A stretch of DNA of 64,000 nucleotides from an archaeon (GTDB lineage Archaea; Nanobdellota; Nanobdellia; Woesearchaeales; JBDRAZ01). A model generated the notes under the pieces. That model ran no database searches. It was not told where the DNA came from and worked only from the letters and a program-made list of their open reading frames with translations. Shown piece after piece: positions 1 to 64,000 of this stretch (position 1 is its first letter; each line of letters opens with the position of its first letter). The stretch lies in NCBI GenBank assembly GCA_043823195.1, contig JBDRAZ010000038.1, positions 3,592 to 67,591 on the forward strand, written 5' to 3'. Made by a program: the position numbers and the translations under genes.

Positions 1-1147
1 CTATGACAAGGCCAAAGCGGTATTTCACGATTACCTGCCTCCTGCAGAGGAATTCGAGACGATAACCGGGTCGAGCCAGTACAACAACATGCGGACCGCC
101 ATGGGCTACGCCAGCTATGCGAGATCTCAGTCCCCATCTGTTTTTGGGGTATCAGACCTGCATACGCGGGTGTCAAGGGCGCTTTTTTCCGACTACCGCG
201 GCATTGAACAGATATCGCGCCTTGACAACGCGGTGCACCTTCCGTCCTGGGTCTCTCCTGAAGTGATTAGGGCGTATGAGGGGGTGACCGATGGGAGATG
301 GCGGCGGGAGCCTGAGACGCTCGAATGGCTTATCCGGGCGGTCAGCCCTCAGAGGGCGCATGAGATTGCTGAGCCGGGAAGGATGAGGCTGACTGAACTC
401 ATGACCGACGGAAGAAGGAAGGTCTGGAATTTCGGGAGGGAGTATGACCCGGATAAGACAACTTTTGCCTGGAACCGGAGATTTGCGCCGTATAAAGACC
501 CGCTGCTGATGTTCCATGATGCCACAATAGACCGCCTGGTACAATTGGGAGATACTTCACAGGTCGTGTTCGCAGGCAAGTCACACCCCAACGATAAAGG
601 CGGAAAGGATCTGATAGCGGAGCTGTTCAGGATTGCGCGGGATATGCCGGTCCCGGTGTTCTTCATTGAGGATTATGATGCGGATGTCGCTGCTGCCCTT
701 GCGCAGGGCGCTGATGCGGCAATCAACACCCCGATGCTTCTGAAAGAGGCCTCAGGGACCAGCGGCATGAAGTTTGCGGCAAATTTCAGGCCGGTAATAT
801 CCAAGTTTGATGGATGGACAAAGCCTGAACAGCCAAGCGGCAAGTTTCATATGCCCCACGGCCTCTGGCACGGGATGAACGGGTGGGGCATTGGAAGAAT
901 GCCAACCGGCAGCTATGTAAGGGATATCGGCTTTATGAGCGGGGACCAGATCGAGGCTGAGAGAAGGCAGGATGCCCTGCAGCTGATATCTGTGATGGAA
1001 GAGGTGGCTGCCATGAGACGGACTCCAGGCGGCAGAGAGGAGCTTGGAAGAATGATGGTAAATGCCGCAGCGATGAACGCATACTACTCCGCAACAAGAA
1101 TGGTCAGGGATTACATGGAAGCGATTGACAGGCGGCTGGGATCATAG
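1..1147 (+). CDS. alpha-glucan (glycogen/maltodextrin) phosphorylase, GT35 family, C-terminal portion; 5' end lies upstream of the window
   Basis: Reading frame is open from base 2 (YDKAKAVFHDYLPP...), so the gene starts upstream. Contains the GT35 pyridoxal-phosphate-site signature region KEASGTSGMKFAANF (cf. EASGTGNMKF in glycogen phosphorylases). Confidence 0.7.
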   Translation, partial: YDKAKAVFHDYLPPAEEFETITGSSQYNNMRTAMGYASYARSQSPSVFGVSDLHTRVSRALFSDYRGIEQISRLDNAVHLPSWVSPEVIRAYEGVTDGRWRREPETLEWLIRAVSPQRAHEIAEPGRMRLTELMTDGRRKVWNFGREYDPDKTTFAWNRRFAPYKDPLLMFHDATIDRLVQLGDTSQVVFAGKSHPNDKGGKDLIAELFRIARDMPVPVFFIEDYDADVAAALAQGADAAINTPMLLKEASGTSGMKFAANFRPVISKFDGWTKPEQPSGKFHMPHGLWHGMNGWGIGRMPTGSYVRDIGFMSGDQIEAERRQDALQLISVMEEVAAMRRTPGGREELGRMMVNAAAMNAYYSATRMVRDYMEAIDRRLGS

Positions 1148-2002
1148 AATAATAACATTACCTGCGTATTGGGTAAGGCCGTGGTCAGGCATGTCTGTGT
1201 ATATCTTGAATGGTGCGTCTTTAAGGACATTTCTGATCGGATCTTCGCCCAATCCATTCTTTCTCTTGAGCCAATCGACAGATGAGCCTGAGAGGAAGAG
1301 ATGGTAGACGCCGCCGTTGAGCTTTGGTGCATTAGCTTCTGCAGCTTTCTTCAGTTGTTTAAGTTCATATTCGTGGGCTCCGCTTTGGTAATCATCAGAT
1401 TTAACATGCTGGTTCAATCTCAACAGATTCTCAAGTCCCAGATCCCATGAGTAGTTCATCTGTGAAACATCGCCTACAATCCGGAGGATTCCCGGCCTGA
1501 AGCCCTCGGGCAATTCAAAGATCTCATTGACAGCATTATAGACAGCCAGCCGCTCCATGTATCCAGGTGACATATCCCAATACACCAGAGGGCTATCTCC
1601 CTCAAACGGATCAGGCTCCCAGGCAGCTGCGTCGAAGTCAGCTCGGGCGAGCCTGGCAAGGTTAGCGTCTGCGTAAGAGGGGCTCTTGCCGTCTGTAACT
1701 TCCATAGTGCCGTCAGGATGCCAGACATCGAACTCTGTAACCTGGCCTTCGAGACTTTGGTACCTGCTGCCTTTCTGGACCCAAGGGGTTATCCTGAGAT
1801 CGAGGTGATCCTGCAGCTCACTAATAGAGAAGTGCAACAAGGTGTCAGCTGATGCGCCTTCCAGGCGGACTGCAGCAGAGCCGTCCCTGTCGCGGTCGGC
1901 GTTTATAGCCTTCATGAGATTATCGTAAGTCGTGCCTGCCCAGCCCGATACAGTGGAAGCTAAGGTGATTGCAAGCGCTCCGATAAGTGATAATCGTCTC
2001 AT
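1142..2002 (-). CDS. secreted hypothetical protein (signal peptide)
   Basis: N-terminus MRRLSLIGALAITLASTVSGWAG is signal-peptide-like. No recognisable catalytic motif. Host-like GC content. Confidence 0.45.
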   Translation of the reverse strand: MRRLSLIGALAITLASTVSGWAGTTYDNLMKAINADRDRDGSAAVRLEGASADTLLHFSISELQDHLDLRITPWVQKGSRYQSLEGQVTEFDVWHPDGTMEVTDGKSPSYADANLARLARADFDAAAWEPDPFEGDSPLVYWDMSPGYMERLAVYNAVNEIFELPEGFRPGILRIVGDVSQMNYSWDLGLENLLRLNQHVKSDDYQSGAHEYELKQLKKAAEANAPKLNGGVYHLFLSGSSVDWLKRKNGLGEDPIRNVLKDAPFKIYTDMPDHGLTQYAGNVIIL

Positions 2003-2049
2003 CTTGATTAGTAATTGATATCTGAATATATAAATGTTTCCATTTTTAA

Positions 2050-3690
2050 CTACATTTGAGTAGTATCGAATTGCGGCAGCTTAGCCAATATCCCGGAAAC
2101 AATCTTCCTCAAACGCTTTTTTCTTTCACTGTGATATGCTTCATAGCCCGGTATGTCTGCCTCTCGATTAAACTGCCTTGGCGATTCGGCAGCAGGTCCC
2201 CTGCCATAGGGAAGGCCCTCCGGATGCCTGTAGAACCTTACTTTTGACGGCCTGTGTGCTGGGTTTTCAGCAAAATGGTTCTCCCAGTATTGCTGGCTGG
2301 TTATTGCCGGGTCTGCGCGCTCGTATAGCTGATGGGTGTTTGCATAGAAGTCCCTGAGCCCTGCGCGACGCTCAAGCATCTCCCTTACTAATGCTTCACG
2401 CTCCTCAGGCTCTCCATGCCATTCGTCCTCAGGAAAGTTGCGATTGATGTTCTGCATAGCAAAGTGCACCCTGAACAGGTATTCATGGGCTGTTCTTTCA
2501 TCCTGAAAGCCCAATAGGTATGCAAGATGATTAAGGCCGCCCTCAATAACGGAATAGGCATCTGAAATCTCTGAGACGACAGGGCCATGGAATAGATCGT
2601 GGTCGCGGGATGCTGACGCGCCGCAGTAGATGCCTGCCAGTTCCGGAGCAATGCCTATAACAGTGTCAAGCCAGTTATCTGAATCGGTTGCGAGCTGACC
2701 CCTAAGTTCCGGCCTGATGATCGGATTCATTGCCTCATCCAGGGCGTATTGCGAACCTGTTCGCAAATCGACTGATAAGCCTGCCGGTATGCAGACAACC
2801 CCCATGTCCAGAGGTATGCCGCCGGGCGCAAATACGCAGGCATCGTTGTGCTTCTTGTCAGGCGTCTCTTCAAACGCAGTGTGGTGGAAGTTATGGGCTA
2901 ATGCTTCGGCGGGAAATAGTATGTAGATATCGTAGCCGTGCTCGCCTCCATACCATCCGGAGTTAATTAGGTTTGTTGTGAAGTGGACGCTCTCCCTCTC
3001 AGCAGCCACGCAGTCATCCTCTGTCAGGGTAAACACAAAGTCATCCAGGTGCTGCGAGAAGGATTTTTTAGGACATCTTCTGGCAGCCTGCACAGCAAGT
3101 TCCTGTATGTATGATGGGTCACCAGGATCCAGCAGCAGATTGATGCTGCTCTGTAGCCTGCCTGCGGCAAGAAGGTCCTTGAACGAATTAATGAACTCTC
3201 CCTGACCCCAGGAGTGCAGGCCCAGAATGCCAAGGTCCATGACATTTTCACGGATACCGTATCTTGTGACATGGCATGCGTATCCGCCGCGCAATCGTCT
3301 GGAGAGGGTGTGGTAGTCATCATAGGACATCTGCGAGAGGGATTCAACTGAAAGAAGCCCCATTTCATAATCATCAAGAGGTGTTGAGGAGAGGAGGCGG
3401 TCGACTGCACCTTTGTGCCCAAGACGTATGGCCTGTGCCCTCTCACCAATGAGGCGGTTGCGTCGCGGCCCATATTCTGCATGAGCTGACCTGTATCTCT
3501 TTCCGAGCCGCGCGATCCAGGGTGTTGAACGCAGCTGCTCAACAAGCGGCTCAAGAGATGTTCCCCGGTAGAAAGAAGGTTCGATCTCTTTATGACCTGC
3601 GCGGTTTGCCTCCAGGGCACGTAACCTGCCGGCCGTGTCTCTGCGAATATCATTACCGAATTTACGTTCCCATTCACGCCGTAGGCTCAC
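2050..3690 (-). CDS. hypothetical 546-aa protein, possibly alpha-glucan metabolism by context
   Basis: Long ORF with host-like codon usage, between the phosphorylase and a GT4 gene. No confident family assignment from sequence; GH57 N-terminal motifs were not found. Confidence 0.4.
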   Translation of the reverse strand: MSLRREWERKFGNDIRRDTAGRLRALEANRAGHKEIEPSFYRGTSLEPLVEQLRSTPWIARLGKRYRSAHAEYGPRRNRLIGERAQAIRLGHKGAVDRLLSSTPLDDYEMGLLSVESLSQMSYDDYHTLSRRLRGGYACHVTRYGIRENVMDLGILGLHSWGQGEFINSFKDLLAAGRLQSSINLLLDPGDPSYIQELAVQAARRCPKKSFSQHLDDFVFTLTEDDCVAAERESVHFTTNLINSGWYGGEHGYDIYILFPAEALAHNFHHTAFEETPDKKHNDACVFAPGGIPLDMGVVCIPAGLSVDLRTGSQYALDEAMNPIIRPELRGQLATDSDNWLDTVIGIAPELAGIYCGASASRDHDLFHGPVVSEISDAYSVIEGGLNHLAYLLGFQDERTAHEYLFRVHFAMQNINRNFPEDEWHGEPEEREALVREMLERRAGLRDFYANTHQLYERADPAITSQQYWENHFAENPAHRPSKVRFYRHPEGLPYGRGPAAESPRQFNREADIPGYEAYHSERKKRLRKIVSGILAKLPQFDTTQM

Positions 3691-3753
3691 GTTACTATCT
3701 ATGGGTAGTCAATATATATAAATGTTTGTACTAAACTGCAGGAAAAAGCAGGA

Positions 3754-4902
3754 TTAAAGACTGTCCGCAATCCTTCCAGTAACCCTGTCCCAGCTGAACT
3801 TGTCGCGGACGATGCTGCTGACCTTCATTGACTTTGGTTTTCCGGCCAGACGTATTATTTCATCCACAAATTGCTTGTCTGTATCGCAGAATGAGATTGC
3901 CCCCAGCGGCCCAAACACCTCCCTGTTGGCAGTCAGGTTTGTAGAGACAACTGAGAGTCCCATGGCCAGGTATTCAGCAATCTTGATATTGAGGACATTG
4001 TCCTGGTTCACGTTGCGTTCATAAGGAAGCATGCCTGTGTTTGCAAGCGAGAGGTAGAGGGGAAGCTTGTCGAGGTCGACAAAGCCGAGGACCTTGACGT
4101 TCTTGGACTTGAGCTTTTTCAGCTCGTCAAAGCGCTTGCCTGCGCCCATGAGGATGAAGCTGATGCCGTCAGTCTTTTTCAGGACGCCGCGTATAATGGC
4201 GATCATGCGCCCGCACATGTGGTAGTCTACGCTGCCATGGTAGACGACAGTTTTTTCCTTAAGACCCAGTTTCTTTTTTAGGGTACGAATGTCTGATTCC
4301 TTAACCTTGCCGGGATCAAACAGCTCTGCGTCTGCACCGTAGTAGCTCACAACTATTTTGCCCTCGGGAACACCATAGCTAACAAGAGTAGACTTCATTG
4401 TGGGTGAGATGGTAAAAATCTGATCGAAGAGTCTTGGAATGAATCTCTCGTACTTCATCATGATATCCACGACAAAGTTGGGATAGTGCTCATTGTCATA
4501 CAGGAACCCTGAGAGGAAATCGGTCATGGCGAGGCAGTATTTTGCATGATAGAATAGCCTGTAGAAGACTATTGGGGCGAGAAGGTTGTTCTGCACATAG
4601 ATAACGTCGTATTTTTTCCTGAAGATGAGCTGCAGGAACCTGAAGAAAAAAAGGAACGTGTATGCCATGTACCTGGGGCCGCGGAAGGTTGCGGTCTTGT
4701 GGACGTAGAAAGGTGCAAAGGCCTCAACGCAAATGCGCTCATTCTTTTCAACAATTTCCTTATCGCTGTACATGGGGCAGGACACTGTCACGTCGTGTCC
4801 GCGCTCAACAAGCTTTCTTACGGTCTTGTAGTTGCCCATGGAGCCGCCTGTCGAGGTCGGCCAGATGGGCTCGTTTGTGCAGAAAAGGATTTTCTTTGTC
4901 AT
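3754..4902 (-). CDS. glycosyltransferase family 4 (GT-B fold, group 1)
   Basis: N-terminus MTKKILFCTNEPIWPTSTGGSMGNY is typical of GT4. The C-terminal half has a GT1/GT4 nucleotide-sugar binding region. Confidence 0.7.
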   Translation of the reverse strand: MTKKILFCTNEPIWPTSTGGSMGNYKTVRKLVERGHDVTVSCPMYSDKEIVEKNERICVEAFAPFYVHKTATFRGPRYMAYTFLFFFRFLQLIFRKKYDVIYVQNNLLAPIVFYRLFYHAKYCLAMTDFLSGFLYDNEHYPNFVVDIMMKYERFIPRLFDQIFTISPTMKSTLVSYGVPEGKIVVSYYGADAELFDPGKVKESDIRTLKKKLGLKEKTVVYHGSVDYHMCGRMIAIIRGVLKKTDGISFILMGAGKRFDELKKLKSKNVKVLGFVDLDKLPLYLSLANTGMLPYERNVNQDNVLNIKIAEYLAMGLSVVSTNLTANREVFGPLGAISFCDTDKQFVDEIIRLAGKPKSMKVSSIVRDKFSWDRVTGRIADSL

Positions 4903-5001
4903 TCAGTTTTGCCAGAAAACCGATATTCTAAAGTGATTATATTAATGTTTTGAAAGAATATTGGAAAAAGCTTAAAGGTTAAGGCAATTTATTGATGCCA
5001 G

Positions 5002-5817
5002 ATGCAACGATTGATATACTACCTCCTTGCCGGAATATTAAGCCTGTCTTCGGCAAAAGCGGGTGCCGAAAGCCCGCTTGACCGGATTGTCCAGAAGGCT
5101 TATGTACATGAGAAAGGTGATGAATGGCGTGATCACCTGTGGTCATCTGCATTCTTAACTCTTAGTGACTCATTTCTTCTTCAGCATGCAGACTATGAAG
5201 GTGAGCCTGAAAACCTGGCAGCCCAGACAAGATTTGCAGAAACTGTAGCCTATCAGGGAATTTATACTCCCCTCGTTGAAGGCAAAATCACCCCAGTATA
5301 CGCAGCCTTTGATATTGCAGGAACCCAGATAGCGCATAAGCTGTTTCCCAAGCTTGGCTTCGTTGAACCGTTTGTGGACAGGATAGCAGACATCACAGAG
5401 AGAAAGAATCTTAGGTTCCTTGCGTTAGTAACCGCCGGAACCATGGCAGCAGGTTATACGTTACCCAGACAGAGGGACCTGATAGAGATTGACGCTGGAG
5501 AACAGACTAACCCCAATAATGCCTGGCTTCATGTCGGCTTTTTTGCATATTATACATTCAGAACGTCGATGCTTCTTGAGCATGCCGGTTATGACAAGCA
5601 CCCTCCGGAATCGCTTGCGTGGAGAGTTGCTTTTGGCCTCGGCCTTGCGAAAGAACTGATCTATGACGGAACTGTGGGAAAGGGGCCGAGTGTAATAGAT
5701 GCCGGTGCTGACGCGCTGGGTGTCTGGATAGGGCATAAGGCTGCCAAAGTATACCGGGAGGGCAGAAATCTTACGGTCAGTCTAGTCCCTAATCTGAGGA
5801 TTACATATACGTTTTGA
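5002..5817 (+). CDS. secreted hypothetical protein
   Basis: MQRLIYYLLAGILSLSSAKAGAE is a signal peptide. The TGA stop codon abuts the left att repeat of the integrated element. Confidence 0.45.
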   Translation: MQRLIYYLLAGILSLSSAKAGAESPLDRIVQKAYVHEKGDEWRDHLWSSAFLTLSDSFLLQHADYEGEPENLAAQTRFAETVAYQGIYTPLVEGKITPVYAAFDIAGTQIAHKLFPKLGFVEPFVDRIADITERKNLRFLALVTAGTMAAGYTLPRQRDLIEIDAGEQTNPNNAWLHVGFFAYYTFRTSMLLEHAGYDKHPPESLAWRVAFGLGLAKELIYDGTVGKGPSVIDAGADALGVWIGHKAAKVYREGRNLTVSLVPNLRITYTF

Positions 5818-5831
5818 CGCCAGGCCCAGGA
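5817..5831 (+). repeat. attL-like 15-bp direct repeat (copy of tRNA-Ser 3' end)
   Basis: acgccaggcccagga is identical to 17734-17748. Confidence 0.7.
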
Positions 5832-5840
5832 ATGTGACCT

Positions 5841-6743
5841 TCAAGGGGTCTGGCTGGATGGCAGTAAACTCAATTTCTTACTACTTGCCTCCGGTTTTGT
5901 TTTCAATAATATAAGTATTTCCTTTTCACTGAATCCACGATGAACTAAGTTTGTACGAATATTCTCCAAAGATTCCCAAAGCATAGTATCAGTTAGTTTT
6001 CTGCTTCGAGCATTTCGCTCCAATCTACCTTTCAATTCATTGGCTGCGTATTGATTTAAAAGTGATATTTGTTTGTAAGTAGTTTCATCAAGCTTCTTAT
6101 CAATGGTCATTAAATATGAATATGTATTAGCAAAGGAAGATAGATTTATAGAATTGAGAATAAGGTCTATTCTAACATTTTCGTCGAGACTAGGGATAGT
6201 ATCTAAATGTTCATAAAGTCCTCTATAGATTCTTTTAACACTTATAGAATCTCTGAGATATTCTGCGAACAACTCCGAGGTGTAAATCAGAGCTTTGATT
6301 TCATTCCAGCGTAACATTTCATTTGGTGTTATATAACCTTCTTGAACCGATTCGTTACAAAATATGCTTCGAACAAATCTTGCCAATAAATGATTGAGTT
6401 GTGCTTGGCTGTCCTTATAATATCCACTGCCAAAGAATGAGCGGTCACCACGATCCCAAAAGATAAGATGAATTTTTTTGTATGTTGATACATTTCGAGG
6501 TATCCTATATTCGTAGGGGCTCCAAGGTCGATTTTTTTTATCAATGTAATCTGGAATTTTTCGCCTGTCAACCAACTTCTTTTTTATTAGAGGTTTCCTG
6601 GCTTTAGGGACGTTGTTTTGTTGAGACTTGAAAATGCCCTGTTTTAGAATCTGCTTTGTCCGAAGCCACCCGCCAGAGGTCAAATCATCATTAAGAGCCA
6701 ATGACTTAAGAAATGCAAATTCAAGCTCAGTTAGATGTTCCAC
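5841..6743 (-). CDS. hypothetical protein (element cargo, unknown function)
   Basis: 300-aa AT-rich ORF at the element edge with no recognisable motifs. Confidence 0.4.
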   Translation of the reverse strand: MEHLTELEFAFLKSLALNDDLTSGGWLRTKQILKQGIFKSQQNNVPKARKPLIKKKLVDRRKIPDYIDKKNRPWSPYEYRIPRNVSTYKKIHLIFWDRGDRSFFGSGYYKDSQAQLNHLLARFVRSIFCNESVQEGYITPNEMLRWNEIKALIYTSELFAEYLRDSISVKRIYRGLYEHLDTIPSLDENVRIDLILNSINLSSFANTYSYLMTIDKKLDETTYKQISLLNQYAANELKGRLERNARSRKLTDTMLWESLENIRTNLVHRGFSEKEILILLKTKPEASSKKLSLLPSSQTP

Positions 6744-6866
6744 AGTTTATATCATAATATCAACTAGTATATAAACTCATCCATAAATAATACAGCCAGA
6801 TTGGTTATGGCATTCCACAATTAATATGGGTCGGCATCTCGCATATTAAGGGGTATTTATAGGAGA

Positions 6867-7070
6867 TTGGTATCTGAGATGGTTAAGATGAACCTCAAGC
6901 TACGAAATCCAAGAAAAATAATCTCATATAACTACAGTTTCCTCATCACAATTCCACCCACCTGGCTGCGACATCATAAGATAGGTAAGGGGGATCATAT
7001 AGATTTTGAGATTGATAAGGAGCATAACTTGGTTTTGAAGCCTTATGGAGAGCATGATGAAACTAACTAA
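6867..7070 (+). CDS. AbrB/SpoVT (swapped-hairpin) type DNA-binding protein, putative regulator or antitoxin
   Basis: The 67-aa sequence LKLRNPRKIISYNYSFLITIPPTWLRHHKIGKGDHIDFEIDKEHNLVLKP matches the AbrB/MazE-like pattern (ISxxxxITIPxxxRxxxxIxxGDxV). Confidence 0.4.
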   Translation: MVSEMVKMNLKLRNPRKIISYNYSFLITIPPTWLRHHKIGKGDHIDFEIDKEHNLVLKPYGEHDETN

Positions 7071-7200
7071 GCTACCAGAACATATGGAGGAGCAACTACC
7101 TGAAGAATTAAAGGCAGTACTTGCTTTTCATAATCAAGCCAAAGGCTGAGGCGAAGGCCTCAGCCCCTATCACAGAACAGACACAAGTAATGTCTAGTTC

Positions 7201-9006
7201 TTGACTTATAAAAAACTTGTTAAAATGAATAATGAAGAAACCAAAGCAATCTTAGACACAAATAAGGAACTCTGTGCAAAAATGGACAAATACTATCAAA
7301 AGCTAGAGTCAGCATTTATGGGCGAATTGCAGAGAGTGGGGGTAACGGAGTTTGTTATTCAGAAAATTGCTGCAGATCTGCAGAAACTAGGCAGGCATCA
7401 CGATAAGCTGCTTGGATATGTAACTGCTTGGTATCCTATGTTGCTTGAGAATGTTCAAAGAATAGGTTCAAACACTAAACTACCTACTACTTCTTACTAC
7501 CCTACTACATCTAACTACAGACTACAAAGCTGGGGGATATACGATCCTTCCCGTCAGTTATATGTTGAGCAACTGACTGCTAACTTATTCATCTATAATT
7601 ACAGAGGAATTAAGGGAATAACCGAGAAGAAAATATCTCAGGATAAGCAGAGCAAACGGATAATTGAGTTTCTAAACATTGAGGATCAGGAACTGAAGTT
7701 TACAAAACCTGTCCAGGTGGCCAGCTACAATCGCCCAAGCTCTGAATTAGCATACCAATACATTGATGGAAAGTACAAACCAAGAGGTCTTGATTACATA
7801 ATCCAGGATATTGAAAAGATTCTGCTCGCTTTGTACGATTTCAAATTCCCAACGGATATTTCCATAATAAAGCTAGCCATTGGACAGAGTTACCTCATAC
7901 CTTTGTTTGAGGGAGTATTTTACTTGGGAATAGATGCAACAAAAGGCGGAGGCAAAACAACTTTGCTTGAGTTAGCCTGTTTTCTTATGCGGCATGGCAT
8001 AATGGGAGGAGACATCAGTGCCGCAGCATTACCTCGGATGGTCGATCAATTACAATTAAGCATAGCGGTTGATGAGATAGACCAGAAAATTGGAGAGAAG
8101 GCTCAGGAAGATATTACAGCCGTATTAAGGAAAGGGCAGCGCCGAGGTAATCCATACACACGTTGTGAAGGTCGTTCTCATATCCCAACATCTTATGATG
8201 TATTTGGCAGTCATCTCTACAGCTTCCGTTCTGATGTTGAGGACGCTTTCGGAAGTCGCACAATCCCAATACATGCCGCGAAATCTAGGGATAGTAGGTT
8301 ATCGGTTCTCAATCTTTACAAAGCGCAAGTTTTGAAACCCTTAGCGGATGAATTGTTTTTATGGGCAATTGATAACCTCCTTAAGATTCCTGTGGTGAGC
8401 TGTAGTAACGTAGTAGGGTGTAGCGGGACTTTAAGGGATAAGGATAGCGAACTTATCAGAGATCAGCTATTTAAAAAATTCACTGAGCATTTGGGAGACG
8501 ATCATGTTAAGTTGGTGAAAAAACTTTCAGGAAGAAATGCGGAACTTGCTTACATCTGTTGTGATGTGGCCAACAGACTTAATCTGGATGTGTTAAGCGA
8601 TCTAAATAATGTCATGACTTTAAAGGAAACAGATGAGATTGCTAACCAAGACTTTTATTTGGAAAGCCTTGAGCGGTTCCTTGGTGAAAAACACATGACC
8701 CTATCTAGTATCGACAAGAAAGAAAAATTCACCAAGAAAGATGGCAAATATGCAGCGTGTCTATTTTACCCAAAAAATCTACTTTATCAGGAATTTGTTC
8801 AGTCCCTTACTCAAAATAATGTTAGGACAATAGGCCATAAAAAGTTCAACAGCCTTTTGCGAGATTTGGGTTTTATAGAGAGGGACACTCTGCGGAATGT
8901 CAGAGTAGATGACATGCCTCGTCAATGCATCATATTTTCTGACAAGATATTGAACCGGATAGGTGTAGAGAAAGAAGAACAGATACTATCGGAGAATATA
9001 CAATGA
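7201..9006 (+). CDS. P-loop NTPase (~600 aa), putative replication/partition/packaging ATPase of the element
   Basis: Deviant Walker A GIDATKGGGKTTLLE and Walker-B-like SIAVDEID. No other recognisable domains. An alternative start is MNNEE at 7225. Confidence 0.5.
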   Translation: MTYKKLVKMNNEETKAILDTNKELCAKMDKYYQKLESAFMGELQRVGVTEFVIQKIAADLQKLGRHHDKLLGYVTAWYPMLLENVQRIGSNTKLPTTSYYPTTSNYRLQSWGIYDPSRQLYVEQLTANLFIYNYRGIKGITEKKISQDKQSKRIIEFLNIEDQELKFTKPVQVASYNRPSSELAYQYIDGKYKPRGLDYIIQDIEKILLALYDFKFPTDISIIKLAIGQSYLIPLFEGVFYLGIDATKGGGKTTLLELACFLMRHGIMGGDISAAALPRMVDQLQLSIAVDEIDQKIGEKAQEDITAVLRKGQRRGNPYTRCEGRSHIPTSYDVFGSHLYSFRSDVEDAFGSRTIPIHAAKSRDSRLSVLNLYKAQVLKPLADELFLWAIDNLLKIPVVSCSNVVGCSGTLRDKDSELIRDQLFKKFTEHLGDDHVKLVKKLSGRNAELAYICCDVANRLNLDVLSDLNNVMTLKETDEIANQDFYLESLERFLGEKHMTLSSIDKKEKFTKKDGKYAACLFYPKNLLYQEFVQSLTQNNVRTIGHKKFNSLLRDLGFIERDTLRNVRVDDMPRQCIIFSDKILNRIGVEKEEQILSENIQ

Positions 9007-9327
9007 GACCTGGCTTGCATAATAGAGAGCGGATTATGCTCTGCTTGAGCCACAGGCTGCAGGAATTGAAAGATAAAATCCGTACATATACAAAAGAGCG
9101 TGATGAGGTAGAGTCTAAATTGAGGCACAATCAAAGAGAAACACAAAATGACAAAAGATCGAGCGGGACCGCATAGCAAGTTTTTTGATGTGATCCCAGA
9201 AAAACAAAAGGAAACGGATGAAGCAGAAGATGACTGACAGAGGTATTCTGATTATCTATGTGCCATTATTGCTATCAGTCGGAGTCTTTTACTCGTGGAA
9301 AATCAACAAAATTTATGAGGTCGGAGG

Positions 9328-9651
9328 ATGACCGTCAGCGCTTATTTGCTCTCAATCGCCTTACTTTTTTTCATGGTGGTAGGGCTAACGGTTGCAGTTC
9401 AAAAGCTCATAGCAATGGTGCGACGGCTCCAGACACCCACTATATCGATCCATTATGATAAAGCAAGGCTCGACAAACTCGCCGCGACTATTGATAAGCT
9501 TGACCTGGAAAGTAAATTCATGTTGTTGCATCATCAATTTGGTGACGCAACAGCATTATTAAACCTCGAGTCTGGCCGGATACGTTTGGCGGGTATAGGA
9601 AAAGTACCGTCTCTTGAGGAGCCGGATGAACCGATGGATTATTCCGGTTGA
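9328..9651 (+). CDS. small membrane protein, hypothetical
   Basis: N-terminal TM segment LLSIALLFFMVVGLTVAV. It is followed by a GC-rich inverted repeat, gggggtattcttccccc. Confidence 0.3.
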   Translation: MTVSAYLLSIALLFFMVVGLTVAVQKLIAMVRRLQTPTISIHYDKARLDKLAATIDKLDLESKFMLLHHQFGDATALLNLESGRIRLAGIGKVPSLEEPDEPMDYSG

Positions 9652-10091
9652 TCTTGGGCAAGATACAAGTTAAGGGCGGGGGTATTCTTCCCCCTCGCAT
9701 AATAACAAGTAACATTTGATTAGCTTAGTGTGTGAACGCCGCCATTTTCCTATAGTACGTTAATTTTCCCCCTGCACTGCCTCCAAAACGGCATTTCTAT
9801 GTAATCCGAACCATTTTCGGTCATAATCCAATAAGAGTGTTAAATTTTGGTCAGATTGAAAGGTTTTCGAACAACCTGAAAGAATTATCAGAATCATTGA
9901 GCAAAACATAATAAGATCAGACAACACCTTGTTTATTGGGCGGCATAACCGGTACGACGAGAGAAGTCCGCGGGGTTTGGGCTCAGACCCGATTTATTTC
10001 TTAATTAGAATGATCACTGGACACTGGACATGTTGGTGTAGGGTATATATATGAACAGTCTACACTTCTTTGTTAATTCATAGAATATTAA

Positions 10092-10667
10092 GTGGAGGAA
10101 CCAAAAATGACTGGTCGAGACGATGTGTATGAAATATTAGCTGCACAAGCTGAAATCGAACCTTGCCCTGCGTGTGGCCATACAATGAAAGATACGTATG
10201 GACATTGCGAGTGTTGTGGACAGATAGGTGATATTGAGCCTAGTTCTGGTCCAGACAGAAATATGGCAAGAGACGACAGAGTGTGCGAGATTATTTCAGT
10301 AATGCACGCTAGATATAAATTAGAAGATAAAGGATTTAAAGTAGTTAGTATAAAAAGGAAGCCCGCCAGAGGGCCGGATGAGTTAAATAAAGATTACATT
10401 GACAAATTGCTTGAAGATTTTTCAGGTAGCCAAGAGGAAGTGCTTAGGTTATTAAATGAAAATCTTAAAGGTATTCCTGACCTTCTCTGCCTAAAAGATG
10501 GTGTACTATCTTTTGTTGAAGTCAAATCAAATAAATCACAACTAACAGGTGATCAGAAGAAAGTTATGAAATTATTAAAAGATAAAGGATACAATGCACG
10601 TGTCATGAAGTTTGGTGTCACATTCAATGTTGAAGACATAGATAAAAATTGTAACCCAAGCGTGTAG
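10092..10667 (+). CDS. VRR-NUC family PD-(D/E)xK nuclease with N-terminal zinc ribbon
   Basis: N-terminal CPACGH...CECCG zinc ribbon. The C-terminal GIPDLLCLKDGVLSFVEVKSNKSQLTGDQKKV matches the VRR-NUC pattern G-PDL...E-K...Q. Confidence 0.6.
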   Translation: MEEPKMTGRDDVYEILAAQAEIEPCPACGHTMKDTYGHCECCGQIGDIEPSSGPDRNMARDDRVCEIISVMHARYKLEDKGFKVVSIKRKPARGPDELNKDYIDKLLEDFSGSQEEVLRLLNENLKGIPDLLCLKDGVLSFVEVKSNKSQLTGDQKKVMKLLKDKGYNARVMKFGVTFNVEDIDKNCNPSV

Positions 10668-10769
10668 AATTCAAATATGGGTACTGCTTCTGGTACTTGC
10701 TATAGATATGCACTAGTATTTACTTACGGAATCTGCAAATGTATATAACTATTAGCATATTATTAGACC

Positions 10770-11627
10770 ATGATGATTAATATATCCACAATTAACGAAT
10801 ACACATTCTGCCCATATCAGGCATATAATTCTCTGAACAAAGAGAACATAACTAAACTGTTACCAAGCGATTCCTTTGTTGCCAGGAATGATTCTTTTCT
10901 AGAAGATCTTAAAAACAATTTCTACGATTACATTAAAACTGGAAAACTACTGAGTCCCGATAAGAGAACCGTAAAAAGTATGATGCAATCAAATACTGTT
11001 AGTCATATCTCAGAGTTAGGTGTAATTAGTGAGAAGGAGGGGCTACAAGGGTATTGTGATGAAGCTCAAGTTTCATCAAATGGAATTACACTGATAGAAT
11101 ATAAAACTACCAAGCAAGAAAGATCCCATGACTTCAATAATGATCCCGCCATTAATCAGTTAATTGCATATGCGCATTCTTTTCAGGAATATTTTGATGC
11201 ACAGGCAACAATAACTCTAAGAGTGATTAGGATATTTTTACGTGATAAGGTGAGTTTTATAAATAGATGCCTTCTGAATCCAATTGGTCATGATGGATCA
11301 TCAAGTTTAGGAGAGTCCGAAACAAGCGATAATATCAATTGGGCCGCATCTATGGAAATCATATATGAAAAAGCTTACAAGTTAGAGTTGTTGAACCGTG
11401 TTAAGCCAATCATACAACGAATCAAAAAAGCTGATTTTAGTCATCAGGATAATCGTTCAAGATGCAAGAAATGTAAATACAAGTATAATTGTTGCGATAG
11501 TCTGGCGTATGTCCCAGGAGTTCTGAGAAGCCAATTACAGGTAGATTGGTCGAAAAAATGCGGTAAATGCGATAATAATAAACGCTGTGCAAGAGTGATT
11601 AGAAAACAGATGGGTTTAATCGGCTAG
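10770..11627 (+). CDS. Cas4/RecB-like (DUF83-type) PD-(D/E)xK nuclease with Fe-S cluster cysteines, standalone
   Basis: N-terminal YTFCPYQAY (Cas4-like first Cys). Central ITLIEYKTTK (ExK motif). C-terminal CKKCKYKYNCC = CX2CX5C, plus an extra KCGKCDNNKRC. No cas genes or CRISPR array nearby. Confidence 0.55.
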   Translation: MMINISTINEYTFCPYQAYNSLNKENITKLLPSDSFVARNDSFLEDLKNNFYDYIKTGKLLSPDKRTVKSMMQSNTVSHISELGVISEKEGLQGYCDEAQVSSNGITLIEYKTTKQERSHDFNNDPAINQLIAYAHSFQEYFDAQATITLRVIRIFLRDKVSFINRCLLNPIGHDGSSSLGESETSDNINWAASMEIIYEKAYKLELLNRVKPIIQRIKKADFSHQDNRSRCKKCKYKYNCCDSLAYVPGVLRSQLQVDWSKKCGKCDNNKRCARVIRKQMGLIG

Positions 11628-11690
11628 GTGGGGGTATAGATTCAAATGTGTTACATTTTTCTTTCAGATGTATTACATTTGAGTTTTTTG

Positions 11691-11969
11691 TCACTCAACA
11701 TCACCATATCCGCTATGTCTGTTCCTTCTTATATTGGCAATAACGGTCTTAGAAATTAGGCCTATTGAACTGTCATGTATGACTTTTGAGCCTATCGACG
11801 CTAATTGTTTCAATGCTGTGCTATCTTTGGGTTGTTGAAGGAACTTTTTATTCTTTTGAAGCTCTGCATATTCCTGTTTATTCATCGCTACAGTGAATAC
11901 TATCCGCTTTCCTTTCTTCTTTTCTTCATCTAGTGTATAGTTAACAAATGGTATTCTTTTAATTGTCAT
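11691..11969 (-). CDS. hypothetical small protein
   Basis: 92-aa AT-rich ORF with no motifs. Confidence 0.3.
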   Translation of the reverse strand: MTIKRIPFVNYTLDEEKKKGKRIVFTVAMNKQEYAELQKNKKFLQQPKDSTALKQLASIGSKVIHDSSIGLISKTVIANIRRNRHSGYGDVE

Positions 11970-12575
11970 CGGAGGCTTTGTTATTTTGTTCTTTCTCTAC
12001 CAAACTCTCTTGTTCCTTTCGCCGTCTGTTATCATCCGGATTTTCTTGTAAGTTCCCATGAATGTTCTGGATCAGGAAAAAATGTTATTGCTAAATCATA
12101 TGCATCACTATATGTAGATTCTACCTGAACTAACCAACCACCTGGAACTAACAGTCTATATGTGCCGCTACTTACTGTTTCCCACTTTCTTGGATATGGT
12201 TTCATATTATCACCCTTTCTTTAAAATATATTTTTAGTATATAAAAATTTGGTTCGGGCCGGAATCAAAGAAATTCCTTGAAAATATGTTGATCTCGTTT
12301 GACGGATGTTGTTGGCAACTGAGATTTTGTACATAGACATGAAATACTAATTTACGATACCAGATAGAATTAATATATTACTGATCTGGCCAATAGACCC
12401 GTCAATTGCAGAAATCTATAAATAGTTGCATCACCCCATAAAGCAACCAGGGGGTACATTCTATGGCAGTATGCCATAGTTGAGGAAGTAAGCTGAAGGA
12501 ATACGATGATCTGTGGAAACAAATAGATGAGAAAACAAGAAAATTTAGAAATGTCTAGTCACATTATATTTATAA

Positions 12576-13781
12576 ATGGAAGTAAACAATAAAACAGACA
12601 CATTTGAGTTGATATACTCTTTCTTCATGTTGGTGTTTGGAATATCTGTGATTCTTTGTTTTATTGTTGTAGTTGCGTATATGGTTATATTGTTTAACTT
12701 GATCTTTTTACTTTTTTGCTGGCCAATTTTGGCAGGAATATGGATGGGAATTTTTAAGAATTCAGAGAAGAGATACGAGATTGAATTAAACTCATCTGAT
12801 GCAAAAAAATTATGTATGATTATTAATAAAGTTACAACAAAAACAGGACTTCCGAAACCATACAAAATCATTTTATCGGAAGGCAGTGGGGTTGCAGTAA
12901 CCGGATTATTTAGAAGGAAGATAATAATAGGATTAGCAACTCTACAACTATTAAATGAGAATGATTTGCTGGCTATAATTGCACATGAGTATGGTCACTT
13001 TGCCAAAAAAGATACCATTTTGGGTTATTTTACTTATAGAATCCAGCTTTTTTTTGAATTGCAGCGTGATATTAATGAGCAAAATTTGGCTGTTTCGTTG
13101 TCAATAATTGTCTATCTTCCTACTTGGTTATTCTTCGCATTCCTATCAGACTATTATGCGTTAATTAGTTTATGGTTTAGTAGGAGAATTGAATATCGGG
13201 CAGATAAATTTGCAGCAGATTTTGTTGGAGCAAAAGAATTTGCTGATGCACTTGTCAAATATAGCGTTATAAGTGAGATATTTGAGAATGTAATCCCTAA
13301 ACATATTTTACATTTTCTACAACAGAATAAACAATTAGTGAATATTTATGATTACATGAATCCAATTTATACAGAAGAGAATGTTAAAAAATCTTTCAAG
13401 GAAGTTTTATCAAGCGAAAGTAGTTGGTGGTCAACACATCCAAGCATTAGTGAACGATTGGAAGCTCTTAATGCTAAATCTGTTGATGTAAATATCAGCA
13501 CAAATCAGGAAGACTTCATTGATGATCAGAAAAAATATGAAGAAAAAGCAAGTGAAGTATTGAGTCAAAAAATGGCTTTTTGGGCACACCTTGCATCTGC
13601 TCAACAATACGTAGAGTCTGAAGATATTGAGCCTGAAGATGAAGAAGATAACCAAGTAAATCAACAAAGTGCATATTTTTGTACAAAGTGCGGGAATCAA
13701 GTAAGCGAAGATGATATTCATTGCAAAAAATGTAAGCAACTGCTTGCTGTTGATGGAGCCTGTGTAAGGAGGGAATTTTAA
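12576..13781 (+). CDS. membrane Zn-metalloprotease, M48/M56-like (HExxH), with C-terminal zinc ribbon
   Basis: N-terminal TM helices. AIIAHEYGHFAKKD is the HExxH motif typical of M48 (Ste24/HtpX-like). The C-terminus has CTKCGNQVSEDDIHCKKCKQ. Confidence 0.55.
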   Translation: MEVNNKTDTFELIYSFFMLVFGISVILCFIVVVAYMVILFNLIFLLFCWPILAGIWMGIFKNSEKRYEIELNSSDAKKLCMIINKVTTKTGLPKPYKIILSEGSGVAVTGLFRRKIIIGLATLQLLNENDLLAIIAHEYGHFAKKDTILGYFTYRIQLFFELQRDINEQNLAVSLSIIVYLPTWLFFAFLSDYYALISLWFSRRIEYRADKFAADFVGAKEFADALVKYSVISEIFENVIPKHILHFLQQNKQLVNIYDYMNPIYTEENVKKSFKEVLSSESSWWSTHPSISERLEALNAKSVDVNISTNQEDFIDDQKKYEEKASEVLSQKMAFWAHLASAQQYVESEDIEPEDEEDNQVNQQSAYFCTKCGNQVSEDDIHCKKCKQLLAVDGACVRREF

Positions 13782-14350
13782 TGAAAATTTCTTTTAAAGT
13801 CACAAGCTATTATGCGAAGAATAAAAAAATATCCAAACTTCATGGAACCTTATTTATGATCGCAGGATTTATTATTTTAGTATTTATCTCCTACGGGCTA
13901 TATCAATTAAATACAAATTTTGGTTCAATATCTGAAGATAGGATCTCAGGCGATCATTCATCTGATTCTGGATACTATGTTGATGTAGATTGTTCAAATA
14001 TAAGTACTACAACGGGTAGAATGAATCTGGCTTCCTCATTTTTCATCGGGGAAGAGTCTGAATATGAATCTGCAAAGAGCAAATATTATTCAACCTCAAA
14101 TATTGATTTGAAATTAGAATCCTATGAACAATGGGAAGAATCTTACCGCTCATTAATCTCTAAGTTTAATGGTATGATATTTGCATATAATGAAGACTCG
14201 TTATATTTTGATTATTGTTATAATTATTCTGCATGGGAGGATATTGAAACAAAAAGGGCATTTCTTGATAGTGAAGAGATTATTATTGATACAGAATATG
14301 AAAAATTAAAACCCGAAGCTGAAGCAGAGGGATATATTTTTTATGAATGA
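13781..14350 (+). CDS. membrane-anchored hypothetical protein
   Basis: Start overlaps the stop of the M48 gene. It has one N-terminal TM helix. Confidence 0.35.
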   Translation: MKISFKVTSYYAKNKKISKLHGTLFMIAGFIILVFISYGLYQLNTNFGSISEDRISGDHSSDSGYYVDVDCSNISTTTGRMNLASSFFIGEESEYESAKSKYYSTSNIDLKLESYEQWEESYRSLISKFNGMIFAYNEDSLYFDYCYNYSAWEDIETKRAFLDSEEIIIDTEYEKLKPEAEAEGYIFYE

Positions 14351-14408
14351 TTTAAACGGAATTCAATAAATAGCAATACTTTTAAATTCCAATAAACTTA
14401 GTTTTAAT

Positions 14409-14648
14409 ATGTCGTTCATAAACAAAATATTTCAAGTTTGGTATTATTTTTTTGGATTCGTTGTAGGTATAATCTTTTTCTATCTTGGAAAATCAAGAAT
14501 TTCGATGGGTATAAGTTCAATAAGAACATCTGACCCATACACATCTCATTTTATGAATGTTGGATTATTGTATGTTCAGACTAGTTTGTTAATCTTGATT
14601 GTACTTACTATTGGTATTACCTACTCTTTAACAAAATCCAAAAAATAA
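14409..14648 (+). CDS. small integral membrane protein
   Basis: 79 aa with two predicted hydrophobic helices. Confidence 0.3.
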   Translation: MSFINKIFQVWYYFFGFVVGIIFFYLGKSRISMGISSIRTSDPYTSHFMNVGLLYVQTSLLILIVLTIGITYSLTKSKK

Positions 14649-14973
14649 TCTTACGGGCTATGGCGGACTTTGATTTTCACCTTCGAAATGTTGCACTCTC
14701 GCTACGCTCGCTAGGTTAAATTGGGCTAAGTTAAACTCTGGACTCCCCCTTTCTTATACCTTATACCTCTCCCGTGCGGGGCACAAATAAACACCAGTTT
14801 CTTTATCCAGACTTAACCGCTCGATAAGATTAGGTCCTTTTCAAGAGGGTGTTTTTTATAGGTAGTAAAGGTGCCAGTAGTAGCACATTGTGTGCCGACA
14901 TAAAGATTTAAGCAAGGAATCGTGACACAAAAAAGTGTAATATTCTATGATTACTGAACTTTTAGCTTTATTA

Positions 14974-15321
14974 TTACTTTTTTAATTTAATAATCGATAT
15001 TTTTATTTCTGTAAATATATCGTAACACAAATTTCGGTTAGAAAATATACTGTATAAGGATTCAACAAGAAGAATCACAGAAATTATTTCCCAGTGATCC
15101 AATAGAAAACCTACGATTTCATTCCAATAATTGCCAAAGTGATTTAATCCGTCTGGATCTTGATCTACCATTAGTAATACTTCATATTCCCAAGAAGGTT
15201 GCTTCCACCATAGATAGATTATTACAATTGCTTGGACTATTCCACGTTCTCGATTTCTTTCCATCAAATTTAGACAGTCACATTTAGCTAATATATATAT
15301 CGATAGATGGATTTTATTCAA
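14974..15321 (-). CDS. hypothetical protein
   Basis: 115-aa ORF with no motifs. Confidence 0.3.
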   Translation of the reverse strand: MNKIHLSIYILAKCDCLNLMERNRERGIVQAIVIIYLWWKQPSWEYEVLLMVDQDPDGLNHFGNYWNEIVGFLLDHWEIISVILLVESLYSIFSNRNLCYDIFTEIKISIIKLKK

Positions 15322-15382
15322 GTCCTAGCCATAGATTTATATAATCCAAAGTATACAACCTAAATGCTTAAAGGATATTAAT

Positions 15383-16171
15383 ATGAATCGAAAAATATTT
15401 GCTCTATTTGTATTGTCCATTATGTTGATGACTGGGTGTGTTTCTCAAGAGTCTTTCAAGACTCTTCAAACTCAATACGATGAATTGAACACTGAAAAAT
15501 CTGAGCTTGAGGTATTGAACGAAAATTTAACTGCTGAAAAATCTGAGCTTCAAGCATCAAACAACGATTTGGCTGCTGAAAAATCTGAGCTTGAGGTATT
15601 GAACGAAAATTTAACTGCTGAAAAATCTGAGCTTGATACTCAATTAACCAAGAATTTTGTTTTTCTCAGGGAGTATTCTATTGCCACGAATAATATCCAC
15701 GTAGCTTCAAGTTATTTTGAATTGGGATCTACGAATCTTAATACAGGAAATTTTTATGTTCTCACAGAAGGGTATTATTATGAAGTTGCAATTTCTTTTT
15801 ATGAAGCTGGAAAGCGACCTGTTTTAGATGCTAAAGAATTACTAACCAAAGCTATAGTAAAGTTGGAAAATATTGAGGAGGATGCACCTAATTCATTTTT
15901 TAAGGAAGATGTTAAAAATAGAATTGAACAGGCCAGGCTATTATTGGCATCATGCGACAATTTGTATTCTTTGCTAGATTATGAGGGTCAGCATTTATAT
16001 GAAGTTAATTTTGGCACAGCGGCCAAGGCAACGGAGTACTTTAATAGATACAATAGTGTGGTTACAGATTATAATTCAAATCTGAAAACACTAAGTGATA
16101 TTCAAAACAAAATTGACTTGAATTGGGACCAGGATTGGTATCCGACATTTCAAGAAGAATCAGTCATTTAG
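15383..16171 (+). CDS. lipoprotein with tandem coiled-coil repeats
   Basis: Signal peptide plus lipobox-like LMTGC. Repeated L(T/A)AEKSEL(E/Q/D) heptad-like units are encoded by near-perfect nucleotide repeats. Confidence 0.5.
   Translation: MNRKIFALFVLSIMLMTGCVSQESFKTLQTQYDELNTEKSELEVLNENLTAEKSELQASNNDLAAEKSELEVLNENLTAEKSELDTQLTKNFVFLREYSIATNNIHVASSYFELGSTNLNTGNFYVLTEGYYYEVAISFYEAGKRPVLDAKELLTKAIVKLENIEEDAPNSFFKEDVKNRIEQARLLLASCDNLYSLLDYEGQHLYEVNFGTAAKATEYFNRYNSVVTDYNSNLKTLSDIQNKIDLNWDQDWYPTFQEESVI
15492..15635 (+). repeat. 59-bp perfect direct duplicate (two copies 27 bp apart) inside the lipoprotein gene
   Basis: ctgaaaaatctgagcttgaggtattgaacgaaaatttaactgctgaaaaatctgagctt occurs at 15492-15550 and 15577-15635. 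The unit gctgaaaaatctgagctt occurs four times. Confidence 0.7.
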
Positions 16172-16370
16172 TTTATTTCGTCATCAATTAATTGCCGTTT
16201 AATTCTTGTTCTGTAAATCGGCTCGTTACTGATTATTCCATCTCCAATAGTATCCCGGTCTTTTTCTGGGCTTTGTTTCCCCTCTTCCCTACATTCTTTT
16301 TTCCTTTCAGGCTAGCCCTGAGCGTACTGAGATGCTTCGTCAGTGCTAACTCTTGAATAGAGGGCGATAA

Positions 16371-17642
16371 TCAATTCTCTTCTCCAAGGAACATCTTCTT
16401 AAACTCTTCAAACTGCTGTCGTTTGACTGGATCAGCCATGATCTCTGCGTAGACCTTGAGTCGTTTGTCAGTCTCGTTCTTGACTATCTCCTGGTCTTGG
16501 ATGGCTGTTTCCATCTTGAGAGGTTTGTAGCATCTGAAGCAGTACCTCTCCCTGGGATTGTTTAGGGTTCCGCAGACACAGAGGACGGGTTTATCGGTCT
16601 GGTCTTCCTTGGTGCTGATACCGTTCAGTTTCATAATCACATCTTGAAGTTGCTTGGTGCAGAGATGGACATATACTCTCACTTGCTTAGAACCGATCCG
16701 CCACCCCATATATTTGCAGAGGATGGCTTCTGTTACGTGAGGTGCCAGTATTGTAGCTCTCGAGTGCCGGAACCAGTGCCAGTTGTGCCTTTTATCTACT
16801 CCTGCTGCTTTGAAACATCTGTCAATAAGCTTCTGCCCTCCCCTGTGTACTAATGGCTTATGTAACCGATAATTCGAATCAGAGAGCCAGAGGTAGGTAT
16901 TGTTGCTTTCCCTGTATGGATGGATCTCAAGATACCGGATTAAACGGGGGACTGACTTGGTAACATAGACTATCCGTTGTCCGGTCTTGCCATCTGGTAC
17001 ATGTATCTCAGCATAATTCTCTTTTATCCGTATGTCCCCCACCTTGAGATTCAGGAACTCCCCGGCCCTGCATCCGGTTTCATGTAGCAGCATAAGAAAG
17101 GCTTTCTCCTTGTGCGTCCGGGCGCCTTTCTCAACTGCAGAGTCGATGTCATCCTCTGTAATTATGGTGTTGGGATCTGCTTGTCTTTGCTTGCAGCTGC
17201 TGGAAACCTCTTTCTCCAGGAAGCGATACAGCTTTCTTGCCTCGATTCGTTGATCCTCAAGCTTATTGAATAGTCTTTCATCTTCATCTTTATACCAGGA
17301 ATAAAACTGTTTCAGAACTCTCCTATAGTCTGCTCTGGTTGCATCGGACTTTTCCCCTAACCGGTTAATGAAGGATACTAGAGTCAGACAATCCTTTTTA
17401 TTTAGTCGATCAAGGTCCTTATCCAAGTTCAGAGCGCACTTCAGCCATCTGCAGATGTTCCGCAACTGGGCAGATAATTTTGCAACCCTGAGCTCCCCTG
17501 AGCCCGTAGAAAACACATAGTTATGGAACTCAGTTATCAACTCCTTGTTTCTTAGGCTGATCTTCTCAGCCTTCAATAACTTCAGCTCTTTCCCATAGGC
17601 CTTATGCCTATCAGGATATATCTCAAGTCTGCTTTCCTTCAT
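16371..17642 (-). CDS. int: tyrosine recombinase / integrase of the integrated element
   Basis: Catalytic-domain residues are present: R in CRAGEFLNLK, HxxR in HWFRHSRAT, and a Tyr-containing RVYVHL segment. There is an N-terminal SAM-like domain and a C-terminal CVCG...CFRC zinc ribbon. The gene is immediately adjacent to the tRNA-Ser att site. Confidence 0.8.
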   Translation of the reverse strand: MKESRLEIYPDRHKAYGKELKLLKAEKISLRNKELITEFHNYVFSTGSGELRVAKLSAQLRNICRWLKCALNLDKDLDRLNKKDCLTLVSFINRLGEKSDATRADYRRVLKQFYSWYKDEDERLFNKLEDQRIEARKLYRFLEKEVSSSCKQRQADPNTIITEDDIDSAVEKGARTHKEKAFLMLLHETGCRAGEFLNLKVGDIRIKENYAEIHVPDGKTGQRIVYVTKSVPRLIRYLEIHPYRESNNTYLWLSDSNYRLHKPLVHRGGQKLIDRCFKAAGVDKRHNWHWFRHSRATILAPHVTEAILCKYMGWRIGSKQVRVYVHLCTKQLQDVIMKLNGISTKEDQTDKPVLCVCGTLNNPRERYCFRCYKPLKMETAIQDQEIVKNETDKRLKVYAEIMADPVKRQQFEEFKKMFLGEEN

Positions 17643-17733
17643 TTTTTGTTTCGTAAGAATTAGAGGTTATTAAAGCCGTTAATACAAGGAACATCATGCC
17701 ATATTAGATATGGCAGTGCACCTTGATATTCCC

Positions 17734-17748
17734 ACGCCAGGCCCAGGA
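17734..17748 (+). repeat. attR-like 15-bp direct repeat within tRNA-Ser 3' end
   Basis: acgccaggcccagga covers the discriminator, the acceptor 3' strand and part of the T-stem of the minus-strand tRNA-Ser. Confidence 0.7.
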
Positions 17749-17832
17749 TTTGAACCTGGATGTCCCGGAGGACACTCGCTTTCTTTAGTATATTCGAGGC
17801 GAGCGCGTTAAGCCGGATTCCGCCAACCTGGC
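17735..17832 (-). tRNA. tRNA-Ser (anticodon CGA) with 12-nt intron at canonical 37/38 position
   Basis: Manual fold of the reverse complement. Acceptor GCCAGGU/GCCUGGC. 3-bp D-stem with long D-loop (type II). Anticodon stem CUCGC/GCGAG, loop CUCGAA with inserted UAUACUAAAGAA. Long variable arm GUCC-UCCG-GGAC. T-arm CCAGGUUCAAAUCCUGG. No encoded CCA. Confidence 0.7.
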
Positions 17833-17862
17833 ACAGCATGAACTGGTGAATGGTCGTATAAA

Positions 17863-18480
17863 TTACTTTCGGGCAAGAAGGGTGGGATCATAGCCTCTGA
17901 TAGTTGTGTTCCTGCGCAACCCTGTCACCATGTAGACAAAGGGCTCGCCTTCTGCAAAGTTGTTCCTGTGGACTGATTCGTGGTCAAGGACATGGTTGAA
18001 TGCGTCGCCTGTAAGCTCGCTTGCGATGGTAACGTGGCCAGTTGATGTGCAGATGCCGTAGGCGCCAAGGACCATCATCGGAAGCCTGTCAACATGGGGA
18101 AACGGAGCAATATGGGTAACTGAGAGGACTTTTTGGTTCTCAGCAAATACTATCCTGTCCAGTTCGTCGGGCTCCAGCTGCGGAGCAAGGTAGATGCTTA
18201 CAGTCTTCTCATCTGAATACTCAAAGACAAATGAGTATTTTTTGCCGTGGGCATCGTCTTTTTCAGCTTCTTCTCCTACAGCCTCTGCAAGGGCGCCCCT
18301 GATCTCCTCATCGTGCAGCAACGAATCTATTGATTCCGCTGCCGGGCCCTGAACATCCTCATTTTCCTGCATCTGGTAAAGCTGCATGGCGTACCAGAGC
18401 TGAAGGGCATATGGGTTCATACACAGCGGAGAGGCCTTTTCATTTAAAAAGCTTTTGTAGAAATCATTAAATATATGCAA
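17863..18480 (-). CDS. hypothetical protein
   Basis: 205-aa ORF with host-like GC. No family recognised. Confidence 0.4.
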   Translation of the reverse strand: MHIFNDFYKSFLNEKASPLCMNPYALQLWYAMQLYQMQENEDVQGPAAESIDSLLHDEEIRGALAEAVGEEAEKDDAHGKKYSFVFEYSDEKTVSIYLAPQLEPDELDRIVFAENQKVLSVTHIAPFPHVDRLPMMVLGAYGICTSTGHVTIASELTGDAFNHVLDHESVHRNNFAEGEPFVYMVTGLRRNTTIRGYDPTLLARK

Positions 18481-19365
18481 GAAAGATTAAAACGCATGAT
18501 ATGGAATGGGATAAGGCCGTATGTGCTGCATCTGAGGCCCAAGTCGTTTTTTATCGTTACCGGGCACATGCTCTTTGGAGTTGTCATGGCTCTTCTGCTA
18601 AATAATGCAAATATTCAATATGGTGACATCATAATTGCTGTCGTATCATGGACTGTCCTGCTTAACGGCGGTGCCCTTGCCTACAACTCCTATTTCGACA
18701 GAGACAAGGGAAGTGTTAACTGGCTGGATAAGCCACCCATGATTCCTGCCGGCCTCCACATATATGCTCTGATACTGATGGCTTTGGGTCTGCTGATACT
18801 GTATAGCATCAATATGCGGATATTCATTGCCGGCGCAATATGCACAGTTCTTTCAATAATGTACTCAACTCCGCCTCTTATCCTAAAAAAGAGGGCATGG
18901 ATTAACGAACTTACCAATTCATTGTGCTATGCCACATTAACTGCATATGCAGGTTATGCAGTGTTTGACCTTCCACTGGATTATGCGTTCATTATTGTAC
19001 TGGTCTGCTTATTTATACTGGGGTTTGGGAGTGTGCCAATCGCTGAAATATACCAGAACAGGGAAGATAAAGAAAGAGGATACAAGACCGTGAGTCTTGT
19101 GCTGGGTACGGGAAAAACTCTGATATTCTCTATGACATGCATGAATATTTCATTTCTGATTATTTTTGCAGGCGGTGCCCTCGGATATCTGAACAGGGCG
19201 GTTTTTATCATGGTCCCTTTTTACCTGTATTTTTTGCATTATTACCTGAGCTGGTACAGGCGACATACTGCCACCGGGCAGGTGGATGAGAAGAAAGAAT
19301 TGTATAAAGGGTATTTGCTGTGCATATTATGGGATGGATTCTTTATCCTGGCCTACATGCTATAG
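18475..19365 (+). CDS. UbiA-family prenyltransferase (integral membrane)
   Basis: Multiple TM helices. NSYFDRDKG matches the UbiA motif NDxxDxxxD. Confidence 0.7.
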   Translation: MQERLKRMIWNGIRPYVLHLRPKSFFIVTGHMLFGVVMALLLNNANIQYGDIIIAVVSWTVLLNGGALAYNSYFDRDKGSVNWLDKPPMIPAGLHIYALILMALGLLILYSINMRIFIAGAICTVLSIMYSTPPLILKKRAWINELTNSLCYATLTAYAGYAVFDLPLDYAFIIVLVCLFILGFGSVPIAEIYQNREDKERGYKTVSLVLGTGKTLIFSMTCMNISFLIIFAGGALGYLNRAVFIMVPFYLYFLHYYLSWYRRHTATGQVDEKKELYKGYLLCILWDGFFILAYML

Positions 19366-19415
19366 AAAGATATAATAATCGCAAGAGCAAGGGTTAACTG
19401 TATTGTGAGGTAAAG

Positions 19416-19766
19416 ATGCCATACAAAAAAAATCCAAGATTTCATATCATCAACGGCCTGTGCGCAGCGGGCCTGCTTGTCTTTTCCATGCTGGACATTT
19501 TCGGCGTGATGCAATCAGATGTGTATCTTGCTGTTGCGCTGGCAATAAGCCTCTATTTCCTGGGATCTGTTGCGTATTTCCTGATCTACGAATATGAACC
19601 AAAGGCCAGGGTTATGCCAATTTTCTGGATTGCCATTTGTCCCCTGGTATTATTCGGGCTGATTACCGGGTCATTCCAGCTGAGGTATATAAATACAATA
19701 ATACTGATAATCTACGGGATCACGGCTGTTGCCTATTCATGGAACTGCGCTAAAAGAAAGAAGTGA
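19416..19766 (+). CDS. small integral membrane protein
   Basis: 116 aa with four hydrophobic segments. Confidence 0.4.
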   Translation: MPYKKNPRFHIINGLCAAGLLVFSMLDIFGVMQSDVYLAVALAISLYFLGSVAYFLIYEYEPKARVMPIFWIAICPLVLFGLITGSFQLRYINTIILIIYGITAVAYSWNCAKRKK

Positions 19767-20397
19767 GGTCTGTCAGGGGTTTTATAATATCTGCATTATC
19801 GTTGCCAGTATCATTGATAGCCGGAGGTACCTTGTAAATTTCCAGATCCCCGGGGAATGGTGTGAGCATGGATTTGAGCCTTTGGGGCGCGCCTTGCTGC
19901 AGCCAGTGGGTTTCTTCCTCCCGGCCCAGGATGGCGGGCATCCTGTCATGGACCTGCCGCACAACCGAATTTGGCTCAACAGTTATGATGGCAAAGGCCA
20001 GCCTATCCTGCCATCTGTCATATATTCCTGCAAAGGCAAAAGGCAGGCCATCTTTTTGCATTATCCTATACGGAACCTTGCCCGCCGGCGTTAATTTCCA
20101 CTCATAGAAGCCATCTGCAATAACCAGGCAGCGCTTATTTTTAAAGGCATCCCGGTATGCCGGCTTTTCTTCAAGAGTCTCAGCCCTTGCATTAATCATG
20201 CCCATTGCGTTCTTTGCCCAGCAGGGAGTCATGCCCCAGGTGCACATTGAAAGTGTTTTGGGGGATTCAGACAGGACAACCGGGCATTCCTGCGAAGGGG
20301 CTATGTTGTACCTTGGTGAAAGCTCAAAAGGGATGCCTATATTGAACCGTTCAGCAATGATATCCTTCCTCGCTGTCATGGAAAAACGGCCGCACAT
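19750..20397 (-). CDS. SOS-response-associated peptidase (SRAP; YedK/HMCES, DUF159) abasic-site processing protein
   Basis: N-terminus MCGRFSMT has the catalytic Cys2. Conserved YNIAPSQ and GFYEW motifs. Confidence 0.8.
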   Translation of the reverse strand: MCGRFSMTARKDIIAERFNIGIPFELSPRYNIAPSQECPVVLSESPKTLSMCTWGMTPCWAKNAMGMINARAETLEEKPAYRDAFKNKRCLVIADGFYEWKLTPAGKVPYRIMQKDGLPFAFAGIYDRWQDRLAFAIITVEPNSVVRQVHDRMPAILGREEETHWLQQGAPQRLKSMLTPFPGDLEIYKVPPAINDTGNDNADIIKPLTDLTSFF

Positions 20398-20413
20398 GGG
20401 ACAATAGCTGTTT

Positions 20414-21073
20414 TTGGAATATATAAATATAGCCGAAAGTCATTTAAATAAGTCACCACTGACCAGTCACCAAATGAGGTTCGACCTATATGACGGATGG
20501 GCGCCGAGAAAGCACTATGACGTGCTGGACCTAAAGTGCGGAGAAGGATTTGACAGGCTCTGCGATGTCTGCGAGCAGTTCCCGGAATGGCAGATGCTGG
20601 GGATAGATACCAGGCTTAAGAGCACTGCGGTGCTGACAACTATCGACCTTATAAGTTCAGACCCGCTGACCGTGCTTCCGTACCTTGCAGAAAGTTCTGC
20701 CGATACGGCCTATGCTGACTACTACCTCTGCGGCCTGTCAGACCAGGATGCCGAGACAGCCGGCAATCTTCTTGCAGAGAAGCTTGCCAGCGGCGCCAAG
20801 CTTTATGTGGGCTGCAGGAAAGGGGACCTGGACCGTGTAACACCCTTTATCGACAGGCAATACTTTGTGACAGATGACACCTATCCTATGCGGGCGGATG
20901 ATATTAGGTTATGCACGCAGGCGAGCAAGGACCTTGAGCTCATGAGATTGTTTAAGGAGATTGACGCAGGCAACCCGCAGAGGCTTCCGCCCCTCAGCGA
21001 CCATGATGTGCACAGGTTCACCGCGCACCCCAACGACCTTCAGCCCATGAGGATGGCGGCACGGAGGCGGTGA
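20414..21073 (+). CDS. hypothetical protein, possible SAM-dependent methyltransferase-like
   Basis: VLDLKCGEGFDRL resembles MTase motif I (VLDLGCGxG). Otherwise unassigned. Confidence 0.35.
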   Translation: MEYINIAESHLNKSPLTSHQMRFDLYDGWAPRKHYDVLDLKCGEGFDRLCDVCEQFPEWQMLGIDTRLKSTAVLTTIDLISSDPLTVLPYLAESSADTAYADYYLCGLSDQDAETAGNLLAEKLASGAKLYVGCRKGDLDRVTPFIDRQYFVTDDTYPMRADDIRLCTQASKDLELMRLFKEIDAGNPQRLPPLSDHDVHRFTAHPNDLQPMRMAARRR

Positions 21074-21564
21074 TGGGGAGCAGACACTTTGATACGGACG
21101 GATCTCCAAAGCTGCCGGAGATCGCAGAGGAAATCAGGGGCCATGTGGAAAACCTTAGGCTCGAGATGGGGGAGCACGGATATGTAATTATCGACCCCAC
21201 CTATAACGGCACTGCAGACCCGATTGAAGTGAACATGCATCCTGATATTACAGGTGTTGATGGAAGAAAGCTTTGCGTCAATGACATCTATGTCGTAGGA
21301 AGCCAGGCAGAGGCGATGCTCGCCGGCGGTTACCGGATGGGACTGGACCTGGACCTGCTTGTAAGGCTGAACGCTATATCTTTTGGCATCCCGGGCGCGT
21401 TCTCTTCAATAAGCTACCAGATGATGAGGTGGCTGAACAGGGAATATGCAGAAGTGTATGTAAGGATTGGCTCAGAAGAATATGGACGGCTGGTAACCAC
21501 GTTTGTAAGAGGAAGAGATCATGAAGTTGAAATTCCCGGAAAGCCGCATATGCTTCTGGAATAG
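21070..21564 (+). CDS. hypothetical protein
   Basis: 164 aa. Start overlaps the stop of the upstream gene (ATGA). Confidence 0.35.
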   Translation: MMGSRHFDTDGSPKLPEIAEEIRGHVENLRLEMGEHGYVIIDPTYNGTADPIEVNMHPDITGVDGRKLCVNDIYVVGSQAEAMLAGGYRMGLDLDLLVRLNAISFGIPGAFSSISYQMMRWLNREYAEVYVRIGSEEYGRLVTTFVRGRDHEVEIPGKPHMLLE

Positions 21565-21567
21565 AAA

Positions 21568-21664
21568 TGCCCCGCACGGGATTCGAACCCGTGTCCCAGC
21601 CTCGAGAGGGCTGGATGATTGGTTATCCAACGGTTTAGCCGTTTCCGGACTACACCAGCGGGGC
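21568..21664 (-). tRNA. tRNA-Glu (anticodon CUC) with apparent 22-nt non-canonical intron in the D-loop
   Basis: Reverse complement folds as follows. Acceptor GCCCCGC/GCGGGGC plus discriminator A. T-arm ACGGGUUCGAAUCCCGU. Anticodon stem-loop CAGCC-CUCUCGA-GGCUG. The D-arm UGGUGUAGUCCGG / CCAAUCAUC is interrupted by AAACGGCUAAACCGUUGGAUAA. Confidence 0.5.
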
Positions 21665-21703
21665 GCAGAAAAGAGGGTTTAAAGGAGGTTTATTAATTTT
21701 ACT

Positions 21704-22450
21704 ATGAATTTCAGAAGAACGATCAGGAAGATCGGGGAGAATAGGTATAACACCAAGAAACCCAATAGCGTAAGCGACCTGGTATATCCGGGCACAGAAA
21801 GAATCCCCTACAGGGAATATATGGCGTACAAGATAAACGAGGGAGGTCACGATCTTGTGATAGAGTCTGCCTGCGCACAGGGCGAGCACAAGACGCATGA
21901 TATACTGAGACGGAAGTATGACTGGGAGGGCAGGTATGTAACAATCAACACAGGAAAACCTGTTGAGGAATACACAGACCAGCCGTTGTTTCAGGCAGAC
22001 GGTGACGGGATGGACCCTGAACTGCTGGGAAAGATAGTTGATACAGCCGCCGCATCAAGACCTGTATATGCGGTCAATATGGCTATAGGAATTATGCTCT
22101 CGTACTTCCCTGAAAGGATGGGATACGAATCAAGGCGCGGAGATGAGGCGGAAATTTGTGTACCGCTGCTGGAAGCCAGAACAGATTTATGGAGCAGGAA
22201 CATGGCTCGGTCCTCCCTGGAAGTATTGTTTATGAGTGATTATGTGGCCGATGACAGCAATCATATCGAGTGCCAAGGAACTTGGAGGCCGGTCCCAAAC
22301 GGATTGTACGGTGGGCTTGGCGGCCTGAACCGTAGCCTGATGCGTCTGTTCTCTGACAGAATGGTGGAATTTGGATGGACAGTCTCTGAGGTAGAGATAA
22401 ACAACTGGCCCGGACCTTATACTGAAAGCTTTTTTACTTTCACGAGATAA
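21704..22450 (+). CDS. hypothetical protein
   Basis: 248 aa, host-like composition. No motif recognised. Confidence 0.45.
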   Translation: MNFRRTIRKIGENRYNTKKPNSVSDLVYPGTERIPYREYMAYKINEGGHDLVIESACAQGEHKTHDILRRKYDWEGRYVTINTGKPVEEYTDQPLFQADGDGMDPELLGKIVDTAAASRPVYAVNMAIGIMLSYFPERMGYESRRGDEAEICVPLLEARTDLWSRNMARSSLEVLFMSDYVADDSNHIECQGTWRPVPNGLYGGLGGLNRSLMRLFSDRMVEFGWTVSEVEINNWPGPYTESFFTFTR

Positions 22451-22861
22451 ACAAGTTACTTCTTCCAGTACTCCCTGAATGCTGAGAGATGCCGCCTTGT
22501 GGAGTATGATATTTCCCTTAACTGTGACGTGTATTGGTGCAGATTACCCAAGAGCAGAAGGATTATCAGATCTTACGGACCATATGATCATAAAACGCCG
22601 TGGCCCGGACGGACAGAAATCAGGGATTTCTGAATCCGGCCCATTGCAAATTGTATGAAAAGACGCCGTGGCCCGGATTTTCAATGATTCACTTTGGTAG
22701 GTCCGTGAGACTTTACGTCTCACTTGAGCACCTTTTACCAGATTTTAGTAAAATCTGTTTGAACCGGGACATCCCGAAGGAAACAAGCTTTCCAGGCTTG
22801 CGCAGTACCAGGTTGTGCCACCACGGCATAAAAAAACAAAACAAGAGAGAATTAATAAAGC

Positions 22862-23173
22862 TTACGCCTCAATCATCTCGATCTCAATAGAGAGACCTTC
22901 AGGAATCGGAACCCGCATAATAAGCCTTAATGCCCGCTCATCAATGCCCAAATCAATCAGGCGCTTGTGAACCCGCATCTCATAGCGCTCCCAGGTGGCC
23001 TTGCCCTCACCATCGGGGCTCTTGCGGGTTGTTACCCTCAATTTCTTTGTAGGAAGAGGTATAGGGCCACGCATGGTCACTCCTGTTTTATCAGCGATAT
23101 CTTTAATATACTTACATGTCTCATTGATCTTGTTAATGTCAACGCTGGCTAGTTTTATTCGTGCTTTCTGCAT
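22862..23173 (-). CDS. rps10: 30S ribosomal protein uS10
   Basis: The 103-aa sequence [23 protein letters not shown]...RVHKRLIDL is a typical S10. It lies downstream of EF-1alpha, as in the archaeal str cluster. Confidence 0.9.
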
Positions 23174-23227
23174 TTCGAGAGTGCCTCATGATAAATACGG
23201 ATTCACCATGACCCTAAAGGGAAAAAA

Positions 23228-24508
23228 TTATTTCTTGACAAGGTCAATACACATTCCTGCAGCGACTGTAACACCGGAATCCCTGATGGCAAACCTTGAC
23301 ATATGCGGTATCACATCAGACTTCTCGATTACAATCGGCTGCGTAGGCTTGATCTTGACTATTGCTGCGTCTCCGTTTTTTATAAACTCTGGATTCTCCT
23401 TAATGACCTGGCCTGATGCAGGATCGAGCTGCTTCTCGATAGCCATGATCTGGCAGGCAACCTGCGCTGTGTGGATGTGGAATACAGGCGTGTAGCCCAC
23501 AGTCATAACAGTCGGATGATTAAGGACAACAATCCTAGCTGTAAACTCGGTGGCAACCGTCGGGACATTGTCGCTCTTTCCGAGCACATCCCCGCGGGTC
23601 ATCTCACCCTTGTTAATGCCCCGGACGTTGAAACCTACATTGTCGCCGGGCGTTGCTTCCTGCATCTGCTCGTGATGCATCTCAATGGATTTGACCTCTC
23701 CGGATACACCCTTGCCCTCTCTTGCGGGAACAACAGTCACCTTGTCACCGATCTTCATAACACCGGTCTCAACCCTGCCAACGGGAACAACGCCGATGCC
23801 TGTGATGTTGTAGACGTCCTGAATGGGGAGCCTGAGCGGCAGTTCGGTTGGCTTCTCAGGCGGATTCAGCTGGTCCATTGTCTGGAAAAGCGTACTGCCT
23901 GTGTACCAGGGCATTTTGTCTGATTTATTGTAGACATTCTCGCCCTTAAGGGCTGCAATGGGAATAAAGTGCACCTTGCTTGGGTTGTATCCTACGCTCT
24001 TAAGGAGAGTCTCGACCTCTGCCTTGACCTTATCAAATACAGCCTGTTCATAGTTCTTCATATCCATCTTGTTTACTGCAATGATCAGCTGGTCAACACC
24101 GAGTGTCCTGGAAAGGAAGATGTGCTCCTTTGTCTGGGCCATGACACCGTCATTTGCAGCAACAACAACCACAGCTGCCTCAGCCTGGCTTGCGCCGGTG
24201 ATCATGTTCTTGATGAAGTCCTTGTGGCCTGGTGCATCGATTATTGTGAAATAGTATTTTTCTGTGTCGAACTTCTTGTGGGCAAGATCAATTGTAACGC
24301 CCCTTTCCCGCTCTTCTTTTAGGTTGTCCATAACAAAGGCAAACTCGAATCCCGGTTTTCCCAGCTCTTTTGCCTTCTCGGTCAGCTTTCTCATCGTCTG
24401 CTCATCGATGTTCTTCGAATCGTAGAGTAACCTGCCAACTGTTGTGGATTTACCATGATCTACGTGACCTATGAATACCAGATTGATATGCACTTTACCT
24501 TTTGCCAT
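23228..24508 (-). CDS. tuf: translation elongation factor 1-alpha (aEF-1A)
   Basis: [30 protein letters not shown] contains the G1 motif. The DAPGH and NKMD G-motifs are also present. Confidence 0.95.
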
Positions 24509-24569
24509 AATATCCCTCCGTGTTTTTTCGAAGTTGGGGTTTCAGTAGGACTATTTAAATTTTTTTGTT

Positions 24570-26720
24570 TTAACTCTCGTCCTTCAAACCCTTTCTTCCT
24601 CGAATATTGCCAATGGTTTTCTGCTGAAGTTCTTCAGGCAGTTTTTCAAACGACTGATCAACCAATGAATAGCTGCCCCTTCCGGATGTTGCGCTCCTGA
24701 GTTCTGAAGCCAGGCCGAACATCTCGCCTACCGGGAGCTTTCCCCTGACAGTGATATGCTCACCCTCCTGCTGGACATCAAGCATCTGTCCCCTTTTGGA
24801 AGATATCAGGCTGGATATTCCGCCAAGGAAATCAGCCGGCGCCTCAAACTGGAGGGTCTGGACCGGCTCAAACACCAGCGGCCTTGCCTGCATCATCGCC
24901 CCCCTTATACTCTCCCTGAGAGCAGGATATACCTGAGCAGGTCCACGATGGATTGCATCCTCGTGGAGAGTGGTATCCATAAAAGAGACCTTGACCCGTG
25001 TACAGGGCTCCCGGGCAAGAGGCCCCGCGCCTATGACATCCTCAAACATATCCATGACCATCTCCATAACCTCACCGATATGGACTATGCCCCTGGTCAT
25101 GTCCACCAATAGGTTACCATTGTGTATCTCCTTGACCTTGGCTGCGTCTTTTGCAGTCATTCCGCATTCAACAAGAGTATCAATGATGCCCTGATCCTTC
25201 TTCTTGATCCTCATCTCGGGCAGCCGCCCGTTTTTTATCGCGGCGGTAATCGAATCATCGAGAACACCGACCTTGAACTTGAATTTGTTGTGCTTATTTG
25301 GGGATTTGCCCTCCACCTCTGGGGATTCTTTTGTTACTGTCTCCCTGTATACAACAATGGGGGGGCTGCTTTTTACCTCAACACCCTTTTCAGTAATAAT
25401 GCGGTTCTCGATCACCTCAAGGTGCAGCTCACCCATGCCGCTGATCAGATGCTCGCCGGTTTCCTCATTGATCTGTATAACTATCGTCGGATCCTCTTTA
25501 CTGACTGTGCGGAGGACTTCAATGAGCTTTGGCAGGTCGCTCGGCCTTTTTGCCTCAATTGCCTTTGTGACAACCGGCTCGAAGATGTGCTGGATCTTTT
25601 CAAAGGGCTCAGATGGGCTGAGTGAAATGGTTTCCCCCGGAATTGCCTGAAGCCCTGCAACACCTACAATATTGCCGGCCGGCACATTTTCCACAATCTC
25701 CCTCTTTGCACCATTATAAATAAAGACCTGCTGAACCCTGCACCAGGTTTTTGCCAGATTCAGATAGACGCTGGTTCCCTTTCTGATGCTCCCTGAGAAC
25801 AGCCGTCCCGCAGCAATCTCGCCTGCCTGCGGATCGACCACAATCTTTGTAATGACAAAGAATACGGGCCCGTTGGCATCACAGCTGATCAGTGCCTTTC
25901 CATCTACACTCTCAAGTTCGCCATGCCACAGGCTGGGAACCCTGTATGCCTGGGCATCGACAGGATTTGGCAGGTGCCTGATCACTGCATTCAGGAGCAC
26001 GGTATGAAGGGGCGCCTTTTTTTTAATCTCATCAACCGTGTCATTTGCATAGGCATCAATAATGTCTTTGAAGCCGATGCCGACCCTCTGCATGTAGAGC
26101 AGCGATACTGCCCAGTTGTGGTAGGCTGAACCAAAGCAGACTGACCCGTCCTGGACATTGACCTTCCACTTTTCCTTGTACTCCTTGGGGGCAATGCTCT
26201 CAATCAGCTTGTTTACGTGGGCAATCATCTTTATGAAACGGTCCTGCATGCTCTGAGGCGTAAGTTGCAGCTCTTTCAGAAGCCGGTCTACCTTGTTTAT
26301 GAAAAGTATCGGCTTGACCTTTTCCTTGAGAGCCTGCCTAAGCACGGTCTCTGTCTGCGGCATCACGCCCTCAACAGCGCAGCATAATACAACAACACCA
26401 TCCACAGCGCGCATAGCCCTTGTTACGTCACCGCCGAAATCCACGTGTCCGGGTGTATCGATAAGATTAATGAGATACTCCTCATCGTTGAGCGAGTGCA
26501 CCATGGAGACAGAGGCAGAATCAATTGTGATTCCGCGCGTCTGCTCATCCTCATGAAAATCCAGAACAAGCTGCTTTCCTGCCAGCTCTTCAGAGATCAT
26601 GCCTGCTCCTGCAAGGAGATTCTCTGACAGTGTTGTCTTGCCGTGGTCGATATGTGCTGCTATTCCTATGTTTCTAATATTCTTAGGCCTGTTCATAAGC
26701 CTTGTAACCTTGCTAACCAT
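24570..26720 (-). CDS. fusA: translation elongation factor 2 (aEF-2)
   Basis: NIRNIGIAAHIDHGKTTLSENLLAGAGMIS is the canonical aEF-2 N-terminus. Start chosen at the internal MVSKVTRLM rather than the ORF-track upstream Met. Confidence 0.95.
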   Translation of the reverse strand: MVSKVTRLMNRPKNIRNIGIAAHIDHGKTTLSENLLAGAGMISEELAGKQLVLDFHEDEQTRGITIDSASVSMVHSLNDEEYLINLIDTPGHVDFGGDVTRAMRAVDGVVVLCCAVEGVMPQTETVLRQALKEKVKPILFINKVDRLLKELQLTPQSMQDRFIKMIAHVNKLIESIAPKEYKEKWKVNVQDGSVCFGSAYHNWAVSLLYMQRVGIGFKDIIDAYANDTVDEIKKKAPLHTVLLNAVIRHLPNPVDAQAYRVPSLWHGELESVDGKALISCDANGPVFFVITKIVVDPQAGEIAAGRLFSGSIRKGTSVYLNLAKTWCRVQQVFIYNGAKREIVENVPAGNIVGVAGLQAIPGETISLSPSEPFEKIQHIFEPVVTKAIEAKRPSDLPKLIEVLRTVSKEDPTIVIQINEETGEHLISGMGELHLEVIENRIITEKGVEVKSSPPIVVYRETVTKESPEVEGKSPNKHNKFKFKVGVLDDSITAAIKNGRLPEMRIKKKDQGIIDTLVECGMTAKDAAKVKEIHNGNLLVDMTRGIVHIGEVMEMVMDMFEDVIGAGPLAREPCTRVKVSFMDTTLHEDAIHRGPAQVYPALRESIRGAMMQARPLVFEPVQTLQFEAPADFLGGISSLISSKRGQMLDVQQEGEHITVRGKLPVGEMFGLASELRSATSGRGSYSLVDQSFEKLPEELQQKTIGNIRGRKGLKDES

Positions 26721-26741
26721 CTTTTCTGACAAATATATCAC

Positions 26742-27221
26742 CTATAATACGTGCTTATCATGTACTGTGGAATATTTATGGAGTTCCGTGTTATTAAACC
26801 AGAGCTCAATCTCGGCCTTGGCATTCTCCGCTGAGTCCGAAGCATGCACCAGGTTCTTGATTGGTATGCCCTTGTTGTCTGTGTACGAATATGAGTGGAA
26901 AGCATAGTCTCCGCGTATCGTTCCCGGGAGCGCCCTAAGGGGCTCGGTGTCACCGATAAACTTGCGCGCGATTGCCACTGCCTTTATTCCTTCCAGCACC
27001 ATTGCCACAACCGGCCCGCTCGTCATGAACACTTCCAGACCCGGATAGAAGGGCTTGTCAACATGCGGCGCATAGTGCTTTCTGCAGAACTCCTTATCAA
27101 CCCAGACCATCTTCAGGCCGATTATCTTAAGGCCGACTGTCTCGAACCGGTTGATAATCTCTCCAACCAGCCCGCGCTCAACAGCATCAGGCTTTACCAG
27201 TATCAGTGTTCTTTCTATCAT
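26742..27221 (-). CDS. ndk: nucleoside diphosphate kinase
   Basis: MIERTLILVKPDAVERGLVGEIINRFE and the NLVHASDS active-site region identify NDK. Start chosen at the internal Met. Confidence 0.9.
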   Translation of the reverse strand: MIERTLILVKPDAVERGLVGEIINRFETVGLKIIGLKMVWVDKEFCRKHYAPHVDKPFYPGLEVFMTSGPVVAMVLEGIKAVAIARKFIGDTEPLRALPGTIRGDYAFHSYSYTDNKGIPIKNLVHASDSAENAKAEIELWFNNTELHKYSTVHDKHVL

Positions 27222-27402
27222 TTTGTACCTTTTCTTTTCGGAAATCATTTGTCCATCTGACTTTCCGGGGCTTTCTTCCCAGCTTCAGGAGGTTTTTCTC
27301 GCACTTGGAGGAGCACAAATGCAGAATCTTTCCGCTGGTCCTCACAAAAATCTTTCCGGTACCCTCCCGAATGGTATTGCCGCAAAAATTGCATACTGAC
27401 AT
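27187..27402 (-). CDS. rpl24e: 50S ribosomal protein L24e
   Basis: Contains the zinc-binding CNFCG...C..KC motif. It sits in the conserved ndk-L24e-S28e-L7Ae cluster. Confidence 0.85.
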   Translation of the reverse strand: MSVCNFCGNTIREGTGKIFVRTSGKILHLCSSKCEKNLLKLGRKPRKVRWTNDFRKEKVQNDRKNTDTGKA

Positions 27403-27662
27403 TATACAGTACCTCTCCCACCCTTGTTCAGCTGTTTTGCCTCAAATTCGGTCTCCCGCAGCATCAGGGTGTCCCCAATCTGGACCGGACCCTTGACATT
27501 TCGCCTCAGGATCTTGTTTGCGTCCCTGCCTTCCAATACCTTGCATCGCACCTGTATTGCCTCTCCGCGGGTTCCTGTCTGGCCGATAATCTCTTCAACT
27601 GTTGCCGGTGTTGCCTCAGTAAACATAATCTTGGCTTTCTTTACTTCCTTTTGTTCAGCCAT
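27402..27662 (-). CDS. rps28e: 30S ribosomal protein S28e
   Basis: [59 protein letters not shown] is typical of S28e. Confidence 0.85.
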
Positions 27663-27669
27663 TTGACCC

Positions 27670-28002
27670 TCACTTGCCGGTAATTTCCTTTACTGTGTCT
27701 TTTGCGTCGCCAGCTTCAACAATGGCAACACTCACCGTTGGGACGTCAAGGCCGGCTGCTGCCCCAAGCTCTTCACGCTTCTCCACCAGCACGCATTTAA
27801 TGCCCTTTTCTTCGCATAGGGCAGGCAGGTGCATCGTGATCTCAGGAGGATTAACGTCCTTTGCTACAACAACAAGCTTTGCTGTACCCTTTTCGATGCA
27901 TTTGGTAACCTCGTTTGTGCCTTTCCTTATTTTGCCTGTTGCCTTAGCTACCTCTATGGCCTCAAAGATTTTATCCATTAGCTCATCAGTCATGTTTTTC
28001 AC
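27670..28002 (-). CDS. rpl7ae: 50S ribosomal protein L7Ae
   Basis: The sequence [31 protein letters not shown]...[15 protein letters not shown] is typical of L7Ae/L30e. Confidence 0.9.
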
Positions 28003-28161
28003 CCTCTAATGTAACCATTCCGAAGAATAAGTTACCTCTCCGGGACAGAGCCCCGGTCATCAGTGGATTGAGGGAATTTCCGGCAGTATTTAAAGGTTGC
28101 GCTCCGATTCAAGAATGGTGAGCTAAAATGACTACCAAAAAGTTTATATAGGAGTTGGGTA

Positions 28162-29460
28162 TTGTATAATAACAACAAAACCGGCTATCTAATGAGGTGG
28201 GGATTGATGGGTAATACATATAACTTATTGTTTTGTCTAATTTGCCTGATATTTCTTGCTGGGTGCAACCTGGTTGCGCCCCAGAATGCACAGGTGTGCA
28301 TTCCCCCTGAAAAGGCAGAGGAGCTTGGGCTGATCAACTCAACCCAGCCCGCGATAGCGAACATAGTCTTTCCTGATGAGTTGGTCGTTGGGGGTTCCGG
28401 GGACCAATTGCCCCCTCCGGCTGAAACAGAGCTGCCGGCAAACCCCGCAACCGGAGAATCGGGATCAGACCTCCCGAAGAAGATGGTCATGGAGGGAGAG
28501 CTGGTGAGTTTCCCTAATCTAGCCAGTACTGATGAAGATGGGGATGAGATCACATACACATTTTCAGAGCCACTTGATGAGAAAGGTGAATGGAAGACCC
28601 GGATCGGCGATGCAGGCGAATACAGGGTCAGAATCACTGCCTCTGACGGCAAGACGCTCACTGCCCAGGACATACTAATCATCGTACAGGAATCAAACCT
28701 TCCTCCGGAAATAGATGTTGAGACTGAAATCACGGTACTTGAGGGGGGGACAGTAATAATTGATCCCATCGTCGAAGACCCCGAGGGCGATGAAGTGGTT
28801 GTCAGCTATTCGGGATGGATGACTTCAAGCGCCAGGAACACAACGTATGAGGATGCAGGGGAGTACAACGTAACGATATCTGCAAGCGACGGCACAAACA
28901 CGGTGGAAAGGAACGTGAAGATCATTGTCCAGAACGTGAACAGGCCGCCGGTTATCAATGAGCTTGGAAAACTGACTGTGCAAGAGGGCGAGTCTGTATC
29001 AGTCAGCTCAGTAGCAGTTGACCCCGACGGAGATGAGCTTAGTGTCTCCTATGCGGAGCCGCTGGATGAGAATGGAGAGTGGCAGACTAAGAAGGGCGAC
29101 AAGGGATCCTATTCAATCGACATCACAGTCTCTGACGGCAATGCCGAGGTTACCAAGGTGCTTTTCGTCGATGTGCTCAGTTCAAATCTCCCGCCGGTGA
29201 TTGAAAGCATCAGGGTTAACAGCATATCCCTTGCGAACAGGAATGACAGGGAAACAGCAGCCATCACCACTACAGCCAGCGACCCGGAGGGCGAAAATAT
29301 TACAATAAAGTACAGCGGATGGATGACAGAGGCAACGAGAACTGTCGGCTGGGAAGACGGGGGCGAGCATGCTGTAACAGTGACAGTCTCTGACGGAGAG
29401 AACGAGGTCGAACAGGATGTTATCGTCTCGGTTAACAGGGCACCCCAGATTATTATTTAA
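28162..29460 (+). CDS. surface lipoprotein with four tandem ~80-aa cadherin-like/Ig-like repeats
   Basis: Lipobox-like FLAGC. Repeats of the pattern DPDGDx(V/L)xxSYxEPLDExGEWxTxxGDxGxYxxxIT(A/V)SDGxxxxxxxxIIVQxxNxPPxI are present. Confidence 0.5.
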   Translation: MYNNNKTGYLMRWGLMGNTYNLLFCLICLIFLAGCNLVAPQNAQVCIPPEKAEELGLINSTQPAIANIVFPDELVVGGSGDQLPPPAETELPANPATGESGSDLPKKMVMEGELVSFPNLASTDEDGDEITYTFSEPLDEKGEWKTRIGDAGEYRVRITASDGKTLTAQDILIIVQESNLPPEIDVETEITVLEGGTVIIDPIVEDPEGDEVVVSYSGWMTSSARNTTYEDAGEYNVTISASDGTNTVERNVKIIVQNVNRPPVINELGKLTVQEGESVSVSSVAVDPDGDELSVSYAEPLDENGEWQTKKGDKGSYSIDITVSDGNAEVTKVLFVDVLSSNLPPVIESIRVNSISLANRNDRETAAITTTASDPEGENITIKYSGWMTEATRTVGWEDGGEHAVTVTVSDGENEVEQDVIVSVNRAPQIII

Positions 29461-29470
29461 TTTTCTTTAT

Positions 29471-30478
29471 TTAATTTTCTGATTTTCTTAATTCTCTTAT
29501 GTTATCAATATCCTCGATGCCCTCTGCAATATTAATCCGTATCTTGGGTCCGAAGTGCCGGGTCAGGCGCCCTTCAAGAGCCGCTAACATGACATCGAAG
29601 TAACCCCAGCGGGCAGGCCTTCCAAGGATGGCTATTGAGCTGTACCTTAAAACGGTATTATATAAGATCTTAGCAAGGCTTTTCCTTCCGTCGGGCCCAG
29701 CTACCCTGCTGAAGTATCGTATTGATTTGAGCGGATGATCCTTGATCTTTCTCATGCTCCAAGCTTCCACAGCACGTTTAAGAGACCCTACAACTGCCTC
29801 AGCGCGGAATGAATGCACATCTCCCAACCGGACTGCGAGATCTGCAGAAAACACCAAACCAGGACGCCACAATTCGCTTCTGCCGTGATAGTTGTCTGAC
29901 CTGGTCCGTACCAGCGTGTAATAGAAGTCCGCCGGGGAACCGTACATTTTAGCCTCTGCAGAAATCCTGCCCCGAACCTGGCGTAAATGGGTTTCTATGG
30001 TTGTGCCTGATATTCGCGGAATATCGCATCCGGAGGCCAGGACCCAATCAGAGGGGGATCTTTGATTGCTGTATGCTGCAGCGCTCAGTGTGTTTCTAAT
30101 GAGGGCGCGCGAATCATTCCCGTCTGTAGGTGCCGGCCGGCCGTCAGACCCGAGCTCATAATCCAGGCAATGCTGGTGCCTCTCAGGTACAATCCGCCTA
30201 TAAAGTCCGTCTGACTCATCGCAGATATGAACATCAAACCGAGACAGCTCGGCCTGCAGGCTATCCTCAAGCCGCTTCTTCGGACCGCAGACATAGATGC
30301 TGTCAACATACGGGCCAAATTGTTCTATGACATGGGCAAGCATTGGCCGGCCGCCATAAGGAACAAGCCCTTTGCAGGCTTCTGTGACCTGACTCCCGCA
30401 GCGTTCATAAGCTATGAATCGCTCCGGATTGAAGTAGGTCCCCGATGGTATAACCAAAGGCAATTTCGGTTCAGGCAT
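29471..30478 (-). CDS. putative nucleotidyltransferase (MobA-like NTP-transferase N-terminal domain) with C-terminal extension
   Basis: The N-terminus LPLVIPSGTYFNPERF...GLVPYGGRPMLAHVIE resembles NTP_transf_3. The function of the remaining 200 aa is unknown. Confidence 0.35.
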   Translation of the reverse strand: MPEPKLPLVIPSGTYFNPERFIAYERCGSQVTEACKGLVPYGGRPMLAHVIEQFGPYVDSIYVCGPKKRLEDSLQAELSRFDVHICDESDGLYRRIVPERHQHCLDYELGSDGRPAPTDGNDSRALIRNTLSAAAYSNQRSPSDWVLASGCDIPRISGTTIETHLRQVRGRISAEAKMYGSPADFYYTLVRTRSDNYHGRSELWRPGLVFSADLAVRLGDVHSFRAEAVVGSLKRAVEAWSMRKIKDHPLKSIRYFSRVAGPDGRKSLAKILYNTVLRYSSIAILGRPARWGYFDVMLAALEGRLTRHFGPKIRINIAEGIEDIDNIRELRKSEN

Positions 30479-30521
30479 GACCGTGGTATTGCCCAGAATC
30501 TTAAAAATTTTTCTATTGCAT

Positions 30522-31784
30522 TTAAATGAACTGGCTAAGGGCTGTCTGGGGCCCTGCGGCAGGCGTCTTCCTTAATTTACAGGCACTTTCATCAAACACC
30601 GGAAATCCGTATTCGCCGTCATATCCCGGCTTAACTGTGATCTTTCCGGCACGGTTCTTCATTATTGCGTCAACAAGCTTTTCATCTGTCAGCTTCAGGA
30701 GTTCATCCGGGGACGCATTTAGGACAGCATCGTATTCAGACCCAAACGGCCTGACAATCTCATTGTAGGCCTTCCAGGTTTTTTGCGTTGCCACACCGCT
30801 CCCAATTACAGCAGAAATGATTTCCGAGAGGGGGATTATGGATTTGAATGGCACGGCACCCCGGGGCTTCTGACCCAGTGGCCTGTCGGCAAGCTCATCA
30901 ACCCGATGCAAAACACCGATAGTTAGCGGCCGCCTGCAGACAGGACAGATGTTATTCTTTTCTATCGCATCCCTGGGCTCGAGGCTTATGTTGCAGGCCC
31001 GATGCCCGTCAAAGTGGTACTTGCCGTATCCCGGATCAACCTCAATTGTCTCGGTCAGGCCCTCCTTTGTTTTCAGGGCCTTTAGGAGTGCAGCATAATC
31101 CAGCTGCGGCAGGTCAAAGATATTGCATTCTCGCCCTATCCTCCATGGCCAGAAGCTGTGGAGGTCAGAGTTTGAGACCAGGGTGTACTTATCGAGCGCG
31201 GAAAGGCGCCAGTTCATTTCCGGATCACTCGAAAGGCCGGTCTCAAGCGCATGGATATGCTTTGCCTGGTCGCCAAAGCATTCTTCAACAGAGGCAAACC
31301 CTGATTTTGACCCAAAGAGTCCGAACCAGGGTGTCCAGACGTGGGCAGGTATAATCTCGATATCTGCGTCAATCCCCTTCATAAGCTCAACAAATGCAGG
31401 GCAGCTCATACCGAAAATTGGCCGGCCGTCATAATCAGTTCTCCCTATCTTCCGGAGTTCGGTATTGACCTGTTCAACAACCTCAAAGCTTTTTGCCAGC
31501 ATGACCACATGGACTTTTCTTCCCCTGCCCCCCTGGGAATACATAAGAGAAACCTCTGACTGCAGCACAAAGGGAAAGCCTGATTTTGTTTTGAGTATCC
31601 CGCTTCCGTCTTCAGTTAGATTTGCCTTAAGCTCATCAAGCCATCTCGGATGGGTAAAGTCGCCGGTAGCAAGCAGGTTAAGCCCCTTGACTCTTGCGTA
31701 TTTCTCAAGGTTAGCTACGTTAAGCTCCCCGGAAGTTGCCCGGCTGTATTTGGAATGGATATGCAGATCAGCTATAACCCTCAT
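30522..31784 (-). CDS. PHP (polymerase/histidinol phosphatase) domain phosphoesterase
   Basis: The N-terminus MRVIADLHIHSKYSRATSG is a PHP-domain signature. There is an internal CPVCRRP zinc-finger-like segment. Confidence 0.6.
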   Translation of the reverse strand: MRVIADLHIHSKYSRATSGELNVANLEKYARVKGLNLLATGDFTHPRWLDELKANLTEDGSGILKTKSGFPFVLQSEVSLMYSQGGRGRKVHVVMLAKSFEVVEQVNTELRKIGRTDYDGRPIFGMSCPAFVELMKGIDADIEIIPAHVWTPWFGLFGSKSGFASVEECFGDQAKHIHALETGLSSDPEMNWRLSALDKYTLVSNSDLHSFWPWRIGRECNIFDLPQLDYAALLKALKTKEGLTETIEVDPGYGKYHFDGHRACNISLEPRDAIEKNNICPVCRRPLTIGVLHRVDELADRPLGQKPRGAVPFKSIIPLSEIISAVIGSGVATQKTWKAYNEIVRPFGSEYDAVLNASPDELLKLTDEKLVDAIMKNRAGKITVKPGYDGEYGFPVFDESACKLRKTPAAGPQTALSQFI

Positions 31785-31968
31785 TTACGGCCATCAGATG
31801 CATCCAGTATAAAAAACTTTTTGGTTATGCAAAAGCCAATACTCTCAATTCGCAGAAATCGGAATATTCTGGCATGTTAGGAGGCCTTGCTTCCAGACTG
31901 GCCGGAGATGCAGGCCCGCGGGGTCGACCTACATCCAGAGATATAGCCGGTTATATGGGGGAGTCAGG

Positions 31969-32598
31969 TCATATCTCAATGACATCCATGGATTTTATCG
32001 CGCGGTCCACCAGAGCGTTAATATCCATTGAGTTTTCGTCCTGCACAAGATCCTCAGGCAGGACATTTGTTTTCGGCCTTTTTGGTACCACGACACAGCA
32101 TAGCCCCGGTTCTGAGGAAATTTCAAAGGTCCCTATCTGTTTTGCCAGTTCCACTGTCTCGTTTTTGTCACATGTCAGGAGGGGCCTCAGTATCGGAATC
32201 TTTACCGACTGTGATGCAGTGGTCAGGTTTGTAAGGGTCTGCGATGCTACCTGGCCAAGGTTCTCACCTGTTACAAGGCAATCGCATCTTTTGCCGGCAG
32301 CAACCCTTTCAGCTGTCCGCAGCATGATTCTCCTGCATAATACGCACTGGTTTCTGCGGTTTGCCGTCTTGATTATCTGCGCCTGGTTTTCGCCATGCTT
32401 TACTATGTAGAGCCTGCAGGGCTTTTTGGAGTGTCTCTTAAGAGCCTTAATCAGCCTTATTGTCTTGTCAACACCAGAGCCATCTGTAAACGGCTGGTTG
32501 TCAAAGTGAATATAATCCAGAGACACCCCAAGCTTAAGCATGACATAGGATGCAACCGGGCTATCTATCCCTGAGCTTATAAGGCTTAACCCCCTCAT
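31969..32598 (-). CDS. ThiI-like PP-loop ATP pyrophosphatase domain protein (no THUMP domain)
   Basis: MRGLSLISSGIDSPVASYVMLKLG matches the ThiI PP-loop (LLSGGIDSPVAAY). A CxxC pair CVLCRR...CDC is present. Start overlaps the stop of the ThiF-like gene. Confidence 0.55.
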   Translation of the reverse strand: MRGLSLISSGIDSPVASYVMLKLGVSLDYIHFDNQPFTDGSGVDKTIRLIKALKRHSKKPCRLYIVKHGENQAQIIKTANRRNQCVLCRRIMLRTAERVAAGKRCDCLVTGENLGQVASQTLTNLTTASQSVKIPILRPLLTCDKNETVELAKQIGTFEISSEPGLCCVVVPKRPKTNVLPEDLVQDENSMDINALVDRAIKSMDVIEI

Positions 32599-33545
32599 TT
32601 TCCCGCCTCATAAATGCGCTTGGCTATCTCTTCGATTCTGCATTTGTCTTCCAGCGTCTTGAAGAGAAGCTCGCCATAGTTGTGGACAATGATCTCATCA
32701 GCCTCTTTTATTACCAATAATATTGGCGTATCTGCCACGACCGTGAATTTATTTCTGATCTGGTCAAGATCCAGCTGAATGTTCCTTTTCGGCTTAACTG
32801 AGTAGGCTGCCTTTGTCTTGCATTTCTGAATGGTGAAACCCAAATCCCCTGATCTGGTACAGGCAGGGCAATTTGGATTCTTTGGCACATGTATTGTCCG
32901 GAATTCATTCCTCCATATATCGCAGCGAATCAGCATGCCGGCCTTTTCTCCCACCAGCACCTTTATTGCCTCAGCTGCCTGCAATGCGCCGGTGGCTGCC
33001 GCAGCGGCATTGAGAATCCCTGTGTCATTGCAGGCATGGTCCCTTTTGTCTGTGTACATGCACTCAAGGCACGGACCCTCAGGCAAAACTGTGTACACCA
33101 GGCCGACAGTCCCGGCGCAGGCCGCATAGACGAGGGGTATCTTTTTTTGCCTGCAATAATCATTCAGGACCCTTGATGTGGCAAGATTATCGGTGCAGTC
33201 CAGAATCAGGTCTCCCCAAAGAATGCCAGCATTGTCTGACGTTATGTTGCTCTCGTGCGCTATGACCCTTACACCGGAGTTTACCTTCATCAGGCGCCTC
33301 CTGGCTGCCGAAACCTTTGGCTTTCCAATATCGTCTTCAGTGAAAAGCGTTTGCCGCTGCAGATTTGAAGGCTCTACCATGTCCCGGTCTATCAGCGCCA
33401 GGGACCCTATACCGGCCCTGGCGAGGAGTTCAGCACAGATTGTCCCCAGCGCACCGACTCCAACAATGGAGACCGAGCGTTTTTCAATTATCCTCTGCCC
33501 CTTTTTTCCGATTTGGGGGAGTTTGATGTGTCCGGAGTAGCGCAT
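32595..33545 (-). CDS. ThiF/MoeB/HesA-family E1-like adenylyltransferase with ~100-aa C-terminal extension
   Basis: SVSIVGVGALGTICAELLARAGIGSLALIDRDMVEPSNLQRQ is the Rossmann/ATP motif. Cysteine-rich CxxC pairs are present. Start chosen at MRYSGHIK. Confidence 0.7.
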   Translation of the reverse strand: MRYSGHIKLPQIGKKGQRIIEKRSVSIVGVGALGTICAELLARAGIGSLALIDRDMVEPSNLQRQTLFTEDDIGKPKVSAARRRLMKVNSGVRVIAHESNITSDNAGILWGDLILDCTDNLATSRVLNDYCRQKKIPLVYAACAGTVGLVYTVLPEGPCLECMYTDKRDHACNDTGILNAAAAATGALQAAEAIKVLVGEKAGMLIRCDIWRNEFRTIHVPKNPNCPACTRSGDLGFTIQKCKTKAAYSVKPKRNIQLDLDQIRNKFTVVADTPILLVIKEADEIIVHNYGELLFKTLEDKCRIEEIAKRIYEAGK

Positions 33546-33679
33546 GGCCGGAGGTTTGATGGTTACTGTTATAAAGATTTCGCAGCAAAGTTTATAAACA
33601 AACCAAATACACCATAGGATTGGAGATGTGGGTAGTTGCTCACCTGAATCCATAAGTTGAGTAATAATGGAGGCTAAAA

Positions 33680-34180
33680 ATGGGATTATACAAATATATC
33701 AGGGACCTTTGGAAAAAGCCGAAGGACATTGAATTATGGAAACAGCGGTTGGTTGAGTGGAGGCGGGAGCCAAGCACCGTCAGGGTGTTGCGTCCAACAC
33801 GAATCGACCGGGCTCGTTCTCTTGGATACCGTGCAAAGCCCGGGTTTATTGTTGTCAGGCAGCGGGTAATGCGGGGCGGCCGGAAGAGGGAGACCTTCAA
33901 GAGCGGACGCCGGTCCAAGCACCGCGGCATGCGAAAGGTCATTACCAAAAACTACAGGCAGGTAGCTGAGGAGCGCACACAGAAGAAATTCAGGAATTGT
34001 GAAGTGCTGAACTCATATTGGGTTGCACAGGATGGCAAATACTACTGGTTTGAGGTCATCCTGCTGGACAGGGCGCACCCTGCCATTCTTGCTGACAAAC
34101 AAATCAACTGGATCACCCAGAAAAAAGGAAGGGTGTTCCGGGGCCTTACAAGAGCAGGAAAGAAATCCCAGAGATCATAA
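33680..34180 (+). CDS. rpl15e: 50S ribosomal protein L15e
   Basis: [15 protein letters not shown]...RLVEWRREP is the canonical L15e N-terminus. Confidence 0.9.
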
Positions 34181-34354
34181 ATCCCCGCCGAGATCCTTTC
34201 TCAGCTGCAGGTCATCCCTGGTCACCTCGTTAAGCAGGTCTTGCGCTGTCTTAACGGGCGCTAAGGTGCCGGGGGCTCCGCAGTAGGGACAGTTCTTGGG
34301 GATCTTGTTTTTTTCAATCTCATATTTGCATTTGGTGCATCTGAATTTGGCCAT
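34175..34354 (-). CDS. 59-aa zinc-ribbon protein (below ORF-track size cutoff)
   Basis: My own translation of the minus strand gives [59 protein letters not shown]. It carries two CxxC pairs and overlaps the L15e stop by 6 nt. Confidence 0.35.
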
Positions 34355-34441
34355 AGCCGTTATAGCAAATTTGTAAGTATTTATAGTTTTCCAAGGATTT
34401 GCTCAAGAAAGTTTATATAGAATACCAACTCATGACTACTC

Positions 34442-34795
34442 ATGAAGAGATACGAAAAGGACAGGCTGATCATAACTGCATTCATAGTAATAGCGGTCAC
34501 CAGCATCCTGCTTTATTCAGACAGGGCTGAGTCTGATATCGTTGTGAAGAAGCTGCTTTTTAGTGATATCAACAGCTCGCATTTCTGCATAAGGTTCACA
34601 GTTGAGAATCACAGAAACATGAATGCCAACTGCACGACATGGATTCATCTTGAAAATAATGAACATCGGCAGCTGCTCACACATCCCGTAGGTGTCATCT
34701 CTGCAAAAGGGGACGAATCATACGGAATCATTGCCTCAATGCCCCCGGGAAACACGGATACGTCAGTGTATGTAAACTGCAGTTGGTTTGCATGA
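34442..34795 (+). CDS. membrane-anchored hypothetical protein
   Basis: N-terminal TM helix IITAFIVIAVTSILLY. Confidence 0.3.
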   Translation: MKRYEKDRLIITAFIVIAVTSILLYSDRAESDIVVKKLLFSDINSSHFCIRFTVENHRNMNANCTTWIHLENNEHRQLLTHPVGVISAKGDESYGIIASMPPGNTDTSVYVNCSWFA

Positions 34796-36009
34796 TATAC
34801 TGCACCATGTTTTCAAGCCTCACGCTGCCCACGGGGGCACACCATTACTATTCCGGGGTTTCCCGGCTGCTCAGCGGATTCGGGACGGGCATTGCCTTCA
34901 GCAAAATACTCGGGATGAGGCCACAGAGGCAGGACACGGTCCTTGCTAACATCGGCCCGTTCGGATTCATTTACCACTATCTCCGGCAGAGGCATAACCT
35001 GCATTTCAGGATTGTAAGGGATGTCCAGGCGCCCCTGCTCTCAAGCTATCTCTTCTGCGAAAACATATGCTCGACCCTAATGGAAGACTATGATGCTGTC
35101 CTGTTCCCCTCAGAGTATGCAAGGCAATTGTACATCAGACTGTTCCCGCGGCTCAACTGCAATAATACGTTTGTCTGCTATCCCATTCTGCACAGGTTTC
35201 CGGAACAGCAAACACGGCACAGGACCCGGCGGAAGACAATAGGCTGCATCGGGAGGCTCAGCGAAGACAAGAACATTGACCAGCTGCTTGAGGCATTTTT
35301 CGGCATGAATGATTTTGACCTGGTTCTGTGCGGGCATCAGGTCCAGCCATACCTGAAAGAGAATATAGTCAGGATGATGCGGAACAGGGGCCTTGAGGAA
35401 AGCAGGATAGAATTCACAGAGACCAGCAGCATATGGGAAATCCTGGACCGGATAGACATATTGGCATTTCCGTCAACATCATCAGTGGAGAGCCTGGGAA
35501 GAGTCATTATGGAAGCCAGCCACATGGGCATTCCTGTGGTCGCCGCAAACCATGCCGCATCACCGGAACTGCTGCCCGGGAGCAATCTCCTGCATGTTGC
35601 ATATAATAACGGGCCGGTCAGCCTGGAAAACCCGAAGCCGTTGGGGACCGTCTCGGTTGAAGAGCTCAGGGACAAGCTGAAGACCTCTCAGGCCATTGGA
35701 AGCAATGACTATTATCATGACCATGATGCCAAGCTGAAATGCATCCTGGACGGCAGCTGCAGGCCAGATGAAGCCAGGGACCTCGACAGGGAGGTAGTGA
35801 GATTTATTGAGGCTGCCAGGGTGCGCCTGAATGACTACCGCATCCCGGCAAGAGAGGCGGTAAAGGCTGCAGTTGCGCATCTGTCAGCCGGCAATTATGC
35901 TGATTTTGCAAAGACCGGCTATGAGATAGCTGAGGGGCTCAACTACAGGCCCTATCTGACACTTGCGCTGGATTTGCCAGGGGATCTAGAGCAGAATAGG
36001 AGCCGCTGA
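34783..36009 (+). CDS. glycosyltransferase family 4-like
   Basis: The C-terminal region SVESLGRVIMEASHMGIPVVAANHAASPELL resembles the GT1/GT4 EX7E nucleotide-sugar binding motif. The true start may be downstream. Confidence 0.5.
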   Translation: MVCMIYCTMFSSLTLPTGAHHYYSGVSRLLSGFGTGIAFSKILGMRPQRQDTVLANIGPFGFIYHYLRQRHNLHFRIVRDVQAPLLSSYLFCENICSTLMEDYDAVLFPSEYARQLYIRLFPRLNCNNTFVCYPILHRFPEQQTRHRTRRKTIGCIGRLSEDKNIDQLLEAFFGMNDFDLVLCGHQVQPYLKENIVRMMRNRGLEESRIEFTETSSIWEILDRIDILAFPSTSSVESLGRVIMEASHMGIPVVAANHAASPELLPGSNLLHVAYNNGPVSLENPKPLGTVSVEELRDKLKTSQAIGSNDYYHDHDAKLKCILDGSCRPDEARDLDREVVRFIEAARVRLNDYRIPAREAVKAAVAHLSAGNYADFAKTGYEIAEGLNYRPYLTLALDLPGDLEQNRSR

Positions 36010-36967
36010 TGAGCCAGGCAGAATACCTGAGCCCTGACATGCACTCCTCCAGATAGGGGCATTGCCTGCACCCGTCTGCCACAATCTCAAGGCTCCTCAG
36101 CTGGCGCATTGCTTCTGTGTGCCAGGCATTGTATATTGAATCGCTGAGTGCACTGCCCAGGTCCTTTTTGATAAAATAGCTGGGATGGATCCGCCCCCTT
36201 GCATCTACTGCCAGAAGGCTCCTTCCGTCATCATTTATGCCCCCCACAAGCACAGACCTGCTCATCTCTATTTCAGCTGCACAATAGGGCACGGCGTTTG
36301 CTATCTGGACATGGATTTTGTATTTATTGTTCAGGCTCCAGATCCTCCTGATTGCTGTTCGGGCATCATCCTGCGACCAGGGATGGGGGTTCGTCTCCGT
36401 CGGAACCGGGCGCAGCAGGAACCAATCTGCAGGAATCTGCGAGAAGATCTGATAATAGCTTTCGAGGGTCTTGATATTCCCTGTTGTGAGGATGGTGCAG
36501 AAGCTGGCCCTGTAGCCGCTGCGCCCCACAAGGCTGATCTTGCCCTCATCAATATTATGGAAGGAAACCAGAATCTCATCAGCCAGGCCGAGAGCCGGAT
36601 TCTTGACGGTTGCATTCGTGTTCAGTATGACATAGAGGCCTTTCTTCCTTGCGTATTTTATTATCTCAGGCAGGTCTTCTCTCAGGCAGGGCTCGCCGCC
36701 GGTGATCCGTATAGCCTTAACATGAGAATCAGCTATGTTGTCGATAATCCTGATGGCACCTGTTTTCGAGATGTCCGGATACCTTTCAGGGGCGAAGCAG
36801 AAGGCGCAATCCAGGTTGCATCGGGTCGTGATCTGGAGCTTGACCTCTTCCGGAACATCGTATTCAGGGCTGGCCCGCCCAATCGTACCTGAACACCCAT
36901 GCAGGTGCCTGCAGGACATGCAGCCAAGATGCTTGGCAGAACCAGTGGAAAAGCAGAGTGGTTTCAT
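35939..36967 (-). CDS. radical SAM enzyme with SPASM/twitch-type C-terminal Fe-S domain (HxsC-like paired maturase candidate)
   Basis: TTRCNLDCAFCF is the CxxxCxxC motif. ITGGEPCL is the SAM-binding motif. C-terminal DGCRQCPYLEEC is present. The start codon overlaps the stop of the upstream 70-aa ORF. Confidence 0.75.
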   Translation of the reverse strand: MKPLCFSTGSAKHLGCMSCRHLHGCSGTIGRASPEYDVPEEVKLQITTRCNLDCAFCFAPERYPDISKTGAIRIIDNIADSHVKAIRITGGEPCLREDLPEIIKYARKKGLYVILNTNATVKNPALGLADEILVSFHNIDEGKISLVGRSGYRASFCTILTTGNIKTLESYYQIFSQIPADWFLLRPVPTETNPHPWSQDDARTAIRRIWSLNNKYKIHVQIANAVPYCAAEIEMSRSVLVGGINDDGRSLLAVDARGRIHPSYFIKKDLGSALSDSIYNAWHTEAMRQLRSLEIVADGCRQCPYLEECMSGLRYSAWLISGSYSALDPLANPAQVSDRACS

Positions 36968-37179
36968 CAGTAGTGCGTATGCGACCCGACAGCGGTATTG
37001 CCTGATTTTGCAACAGTAACTACGCCCGCCTTAACGCTTTTAGAGGCAAGGGCCGCAGCAACGGCAGCCGTCCCGATGAATGCGCCGACCGTCACCATGG
37101 ATTGCTTTGATATCTTGCCCTTTTCTGACTTGACATATGCTGCAAGTTTCTTTTTGATTCTGGGCAGAGTAGTTCTCAA
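36967..37179 (-). CDS. 70-aa peptide encoded between the two radical SAM genes (candidate substrate/precursor)
   Basis: Sequence is MRTTLPRIKKKLAAYVKSEKGKISKQSMVTVGAFIGTAAVAAALASKSVKAGVVTVAKSGNTAVGSHTHY. Its stop overlaps the downstream radical SAM start and it is on the same strand as both radical SAM genes. Confidence 0.4.
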   Translation of the reverse strand: MRTTLPRIKKKLAAYVKSEKGKISKQSMVTVGAFIGTAAVAAALASKSVKAGVVTVAKSGNTAVGSHTHY

Positions 37180-37240
37180 ACTATTTCACTCCTTTTTTCC
37201 AACCTAAAACCGCTGCTTGAAATATTTAAATGTTTCCCTT

Positions 37241-38602
37241 TTATCTGACATCTTCTATCCAATCGAGGAATAGGCGCCTGCATTCGCTGCTTTTCAGCAT
37301 CTTTGAGAAGAGGTAATCAAACTGAAGCTTTGCCAGCCTGCACCGGTCATCATTTGGGAGCTGCGGGATGGGATTTCCTGTCTTTGCGTAGCTGCGTACC
37401 GGGCAGATGCCGCAATAGGGCTTCCAGATGCAGGCATCGCAGATCAGGGTTTCATTGACCGAGAGTTCAACCAGGCCCTTTACATCCGGTGATTTGAGCA
37501 GATCCCCATATGTGTGCTCCTGCACGTCGCCAACCAGGAAAAAGTCGTCACCGGTCAGCCTGGCCTCATCACAGGAGTAGATATCGCCGTTTGTGTCATA
37601 GGCAAGGGTGCCTATCACGGCGCCGCAGGGGCTGTCCATGCAGAGGTAGCGTGGGTTTGCATCTGTCAGGATCTTTTTAAGCATGAAACAGGTTCCCTTT
37701 TCCTTCAGGGTTCCCTTCTCAATCAGGCTGTCCATTGCCTTTTTCCAGAACCCGAAATACTCCTCAATTTCATACCCCACCGTCTCCCAGTTCCGGTCCG
37801 CGCGGTTAATCCTTGACACCGGCTGCAGCCAAATCCGCTCAAAACCAAGCGATGCGTATTCATCAATGATTTCCTGATGGTACGGAAGCGATGCACGCGT
37901 AACCACGAGGAGGGCTTCAATCATCCATGGCTTTTTTTTCTTAACTTCCCTAATCCACTTCACTGCAGCCTCATAGGAGCCTCTGCCGCCGGGATCAGGG
38001 CGGTTCATGTCATGCAGCAGCTTATGGCCATCAAGCGAGACCATGATCTTTACGCTTTTCTCCAAACAATAATCCAGAATGCCCTTGCTCATGAGCGTGA
38101 GATTTGTGACAATCACAAACTCAATATCCTTGTTGTGCTTGTGGTTGAGTTTTTCGGACAGCTCTATTACTAGTTTCACTATCGGGAAATTGAGCAGCGG
38201 CTCGCCGCCCTGGAATTCTATGCGGATGGATTCAGACGGCGTCTGGAAGATGAAATCCACAACCGCCTTTGCCACCTTAGGTGTCATGTCTGTTTCCTCT
38301 GCGCCTATTGCCGAATGGCAGTATGTGCAGTTCAGGTTGCAGCGCATGGTCGGGACCACAACATGCAGGGATGGTCCGCCCGACAGGCAGGCATATTTGT
38401 TCCTGTACCTCTTCTGAATCTTCTTAAGGCTCTTTTTGGTGAGGATCATGCCATGCTTTTCCAGCTTATCCCCTCCATCCGGATGCCCCTGGCGGTACCT
38501 GATGTAGTCCGGCTTGCTGAGGGCCAGCCACTGGCCGCAATCGTTGACAAGAAGATAACGGCTGCCTATGCGTTTCGTCCTGACAATACCCTGACTAGGC
38601 AT
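37241..38602 (-). CDS. radical SAM enzyme with SPASM domain and ~90-aa N-terminal extension (HxsB-like paired maturase candidate)
   Basis: PTMRCNLNCTYCH is the CxxxCxxC motif. EFQGGEPLL is present. The C-terminus CDACIWKPYCGICPVR is SPASM-like, with auxiliary cysteines CMDSPCG. Confidence 0.75.
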   Translation of the reverse strand: MPSQGIVRTKRIGSRYLLVNDCGQWLALSKPDYIRYRQGHPDGGDKLEKHGMILTKKSLKKIQKRYRNKYACLSGGPSLHVVVPTMRCNLNCTYCHSAIGAEETDMTPKVAKAVVDFIFQTPSESIRIEFQGGEPLLNFPIVKLVIELSEKLNHKHNKDIEFVIVTNLTLMSKGILDYCLEKSVKIMVSLDGHKLLHDMNRPDPGGRGSYEAAVKWIREVKKKKPWMIEALLVVTRASLPYHQEIIDEYASLGFERIWLQPVSRINRADRNWETVGYEIEEYFGFWKKAMDSLIEKGTLKEKGTCFMLKKILTDANPRYLCMDSPCGAVIGTLAYDTNGDIYSCDEARLTGDDFFLVGDVQEHTYGDLLKSPDVKGLVELSVNETLICDACIWKPYCGICPVRSYAKTGNPIPQLPNDDRCRLAKLQFDYLFSKMLKSSECRRLFLDWIEDVR

Positions 38603-38849
38603 TTTGCATTAATCCCAGAACATAGTTGTAGAATTCATATCCGAGTGTGGAAAGAGCAATGGAACCGGATTTGGGCGAGAGTGAGATGAACAGCTTATTT
38701 TTTACATCGCCGTCAAGGGCTACCCAGCAGCTGTCTGTGAAGGCCTGGGATGCCTCGATAATGGCTGAATAATCATATATCCTTGTATCTATGAAAAGCC
38801 TGACCTCGTTTTTCGCTTCATCCACCACTATTCCTTCTCCTGCACCCAT
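38595..38849 (-). CDS. small protein (84 aa), paralog of the adjacent upstream ORF; HxsD-like candidate
   Basis: MGAGEGIVV...RIYDYSAIIEASQAF...EFYNYVLGL aligns with the upstream ORF MGEGVGEY...KIYALDVVHSAAYTL...ELLNYAVYK. Its stop overlaps the downstream radical SAM gene. Confidence 0.5.
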   Translation of the reverse strand: MGAGEGIVVDEAKNEVRLFIDTRIYDYSAIIEASQAFTDSCWVALDGDVKNKLFISLSPKSGSIALSTLGYEFYNYVLGLMQNA

Positions 38850-39259
38850 GGTTTTCTTATGCCTTCCGGATCATCTTCACTGGCCCCAAAATCCTCTTCC
38901 TCATCAAGGAGGGTTTTCTCTGCCTGCTTTTTTTCTGCACCTGCTGACAGGGCCTTTTTTACTATCTCTGTGCGGATTTCGTTATTTTTTTCAATCTGCG
39001 ATTTATATACTGCATAATTCAGAAGCTCATTATTAAACATCCTTCCAATCCTTAGGAGGTCTGCCTTTACTGTCGGCCTTATCTCAACCAGGATCTCCTT
39101 ATCAGGATCCCCTGTGACAACAATATACGCCCTGTCAATCAGCGTGTAGGCTGCTGAATGAACCACATCCAGCGCATATATTTTCGGATTCACTGATATG
39201 ACTAGGTAATCTTTGTGAATCTCAAGATTTCCAGCGTATTCCCCCACACCCTCACCCAT
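38828..39259 (-). CDS. small protein (~143 aa from internal Met), paralog of 38595-38849, with acidic C-terminal tail
   Basis: Start chosen at MGEGVGEYAGN, just after the prepilin peptidase stop. The C-terminal tail is DEEEDFGASEDDPEG. Confidence 0.45.
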   Translation of the reverse strand: MGEGVGEYAGNLEIHKDYLVISVNPKIYALDVVHSAAYTLIDRAYIVVTGDPDKEILVEIRPTVKADLLRIGRMFNNELLNYAVYKSQIEKNNEIRTEIVKKALSAGAEKKQAEKTLLDEEEDFGASEDDPEGIRKPWVQEKE

Positions 39260-39297
39260 CGTTCGGGAACTAATCTTTGTATATAAAATCTTCGATT

Positions 39298-40380
39298 TCA
39301 GATAAGGGGCAGGATGTATAGCCTGATGCAGATGAGAAAATCGCCTTGGCACAGCAGAGTAAGGGCGGCCCCAAGAAGCATGAAGGGTGCGAAGGGAAGC
39401 GTATGGAAGATTCTTATGGTATGGTCGGGCAGCCTGCCCTGGTTGTGCAGGTCAATTATTTCTGTTATCTGCTTTTTTGTCAGTCCCTCGGTTGTTGCGC
39501 CAAACACCAGCCTGGGGGATGCCTGCTGGAACAGGCTTTGAATAAAGCTGTATGATATCCCGCTGCGTTTCCTCAGGATATCGTGATCATCCAGGATATT
39601 TTCAGCAAGGTGCATCCCGGGCTTCAGATTCTCAATATATATCTCGGATGTGAGGGCATCATATGAGAGTGTCAGAACATAGTACCTCATGACCAGGAAT
39701 AATACCAGTATTGTCAAGAATGAGCGGATGTAGGGCATTGTAAGGGTCTCATCATGCCCAAGGGTCAGGGCCAAGACCGACACCAGAATCCCGACCAGGG
39801 ATATCTTTATGCTGAATTTCTCAAGAATGAAGAGGATTACAAAAAGTATCACTACCATGACAAAGAAATCAAATGGGATATCCATCAGGGCAAAAATCCC
39901 TCCGATAATCCATGAGAATCCGAACAGGAACACAGCCATGCCCAGCATCAAGGATGGGCTTAGTATCATCTTCACGGCATTAAGCTGATGCCTGATGCCT
40001 GTTTTTATTATAATCCTGAACAAGTAATAGAAAAACAAGGGAACAAATGTGTTTACCAGGAGTGTGAAGGCAGTCAGATAGGGGCTGTGGATTCCGTGAA
40101 TGTATACTGTCCCGGGAATGAGCGCAGAGTATGCAAGGAAGAGCTTTGCATCGCCTGCAGACCACAACCCGGCAATCCAGATGATAAACCCGTAAAAAAA
40201 AGACATGAGCAGATTTATTGCATAGACCAAGAGGGAAGACCCGGTGACCAGTGTGGTGACAAGGGAGTATGCAAGGGCAATCACTATCCACTTGTTCCGT
40301 ATTATTCCGCGCCGGAAGTCTTCAAATGAGGTTAGAAGACCAAAAAAGACCAGGAACGGAACAAATATAACCGGATGCAT
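39298..40380 (-). CDS. type IV prepilin/preflagellin peptidase (A24 family) with long polytopic C-terminal extension
   Basis: The N-terminus LTSFEDFRRGIIRNKWIV carries the first catalytic Asp and IxN. AGDAKLF carries the second catalytic Asp. There are more than eight TM segments. Confidence 0.55.
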   Translation of the reverse strand: MHPVIFVPFLVFFGLLTSFEDFRRGIIRNKWIVIALAYSLVTTLVTGSSLLVYAINLLMSFFYGFIIWIAGLWSAGDAKLFLAYSALIPGTVYIHGIHSPYLTAFTLLVNTFVPLFFYYLFRIIIKTGIRHQLNAVKMILSPSLMLGMAVFLFGFSWIIGGIFALMDIPFDFFVMVVILFVILFILEKFSIKISLVGILVSVLALTLGHDETLTMPYIRSFLTILVLFLVMRYYVLTLSYDALTSEIYIENLKPGMHLAENILDDHDILRKRSGISYSFIQSLFQQASPRLVFGATTEGLTKKQITEIIDLHNQGRLPDHTIRIFHTLPFAPFMLLGAALTLLCQGDFLICIRLYILPLI

Positions 40381-40381
40381 C

Positions 40382-41995
40382 CTATATGCTGCCTTTTCTG
40401 AGACCGCCTTTCCTGAGGCTGCCTGCTACTGTAATTGCTTCTATACCAGGCAGGGTACCTTTCTCAATCAGCTCCAGCGTGGCGCCGCCGGCATTGGAGA
40501 CTGCCGTAAACGAGCCTCGGCTGCCGAACCGGTTTATGACTGCTGTGGTGTCTCCGCCGCCTGCAATAGTTGTTCCTCCGGAGCCCTTTGCCTCGCCGAT
40601 TGCCTGCAGCACCATTTCATGAACATGGGAAAGTCCTTCTGCCCGCGGATCCTCTATGCTTAAGGGCCCGGCCAGAAGCACAATGCCTGCATCTCTGACC
40701 CTGCTGCAGATACTTGCGACGCTCCGGGGGCCCGGTGCTATGCCCAGCCAGCCGGCCGGAATGCCGGCAGCCCTGCCATGGACCACGGCCCTGCAGCCCT
40801 TAGGGAGATAGCCGCCCTTGTCAGGGGCCTTGTCCGCGATAACATGATCTTCTGCAAGCATCAGCTGGATCCCTTTATCATTGGCCTTCAGAATCACCCG
40901 GGCAGCAAACACTGTCTGCTCCCCTTCCTGGCCCCACCTCATGTAAGAATCACCTATCAGCCCCCTGATGTCACCAGGGGTAATGCCCAGAATCGCCAGA
41001 AGCTTGTCAGACTTGGATTTCTGAACCTGCGCCTCACGGTCTGAGGCACGCCGTGATGCATCTGGCTTGCCGTCCTCTTTTATGGCCTTAACCTCCCCGG
41101 CCAGTGTTTTGTTATATAAGTCAATGATGCTGCCGGCAGAATCCAGGTTCCCTTTTATCCTGCCAAGAAACTCTTGTGCCACAAGGAAGGTGTAGACAAC
41201 GGCTCCGCCAACAACCAGTGTGTCTCCGGCCCTCATCTTGTCCATGAGGGCATTGGTGACTGATATTTTTGACGTGATTCCCGGGTCAGTCTCGATCTTC
41301 TTGCCCGAAAGGAAGAGTACAAATGAACCCCGGTTTTCATCCTCCAGCCCATGGGACAGGCTGCCCATGTGCCTGACTATTTCAGGGTATCTCAGTCCGA
41401 ATACAGCCTGCCCTCCATTTGAGACCACATATCGGGGCGTGCTGACTATTGTTGCTTCAGGCCTGTGGTTCTGGGCCTCGGCCTCGTTAACATAAACAGC
41501 GCCATGCCCGCCAAGATCTGCTATGAACCTGGCAAAGTCCTGGTCATCTGCATTGGCTTCCGGGTCATACCGCACATTCTCCAGAACGCAAAGCTGCCCC
41601 GGCTTAAGCTGGCTCGTTATTTGTTTGACCTCTGCCCTGTTTTTGTTCACGCTTCTCGGTGAAGAGCCATCGAGCGCATTTGGAGCCATCAGAACCGGAT
41701 GTCTCAGGCAATTGTCTTCTTCCATCAGTTCCTGCAAGCGGATTACAGCAGGGGCCATGCTCAGGTCAGGGTCAGCCCCCTTGGGCCTCCCCAGCCAGCC
41801 CGCAGCTACGACCACCCTGCAATTTTTTTCAACCAGGTGTTTAATCGTAGGGAGGACATCCCTTATCCTGGAGTCATCTGATATCCTTTCGGCAGTCAGC
41901 AGCTCTTTTGCCGTATCAATAGGCAGGTCAAAAGCAACACGCAGAATCACGCACTTGTCATCAATGTCAACATCCCTGATTGTCTTAAGCTTCAA
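40382..41995 (-). CDS. pgk: phosphoglycerate kinase (unusually long, 537 aa)
   Basis: N-terminal KTIRDVDIDDKCVILRVAFDLPID...DDSRIRDVLPTIKHL...LGRPKG. C-terminal GGGDTTAV...SNAGGATLELIEKGTLPGI. The extra ~120 aa lie in the middle. Confidence 0.75.
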   Translation of the reverse strand: MKLKTIRDVDIDDKCVILRVAFDLPIDTAKELLTAERISDDSRIRDVLPTIKHLVEKNCRVVVAAGWLGRPKGADPDLSMAPAVIRLQELMEEDNCLRHPVLMAPNALDGSSPRSVNKNRAEVKQITSQLKPGQLCVLENVRYDPEANADDQDFARFIADLGGHGAVYVNEAEAQNHRPEATIVSTPRYVVSNGGQAVFGLRYPEIVRHMGSLSHGLEDENRGSFVLFLSGKKIETDPGITSKISVTNALMDKMRAGDTLVVGGAVVYTFLVAQEFLGRIKGNLDSAGSIIDLYNKTLAGEVKAIKEDGKPDASRRASDREAQVQKSKSDKLLAILGITPGDIRGLIGDSYMRWGQEGEQTVFAARVILKANDKGIQLMLAEDHVIADKAPDKGGYLPKGCRAVVHGRAAGIPAGWLGIAPGPRSVASICSRVRDAGIVLLAGPLSIEDPRAEGLSHVHEMVLQAIGEAKGSGGTTIAGGGDTTAVINRFGSRGSFTAVSNAGGATLELIEKGTLPGIEAITVAGSLRKGGLRKGSI

Positions 41996-42012
41996 TCTGA
42001 ACCACCCCCCGC

Positions 42013-43140
42013 CTAGAGGTGCAATACCTTTCTTATAAGTTTTTTGGTAAAGAGAATTGAGCGGATATAAACCGGCTGCCTCAGCCTGATCGCGTGCTCC
42101 GGGCAGAGCTCATAGCAGCAGTAGCACTTGATGCATCTGCCGTACGCTATTCGCGGATATGGCCTCATTGAGATGGCCCCAACCGGGCAGGCCTTCCGGC
42201 ATTTTTTGCACTGGATGCACAACCGGTCCCTGCATACGGGTCTTGCCAGGATGAGACCCTGGAACAGGCTCAGCAATGCTGCCGGGATTCTGCGGCTGAA
42301 AAGCCGGGGCTTGTCGTAGTCAACCCTCTTCGTACTGCCCACCTCTTCCGGCTTATCGGTGAGCCCGCGCTGGAGGCCAAACCTGTTTGTCAGGACATCA
42401 TCCCTCCCAAAGCCAATCCTTTCCGAGGCTACAATGTCAAGTGCCAGGCAGTCCTGTGATGCAAGGATCAGCCCGGTATTTCGGGGATGCCCCCCCCTTC
42501 CGGGGCCGTAGCCCTCAAGGCCGATCACCCCGTCCATTATGGCTATAATAGGGATGTCAAAGGCCGTGTAAATATCCAGCAGAAGCTGTGAAAAGAGCTC
42601 TGCGGTCTTGCCGATCCGGTGAAATTCGGATTTTGTGCCTCCCGGAAGGAAGCCATAGAGATTCTTTACCGCTCCGGTGTACCTGGTCAGCGCATGTGTC
42701 TTTAGTTTCGGCAGGTTGACTATGTAATCAATTTCCCTGAGGCGGGCTGAAAGGGGAACCTCGCTAAGGACCATTCCCTTGACAGGTTTCCTCTCAATTA
42801 CCGTATTCTCAAAAAACAGTGGCTCGGCCCTGAATCTCCTGATGACCTCATCCATTCCGGTGATCCGGAATATCTCCCGGCCGGCAGCAAGGGATGGTCC
42901 CATGCTCTCGGCAATAATTATCCTGCAGCCACGTTTCCTCAGAAGCCTGCAGACCGCTGCAACAACCGAAGGGTGCGTGGTTATTGCCTCATCAGGGTGC
43001 GCTGCGAGAAGAAGATTTGGCTTGATCAGGACTGTGCCCCCGGAAAAGCTGAAGCTGATTTTTTTCAGTGCTGTTTTTATTGCCCTCTCTACGAGAACAG
43101 GATCATAGGATGGGCATTCTGCAACTGAAACCTTTGCCAT
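42013..43140 (-). CDS. DUF362-domain protein with C-terminal 2x[4Fe-4S] ferredoxin domain
   Basis: CIQCKKCRKACP and CIKCYCCYELCP are ferredoxin cysteine motifs. The N-terminal domain resembles DUF362. Confidence 0.5.
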   Translation of the reverse strand: MAKVSVAECPSYDPVLVERAIKTALKKISFSFSGGTVLIKPNLLLAAHPDEAITTHPSVVAAVCRLLRKRGCRIIIAESMGPSLAAGREIFRITGMDEVIRRFRAEPLFFENTVIERKPVKGMVLSEVPLSARLREIDYIVNLPKLKTHALTRYTGAVKNLYGFLPGGTKSEFHRIGKTAELFSQLLLDIYTAFDIPIIAIMDGVIGLEGYGPGRGGHPRNTGLILASQDCLALDIVASERIGFGRDDVLTNRFGLQRGLTDKPEEVGSTKRVDYDKPRLFSRRIPAALLSLFQGLILARPVCRDRLCIQCKKCRKACPVGAISMRPYPRIAYGRCIKCYCCYELCPEHAIRLRQPVYIRSILFTKKLIRKVLHL

Positions 43141-43172
43141 GCATAAATCAAATAAGGAAGAAATATAAAAAC

Positions 43173-46550
<3,378 letters not shown>

Positions 46551-46700
46551 ACCTCTTTAAAAATGTCATTATCAAATCAGTTTATAAACATTTGTCTTAA
46601 TTGCACAATGGTATGTTCCAGGCGCCTGTTGGGGAAAAATTTTGCAGCCCGGGCCCATGGCTTTGGAACCGCTGAACATGCCGCAGGATACCATGCGCTC

Positions 46701-48257
46701 TTACCGGGCAGATTTGCAGAGGAAATACCTGAACCCCTTCTCAATTGCCTCAAGGCTTGCTTCAATAATATTTGTTGAAACACCGACCGTTGCCCAGACT
46801 GTGTGGTTCCTGAATTCAATGTAAACCCTTACTGATGATTCGGCACCCCTGTCCTGGGCGATCATAACCTTATAGTTGATCAGGCTAATATCCCATATTC
46901 CCCTGTGGTTGGTCGCAATCATCTTTTGCAGGGCCTTGTAGAGGGCATCAACAGGGCCGCCATCAACAGGAGCAACAACCTCTCGCTGTTTTCCATCAAC
47001 TGTGCCGGTGATTACTGCTTCGCTGTATTCCCCGTTTCTCTGCTCACACATAACCTTCCATGTGCGGACTTTAAAGAATTGCCTATCCTCTTTCAGGAAT
47101 CGCTCTACAAGCAGGAAGTGTTCAGCAGGCAGGCTGCTGATATCATAGCCTGCGTTCTCAAGGCGCCCGACTTCAGCAAGCATCTCACTAACGCCCCTGC
47201 TGTTCTTGTCAACTGAGAGGCCCATGCCTTTTGCGATTTCAACTATGCTTGCCTTCCCGGACAGATCGCTCAGTATTATCTGTCGCTTGTTCCCGACAGA
47301 TGCAGGCTCGATATGCTCATATGATGCCCCTTTAGACATGGCATCGACGTGAACACCCCCCTTGTGCGCAAAGGCGTTCCTGCCAACATACGGCTGTGCG
47401 CTGCTGGGCCTAAGGTTTGTAAGGGTATAGGCTTGCTTGCTGAGATTCGTGATCTGATCCAGCCTGACCTTTGGCAATTTGATATCCTTCTTCAGCATAA
47501 GATTCGGAACCACCTGGCACAGGTCTGCATTCCCTGCGCGCTCGCCTAACCCATTGACGGTCACGTGGAACTGGGTCAGATGATCTGAGGCAACCACCGA
47601 GTTGGCTACTGCACACCCCGAGTCATTGTGCATATGGATCCCCAGGGTTCCCGAGACATTTCTTTTCATAAGCTGCTGATCCACTTCATCAACGATGCGC
47701 AGGACTTCATCAGGAAGAAAACCGCCGTTCGTATCGCACAGAATAAGGCGTTCTGCGCCAGCTTCTGCGGCGGTCAGCAGGCACTCAATCGCGTATTCGC
47801 TGTCATCTGCATACCCGTCGAAGAAGTGCTCAGCATCATAGAAAACAGCAAGGCCCTTCTTCCTGAGGAATCCGATGCTGTCACGTATCATGCCGAGATT
47901 CTGTTCCGGAGTCGCCTTCAGCTGCTTGCCTATGTGGTCTTTGATTGTCTTGCCAAAAATGGTTGCTGTCCTGGCACCGCTCTCTAGAATGGCTGAAAGA
48001 TTTGGATCATCATCTGGCTTCATGTCCTTTCGTCTTGTGGACCCGAAGGCAACAATCTGCGCATTCCTGAGCTTCAGCCCGGCTGCCTTCTGAAAGCACT
48101 GCATGTCCTTTGCATTTGACCCAGGCCAACCCAGCTCAATATAGTCAACCCCAAAATCATCAAGGAGCTGCACAAGCTCAATCTTATCCCTGACAGTAAG
48201 GTTGACCTCACCGCCCTGGGTTCCGTCACGCAAGGTGCAATCATATATCTCAGTCAT
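46701..48257 (-). CDS. citramalate synthase / 2-isopropylmalate synthase family (LeuA/CimA)
   Basis: MTEIYDCTLRDGTQGG is the canonical N-terminus. The HxH metal site region GIHMHNDSGCAVANS and a C-terminal regulatory domain are present. The ORF-track N-terminal extension was rejected. Confidence 0.75.
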   Translation of the reverse strand: MTEIYDCTLRDGTQGGEVNLTVRDKIELVQLLDDFGVDYIELGWPGSNAKDMQCFQKAAGLKLRNAQIVAFGSTRRKDMKPDDDPNLSAILESGARTATIFGKTIKDHIGKQLKATPEQNLGMIRDSIGFLRKKGLAVFYDAEHFFDGYADDSEYAIECLLTAAEAGAERLILCDTNGGFLPDEVLRIVDEVDQQLMKRNVSGTLGIHMHNDSGCAVANSVVASDHLTQFHVTVNGLGERAGNADLCQVVPNLMLKKDIKLPKVRLDQITNLSKQAYTLTNLRPSSAQPYVGRNAFAHKGGVHVDAMSKGASYEHIEPASVGNKRQIILSDLSGKASIVEIAKGMGLSVDKNSRGVSEMLAEVGRLENAGYDISSLPAEHFLLVERFLKEDRQFFKVRTWKVMCEQRNGEYSEAVITGTVDGKQREVVAPVDGGPVDALYKALQKMIATNHRGIWDISLINYKVMIAQDRGAESSVRVYIEFRNHTVWATVGVSTNIIEASLEAIEKGFRYFLCKSAR

Positions 48258-48405
48258 TTTGTTCCTCCAGAATGCACGGGCCGTTATCTGGCCTAAACTA
48301 AATAATAATAACAGAAGCAATCTTGTTTTGCATCGCCTGATTCATGTCTGGGTAAGGTTGAGAGGATGTTTATAAATCTTTTGCTGATGGGCCGGATTGT
48401 GCCTG

Positions 48406-49473
48406 CTATTTTCTCTCAATACCCAGTATGCTCAGGAAAAATGAGGAAAAGATTGTCTGCATTCCGATGATAAGCACTGTGAGATTTGTTATTGTGAGCG
48501 TGAATCCGGAAACCAGCAAGCCGGTAAGCAGAATCAGGCTTCCAATTATTATCCCTTTCTCGACAGAGATGTGCTTGTTAAGGAGGTCAATCCAGGGGTC
48601 ATGTTCACCCAGGTGAACAGAGGCATATGTTTTGGCAAATATTCCCAGCAAAAGAATCTGGTAGCCGCCGATTGCCGACAGGCTGAATATGAACGGGACA
48701 GGCAAATGCAGCAACCCATCAGACAGTGTGCTGTAGAGCAGCAATGAAAAAGCCAGGACAAGCAGCAGAAATCCCGGAATGATAAACAGATAATCCGGCG
48801 AGTACAGCAGCATAAACCTCAGGTGCTTCCAGCCATCCCGGAAGGAGTCCAGCTTTGACTCCCCAACACGGGGATAATATGATATCGGCACCTCGCATAC
48901 CCGCAGGTCTGCCTTTACTGCCTTAATTATCATCTCTGTTGCAAATTCCATCCCGGTTGTGTTCAGCTTAAGCCTGGCAAGCGCCTCTGCCTTGATTGCG
49001 CGCATGCCTGAGTGAACATCGCTCAGCCGTGATCCGAAGAGCAGGTTGGTTATGCCGGACAGGAGGGGATTTCCCAGATACCTATGCAGGAACAGCATTG
49101 CGCCTTTCTTGATATCGCCCTTCAGACGCGTGCCAACAACAAGATCACAGCCCTTTATGGCTTTAAGGAATTTTGGAATTTCATTAAAATCGTATGTATT
49201 GTCAGCATCCCCGTACAGAATGACGGTGCCCTTTGCGTGCCTGAACCCCTCCAGAAGCGCATTGCCATAGCCCTTGGTGTGCCTGACGACGGTTGCCCCA
49301 AGCTTACGCGCAATCCCTGCGGAATCATCATGCGATGAATCGGAGATAATTATCTCCCCGTTTATCTTCTCCCTGGCAAGCACTCCCTGTATCTTCTTTA
49401 TGCAAAGTCCTACAGTGGCCTCTTCATCCCTGCAGGGAAGTATGACTGAGAGGTACGGATTCATGAGGAACAT
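48406..49473 (-). CDS. GT2 glycosyltransferase, dolichyl/polyprenyl-phosphate sugar synthase-like, with C-terminal TM domain
   Basis: LSVILPCRDEEATV plus YGDADNTYD (DxD) identify a GT2 fold. The C-terminal third is hydrophobic. The gene is the last in the radical SAM array operon. Confidence 0.7.
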   Translation of the reverse strand: MFLMNPYLSVILPCRDEEATVGLCIKKIQGVLAREKINGEIIISDSSHDDSAGIARKLGATVVRHTKGYGNALLEGFRHAKGTVILYGDADNTYDFNEIPKFLKAIKGCDLVVGTRLKGDIKKGAMLFLHRYLGNPLLSGITNLLFGSRLSDVHSGMRAIKAEALARLKLNTTGMEFATEMIIKAVKADLRVCEVPISYYPRVGESKLDSFRDGWKHLRFMLLYSPDYLFIIPGFLLLVLAFSLLLYSTLSDGLLHLPVPFIFSLSAIGGYQILLLGIFAKTYASVHLGEHDPWIDLLNKHISVEKGIIIGSLILLTGLLVSGFTLTITNLTVLIIGMQTIFSSFFLSILGIERK

Positions 49474-49491
49474 CCTAGATGCAGAATCTAT

Positions 49492-50481
49492 TTAAATCCT
49501 TTCATCATGACGGCGCCTGTTGAAGATATCAACGAACTCAGGCAGGCAGTGCCGGCACTCGGGATAAAAATGCCCGGATTCAAGGCGTTTTCTAAAGGCC
49601 TGCATCCGCTCACCCACCCATAATTCCCTAAACGGCCTATCCCGGATATTTCCAATGACGTTTTCGTACATGCTTGCAAGTATGCAGCATGCAAGAACAT
49701 CGCCCCTTGAATTGACAAAGGCCATGTCCCCCGGGGCATAGCAGAATTCCGGAACATCATGCTCAAAGAGGCCGTGCCTGACCAGGGAGCCGATGTTGGA
49801 CGCTATTTTTTGCTCAGCCATTGATTTTTGTGCCTCAAGAAGGCACCTGCTGATTTCAGTCTCGGGCAGTCCCCGTAAGGAGAGCTGCCTGTTGGTTGAC
49901 CATTCCAGGAGCACCGAGAAATAGACAGATGATATGCCTGCGCGCCTTGCAATGCCTGCATAGCCTGCCAGGCTGGCCAGGTTTACCCTGGTGACCACGG
50001 CGCCAAGCCTGATAACGGGCTTTTCACTGGCCTGCCTTCTTTTCTCTTCAGAAAGGCTCTTAATTGCCGCATACACCATCCGAAAGACCCCTTTGCCGCG
50101 AATCCCGTCATTGTCTGCCTCGGTTGTGCCATCCAGCGAAAAACAGATGTCATCCAGCTGAATATCAACAACCGCTTTAATCAGGGAGCTGTCAAGCATC
50201 GTTGCGTTGCTTGTAAGTGAGGTGAAAAGGCCGAGGTCTTTGGACTTCCGAATAATCTCCAGGATGTCCTTTTTCATGAAGGGTTCACCGCCGCCGGTGA
50301 GGTCTGCTGATTTTACACCCATTGATCTGGCATCTTCCAGAAGGCTGAATATTTCTTCTTTTGTCAGCTCCTCACCCGCTTTCGCGTTGGGGTCGGTCTT
50401 CTTTTCCAGCCTCCAGCAGGTTTTGCATCTAAGATTACATGCATCTGTAGGGCTGATCATAAGCTTGTCAGGGCCCTTCAT
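49492..50481 (-). CDS. radical SAM/SPASM enzyme, array member A
   Basis: ISPTDACNLRCKTCW (CxxxCxxC) and LTGGGEPF are present. C-terminal ACCILAS...CRHC. Overlaps the start of B by 4 nt. Confidence 0.8.
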   Translation of the reverse strand: MKGPDKLMISPTDACNLRCKTCWRLEKKTDPNAKAGEELTKEEIFSLLEDARSMGVKSADLTGGGEPFMKKDILEIIRKSKDLGLFTSLTSNATMLDSSLIKAVVDIQLDDICFSLDGTTEADNDGIRGKGVFRMVYAAIKSLSEEKRRQASEKPVIRLGAVVTRVNLASLAGYAGIARRAGISSVYFSVLLEWSTNRQLSLRGLPETEISRCLLEAQKSMAEQKIASNIGSLVRHGLFEHDVPEFCYAPGDMAFVNSRGDVLACCILASMYENVIGNIRDRPFRELWVGERMQAFRKRLESGHFYPECRHCLPEFVDIFNRRRHDERI

Positions 50482-51548
50482 TTTTCAAGCTCCTTGCGAA
50501 TTTCAAGATTGTTTGTAACCAGTGTTGTGCAGCATTTCCTGCAGTAGTCGGACAGGCTGCTGTCAAGCATATCCTGCCTGCGTTTCTGAAAATACGGGCC
50601 GTACCAGATCTGTTCCAGGGTTCTATTCCTGATGTTCTCGGTGGCTGCCTCATCAAAGAAGCCGCATGGCCCGACCCTGCCATCCACCCTTATGCCCATC
50701 CTGTAGAACGGCTCAAAACAGGGCATGTTAACAAAGCCGGCCCTGCCTGTTGAAAGCACCTCTTTCATGCTGCCTGTTTTTTCAACAAGCCTTGTTTCAA
50801 AGAACCTGCGCAGATTTGTGGTGATTGCATATTTATCCGCGAGGCCCGCCGCTTTTGTGGCAATCCGGGTGAATTCATGCTGCTGAACGGGATTCAGCCT
50901 CAATGCCTCACCCGCTTCAGAATATGAAGTGACCGGCTCGATAAAGACTGCATCCGCACCTATATTCTTGGCCAGACTTATTATCTCAGGAACCTGCCCA
51001 TAGTTGCGGTTAACCAGGACAACACCAATCTCCAGATACGGTTTGCCGGATTTCTGCCTGCGGCTGCTGAAATGCCTGATGTTCTCAACAGCCCTCCTGA
51101 ATGACCCATTGACACCGGTCAGATAGTCATTGGTCTTGCCATCAGCCCCGTGGAGGCTGACCTTAATATGATCCCACCCCAATCCGACAAGGTCCTCAAT
51201 CTGTTTGTGCGTGAAGTTTGTGCCATTGGTGCAGAGGTAGCCCTGCATGCCGCGGGCTTTGACAAGCTTCATAATCCCCATAGTGTCTCGACGGACAGTC
51301 GCTTCACCGCCCCCGATCACCTTGAACTCCCCAACACCCAGTTTCGCGGCATCTTCGATTATTTCCTTGTATTTGCCCAAAGGCAGCTCTTCGAGATAAT
51401 CAATATTATCGGCACCCACCCTCCAGCAAAATCTGCATCGGTGGTTGCACCTGAGCGTAGGCGCTATCTCAATCCCCCAGGGAGGGGCACTATGACCCCC
51501 GGCCCAGGTCCTGAGGCGCCGGATTACCTCGTTCATGCCCGCCCCCAT
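50478..51548 (-). CDS. radical SAM/SPASM enzyme, array member B
   Basis: IEIAPTLRCNHRCRFCW. C-terminal PCFEPFY...GPCGFFD...IWYGPYF...YCRKCC. Confidence 0.8.
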   Translation of the reverse strand: MGAGMNEVIRRLRTWAGGHSAPPWGIEIAPTLRCNHRCRFCWRVGADNIDYLEELPLGKYKEIIEDAAKLGVGEFKVIGGGEATVRRDTMGIMKLVKARGMQGYLCTNGTNFTHKQIEDLVGLGWDHIKVSLHGADGKTNDYLTGVNGSFRRAVENIRHFSSRRQKSGKPYLEIGVVLVNRNYGQVPEIISLAKNIGADAVFIEPVTSYSEAGEALRLNPVQQHEFTRIATKAAGLADKYAITTNLRRFFETRLVEKTGSMKEVLSTGRAGFVNMPCFEPFYRMGIRVDGRVGPCGFFDEAATENIRNRTLEQIWYGPYFQKRRQDMLDSSLSDYCRKCCTTLVTNNLEIRKELEK

Positions 51549-52693
51549 ATGCGGTGCAGCGCCCGGCCAACACCAAAGGCGGCCACTGACTGCCCCAATT
51601 CAGCAACCTGATGGAATCTTCCTTTCGAGAGAAGAACCCTGAGACGCCTGTTCTCGTCCTGAATCCAGAGGCTGCACTTTGCACAGTCCGAATGCTTCCG
51701 GTTTTGTGATATCTGCAGCCTCATTTTGCTGAAGTACGGACCATACCAGATATCCTTAAGGCTTTTGGCCAGGATGTTGTCGGCATCAGGGTCGTAGATG
51801 TTGCAGCAGGGCTGCACAGATCCGTCCGGCCTCACAACCATTTTATGCCAAGGCTGGTAGCAGTAGTAATCCGAAAACCCGTGCGCCTGCCTGTCCGGAC
51901 CTGTCTCGATGTTTTCAGGATCATGTCTTCCTGAAGAGGGTCTTGCTGATGCATGCCGTGATAGGAAGCTGACATTTGTCGTTATCCTCTGATGATGCGC
52001 TGCCACAATGGCGGCATCTATCTCTTCGGGAAGCCTGTCTTTGTCGTCATCGTCGAGGGCCAACCTGCCTGTGTTTGGGTTAGCCACCAGCGGCTCAAAG
52101 TTCACCGAATCAGCGCCGTACTTTGCCCCCAGCAGTATCATTTCAGCAAGCTTGCTGCAGTTGTGCCTGTTCACTACCGTGTTTATTCCCAATGCGGGAC
52201 GTTTCCACCTAGGGTACCGGCAGAGTTTCAGGAGCGCTGAGCAGATTCTATCATAGGATCCCTGCACACCGCAGAGGTAATCATGCGTTCTGCTGTCGGG
52301 ACCTTCCAGTGATATGAATACGGCATCCCATCTGATACCGACCAAGCCGGGAACCATCCCTGACAGCAGCGTGCCATTGGTCGTTAGCTGGCCCCTCAGC
52401 CCCCTTTTTTTTATGTGCTGCATGAGGGGCAGGATTGCCTCCTTTCTGCAAAGGGGTTCTCCGTCACCTGACAGGTGAACCTGCCGCACGCCCATATCAG
52501 CCGCATCATCAATAATCTGCAGGCAGCGTCCGGTTGTGAGCTGGTCTTTGCCCTCCCTTGTAGTCCCCCGGAGGCTACCTTCGCAGAATTTGCATTCAAG
52601 GTTGCAGCGGTATGTGGGATTCAGGTCAAGAGCGACCGGACCGGCAGGGGTGCCGTTTTTCCATTTCCCAAGCCTGGTTACCTTGTGATACAT
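51533..52693 (-). CDS. radical SAM/SPASM enzyme, array member C
   Basis: LDLNPTYRCNLECKFCE. C-terminal YCYQPWH...QPCCNIYD...IWYGPYF...CAKCS. Start at internal MYHKV. Confidence 0.8.
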   Translation of the reverse strand: MYHKVTRLGKWKNGTPAGPVALDLNPTYRCNLECKFCEGSLRGTTREGKDQLTTGRCLQIIDDAADMGVRQVHLSGDGEPLCRKEAILPLMQHIKKRGLRGQLTTNGTLLSGMVPGLVGIRWDAVFISLEGPDSRTHDYLCGVQGSYDRICSALLKLCRYPRWKRPALGINTVVNRHNCSKLAEMILLGAKYGADSVNFEPLVANPNTGRLALDDDDKDRLPEEIDAAIVAAHHQRITTNVSFLSRHASARPSSGRHDPENIETGPDRQAHGFSDYYCYQPWHKMVVRPDGSVQPCCNIYDPDADNILAKSLKDIWYGPYFSKMRLQISQNRKHSDCAKCSLWIQDENRRLRVLLSKGRFHQVAELGQSVAAFGVGRALHRIWGRA

Positions 52694-53757
52694 AGCGATA
52701 ACTCCTTCTGTATGCCCTGGTTCTGGATTACCTGGCCTGCGTTGCAGATCCTGCAATAGTGCGGCAGGCTTCCGCCCATAATGCTTTGCCGGATGCTGCT
52801 GAAATGTGAGCCATACCAGATGGACCTGAGAGACTCGTTTTTGACATTCAGCTTTGGGTCGTCACAGATGCAGCAGGGCCCGGCATTCCCGTCAACCTTG
52901 ACTACAAGATGGTACCAGGGCTCGTAGCAGGGGATTGAGAGGAAGCCGCGCCCCCTGCAGGCCAATACCTCATCCATTCTGTTGCTGTTCTCGATGTGCT
53001 GTTTTGCGAGATGGCTGACATTTGTCGCTATCCCGTATCTGGCTGCCAGCCTGTGGGCTTCGTCCTGATGGGCAGAGACGCCTGTAATGTCGTCGCGCAA
53101 CTTCAGTTCATTGCCAATCTCTGAGTGGACGGTCAGGGGCTCAAAGCTTACAATCTCGCACCCAACTGAATGCGCAAACTCTATCATCTGCGAGAGCTTT
53201 CCGTAATTAACATTGGAAAGGACAGTATTGAATGCAACAACCGGGAATCTGGTTTTATTTGCTTTTTTAGCCTGGTCCAGGAGCTTCAGGCTGCGCTCAA
53301 CCTTGCGGAAAGTGCCGGTTCCCCGCAGGAAATCATTCGTTGCAGCATCCGGTCCGTCTATGCTAAAGGTAACCTTGTCCCACCTGATCCCAACAAGAGC
53401 AGATATGAGCTTTTCTGTAAAGAGCGTGCCATTTGTTGTCATAGAGCCATTCATGCCATGTTCCTTTATGCGCTTCAATAATGCCGGGGTGGCCCGCCGC
53501 ATGAGTGGCTCGCCGCCGCCGGTAATCTCCCAGTGCACTGCCCCCAGATCCTTCCCCTCATCAATAAGCTCAAGGAGCCTCTTGTCGCTCAGCTGATAGT
53601 GCCTGCTGTCAAGCCTGCCCTCAAACCGCTCATTCCTCTGCCAGCAGCTTTTGCACCTGAGGTTGCAGTAATCTGTGGGGCTGAGGTCTATTATGTACGG
53701 GGGTGCAAGTGTCCCCTTTGCGCATGATACCAGCCTATTGATTATTTCTGACTGCAT
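52678..53757 (-). CDS. radical SAM/SPASM enzyme, array member D
   Basis: IDLSPTDYCNLRCKSCW. C-terminal PCYEPWY...GPCCICDD...IWYGSHF...YCRICN. Confidence 0.8.
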   Translation of the reverse strand: MQSEIINRLVSCAKGTLAPPYIIDLSPTDYCNLRCKSCWQRNERFEGRLDSRHYQLSDKRLLELIDEGKDLGAVHWEITGGGEPLMRRATPALLKRIKEHGMNGSMTTNGTLFTEKLISALVGIRWDKVTFSIDGPDAATNDFLRGTGTFRKVERSLKLLDQAKKANKTRFPVVAFNTVLSNVNYGKLSQMIEFAHSVGCEIVSFEPLTVHSEIGNELKLRDDITGVSAHQDEAHRLAARYGIATNVSHLAKQHIENSNRMDEVLACRGRGFLSIPCYEPWYHLVVKVDGNAGPCCICDDPKLNVKNESLRSIWYGSHFSSIRQSIMGGSLPHYCRICNAGQVIQNQGIQKELSLCITR

Positions 53758-54838
53758 TTCTCAGCATACCCCTGATCTGCCTGTTGGACGCAACTGTCCC
53801 GGGATTGCACTGCCTGCAATAATCCAGCAATTCGCCCCTCAATAGCCGCTCCCGTACAAGGTTAAAGTGCCTGCCCTGCCAGATATCGGCCAATGATTTG
53901 TCATGAACATACTCGCCGCTTTCATCAAACATGCAGCACGGTCCGGCGCGCCCGTTTGGCCTTATAACCATGTTATGGAAAGGCTCATAGCAGGCCGCCG
54001 ACAGCAGGCCGCCCCCATCCTGCTGCTTGAGATCCCCCTCTATGACCTTGTCCATTTCATTGGTCTTGTCCACAACTTCGCAGCTGAGGTCTGCCAGGTT
54101 GTATTCCAGCCCCAGCCTGTCGCAGAGCGCAGCTGCTTTTGGCCTGAGCCTCTGAAACTCCGCCTGCTCATCTTTTGTCATCTTAAGGCGCTTGCCCAAA
54201 TCAGTAAACACCGAGACATTGACGATCGGCTCAAAGAATATGTTTGCCGCACCGATGGTGTGGGCAAGCTGCACCATCTCCACTATCTGTGCGTGGTTCC
54301 TGTTGCACACCACATAGTGTATGCATATCTTGGGAACTGCCATGCCGGACCTGCCCTTGAGCAGGGAAAACTGCCTGATTGCGCCAACGGTCTTGTCAAA
54401 GCAGCCCCGGTCGTTCCTGAGGTACTCGTGCGTCTCCCTGTCAGGAGAATCCAGGCTGAAGATGACCTCATCCCATCCTGATTCAATCATGGCCACGGCA
54501 TCGGTCTCCTGCAGGAGTGTGCCGTTGGTAATCAGTGTGCCACGCATTCCATGGCCCTTTATCTGCCGCATAATCTTAAGGAATGCCTCTTTGCGGCACA
54601 ACGGCTCACCCCCTCCGGTAACTGTAACCTCTTTAACCCCCATATCCGCCGCCTCATCGATAATGGCTGCGTACCTCTGGTCTGAAATCTCATTATCATA
54701 GCTGACCCTCTCGGTATCCTGCTGCCAGCAGAACCTGCAGTGAAGGTTGCACCGTTCAGTGGGATTGATCTGCAGCCTGACAGGTCCGGGCCTGGATCCC
54801 GGCCATCCTGCAAGGCGTTCAACTGTTGCATTCATCAT
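53735..54838 (-). CDS. radical SAM/SPASM enzyme, array member E
   Basis: VERLAGWPG...LQINPTERCNLHCRFCW. C-terminal ACYEPFH...GPCCMFDE...IWQGRHF...YCRQCN. Start at internal MMNATVERLAGW. Confidence 0.8.
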   Translation of the reverse strand: MMNATVERLAGWPGSRPGPVRLQINPTERCNLHCRFCWQQDTERVSYDNEISDQRYAAIIDEAADMGVKEVTVTGGGEPLCRKEAFLKIMRQIKGHGMRGTLITNGTLLQETDAVAMIESGWDEVIFSLDSPDRETHEYLRNDRGCFDKTVGAIRQFSLLKGRSGMAVPKICIHYVVCNRNHAQIVEMVQLAHTIGAANIFFEPIVNVSVFTDLGKRLKMTKDEQAEFQRLRPKAAALCDRLGLEYNLADLSCEVVDKTNEMDKVIEGDLKQQDGGGLLSAACYEPFHNMVIRPNGRAGPCCMFDESGEYVHDKSLADIWQGRHFNLVRERLLRGELLDYCRQCNPGTVASNRQIRGMLRNAVRNNQ

Positions 54839-56459
54839 GATTACTGCTGCACCCCCCAATGTAATTCCTGATATCCCTTTTCCTGTCAAAGATTGAATAA
54901 AGGTAAAAGATCCTGTAAAAGTGATTATGCGTGTTGTCAAATTGTGGATTAAACACCTGTTTTCTCATTTGCTCATATTGTCTGAAGGCGAGCCAGGCCT
55001 GTTGTTTCTTATCCTCCCATTTGGCGCCGTCCACTTCATCAAAGGCCAGACCCTCCGCCTGATCATCCTGCGTCTCTCTTATCTTTGTTATTCCATACTT
55101 TAAAGGATTGCTTGTGAGAAGGCTCTGAGTAAGATAGAACCTAGTGAGATAGAAGTAATCAATTTGCCTGCGGTTCTCAGCAAGGAATTGCATTGACAAG
55201 TCCCTGTCTTCTTGAGTCTCATGCGGCAGCCCGCAAACCATTTCCAGCTCGTTCCAGATATTAAGTTTATGAGAATGTTTCAGCAGGGCCGATGCCTGAG
55301 CCAGATTGACATTCTTGTTCAGGTATTTTTGCATTCGGGGAGATGCACATTCCAGACCGAATAGCAGCCTCCGTGCACCAGCAACGTATAGCTTTGACAA
55401 TATGGACTTATCCATTGAATTGAAGGCTGCGCAGTCGAACCACTGCACATTTACATCATTTTTAATCATCTGATCTGAAAACTCGGCCGCATAATTTTTT
55501 GTTGGGTTAACACTGGTATTGGTGAATATGAAATGATTGGCCCCATGCTTTTTTGACAGCATCTTCAGTTCTTCTGCAACGGCACCAGGATCCTTTGTGA
55601 GAAAAATATCTGACTGCGAATCTTTGCAGAATATGCATCTGTTTGGACATCCGAAGACAAAGTAATAGGGAAGGATCTGAATCTTCTTTGTTGACAACCC
55701 ATTCTCAGCAACATCCGTTGGTATGTACCGATAGAGTTCCAATGGAAGCCCGTCAAAATCCGGTACGGGGAATATAACTTCATCAGTATAGTATTCCGTC
55801 GGTATTTTCCGTGATTGAAGTACAGGATAGCCTGCCAAATCAAGGTGCCTGGCAATTTTTTCTTCGTTAAATACTATGCTAGGGAACAATTCCCTCTTTG
55901 ACAACTGCCTTGACTCGATGCAGTCAAGAAGCCTTATGAACTCGAAATGGTTAGTCAGGAAACAAAAGAAATCCACAAACGGCACGTCTTCAAACGGCAC
56001 ACCGGCAATAGTCCTATCATGATGGCCTCCGCCTGCGGAGATCAGAACATCATCGCGGTCTTTTAGTATTTTTGACATAACCATTGCCGCCCCGATTGAT
56101 GCAAATTTCCAGCAGTGCCCAAAGGAAAAAGCGACCATGTCATACCCCTTCGTTTTTGTCTTCTTAAGCATCTTTTCCGCATTCTGCTCCAGCTCGTCAT
56201 CACTGCCCCGCGTTATATAATCCGCTATTCTCGCCTTATCCTGAAACAGGGCCATGTCCACGCGCCTGTTATCAAGGCCGTGCAAATTATCATGGTACAC
56301 CTTCGCGTCGAGGTCATCCTGGTGTGCTGTGAAACCATGCTTCTCAAGGTATGACTTGATGACCGGGAGACTGATGAGCGGAAATTTTGGCGGCTCACGG
56401 GTGCTGTTTTCATCCTCAGCCGAATAGAATTCGGGAGAGTATATCAGTTTCAGCCTCAT
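54819..56459 (-). CDS. cobalamin-binding (class B) radical SAM enzyme, paralog 1
   Basis: N-terminal Rossmann-like B12-binding-type domain PLISLPVIKSYLEKHGF...ISAGGGHH. Central radical SAM motif YYFVFGCPNRCIFCKD. Start at MRLKLIYSPEF. Confidence 0.65.
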   Translation of the reverse strand: MRLKLIYSPEFYSAEDENSTREPPKFPLISLPVIKSYLEKHGFTAHQDDLDAKVYHDNLHGLDNRRVDMALFQDKARIADYITRGSDDELEQNAEKMLKKTKTKGYDMVAFSFGHCWKFASIGAAMVMSKILKDRDDVLISAGGGHHDRTIAGVPFEDVPFVDFFCFLTNHFEFIRLLDCIESRQLSKRELFPSIVFNEEKIARHLDLAGYPVLQSRKIPTEYYTDEVIFPVPDFDGLPLELYRYIPTDVAENGLSTKKIQILPYYFVFGCPNRCIFCKDSQSDIFLTKDPGAVAEELKMLSKKHGANHFIFTNTSVNPTKNYAAEFSDQMIKNDVNVQWFDCAAFNSMDKSILSKLYVAGARRLLFGLECASPRMQKYLNKNVNLAQASALLKHSHKLNIWNELEMVCGLPHETQEDRDLSMQFLAENRRQIDYFYLTRFYLTQSLLTSNPLKYGITKIRETQDDQAEGLAFDEVDGAKWEDKKQQAWLAFRQYEQMRKQVFNPQFDNTHNHFYRIFYLYSIFDRKRDIRNYIGGCSSNHDECNS

Positions 56460-56466
56460 TGGCAGA

Positions 56467-58053
56467 TCATAACCCCCATCCGTTTGCGGAAACATAATCC
56501 ATTATCTCGGATTTTGAGTCAAAAACAGTGTACAGATAAAAAAGCTTGTAAAAATGCATCGCAGATAAATCAAGGCCGGGGCTGATAACATCCCGCCTGA
56601 GCTGTTCATAGGTGCGATATGAGGCATCCTGCTGCATTTTCTTATCCTTCCATTTGAGGCCGTCAATCTCGTCAAAGGCCATGCCCTCGCCGTTTCCGGC
56701 GGGCCTTATGTTGGCAATTCCGTATCTGGCGGGATTCTGAAGCATCCTGCTGCCGGTGAGGTAAAATTTGGTCAGATAAAAAAAATTTATGGTCTGCTTG
56801 TTTCGCCTCAGGAAATCCAGCGAGGCTTTCAGGTCGCTGTCCTTTTCATGGGGCAGCCCGCAGATAACCTCAATCTCATTCCATATGCCGAGTTTGTGCG
56901 CCGCCGTCAGAACGGCCTGCGCATCAGGCAGGACAACGTTTTTCTCCAGGAATCCCTGCATTGCAGGGGATGCGCATTCCAGCCCGTAAACGAGGCGGCG
57001 CGCACCGGACTGGTGCAGTTTCGATAGCAGTTTTGCATCCAGATTATTGAATGTTGCGCAGTCAAACCAAAGCAGATCAAGGTTCTTGCGGATTATTGTG
57101 TCGGCAAAGTCAAGAGCGTGCCTGTATGTTGGATTAATGGAGGTATTGGAGAAGACAAAGCATCTTGTCCTGTACTTTCTGGAAAGGTATGTGAGGTCAT
57201 CTGCAACCTGCTCCGGGTCCTTGACAAAGAAGTGGTTTATGTGGGAGTCCTTGCAGAAAATGCATTTGTTCGGACAGCCATAAATGTGAAAGTAGGGCAG
57301 GACCAGAAGTTTTTTTTGGGAGATCCCGTTGTCAAGGATATCCTGCGGGACGTACCGGTAGAGGTCAAGAGGCAGCCCGTCAAAATCGGGCACGGGAAAA
57401 AGGACCTCCGGATCCTTATGCGTGGCTGGGTAGCCTTTTATTGTCTCCTTTTGATCCGGGGAAAATTCCCGGTTGAATATTATTTCTGAGCAAAGCTCCT
57501 TTTTTGGCATCCTGCCGTCCAGATAAAGGAGCAGCTTGCAGAACTCGTAGTGGTTTGTGAAGCAGATTATGTCGAAACATCCAGTCTTGGCTATCGGGAC
57601 GCCCGCTATCGATTCCTTAAAGAGAGCCCCGCCCAGGATAATGGGGATATCATATTTCTCCCTTATTATCCCTGACATGACAATTGCGGCGCCAAGGGGG
57701 GCCAGTGTCCAGCAACTGATCGGCGCACATGCGAAGATGTCATAGCCCTTCCAGTCAGTGAGGGAGAGTATACGCAACGCATGCTCTTCAAGCTGCTCAT
57801 CATTCCCGGTCCTTATGTAGCCGGCAATCCTGGCGGGATCGTCAAAAAGGCTCATGTCAACCGGATGCCCGGATTGCTTGCTGGAGTTGAACACCTTTAT
57901 GTCAAGGTCATCCTGCGAAACCTTAAACCCGTACTTCTCCAGAAAGGATTTTATGACCGGAAGACTGACCAGCGGCAGCCTCGCTGGCTCTTTAGGATAC
58001 CCTTCCTTTTTGTCTGTGCAGAATTCCGGCAGGTAGCAGATCTTAACCTTCAT
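56467..58053 (-). CDS. cobalamin-binding (class B) radical SAM enzyme, paralog 2
   Basis: Alignable to paralog 1 throughout (LPLVSLPVIKSFLEKYGF, PYFHIYGCPNKCIFCKD). Start at MKVKICYLPEF. Confidence 0.65.
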   Translation of the reverse strand: MKVKICYLPEFCTDKKEGYPKEPARLPLVSLPVIKSFLEKYGFKVSQDDLDIKVFNSSKQSGHPVDMSLFDDPARIAGYIRTGNDEQLEEHALRILSLTDWKGYDIFACAPISCWTLAPLGAAIVMSGIIREKYDIPIILGGALFKESIAGVPIAKTGCFDIICFTNHYEFCKLLLYLDGRMPKKELCSEIIFNREFSPDQKETIKGYPATHKDPEVLFPVPDFDGLPLDLYRYVPQDILDNGISQKKLLVLPYFHIYGCPNKCIFCKDSHINHFFVKDPEQVADDLTYLSRKYRTRCFVFSNTSINPTYRHALDFADTIIRKNLDLLWFDCATFNNLDAKLLSKLHQSGARRLVYGLECASPAMQGFLEKNVVLPDAQAVLTAAHKLGIWNEIEVICGLPHEKDSDLKASLDFLRRNKQTINFFYLTKFYLTGSRMLQNPARYGIANIRPAGNGEGMAFDEIDGLKWKDKKMQQDASYRTYEQLRRDVISPGLDLSAMHFYKLFYLYTVFDSKSEIMDYVSANGWGL

Positions 58054-59716
58054 AAGGATCGTCCCCCGGATGGCCCGGCAACGTTGATTTCCTGTATATT
58101 TCAACTGTTGCATCAGCCACATTAACGGCTGATATTTTTGTGAACAGATGCCGCTCTTTGTTAAATGCCTGGTGCATGAGCAGCATGGACTCCTCTTTAT
58201 CAGAATTGGCACTGCCGGGATTGACAGAATCCTGTATCAATACTATCTCAGCATCAGCTGCCATATCGGCGTATGCCTGATAATCCAGGATGCATGCACC
58301 GAGCCCGCATTGCCCGTAAGGCTCATGCATCCTGACAGTAAGGTTTCGCAAGGCAAATTCATCCCCTGCCCCGGTCCCAACATAATACTGCCACTGAGAC
58401 AGATGGTATATGCCTGAATCCAGGAACAGGCAGATATCGATCCCGAGATTTTCCAGGCCCCCCATGGCCTCTGCCAGGTAAGGGCTCACCTGGTCTGAGA
58501 CCACATTGGGATTGCTCCTGAACAATCCGTATGCCTCCCTATCGTGACAGGTCACTATAACACCTGCGAAAGGGTCAGAAACATGGTATGATGCCCAATA
58601 AACCTGGCCCAGGCCAACGGCAATAACGAGCAGAATGGCCGACTTCCTGAATTGTGGTTTCCTAATGTGCTGGATCATCAATGAGACCAGTACGGCAAAG
58701 GAAGGCAGGTAAGGAACAACGAATCTGGGACTCATCAGACCCGAGGCAGTTGACACCACAGTGAATATGAAGAACGATGACGTAAACCACAGATGGATCA
58801 GCATATACTTTCTGCGGAAAAGGAAAAACAGGCTCATCATCGACATAACAAAAAAGAGAGGGCCCAGCTGGCAGCAGAACATATGGTAAAGATAATCCGA
58901 AGAGACACGCAGCCAGGAGATAACCAGAGACTGGCCCCCGGCGCCGATCTCTGGCCCGTCCCTTTGCCCGCTGAATATCTCGATCCTGGCGGCTACAGTC
59001 ATAATGTGTGAAGGATACCAGAGAGAAGCCAGCAGCGCCATTATCAATGCGGCGAACGCCAGGTTTATCATTCGTTCACGCAAACGGCACATTCCCCTGT
59101 GTCCGGTGATGCGGGTGCATAGGAGAGAATAGAGCGCCGGCCCAATGATGAATAAGCCAAAACTCCACTTTGTCAGCAGACCGAGACCGCAGACGATTCC
59201 AAAAAAGGCAGAGTATTTGCGGTCAGAAAATCCCCGGGTTCTCAGCAGAACGCCGATGGACAGGGCCACCATTGCGGTTAATGCAAATTCGATCATGTAC
59301 AGCCTTGAGAATCCGATTATGGAATTGAATGCAGTCACGAGGAATGCCGCCAGCAATCCTGTTGCCCTGTCACGCAGCTGGAAACCGATGGAATATATGC
59401 CAAAGACCAGTACAAAAAGAAAGATTGCATTTGTCATGACCGCGACATCTTCACTGACACCGAAGAGCGCAAACATAACCTGGGTCGCGTAATACAGCAG
59501 GGGCGGATACTCAGTCAGATGGGCCGGGTACGGCTGCTGATCCGGCATATGATTAAACAGGAATGCACTGGCATAAAAATTACCCATCATGTCGCCGCAC
59601 AGCTCAGTTTTGTCATGCTCAAGAATGTAGTAGTTGTGCATGGCGTTAAATAGGACAATAAGCAGCAGTGCCAGAAGGGTCAGCCTCCGGCTATTGAGTA
59701 TGTTGTTTCCATGCAT
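58043..59716 (-). CDS. polytopic membrane glycosyltransferase, GT39/GT83-like (PMT_2 / ArnT-like, lipid-linked sugar donor dependent)
   Basis: Twelve or more TM helices. N-terminal YPPLLYYATQVMFALFG resembles the PMT_2 family. There is a large C-terminal soluble region. Confidence 0.55.
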   Translation of the reverse strand: MHGNNILNSRRLTLLALLLIVLFNAMHNYYILEHDKTELCGDMMGNFYASAFLFNHMPDQQPYPAHLTEYPPLLYYATQVMFALFGVSEDVAVMTNAIFLFVLVFGIYSIGFQLRDRATGLLAAFLVTAFNSIIGFSRLYMIEFALTAMVALSIGVLLRTRGFSDRKYSAFFGIVCGLGLLTKWSFGLFIIGPALYSLLCTRITGHRGMCRLRERMINLAFAALIMALLASLWYPSHIMTVAARIEIFSGQRDGPEIGAGGQSLVISWLRVSSDYLYHMFCCQLGPLFFVMSMMSLFFLFRRKYMLIHLWFTSSFFIFTVVSTASGLMSPRFVVPYLPSFAVLVSLMIQHIRKPQFRKSAILLVIAVGLGQVYWASYHVSDPFAGVIVTCHDREAYGLFRSNPNVVSDQVSPYLAEAMGGLENLGIDICLFLDSGIYHLSQWQYYVGTGAGDEFALRNLTVRMHEPYGQCGLGACILDYQAYADMAADAEIVLIQDSVNPGSANSDKEESMLLMHQAFNKERHLFTKISAVNVADATVEIYRKSTLPGHPGDDPYEG

Positions 59717-59736
59717 ATGATGCTCTTGGATCCGGC

Positions 59737-60816
59737 TTACAGATTGTCCTGCAACCGATGCATAATGGCATCTCTCAGTTTCTGGTTTTCGACAAATTCA
59801 TTTGCACCGCAGTTCCTGCAGTACTCAGGGAGCTTATGGTCGATGAGACGCTTCCGCGTATTGTTGTAGTAATCCCCGTACCAGATATCGCCAAGGGACT
59901 GCGTATGCAAAGAGGTGCCCTCATCGCCGAAAAGCCGGCAGCTGCCCACGATCCCGTTGGCCCTGACCGTGACCAGGTACCATGGCTCAAAACAGTGGGT
60001 TCCCAGGAAGCCATCCTGCCTGGCGCCCATGAGGTCCGTCATCTGGCTTAGCTCATTTGATTTGTCCATGAGCATGGCGTCCTGGTATTCCCCAAGGTTC
60101 GTGCGGATGCCGTACCTCATGCACTGTTTTATGTACTTCCTGACAAGCCCTGCAAACTCCTTTCTTTTTTCCTCATCCAGCGCCCACTTTTTTTCCTCAT
60201 TGTCATAGAGGATTATGGTCTGCACGTTGAGCAGGCAGCCGCCAAGCTCATGAAGAAGCCCGATGATTTCAGAGAACTGCGCATAATTGACGCTGTTTAT
60301 CACCGTATTGAAACCGATTTCCGGTCTGACGGCCCCCAGCCGGCCTTTCCATTTTTTTATCAGCCCAAGGGATCTGACTGCACGGTCAAATGCCCCGGGA
60401 AGCTGCACAATGTAATCGTGTGTGCCTGCAACCGGGCCATTGATGCTGACCCTGATTCTGTCCCAGCCCGCCTGCACCAGGCTTTCTGCCGCGGATTCAG
60501 TAAACAGTGTGCCGTTCGTGATAATGTCGCCCTCCATTCCAAGCCGCTTGATTCTTTCCATGACCCTGACCGCAGCATCACCGCGGATCATGGGCTCGCC
60601 GCCGCCGGACAGGAGCCAGTCCCTTACCCCCAGTTCTGCGGCCTCATCCACAAGATCAAGGAGGCGCTGATCGCTCAGCTCGTTTTTAAGGTCAACCCAG
60701 CCTTTCCGCTCATGGCTTCTCTGCCAGCAGAACCTGCATCTGAGGTTGCACCTGTTTGAGGTATCGAGGTGAATGCTTGACGGCCCGGGCCTATCACCAT
60801 GATGCCAGTCCAGCAT
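59737..60816 (-). CDS. radical SAM/SPASM enzyme, array member F
   Basis: IHLDTSNRCNLRCRFCW. C-terminal HCFEPWY...GSCRLFGD...IWYGDYY...YCRNCG. Start at internal MLDWHH. Confidence 0.8.
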   Translation of the reverse strand: MLDWHHGDRPGPSSIHLDTSNRCNLRCRFCWQRSHERKGWVDLKNELSDQRLLDLVDEAAELGVRDWLLSGGGEPMIRGDAAVRVMERIKRLGMEGDIITNGTLFTESAAESLVQAGWDRIRVSINGPVAGTHDYIVQLPGAFDRAVRSLGLIKKWKGRLGAVRPEIGFNTVINSVNYAQFSEIIGLLHELGGCLLNVQTIILYDNEEKKWALDEEKRKEFAGLVRKYIKQCMRYGIRTNLGEYQDAMLMDKSNELSQMTDLMGARQDGFLGTHCFEPWYLVTVRANGIVGSCRLFGDEGTSLHTQSLGDIWYGDYYNNTRKRLIDHKLPEYCRNCGANEFVENQKLRDAIMHRLQDNL

Positions 60817-60836
60817 CCGTTTCACTCTTTCTTCCA

Positions 60837-61928
60837 TCATCTTGCGCATCCCTTCAGTCCCTCTCTTAGCTCTCTCGTGGCCGATAGGGTCCAGGGATTG
60901 CACCGGGAACAGTCATCGGTTAATTTCCGGTCTGCAATTTCCTGACGTTTTCTGGTGAAATAATTGCCGTGCCAGACCTCGGCAAGGGACCTGCAGGCGA
61001 CTGAATCGCCTTTTTCCTGAAGCAGGAAACAGGGCTGGGCAGAGCCGTCTGCAAAAATCGAAATGTTATACCAGGGATGGAAACAGGGAATTGACCAGAA
61101 CTCCTGTGCCTGAAGATTGCCGGTGTCTGATATGAAGGTATCCTGCATTCTATTGGCGCTCTGGAAGAGGTCTGAATCAAGGAACATGGGAATGTTTGTG
61201 GAGACCTGGAGTTCCTCTGCTGCCGCCTGCGCTTTCTTCAGGTGAGCATATAAGCCCGGGACCTGCCGTGGGCCGAGCGCCAGTTTTTTTATCTTGCCCG
61301 ACCAGATGTTCATCGCATTGATAAGCACTTCATTGCAGCCGGTCTTAGAGGCAAATGTTATCAGATCCTCAATGTGATCATGGTTCCTGTTGCAGATGAC
61401 CGCATGGATGCATATTTGCGGCCGGTCCCTGCCCAGGGATTTCTTTGCCTCTGCGAGGCACGCTATGCCGTGCTTTACCCGCCTAAAGGTTCCCGGAACT
61501 CCTCTGAGGCTGTCGTGCGTCTGTTCGTCAGATGAGTCCAGGCTAATCGTGATCTTGTTCCAGCCGGCATCGACCAGCTGCATGGCCGTGTCCCTTGATA
61601 TAAAGGTCCCGTTTGTGATGCACTCACCTAAAAGCCCTGCCTTTTTGATATGCCCCATGATCTGAAGGGCATCGGGACGGAAGAGGGGCTCGCCGCCGCC
61701 GCAGATATGCCATTCCCTAACCCCCATTCCGGCACTTTCATCGATGAGAGACAGCCACCGCTCCAGAGGCAGCTCGTTTTCCCTTTTCAGGTCCTCTTCC
61801 CTGACAAGCGTCCTGGTAGGGCAGAACAGGCAGCTCAGGTTGCAGAAATTGGTTAGGTGAACCTGGATCTGAGTAGGCGATTGAGCTATGCCACCCCCCC
61901 ATCCGGCCAGCCTGGCCACACGTTCATC
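60837..61928 (-). CDS. radical SAM/SPASM enzyme, array member G
   Basis: VARLAGWGG...IQVHLTNFCNLSCLFCP. C-terminal PCFHPWY...QPCFLLQE...VWHGNYF...DCSRCN. Start at internal MDERVARLAGW. Confidence 0.8.
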   Translation of the reverse strand, partial: DERVARLAGWGGGIAQSPTQIQVHLTNFCNLSCLFCPTRTLVREEDLKRENELPLERWLSLIDESAGMGVREWHICGGGEPLFRPDALQIMGHIKKAGLLGECITNGTFISRDTAMQLVDAGWNKITISLDSSDEQTHDSLRGVPGTFRRVKHGIACLAEAKKSLGRDRPQICIHAVICNRNHDHIEDLITFASKTGCNEVLINAMNIWSGKIKKLALGPRQVPGLYAHLKKAQAAAEELQVSTNIPMFLDSDLFQSANRMQDTFISDTGNLQAQEFWSIPCFHPWYNISIFADGSAQPCFLLQEKGDSVACRSLAEVWHGNYFTRKRQEIADRKLTDDCSRCNPWTLSATRELREGLKGCAR

Positions 61929-61980
61929 CATTATGACCACCGGAGAACAAAGAACATAATTTAAATGTTGCTGTGATTCA

Positions 61981-62760
61981 CTAATGCAGGTATATGTTAT
62001 CGATATGGACCACGTTTGATTCGGGGCCGGCCTCGAATGCAAACATTGCACGGTTAATATCATCGTAATCCTGTTTTCCGTTCCCTATCGGATGGCCTTC
62101 CACCGGATACATGTCTTTGAGCGGAACCGTGACCAAATACCACTTGTTGCCCTCCAGCAGCCTCATGTTAACAAACCACCAGAAGTCCCCAATGACAGAG
62201 TTCCTGTCCCTGTCTTCGATGACAAAGGCCAGCAGCCTGGTGTCCTTTTCAGCCATGAATAAAAATGAGACATAGCTAAACTGACTCCAATCATGGGTTC
62301 CCGGATAATTCAGCCTGGCTGTATGAAACCCTGCACCAGTCCCATGGGAATAGCTAATCCTCAGGTGCCTTCCGCAGATGCCGCCGGTATCAACCGATGC
62401 TTCCATCCTGCTGTCCTCCTTTTCAAGCAGATAGGCCCTGAGATCGCCTTCATAATCCTCGAACAGGTAACCCGGCCCTTCCGCATCGCATGAGCCTGCC
62501 TCAGCGACTGTGCCGATCTCATGATACTGGCTGTTGACAGAGGGATCCTGACCGCTGATTTCATCAGTGCCGGTCACCTCAAAAACGGCCGGCTGGTCCA
62601 GAACATCAATGCGCCTTGTTATTGCGCCGGTAATGTCACCGACAGCAGATGTCCTGTAGAAAAGTATTCCTGCAGCAGTCAGGTTAAGGACTATCAATAC
62701 AATAAGAATCCAACTCCGAAGTGTTAGTTTCATTCCCCCGATCGGGATATTTTGTGGCAT
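61981..62760 (-). CDS. membrane-anchored hypothetical protein with extracytoplasmic beta-rich domain; first gene of the array operon
   Basis: N-terminal TM helix LRSWILIVLIVLNLTAAGILFY. The remainder is polar and aromatic-rich, possibly a carbohydrate-binding-like beta-sandwich. Confidence 0.45.
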   Translation of the reverse strand: MPQNIPIGGMKLTLRSWILIVLIVLNLTAAGILFYRTSAVGDITGAITRRIDVLDQPAVFEVTGTDEISGQDPSVNSQYHEIGTVAEAGSCDAEGPGYLFEDYEGDLRAYLLEKEDSRMEASVDTGGICGRHLRISYSHGTGAGFHTARLNYPGTHDWSQFSYVSFLFMAEKDTRLLAFVIEDRDRNSVIGDFWWFVNMRLLEGNKWYLVTVPLKDMYPVEGHPIGNGKQDYDDINRAMFAFEAGPESNVVHIDNIYLH

Positions 62761-63028
62761 TACTGCTATATAAAGGTTTCCATCGAAAATCCTGCTTCTG
62801 TTGTCCCGAAACTGCTAGACAACACGAAACTGCTAGACACTTATGAGCTCCTGCCATACTTCTGCTGGTGTTTTGTTGTTTAGGCTCAGGTGTGGCCTGT
62901 CTGTGTTGTAATGCATAATGAAGTCTTTTATGTTTTTGAACGTGATAGTTAAAACGTGATAGCACAATCGGAAATCCTGCTGAGACCTGCTTACGGCCGG
63001 GGCTGACGCCATCCCCGCGCCATATCCC

Positions 63029-64000
63029 TTAGCCCAGCCCTTTAAGTATCACGCCTGCAAGATTCTCTGCAATAAGCCGGTTTCCTTCTGTTGTTGCATG
63101 GCCGAAAGTACCTGCAAAACGGTCTATAAACAAATCATCGTATGAACAGTTGATAAGGGCGCTGTTGAAATTTGCCTCGTTAGATACGAGCATAACATCC
63201 TCATCATCCAAGATGCGCCTTACCGGATCAACGCTCAAAGTAGGATACTGCATGGCCACGTACCTGATCCCGCGTTCATTAAGAATCTGGTGCAGCATCC
63301 GGTAATGGTATGCAGTGATGTTCTCTTTTGAATCCGTGCGAGGAACAACCAGAGACAGGCCATGATTATGCAGATAATCTTCTACCTCACCCGCTGAAAC
63401 GCCCTGATTAAGCATGATTTCAGCTGCGAGGTGGTGAAAATCAACACAGTTAGGTGCGTATTGCGTAAAATCCAGGGACCAGTTAGGCATATAGCCTGGA
63501 TTGCTCTCAAGGTCCTGAGTCCTTGCAAATTCATAATATGCATATCTGGCGGTATCATTAATATTTAGGGCGTTAGTGAGAATTCTCCGAGCAGATGAAA
63601 ACCGACCCTGATTAGCGTACTCGGCAGCAAGAGCAATATGAAAATCGTACAGCTGGTCTTTCATGCCCCTTGGCATGGACCAATTATCAGATGACAGACC
63701 CTCTTGCGCCGGACCATATAATGACCTGACAATCTTGTCATCTATTAAACATGCATCATTCCCGGGGCGGGGAGGACTGATAAAGGAATATGTTTTGCCC
63801 TCAGAGAACCTGTTTAACCAAGACAAGTACAACCACACCGCCAATTTGTAAAGCCTGAAATCCTGCATGGCTAACATGGAATTGGTTTTTAAACTGCCTT
63901 CATATTTCAGCAGAACATGGGTGCGGTCGTTTACACCCATCATTGATACAACCAAATCAGGCTTGAAAGCATCAAGATTATCCCTGATTTCCTGCAGCAC
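63029..64000 (-). CDS. hypothetical protein, possibly SGNH/GDSL-like hydrolase with TPR-like region; N-terminus beyond window end
   Basis: The ORF is open to the window end. DLVVSMMGVNDRT resembles an SGNH block. Confidence 0.3.
   Translation of the reverse strand: MLQEIRDNLDAFKPDLVVSMMGVNDRTHVLLKYEGSLKTNSMLAMQDFRLYKLAVWLYLSWLNRFSEGKTYSFISPPRPGNDACLIDDKIVRSLYGPAQEGLSSDNWSMPRGMKDQLYDFHIALAAEYANQGRFSSARRILTNALNINDTARYAYYEFARTQDLESNPGYMPNWSLDFTQYAPNCVDFHHLAAEIMLNQGVSAGEVEDYLHNHGLSLVVPRTDSKENITAYHYRMLHQILNERGIRYVAMQYPTLSVDPVRRILDDEDVMLVSNEANFNSALINCSYDDLFIDRFAGTFGHATTEGNRLIAENLAGVILKGLG

Follow-up and report, generated by a model that had tools for sequence, protein, structure and literature searches.

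Two adjacent genes of a Woesearchaeota/Nanoarchaeota-like (DPANN) archaeon, here called A and B, were originally predicted to encode cobalamin-binding radical SAM methyltransferases. The questions raised by this locus are whether the two proteins have the predicted architecture, whether they use cobalamin, and what they act upon. The analysis was made within a stretch of 64,000 nucleotides, referred to below as the window.

Gene boundaries and paralogy

Gene A occupies positions 56467–58053 on the minus strand and encodes a protein of 528 residues (deposited as MFH1849288.1, “radical SAM protein”; exact database match P0001). Gene B, at 54819–56459 on the minus strand, encodes a paralog of 546 residues (deposited as MFH1849287.1). 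A program-made list of open reading frames runs both genes on to upstream starts; the homologues and the deposited proteins begin at the ATG at 58053 for A (translation MKVKICYLPE) and at the ATG of MRLKLIY for B, which lies 7 nt past the stop of A.

The two proteins align end to end, as had been noted from the sequence: BLASTP gives 48% identity and 69% positives over 537 columns (538 bits, E = 0.0), a likeness far beyond chance. Three homologues (P0002, P0003, and P0005) share 51–55% with A and with B, compared with only 48% for the A–B pair. Each of the two is thus nearer to these homologues than to the other, and the duplication is therefore old, so the two copies are probably not redundant; they probably work at different positions or steps.

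Domain structure of A and B

Both proteins consist of an N-terminal B12-binding-type Rossmann domain, a radical SAM core with a CxxxCxxC motif, and a C-terminal domain. The core is recognized by the Pfam Radical_SAM model PF04055, with 40.3 bits for A and 39.7 bits for B against a cut-off of 29.5 bits, and the predicted central CPN(R/K)CIFCKD motif is present in both as GCPN(K/R)CIFCKDS. In A, the motif GCPNKCIFCKDS provides C260, C264, and C267 (GCPNKCIFC; 57253–57276, minus strand), the ligands of the radical SAM [4Fe-4S] cluster. Its counterpart in B, GCPNRCIFCKDS, provides C271, C275, and C278 (GCPNRCIFC; 55626–55649, minus strand), and the cysteine columns are invariant in an alignment of 29 homologues.

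The N-terminal domain comprises residues 1–200 of A (57454–58053, minus strand), as placed by the structural model, Foldseek and hhalign, and residues 1–211 of B (55827–56459, minus strand), as placed by alignment. The Pfam B12-binding model PF02310, proposed as a check in the original prediction, fails for both proteins: there is no match in A, and B gives 13.8 bits (E = 0.053) against a cut-off of 32.1 bits. The same model matches 14 of 29 family members, with a best E of 1.2e-8. Profile and fold evidence nevertheless confirm what Pfam does not see. Profile–profile alignment (hhalign) of the domain with canonical B12 radical SAM neighbors gives 98.6% probability and E = 5.7e-16, and a search of the PDB with the domain profile reaches TokK (E = 0.004, the sole significant match) and TsrM only.

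The AlphaFold model of whole A (pLDDT 92) resembles AprD4, TsrM, MgmA, OxsB, and TokK in Foldseek, and a model of the domain on its own (pLDDT 91) matches mostly the cobalamin domains of MetH, CarH-like proteins, and corrinoid proteins. In A, a helical insertion of about 45 residues (residues about 50–96) follows strand 2. The B12-binding-type fold is thus predicted to be present, and the domain is genuinely homologous to the Rossmann domain that binds B12. We are highly confident that A and B have the class B-type architecture originally proposed and an active radical SAM core.

Cobalamin motifs

The residues expected to contact cobalamin are only partly retained. In A, the family motif PPLG is replaced by LPLVS, the motif serine (Ser in 193 of 199 family domains) by Ala110, and the Gly-Glu pair by Asn167-His168; B has FPLIS and Asn-His in the corresponding places and retains the serine (AFSFG). 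The Gly-Gly motif (Gly141-Gly142 in A) is present in both proteins and in about 195 of the 199 family domains. Both also have a Trp (Trp115 in A) in the loop past strand 3, which in the HMM alignment lines up with Trp76 of TokK, a residue located under the cobalt. In the published motif set, the Gly-Glu motif forms hydrogen bonds to the tail of cobalamin in OxsB, TsrM, and TokK.

These changes could mean that A and B are independent of cobalamin, with the Rossmann domain kept as a relic that serves structure or substrate binding, as in AprD4 or ArsL, and that they carry out a non-methylating step on the same pathway intermediate (dehydration, epimerization, oxidation, or C–C rearrangement). 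AprD4, a non-methylating dehydratase, is the top PDB match both by profile (E = 9.7e-16) and in Foldseek, and according to a review AprD4 and ArsL homologues do without bound cobalamin, despite their Rossmann-related domains. In the wider family, the ArsL and AprD4 models of NCBIfam are matched by 14 of 29 and 11 of 29 members, all weakly; B itself scores 18 bits with the AprD4 model against a cut-off of 500, and A has no match to it at E ≤ 0.01. Of the three tail-binding motifs A has changed two and B one, and PF02310 is undetected in A.

The window proteins that were scanned with Pfam include none for cobalamin uptake or synthesis, and the host lineage is DPANN-like. DPANN archaea are generally unable to make cobamides. 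At another Woesearchaeota locus (L007), however, family members adjoin genes for RACo, a URO-D-type methyltransferase, and a corrinoid protein.

Against such a relic, the AprD4 sequence match is limited to the radical SAM core (profile positions 254–414), whereas the N-terminal domain profile picks out TokK and TsrM and not AprD4. The Gly-Gly pocket motif is still there, and most of the wider family retains the full set of cobalamin motifs. Moreover, Pro-Leu-x-Ser, the Trp, and Asn-His are conserved in the A/B subclade and invariant in seven sequences; because the substituted residues are conserved in this way, the site looks remodelled rather than decayed. We consider the cobalamin-independent alternative rather unlikely. 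Cobalamin binding by A and B is plausible but unproven, because PF02310 failed, the motif set is partial, and AprD4 does without cobalamin; we regard it as evenly balanced whether the cofactor is actually bound. The original claim of cobalamin binding is not supported as worded: PF02310 fails, the Gly-Glu pair is replaced, and in A the serine is replaced too.

Family membership and distribution

No curated family model covers A and B: all NCBIfam matches fall far below their cut-offs, including those to BchE and other non-methylating families, to which the proteins can therefore not be assigned. The top matches are to the RiPP enzymes ApyD and TIGR03975 (43–71 bits against cut-offs of 282–750), in alignments that start late in the N-terminal domain, at about residue 122, and run on into the radical SAM core (residues 122–418 in A). 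Both models match all 29 family members, TIGR03975 with a best E of 1.7e-36. The family is as far from methylases (PhpK, TIGR03975) as from non-methylases (BchE, HpnJ), and its top match, AprD4, does not methylate, so the original assignment to the class B methyltransferases does not stand as worded. That A and B are C-methyltransferases seems to us possible, though somewhat short of an even chance.

We conclude that the family is a large, uncharacterized subfamily of B12-binding-domain (class B-type) radical SAM enzymes. It recurs beside PMT_2 glycosyltransferases, GDSL/SGNH hydrolases, and radical SAM/SPASM arrays in archaea and in bacteria, the latter with the same neighbors in Thermodesulfobacteriota and Omnitrophota. 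PMT_2 genes adjoin family members at five loci (L001, L003, L007, L010, and L012): L001 has two, with GDSL and GH113 genes, L003 has two, and the bacterial L012 has three, with two GDSL genes and a polysaccharide deacetylase. A further locus, L009, is a classical glycan cluster (GT4, DegT, NeuB, PglD, WbqC). The module also occurs fused to a GT2 domain (P0108), to TPR repeats in many members, and to a SPASM enzyme or to other copies of the same module (P0041 is a SPASM enzyme fused to three modules).

The operon and its likely substrate

Genes A and B lie within one tightly packed operon of co-directional, overlapping genes, all on the minus strand, which also contains a PMT_2 glycosyltransferase, seven radical SAM/SPASM genes, and a GT2 resembling dolichyl-phosphate hexose synthases. 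The position described originally, between a GT39-like transferase and SPASM enzymes, is correct. Upstream of A is the PMT_2 membrane glycosyltransferase (GT39/ArnT-like, GT-C; 58043–59716; PF13231, E = 4.8e-11), whose stop overlaps the start of A by 11 nt. It is preceded by two radical SAM/SPASM genes (59737–60903 and 60837–62063; PF04055 and PF13186) and by the first gene of the operon (61981–62760), whose 259-residue product is membrane-anchored at its N-terminus and has a region weakly similar to CBM_11 (PF03425, E = 5.9e-4, under the cut-off).

Downstream are five more radical SAM/SPASM genes (53735–54940, 52678–53757, 51533–52756, 50478–51548, and 49492–50481). Four of these were covered by the Pfam scan and have PF04055 and PF13186; the gene at 52678–53757 was placed with them because it has the same motifs, CNLRCKSC and the C-terminal cysteines. 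The operon ends with the gene (48406–49473) for the GT2, which has C-terminal membrane segments (PF00535, E = 1.7e-18) and is AglJ/dolichyl-phosphate hexose transferase-like (TIGR04182, 1.4e-40, and NF041391, 2.8e-34, each under its cut-off).

SPASM enzymes are classically peptide maturases. A and B could accordingly work with their SPASM neighbors on a ribosomal peptide or surface protein, in a RiPP-like or protein C-methylation of the PoyB/PoyC or MCR methylase type, with PMT_2 then O-glycosylating the product. The PDB relatives of one SPASM paralog include PqqE, SuiB, SkfB, and anSME; the protein-binding TPR repeats are fused to many family members; and PMT_2 takes its name from protein O-mannosyltransferases. 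The TPR fusions, SPASM partners, and RiPP-maturase matches would fit a peptide or protein substrate just as well. There is, however, no precursor-like small ORF in or beside the operon, where the only sizeable intergenic gap (62761–63028) contains a transposase remnant. In the listed SPASM ORFs, 15 to about 75 residues precede the Cys motif, and fewer if counted from internal Met starts, which leaves less room than a typical RiPP recognition domain takes up. The SPASM paralog related to PqqE has further matches to the sugar enzymes BlsE and BtrN and to a lipid enzyme, while the GT2 fusion, the glycan cluster, and the GDSL, deacetylase, and GH113 neighbors favor carbohydrates. With the RiPP-family scores also far below cut-off, we consider a peptide or protein substrate improbable.

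The analogy originally drawn with archaeal lipids fares less well: we think it very unlikely that A and B methylate or alter an isoprenoid lipid, whether an archaeal membrane lipid or the dolichol carrier. NCBIfam gives weak matches to a ladderane-lipid B12 radical SAM protein and to the hopanoid enzyme HpnJ (E = 7e-13 and 3e-14), and one of the SPASM paralogs shows weak similarity to the tetraether synthase GDGT-MAS, but all the lipid-family scores are far below cut-off. A UbiA prenyltransferase is encoded elsewhere in the window (18475–19365), but the operon itself contains no lipid-synthesis gene, and the same neighbors are found in bacteria, which do not have archaeal lipids. The context points to a glycoconjugate instead, with a GT-C enzyme, a GT2, and a CBM-like protein encoded alongside A and B.

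The likeliest role of A and B is therefore to modify a surface glycoconjugate by radical chemistry, perhaps by C-methylating it; we give involvement in such tailoring about an even chance. SAM would be reductively cleaved at the [4Fe-4S] cluster of each enzyme, and the resulting 5′-deoxyadenosyl radical would attack a sugar or glycoconjugate intermediate, removing a hydrogen from one of its unactivated carbons. This intermediate is most probably a polyprenyl-phosphate-linked sugar that the GT2 makes and the GT-C enzyme then transfers. The substrate radical would then be quenched, most likely by a methyl group from methylcobalamin in the N-terminal domain, as in TokK, GenK, and Fom3. Taken together, we see A and B as long-diverged paralogs of an uncharacterized class B-type subfamily that would tailor a surface glycoconjugate intermediate, perhaps by cobalamin-dependent methyl transfer, a reading that may equally well prove right or wrong.

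Comparison with known systems

The closest curated families, ApyD and TIGR03975, are B12 radical SAM enzymes of RiPP maturation, whereas no precursor peptide gene, nor any other RiPP gene, accompanies A and B. AprD4 (PDB 6fd2), a radical SAM 1,2-diol dehydratase of apramycin biosynthesis, also has a Rossmann-related domain ahead of its radical SAM core, and acts on a sugar (paromamine), but resembles A and B in sequence only within that core. The profile match to TsrM (PDB 6wte/6wtf), a cobalamin-dependent tryptophan C2-methyltransferase, spans both the N-terminal domain and the core (E = 1.1e-12), and TsrM is the second-best fold match, at about 14% identity. TsrM transfers methyl groups by a non-radical route and has Arg69 under the cobalt, according to a review; A and B have no equivalent arginine.

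C-methylases of the TokK/ThnK/CysS type (PDB 7kdx/7kdy, 9n1b) have the same domain order as A and B, and TokK shares with them the Gly-Gly motif and, in the A/B subclade, the aligned Trp. Identity between TokK and A is about 12% in the fold alignment; A and B have the helical insertion and lack the Gly-Glu motif (GEGE in TokK), and no carbapenem or antibiotic genes accompany them. Finally, a precedent for class B-type tailoring of sugars and glycolipids comes from class B methylases of sugars and small molecules (GenK, GenD1, Fom3, and MoeK5) and from the hopanoid enzyme HpnJ, all of which appear in the review PMC9204698. They belong to bacterial secondary-metabolite or hopanoid clusters and not to GT-C/SPASM operons, and their sequence comparison with A and B consists of the sub-threshold HpnJ match.

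Gene organization and the radical SAM core

Gene A (56467–58053, minus strand) encodes a protein of 528 residues, with an ATG at 58053 that gives the N-terminus MKVKICYLPE, and gene B (54819–56459, minus strand) encodes one of 546 residues, with its ATG 7 nt past the stop codon of A. They are deposited as MFH1849288.1 and MFH1849287.1 respectively, with the annotation “radical SAM protein” and nothing more. The original prediction described two tandem paralogs of about 530 residues, and the two proteins do indeed align end to end, with 48% identity over 537 columns (BLASTP, 538 bits, E = 0.0). An upstream PMT_2 gene (58043–59716, minus strand) shares 11 nt at its stop with the start of A, and B in turn overlaps at its 3′ end with the radical SAM/SPASM ORF that follows it (53735–54940), in agreement with the proposed placement of the pair between a GT39-like transferase and SPASM genes.

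Both proteins contain the sequence GCPN(K/R)CIFCKDS. The CxxxCxxC ligands of the [4Fe-4S] cluster are C260, C264 and C267 in A and C271, C275 and C278 in B, and lie in columns that are invariant among 29 homologues (alignment A1). The Pfam Radical_SAM model (PF04055) gives 40.3 bits for A and 39.7 bits for B, above the gathering threshold of 29.5, so that the radical SAM assignment is confirmed. The AlphaFold model of A (pLDDT 92, pTM 0.91) is predicted to contain a partial TIM-barrel, which Foldseek matches to radical SAM structures with E values down to 3e-14.

A and B are each 51–55% identical to the homologues P0002, P0003 and P0005, which is higher than their identity to each other, and they fall on separate branches of a neighbour-joining tree. 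The duplication is therefore old, which suggests that the two proteins have different roles rather than providing a higher dosage.

The N-terminal domain is related to B12-binding domains

The Pfam B12-binding model (PF02310), proposed originally as a check on the N-terminal domain, does not recognize it: there is no match to A, and B reaches only 13.8 bits (E = 0.053) against a cut-off of 32.1. Within the family, 14 of the 29 members of A1 match this model individually at E ≤ 0.01, the best having E = 1.2e-8. A single-sequence search of the PDB returned a marginal match to AprD4 and nothing else, and a profile search was required. The A1 profile finds TsrM at E = 1.1e-12, in a match that spans the N-terminal domain and the core, as well as TokK, OxsB and CysS, while a profile of the N-terminal domain alone (A3) finds TokK (E = 0.004) and TsrM (E = 0.25) only. 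The N-terminal domain profile was also compared using hhalign with a canonical set of seven PF02310-positive radical SAM proteins, encoded by neighbouring genes at related loci, giving a probability of 98.6% and E = 5.7e-16 over 148 columns. In this alignment, residues from about 50 to 96 of the A/B family form an insertion relative to the canonical B12 radical SAM proteins.

In the AlphaFold model of A, a five-stranded Rossmann alternation of strands and helices is predicted to be followed by the radical SAM barrel and then a C-terminal domain. The best Foldseek matches of the whole model are AprD4, TsrM, MgmA, OxsB and TokK, with MiaB and RimO after them. When the N-terminal domain was modelled alone (pLDDT 91), Foldseek found mainly cobalamin domains (MetH, CarH-like, MttC, MtaC and MMCP), at weak E values of 3e-3 to 6e-2 and with flavodoxin-like folds interspersed.

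The PF02310 matches within the family, the two profile searches, the hhalign comparison and the whole and domain-only predicted folds together indicate that the N-terminal domain of A and B is a genuine homologue of the B12-binding domain. The fold looked for by structure prediction is thus predicted to be present, and the original prediction stands in this respect. On the combined sequence and model evidence, we are confident that A and B have a class B-type architecture with an active radical SAM core.

A large and unnamed subfamily

A word-indexed homologue search found only 36 relatives. When the profile was searched exhaustively, 13,321 cluster representatives were recovered at E ≤ 1e-30, including at least 150 representatives of mostly full-length relatives at E < 1e-117. 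A tiny family is therefore ruled out, the lower count being an artefact of search sensitivity. Enzymes of this type are very numerous, and mostly uncharacterized.

The curated NCBIfam class B models compared were ApyD, TIGR03975, PhpK, HpnJ, BchE, ladderane B12 radical SAM, Sden_1168 and BzaD, with cut-offs of 282–750 bits. Neither A nor B reaches any of these cut-offs, the best score being 71 bits against 750 for ApyD. All of these models except BzaD are matched by all 29 members of A1, with best E values of 1e-26 to 1e-38, in every case far below the cut-offs. The AprD4 family model (NF033070) has no match to A at E ≤ 0.01 and gives B 18.1 bits against 500. A and B belong to a subfamily of the B12-domain radical SAM enzymes that has neither a name nor a curated model; our literature search found no description of the family or of its type of gene cluster.

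The family occurs in DPANN archaea, Thermodesulfobacteriota and Omnitrophota. A and B belong to a subclade of seven sequences, together with P0002, P0003, P0005, P0045 and P0007. Among GTDB species representatives, full-length relatives of this subclade were found only in a Thermodesulfobacteriota MAG (two loci) and a Nanoarchaeota MAG. The search for related loci with the subclade profile gave mostly generic matches to the radical SAM core, mainly from Planctomycetota, and full-length relatives at three loci only (L011–L013).

Fusions are common in the wider family. Many members carry N- or C-terminal TPR arrays (P0078, P0081, P0096, P0067, P0072, P0127, P0139, P0105 and P0108). There are two to four modules per chain in P0037–P0039, and chains of 1,500–2,331 residues with three or four tandem B12-domain/radical SAM modules are found in P0037, P0038, P0039, P0041, P0055, P0065, P0070 and P0074. 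P0041 (1,820 residues) begins with a radical SAM/SPASM module, followed by three family modules, and its 90% cluster contains Candidatus Omnitrophota proteins (e.g., MDD5245771.1). In P0108 the family module is followed by a C-terminal GT2 domain (PF00535, E = 1.9e-34).

The operon and its possible substrate

The operon (48406–62760, minus strand) begins with a membrane-anchored protein containing a weak CBM_11-like region, followed by two radical SAM/SPASM genes, the PMT_2 GT-C transferase, A, B, five further radical SAM/SPASM genes and finally a GT2 that resembles AglJ and Dol-P-hexose transferase. A search of the PDB with the PMT_2 protein found no sequence relative. The promoter and terminator scan gave results at the level of shuffled sequence; its consensus is bacterial only.

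The region upstream of the operon has two features of its own. The gene at 63029–64000 (minus strand) has a marginal match to GDSL, below the cut-off (E = 0.0036); because GDSL/SGNH genes stand beside family members at three related loci (L001, L008 and L012), it may be a diverged member of this partner family. The only sizeable gap, between this gene and the operon, contains a 59-residue ORF (62833–63012, minus strand) ending in YNTDRPHLSLNNKTPAEVWQELISV, which from its sequence resembles the C-terminal end left over from a DDE (rve-type) transposase or integrase.

Across related loci, the family recurs beside PMT_2 GT-C transferases, GDSL/SGNH hydrolases and radical SAM/SPASM arrays. L001 contains five SPASM genes, two PMT_2, GDSL hydrolases, a GH113 and two canonical B12 radical SAM genes; L003 has ten SPASM genes, three family members (two of them adjacent), two PMT_2 and one TPR fusion; and L005 has six SPASM genes and one GT1. 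PMT_2 stands with several B12 radical SAM genes in L007 and occurs once in L010, and L008 combines three family members with GDSL hydrolases. L009 is a classical glycan cluster (GT4, DegT, WbqC, PIG-L, NeuB and PglD-like), and the bacterial locus L012 contains three PMT_2, two GDSL and a polysaccharide deacetylase.

The operon genes, the neighbours at related loci and the fusions make it plausible, at roughly even chances, that A and B tailor a surface glycoconjugate. The GT2 would make a polyprenyl-phosphate sugar; this sugar, or an intermediate related to it, would be altered by the cytoplasmic radical SAM enzymes and then transferred outside the cell by the GT-C enzyme. The GT2 domain of P0108 has only generic similarity to the operon GT2 (22% identity, E = 5e-4), and its fusion is therefore a general rather than a specific link to glycans.

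A peptide or protein substrate, which would be compatible with methylation, is a serious rival: the SPASM partners and the TPR fusions fit it, as does the fact that the best NCBIfam matches of A and B are RiPP families. We nevertheless regard it as improbable, since the operon contains no ORF resembling a precursor peptide, its sole sizeable gap being occupied by the apparent transposase remnant rather than a peptide gene, and the SPASM ORFs as listed have only 15 to about 75 residues before the Cys motif, which is short for a peptide-recognition domain. The PDB matches of one SPASM paralog are spread over peptide, sugar, lipid and cofactor enzymes, and so give no guide to the substrate. The original prediction drew an analogy with lipid as well as sugar methylation in archaea; the lipid analogy is less likely than the glycan role, and we consider a lipid substrate very unlikely.

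Other features of the window

A second small group (34783–38602), some 10 kb away from the operon, comprises a GT1 glycosyltransferase (34783–36009, plus strand) and two radical SAM proteins, one of them with a weak SPASM match (35939–36967, minus strand) and the other at 37241–38602 (minus strand). The region 6000–17642 has a GC content of 0.32–0.42, compared to about 0.50 in the rest of the window, and is bounded by a phage-integrase-family gene (16371–17642, minus strand). It contains a PD-(D/E)XK nuclease (10770–11627), an M48 peptidase (12576–13781) and several ORFs with no Pfam match, and is probably an integrated mobile element. ARAGORN found no tRNA genes in the whole window.

With 537 residues, the phosphoglycerate kinase ORF (40382–41995, minus strand) is long, and the PGK model aligns to it in two separate stretches, pointing to an insertion or to an incorrectly placed start. 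The adjacent GAPDH-like ORF (43442–44167, minus strand) looks short at 241 residues, and ends at the start of a PEP-synthase-like ORF. Both gene models may need checking.

Cobalamin-tail motifs and the reaction catalysed

In the solved enzymes, three motifs hold the cobalamin tail (PMC9204698). After strand 3 comes Gly-x-Ser-x-Leu, whose Ser forms a hydrogen bond with the base and whose “Leu” region is beneath the cobalt; Gly-Gly on strand 4 provides the pocket for the dimethylbenzimidazole base and ribose; and Gly-Glu at the start of helix 5, found in OxsB, TsrM and TokK, makes two hydrogen bonds to the tail. The states of these motifs were counted in an A1 HMM alignment of 199 family domains. 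The Ser is present in 193 of the 199; A has Ala110 here (Ala-Cys-Ala-Pro-Ile), as in only two domains, and B keeps the Ser (Ala-Phe-Ser-Phe-Gly). Gly-Gly (194–195 of 199) is kept in both, as G141-G142 in A (IILGG) and as SAGG in B. Gly-Glu, present in about 154, is replaced by Asn167-His168 in A and likewise by Asn-His in B, and the loop after strand 1, usually Pro-Pro-Leu-Gly in the family, is Pro-Leu-Val-Ser in A and Pro-Leu-Ile-Ser in B. The original interpretation is partly supported: it holds for architecture and operon membership, while A and B fall short of the PF02310 threshold and lack Gly-Glu.

Residues P27, L28, S30, W115 and H168 of A are invariant throughout the seven-sequence subclade, and the replacements are therefore not random decay. 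Trp115, which follows strand 3, aligns opposite TokK Trp76, the residue beneath cobalt (PMC13331322); the HMM alignment is weak (about 19 bits), and the correspondence is therefore a lead only. A speculative explanation, to which we give little weight, is that three loops at the cobalamin tail and lower face have been rebuilt co-ordinately in the subclade, for a different corrinoid or another cofactor. A cobamide-auxotrophic DPANN cell might scavenge another corrinoid form (with another lower base, or tail-less cobinamide), or the N-terminal domain might now serve another cofactor. Under both versions, the nine radical SAM enzymes, the Dol-P-sugar synthase and the GT-C enzyme would form a pathway not described to date, producing a heavily radical-tailored surface glycoconjugate, and the relatives with two to four fused modules would serve as multi-site tailoring machines.

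The altered tail motifs weaken the case in A and B both for cobalamin binding and for methyl transfer. Judged from sequence and models, the chances that A and B bind cobalamin are evenly balanced. Two observations on the window and its host weigh against binding. The Pfam scan of window proteins revealed no genes for cobalamin uptake, salvage or synthesis among those scanned. The EF-2 of this organism is closest to Woesearchaeota/Nanoarchaeota (70–75% identity), indicating a DPANN lineage, and DPANN archaea are generally unable to make cobamides. At the woesearchaeotal locus L007, on the other hand, a B12-binding corrinoid protein, a RACo-type activator and a URO-D-type methyltransferase are encoded beside family members (11741–16636 in MAG GCA_043815525.1), among several B12-domain radical SAM genes and PMT_2. 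Together these genes make up a corrinoid methyl-transfer set, here in a DPANN genome.

We know of no sequence signature that separates methylases from BchE-, HpnJ- or OxsB-type class B members, and the 29 family members score against NCBIfam methylases and non-methylases alike. The assignment of A and B as C-methyltransferases is accordingly tentative, and somewhat less secure than cobalamin binding. A cobalamin-free reaction of the AprD4 type is a rather unlikely alternative: AprD4 is the top PDB match, and according to a 2026 review does not bind cobalamin, but only the radical SAM core takes part in the sequence match.

Class B-type radical SAM enzymes are responsible for some of biology’s hardest alkylations, and substrates are known for few subfamilies. 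For the subfamily of A and B, the GT-C/GDSL/SPASM linkage, together with fusions of several modules and cobalamin motifs that have been remodelled, forms a concrete, testable package. If glycoconjugate tailoring is correct, it would point to radical chemistry on the surface sugars of ultra-small, host-dependent microbes, and the pathway could be reconstituted in another host from a defined set of genes. The altered tail motifs also provide a natural test of which motifs cobalamin binding needs. In the reaction itself, A and B would cleave SAM reductively and take a hydrogen atom from an unactivated carbon; most likely, as in TokK, GenK and Fom3, a methyl group would then pass from methylcobalamin to the substrate, and each of the two paralogs would act at its own site.
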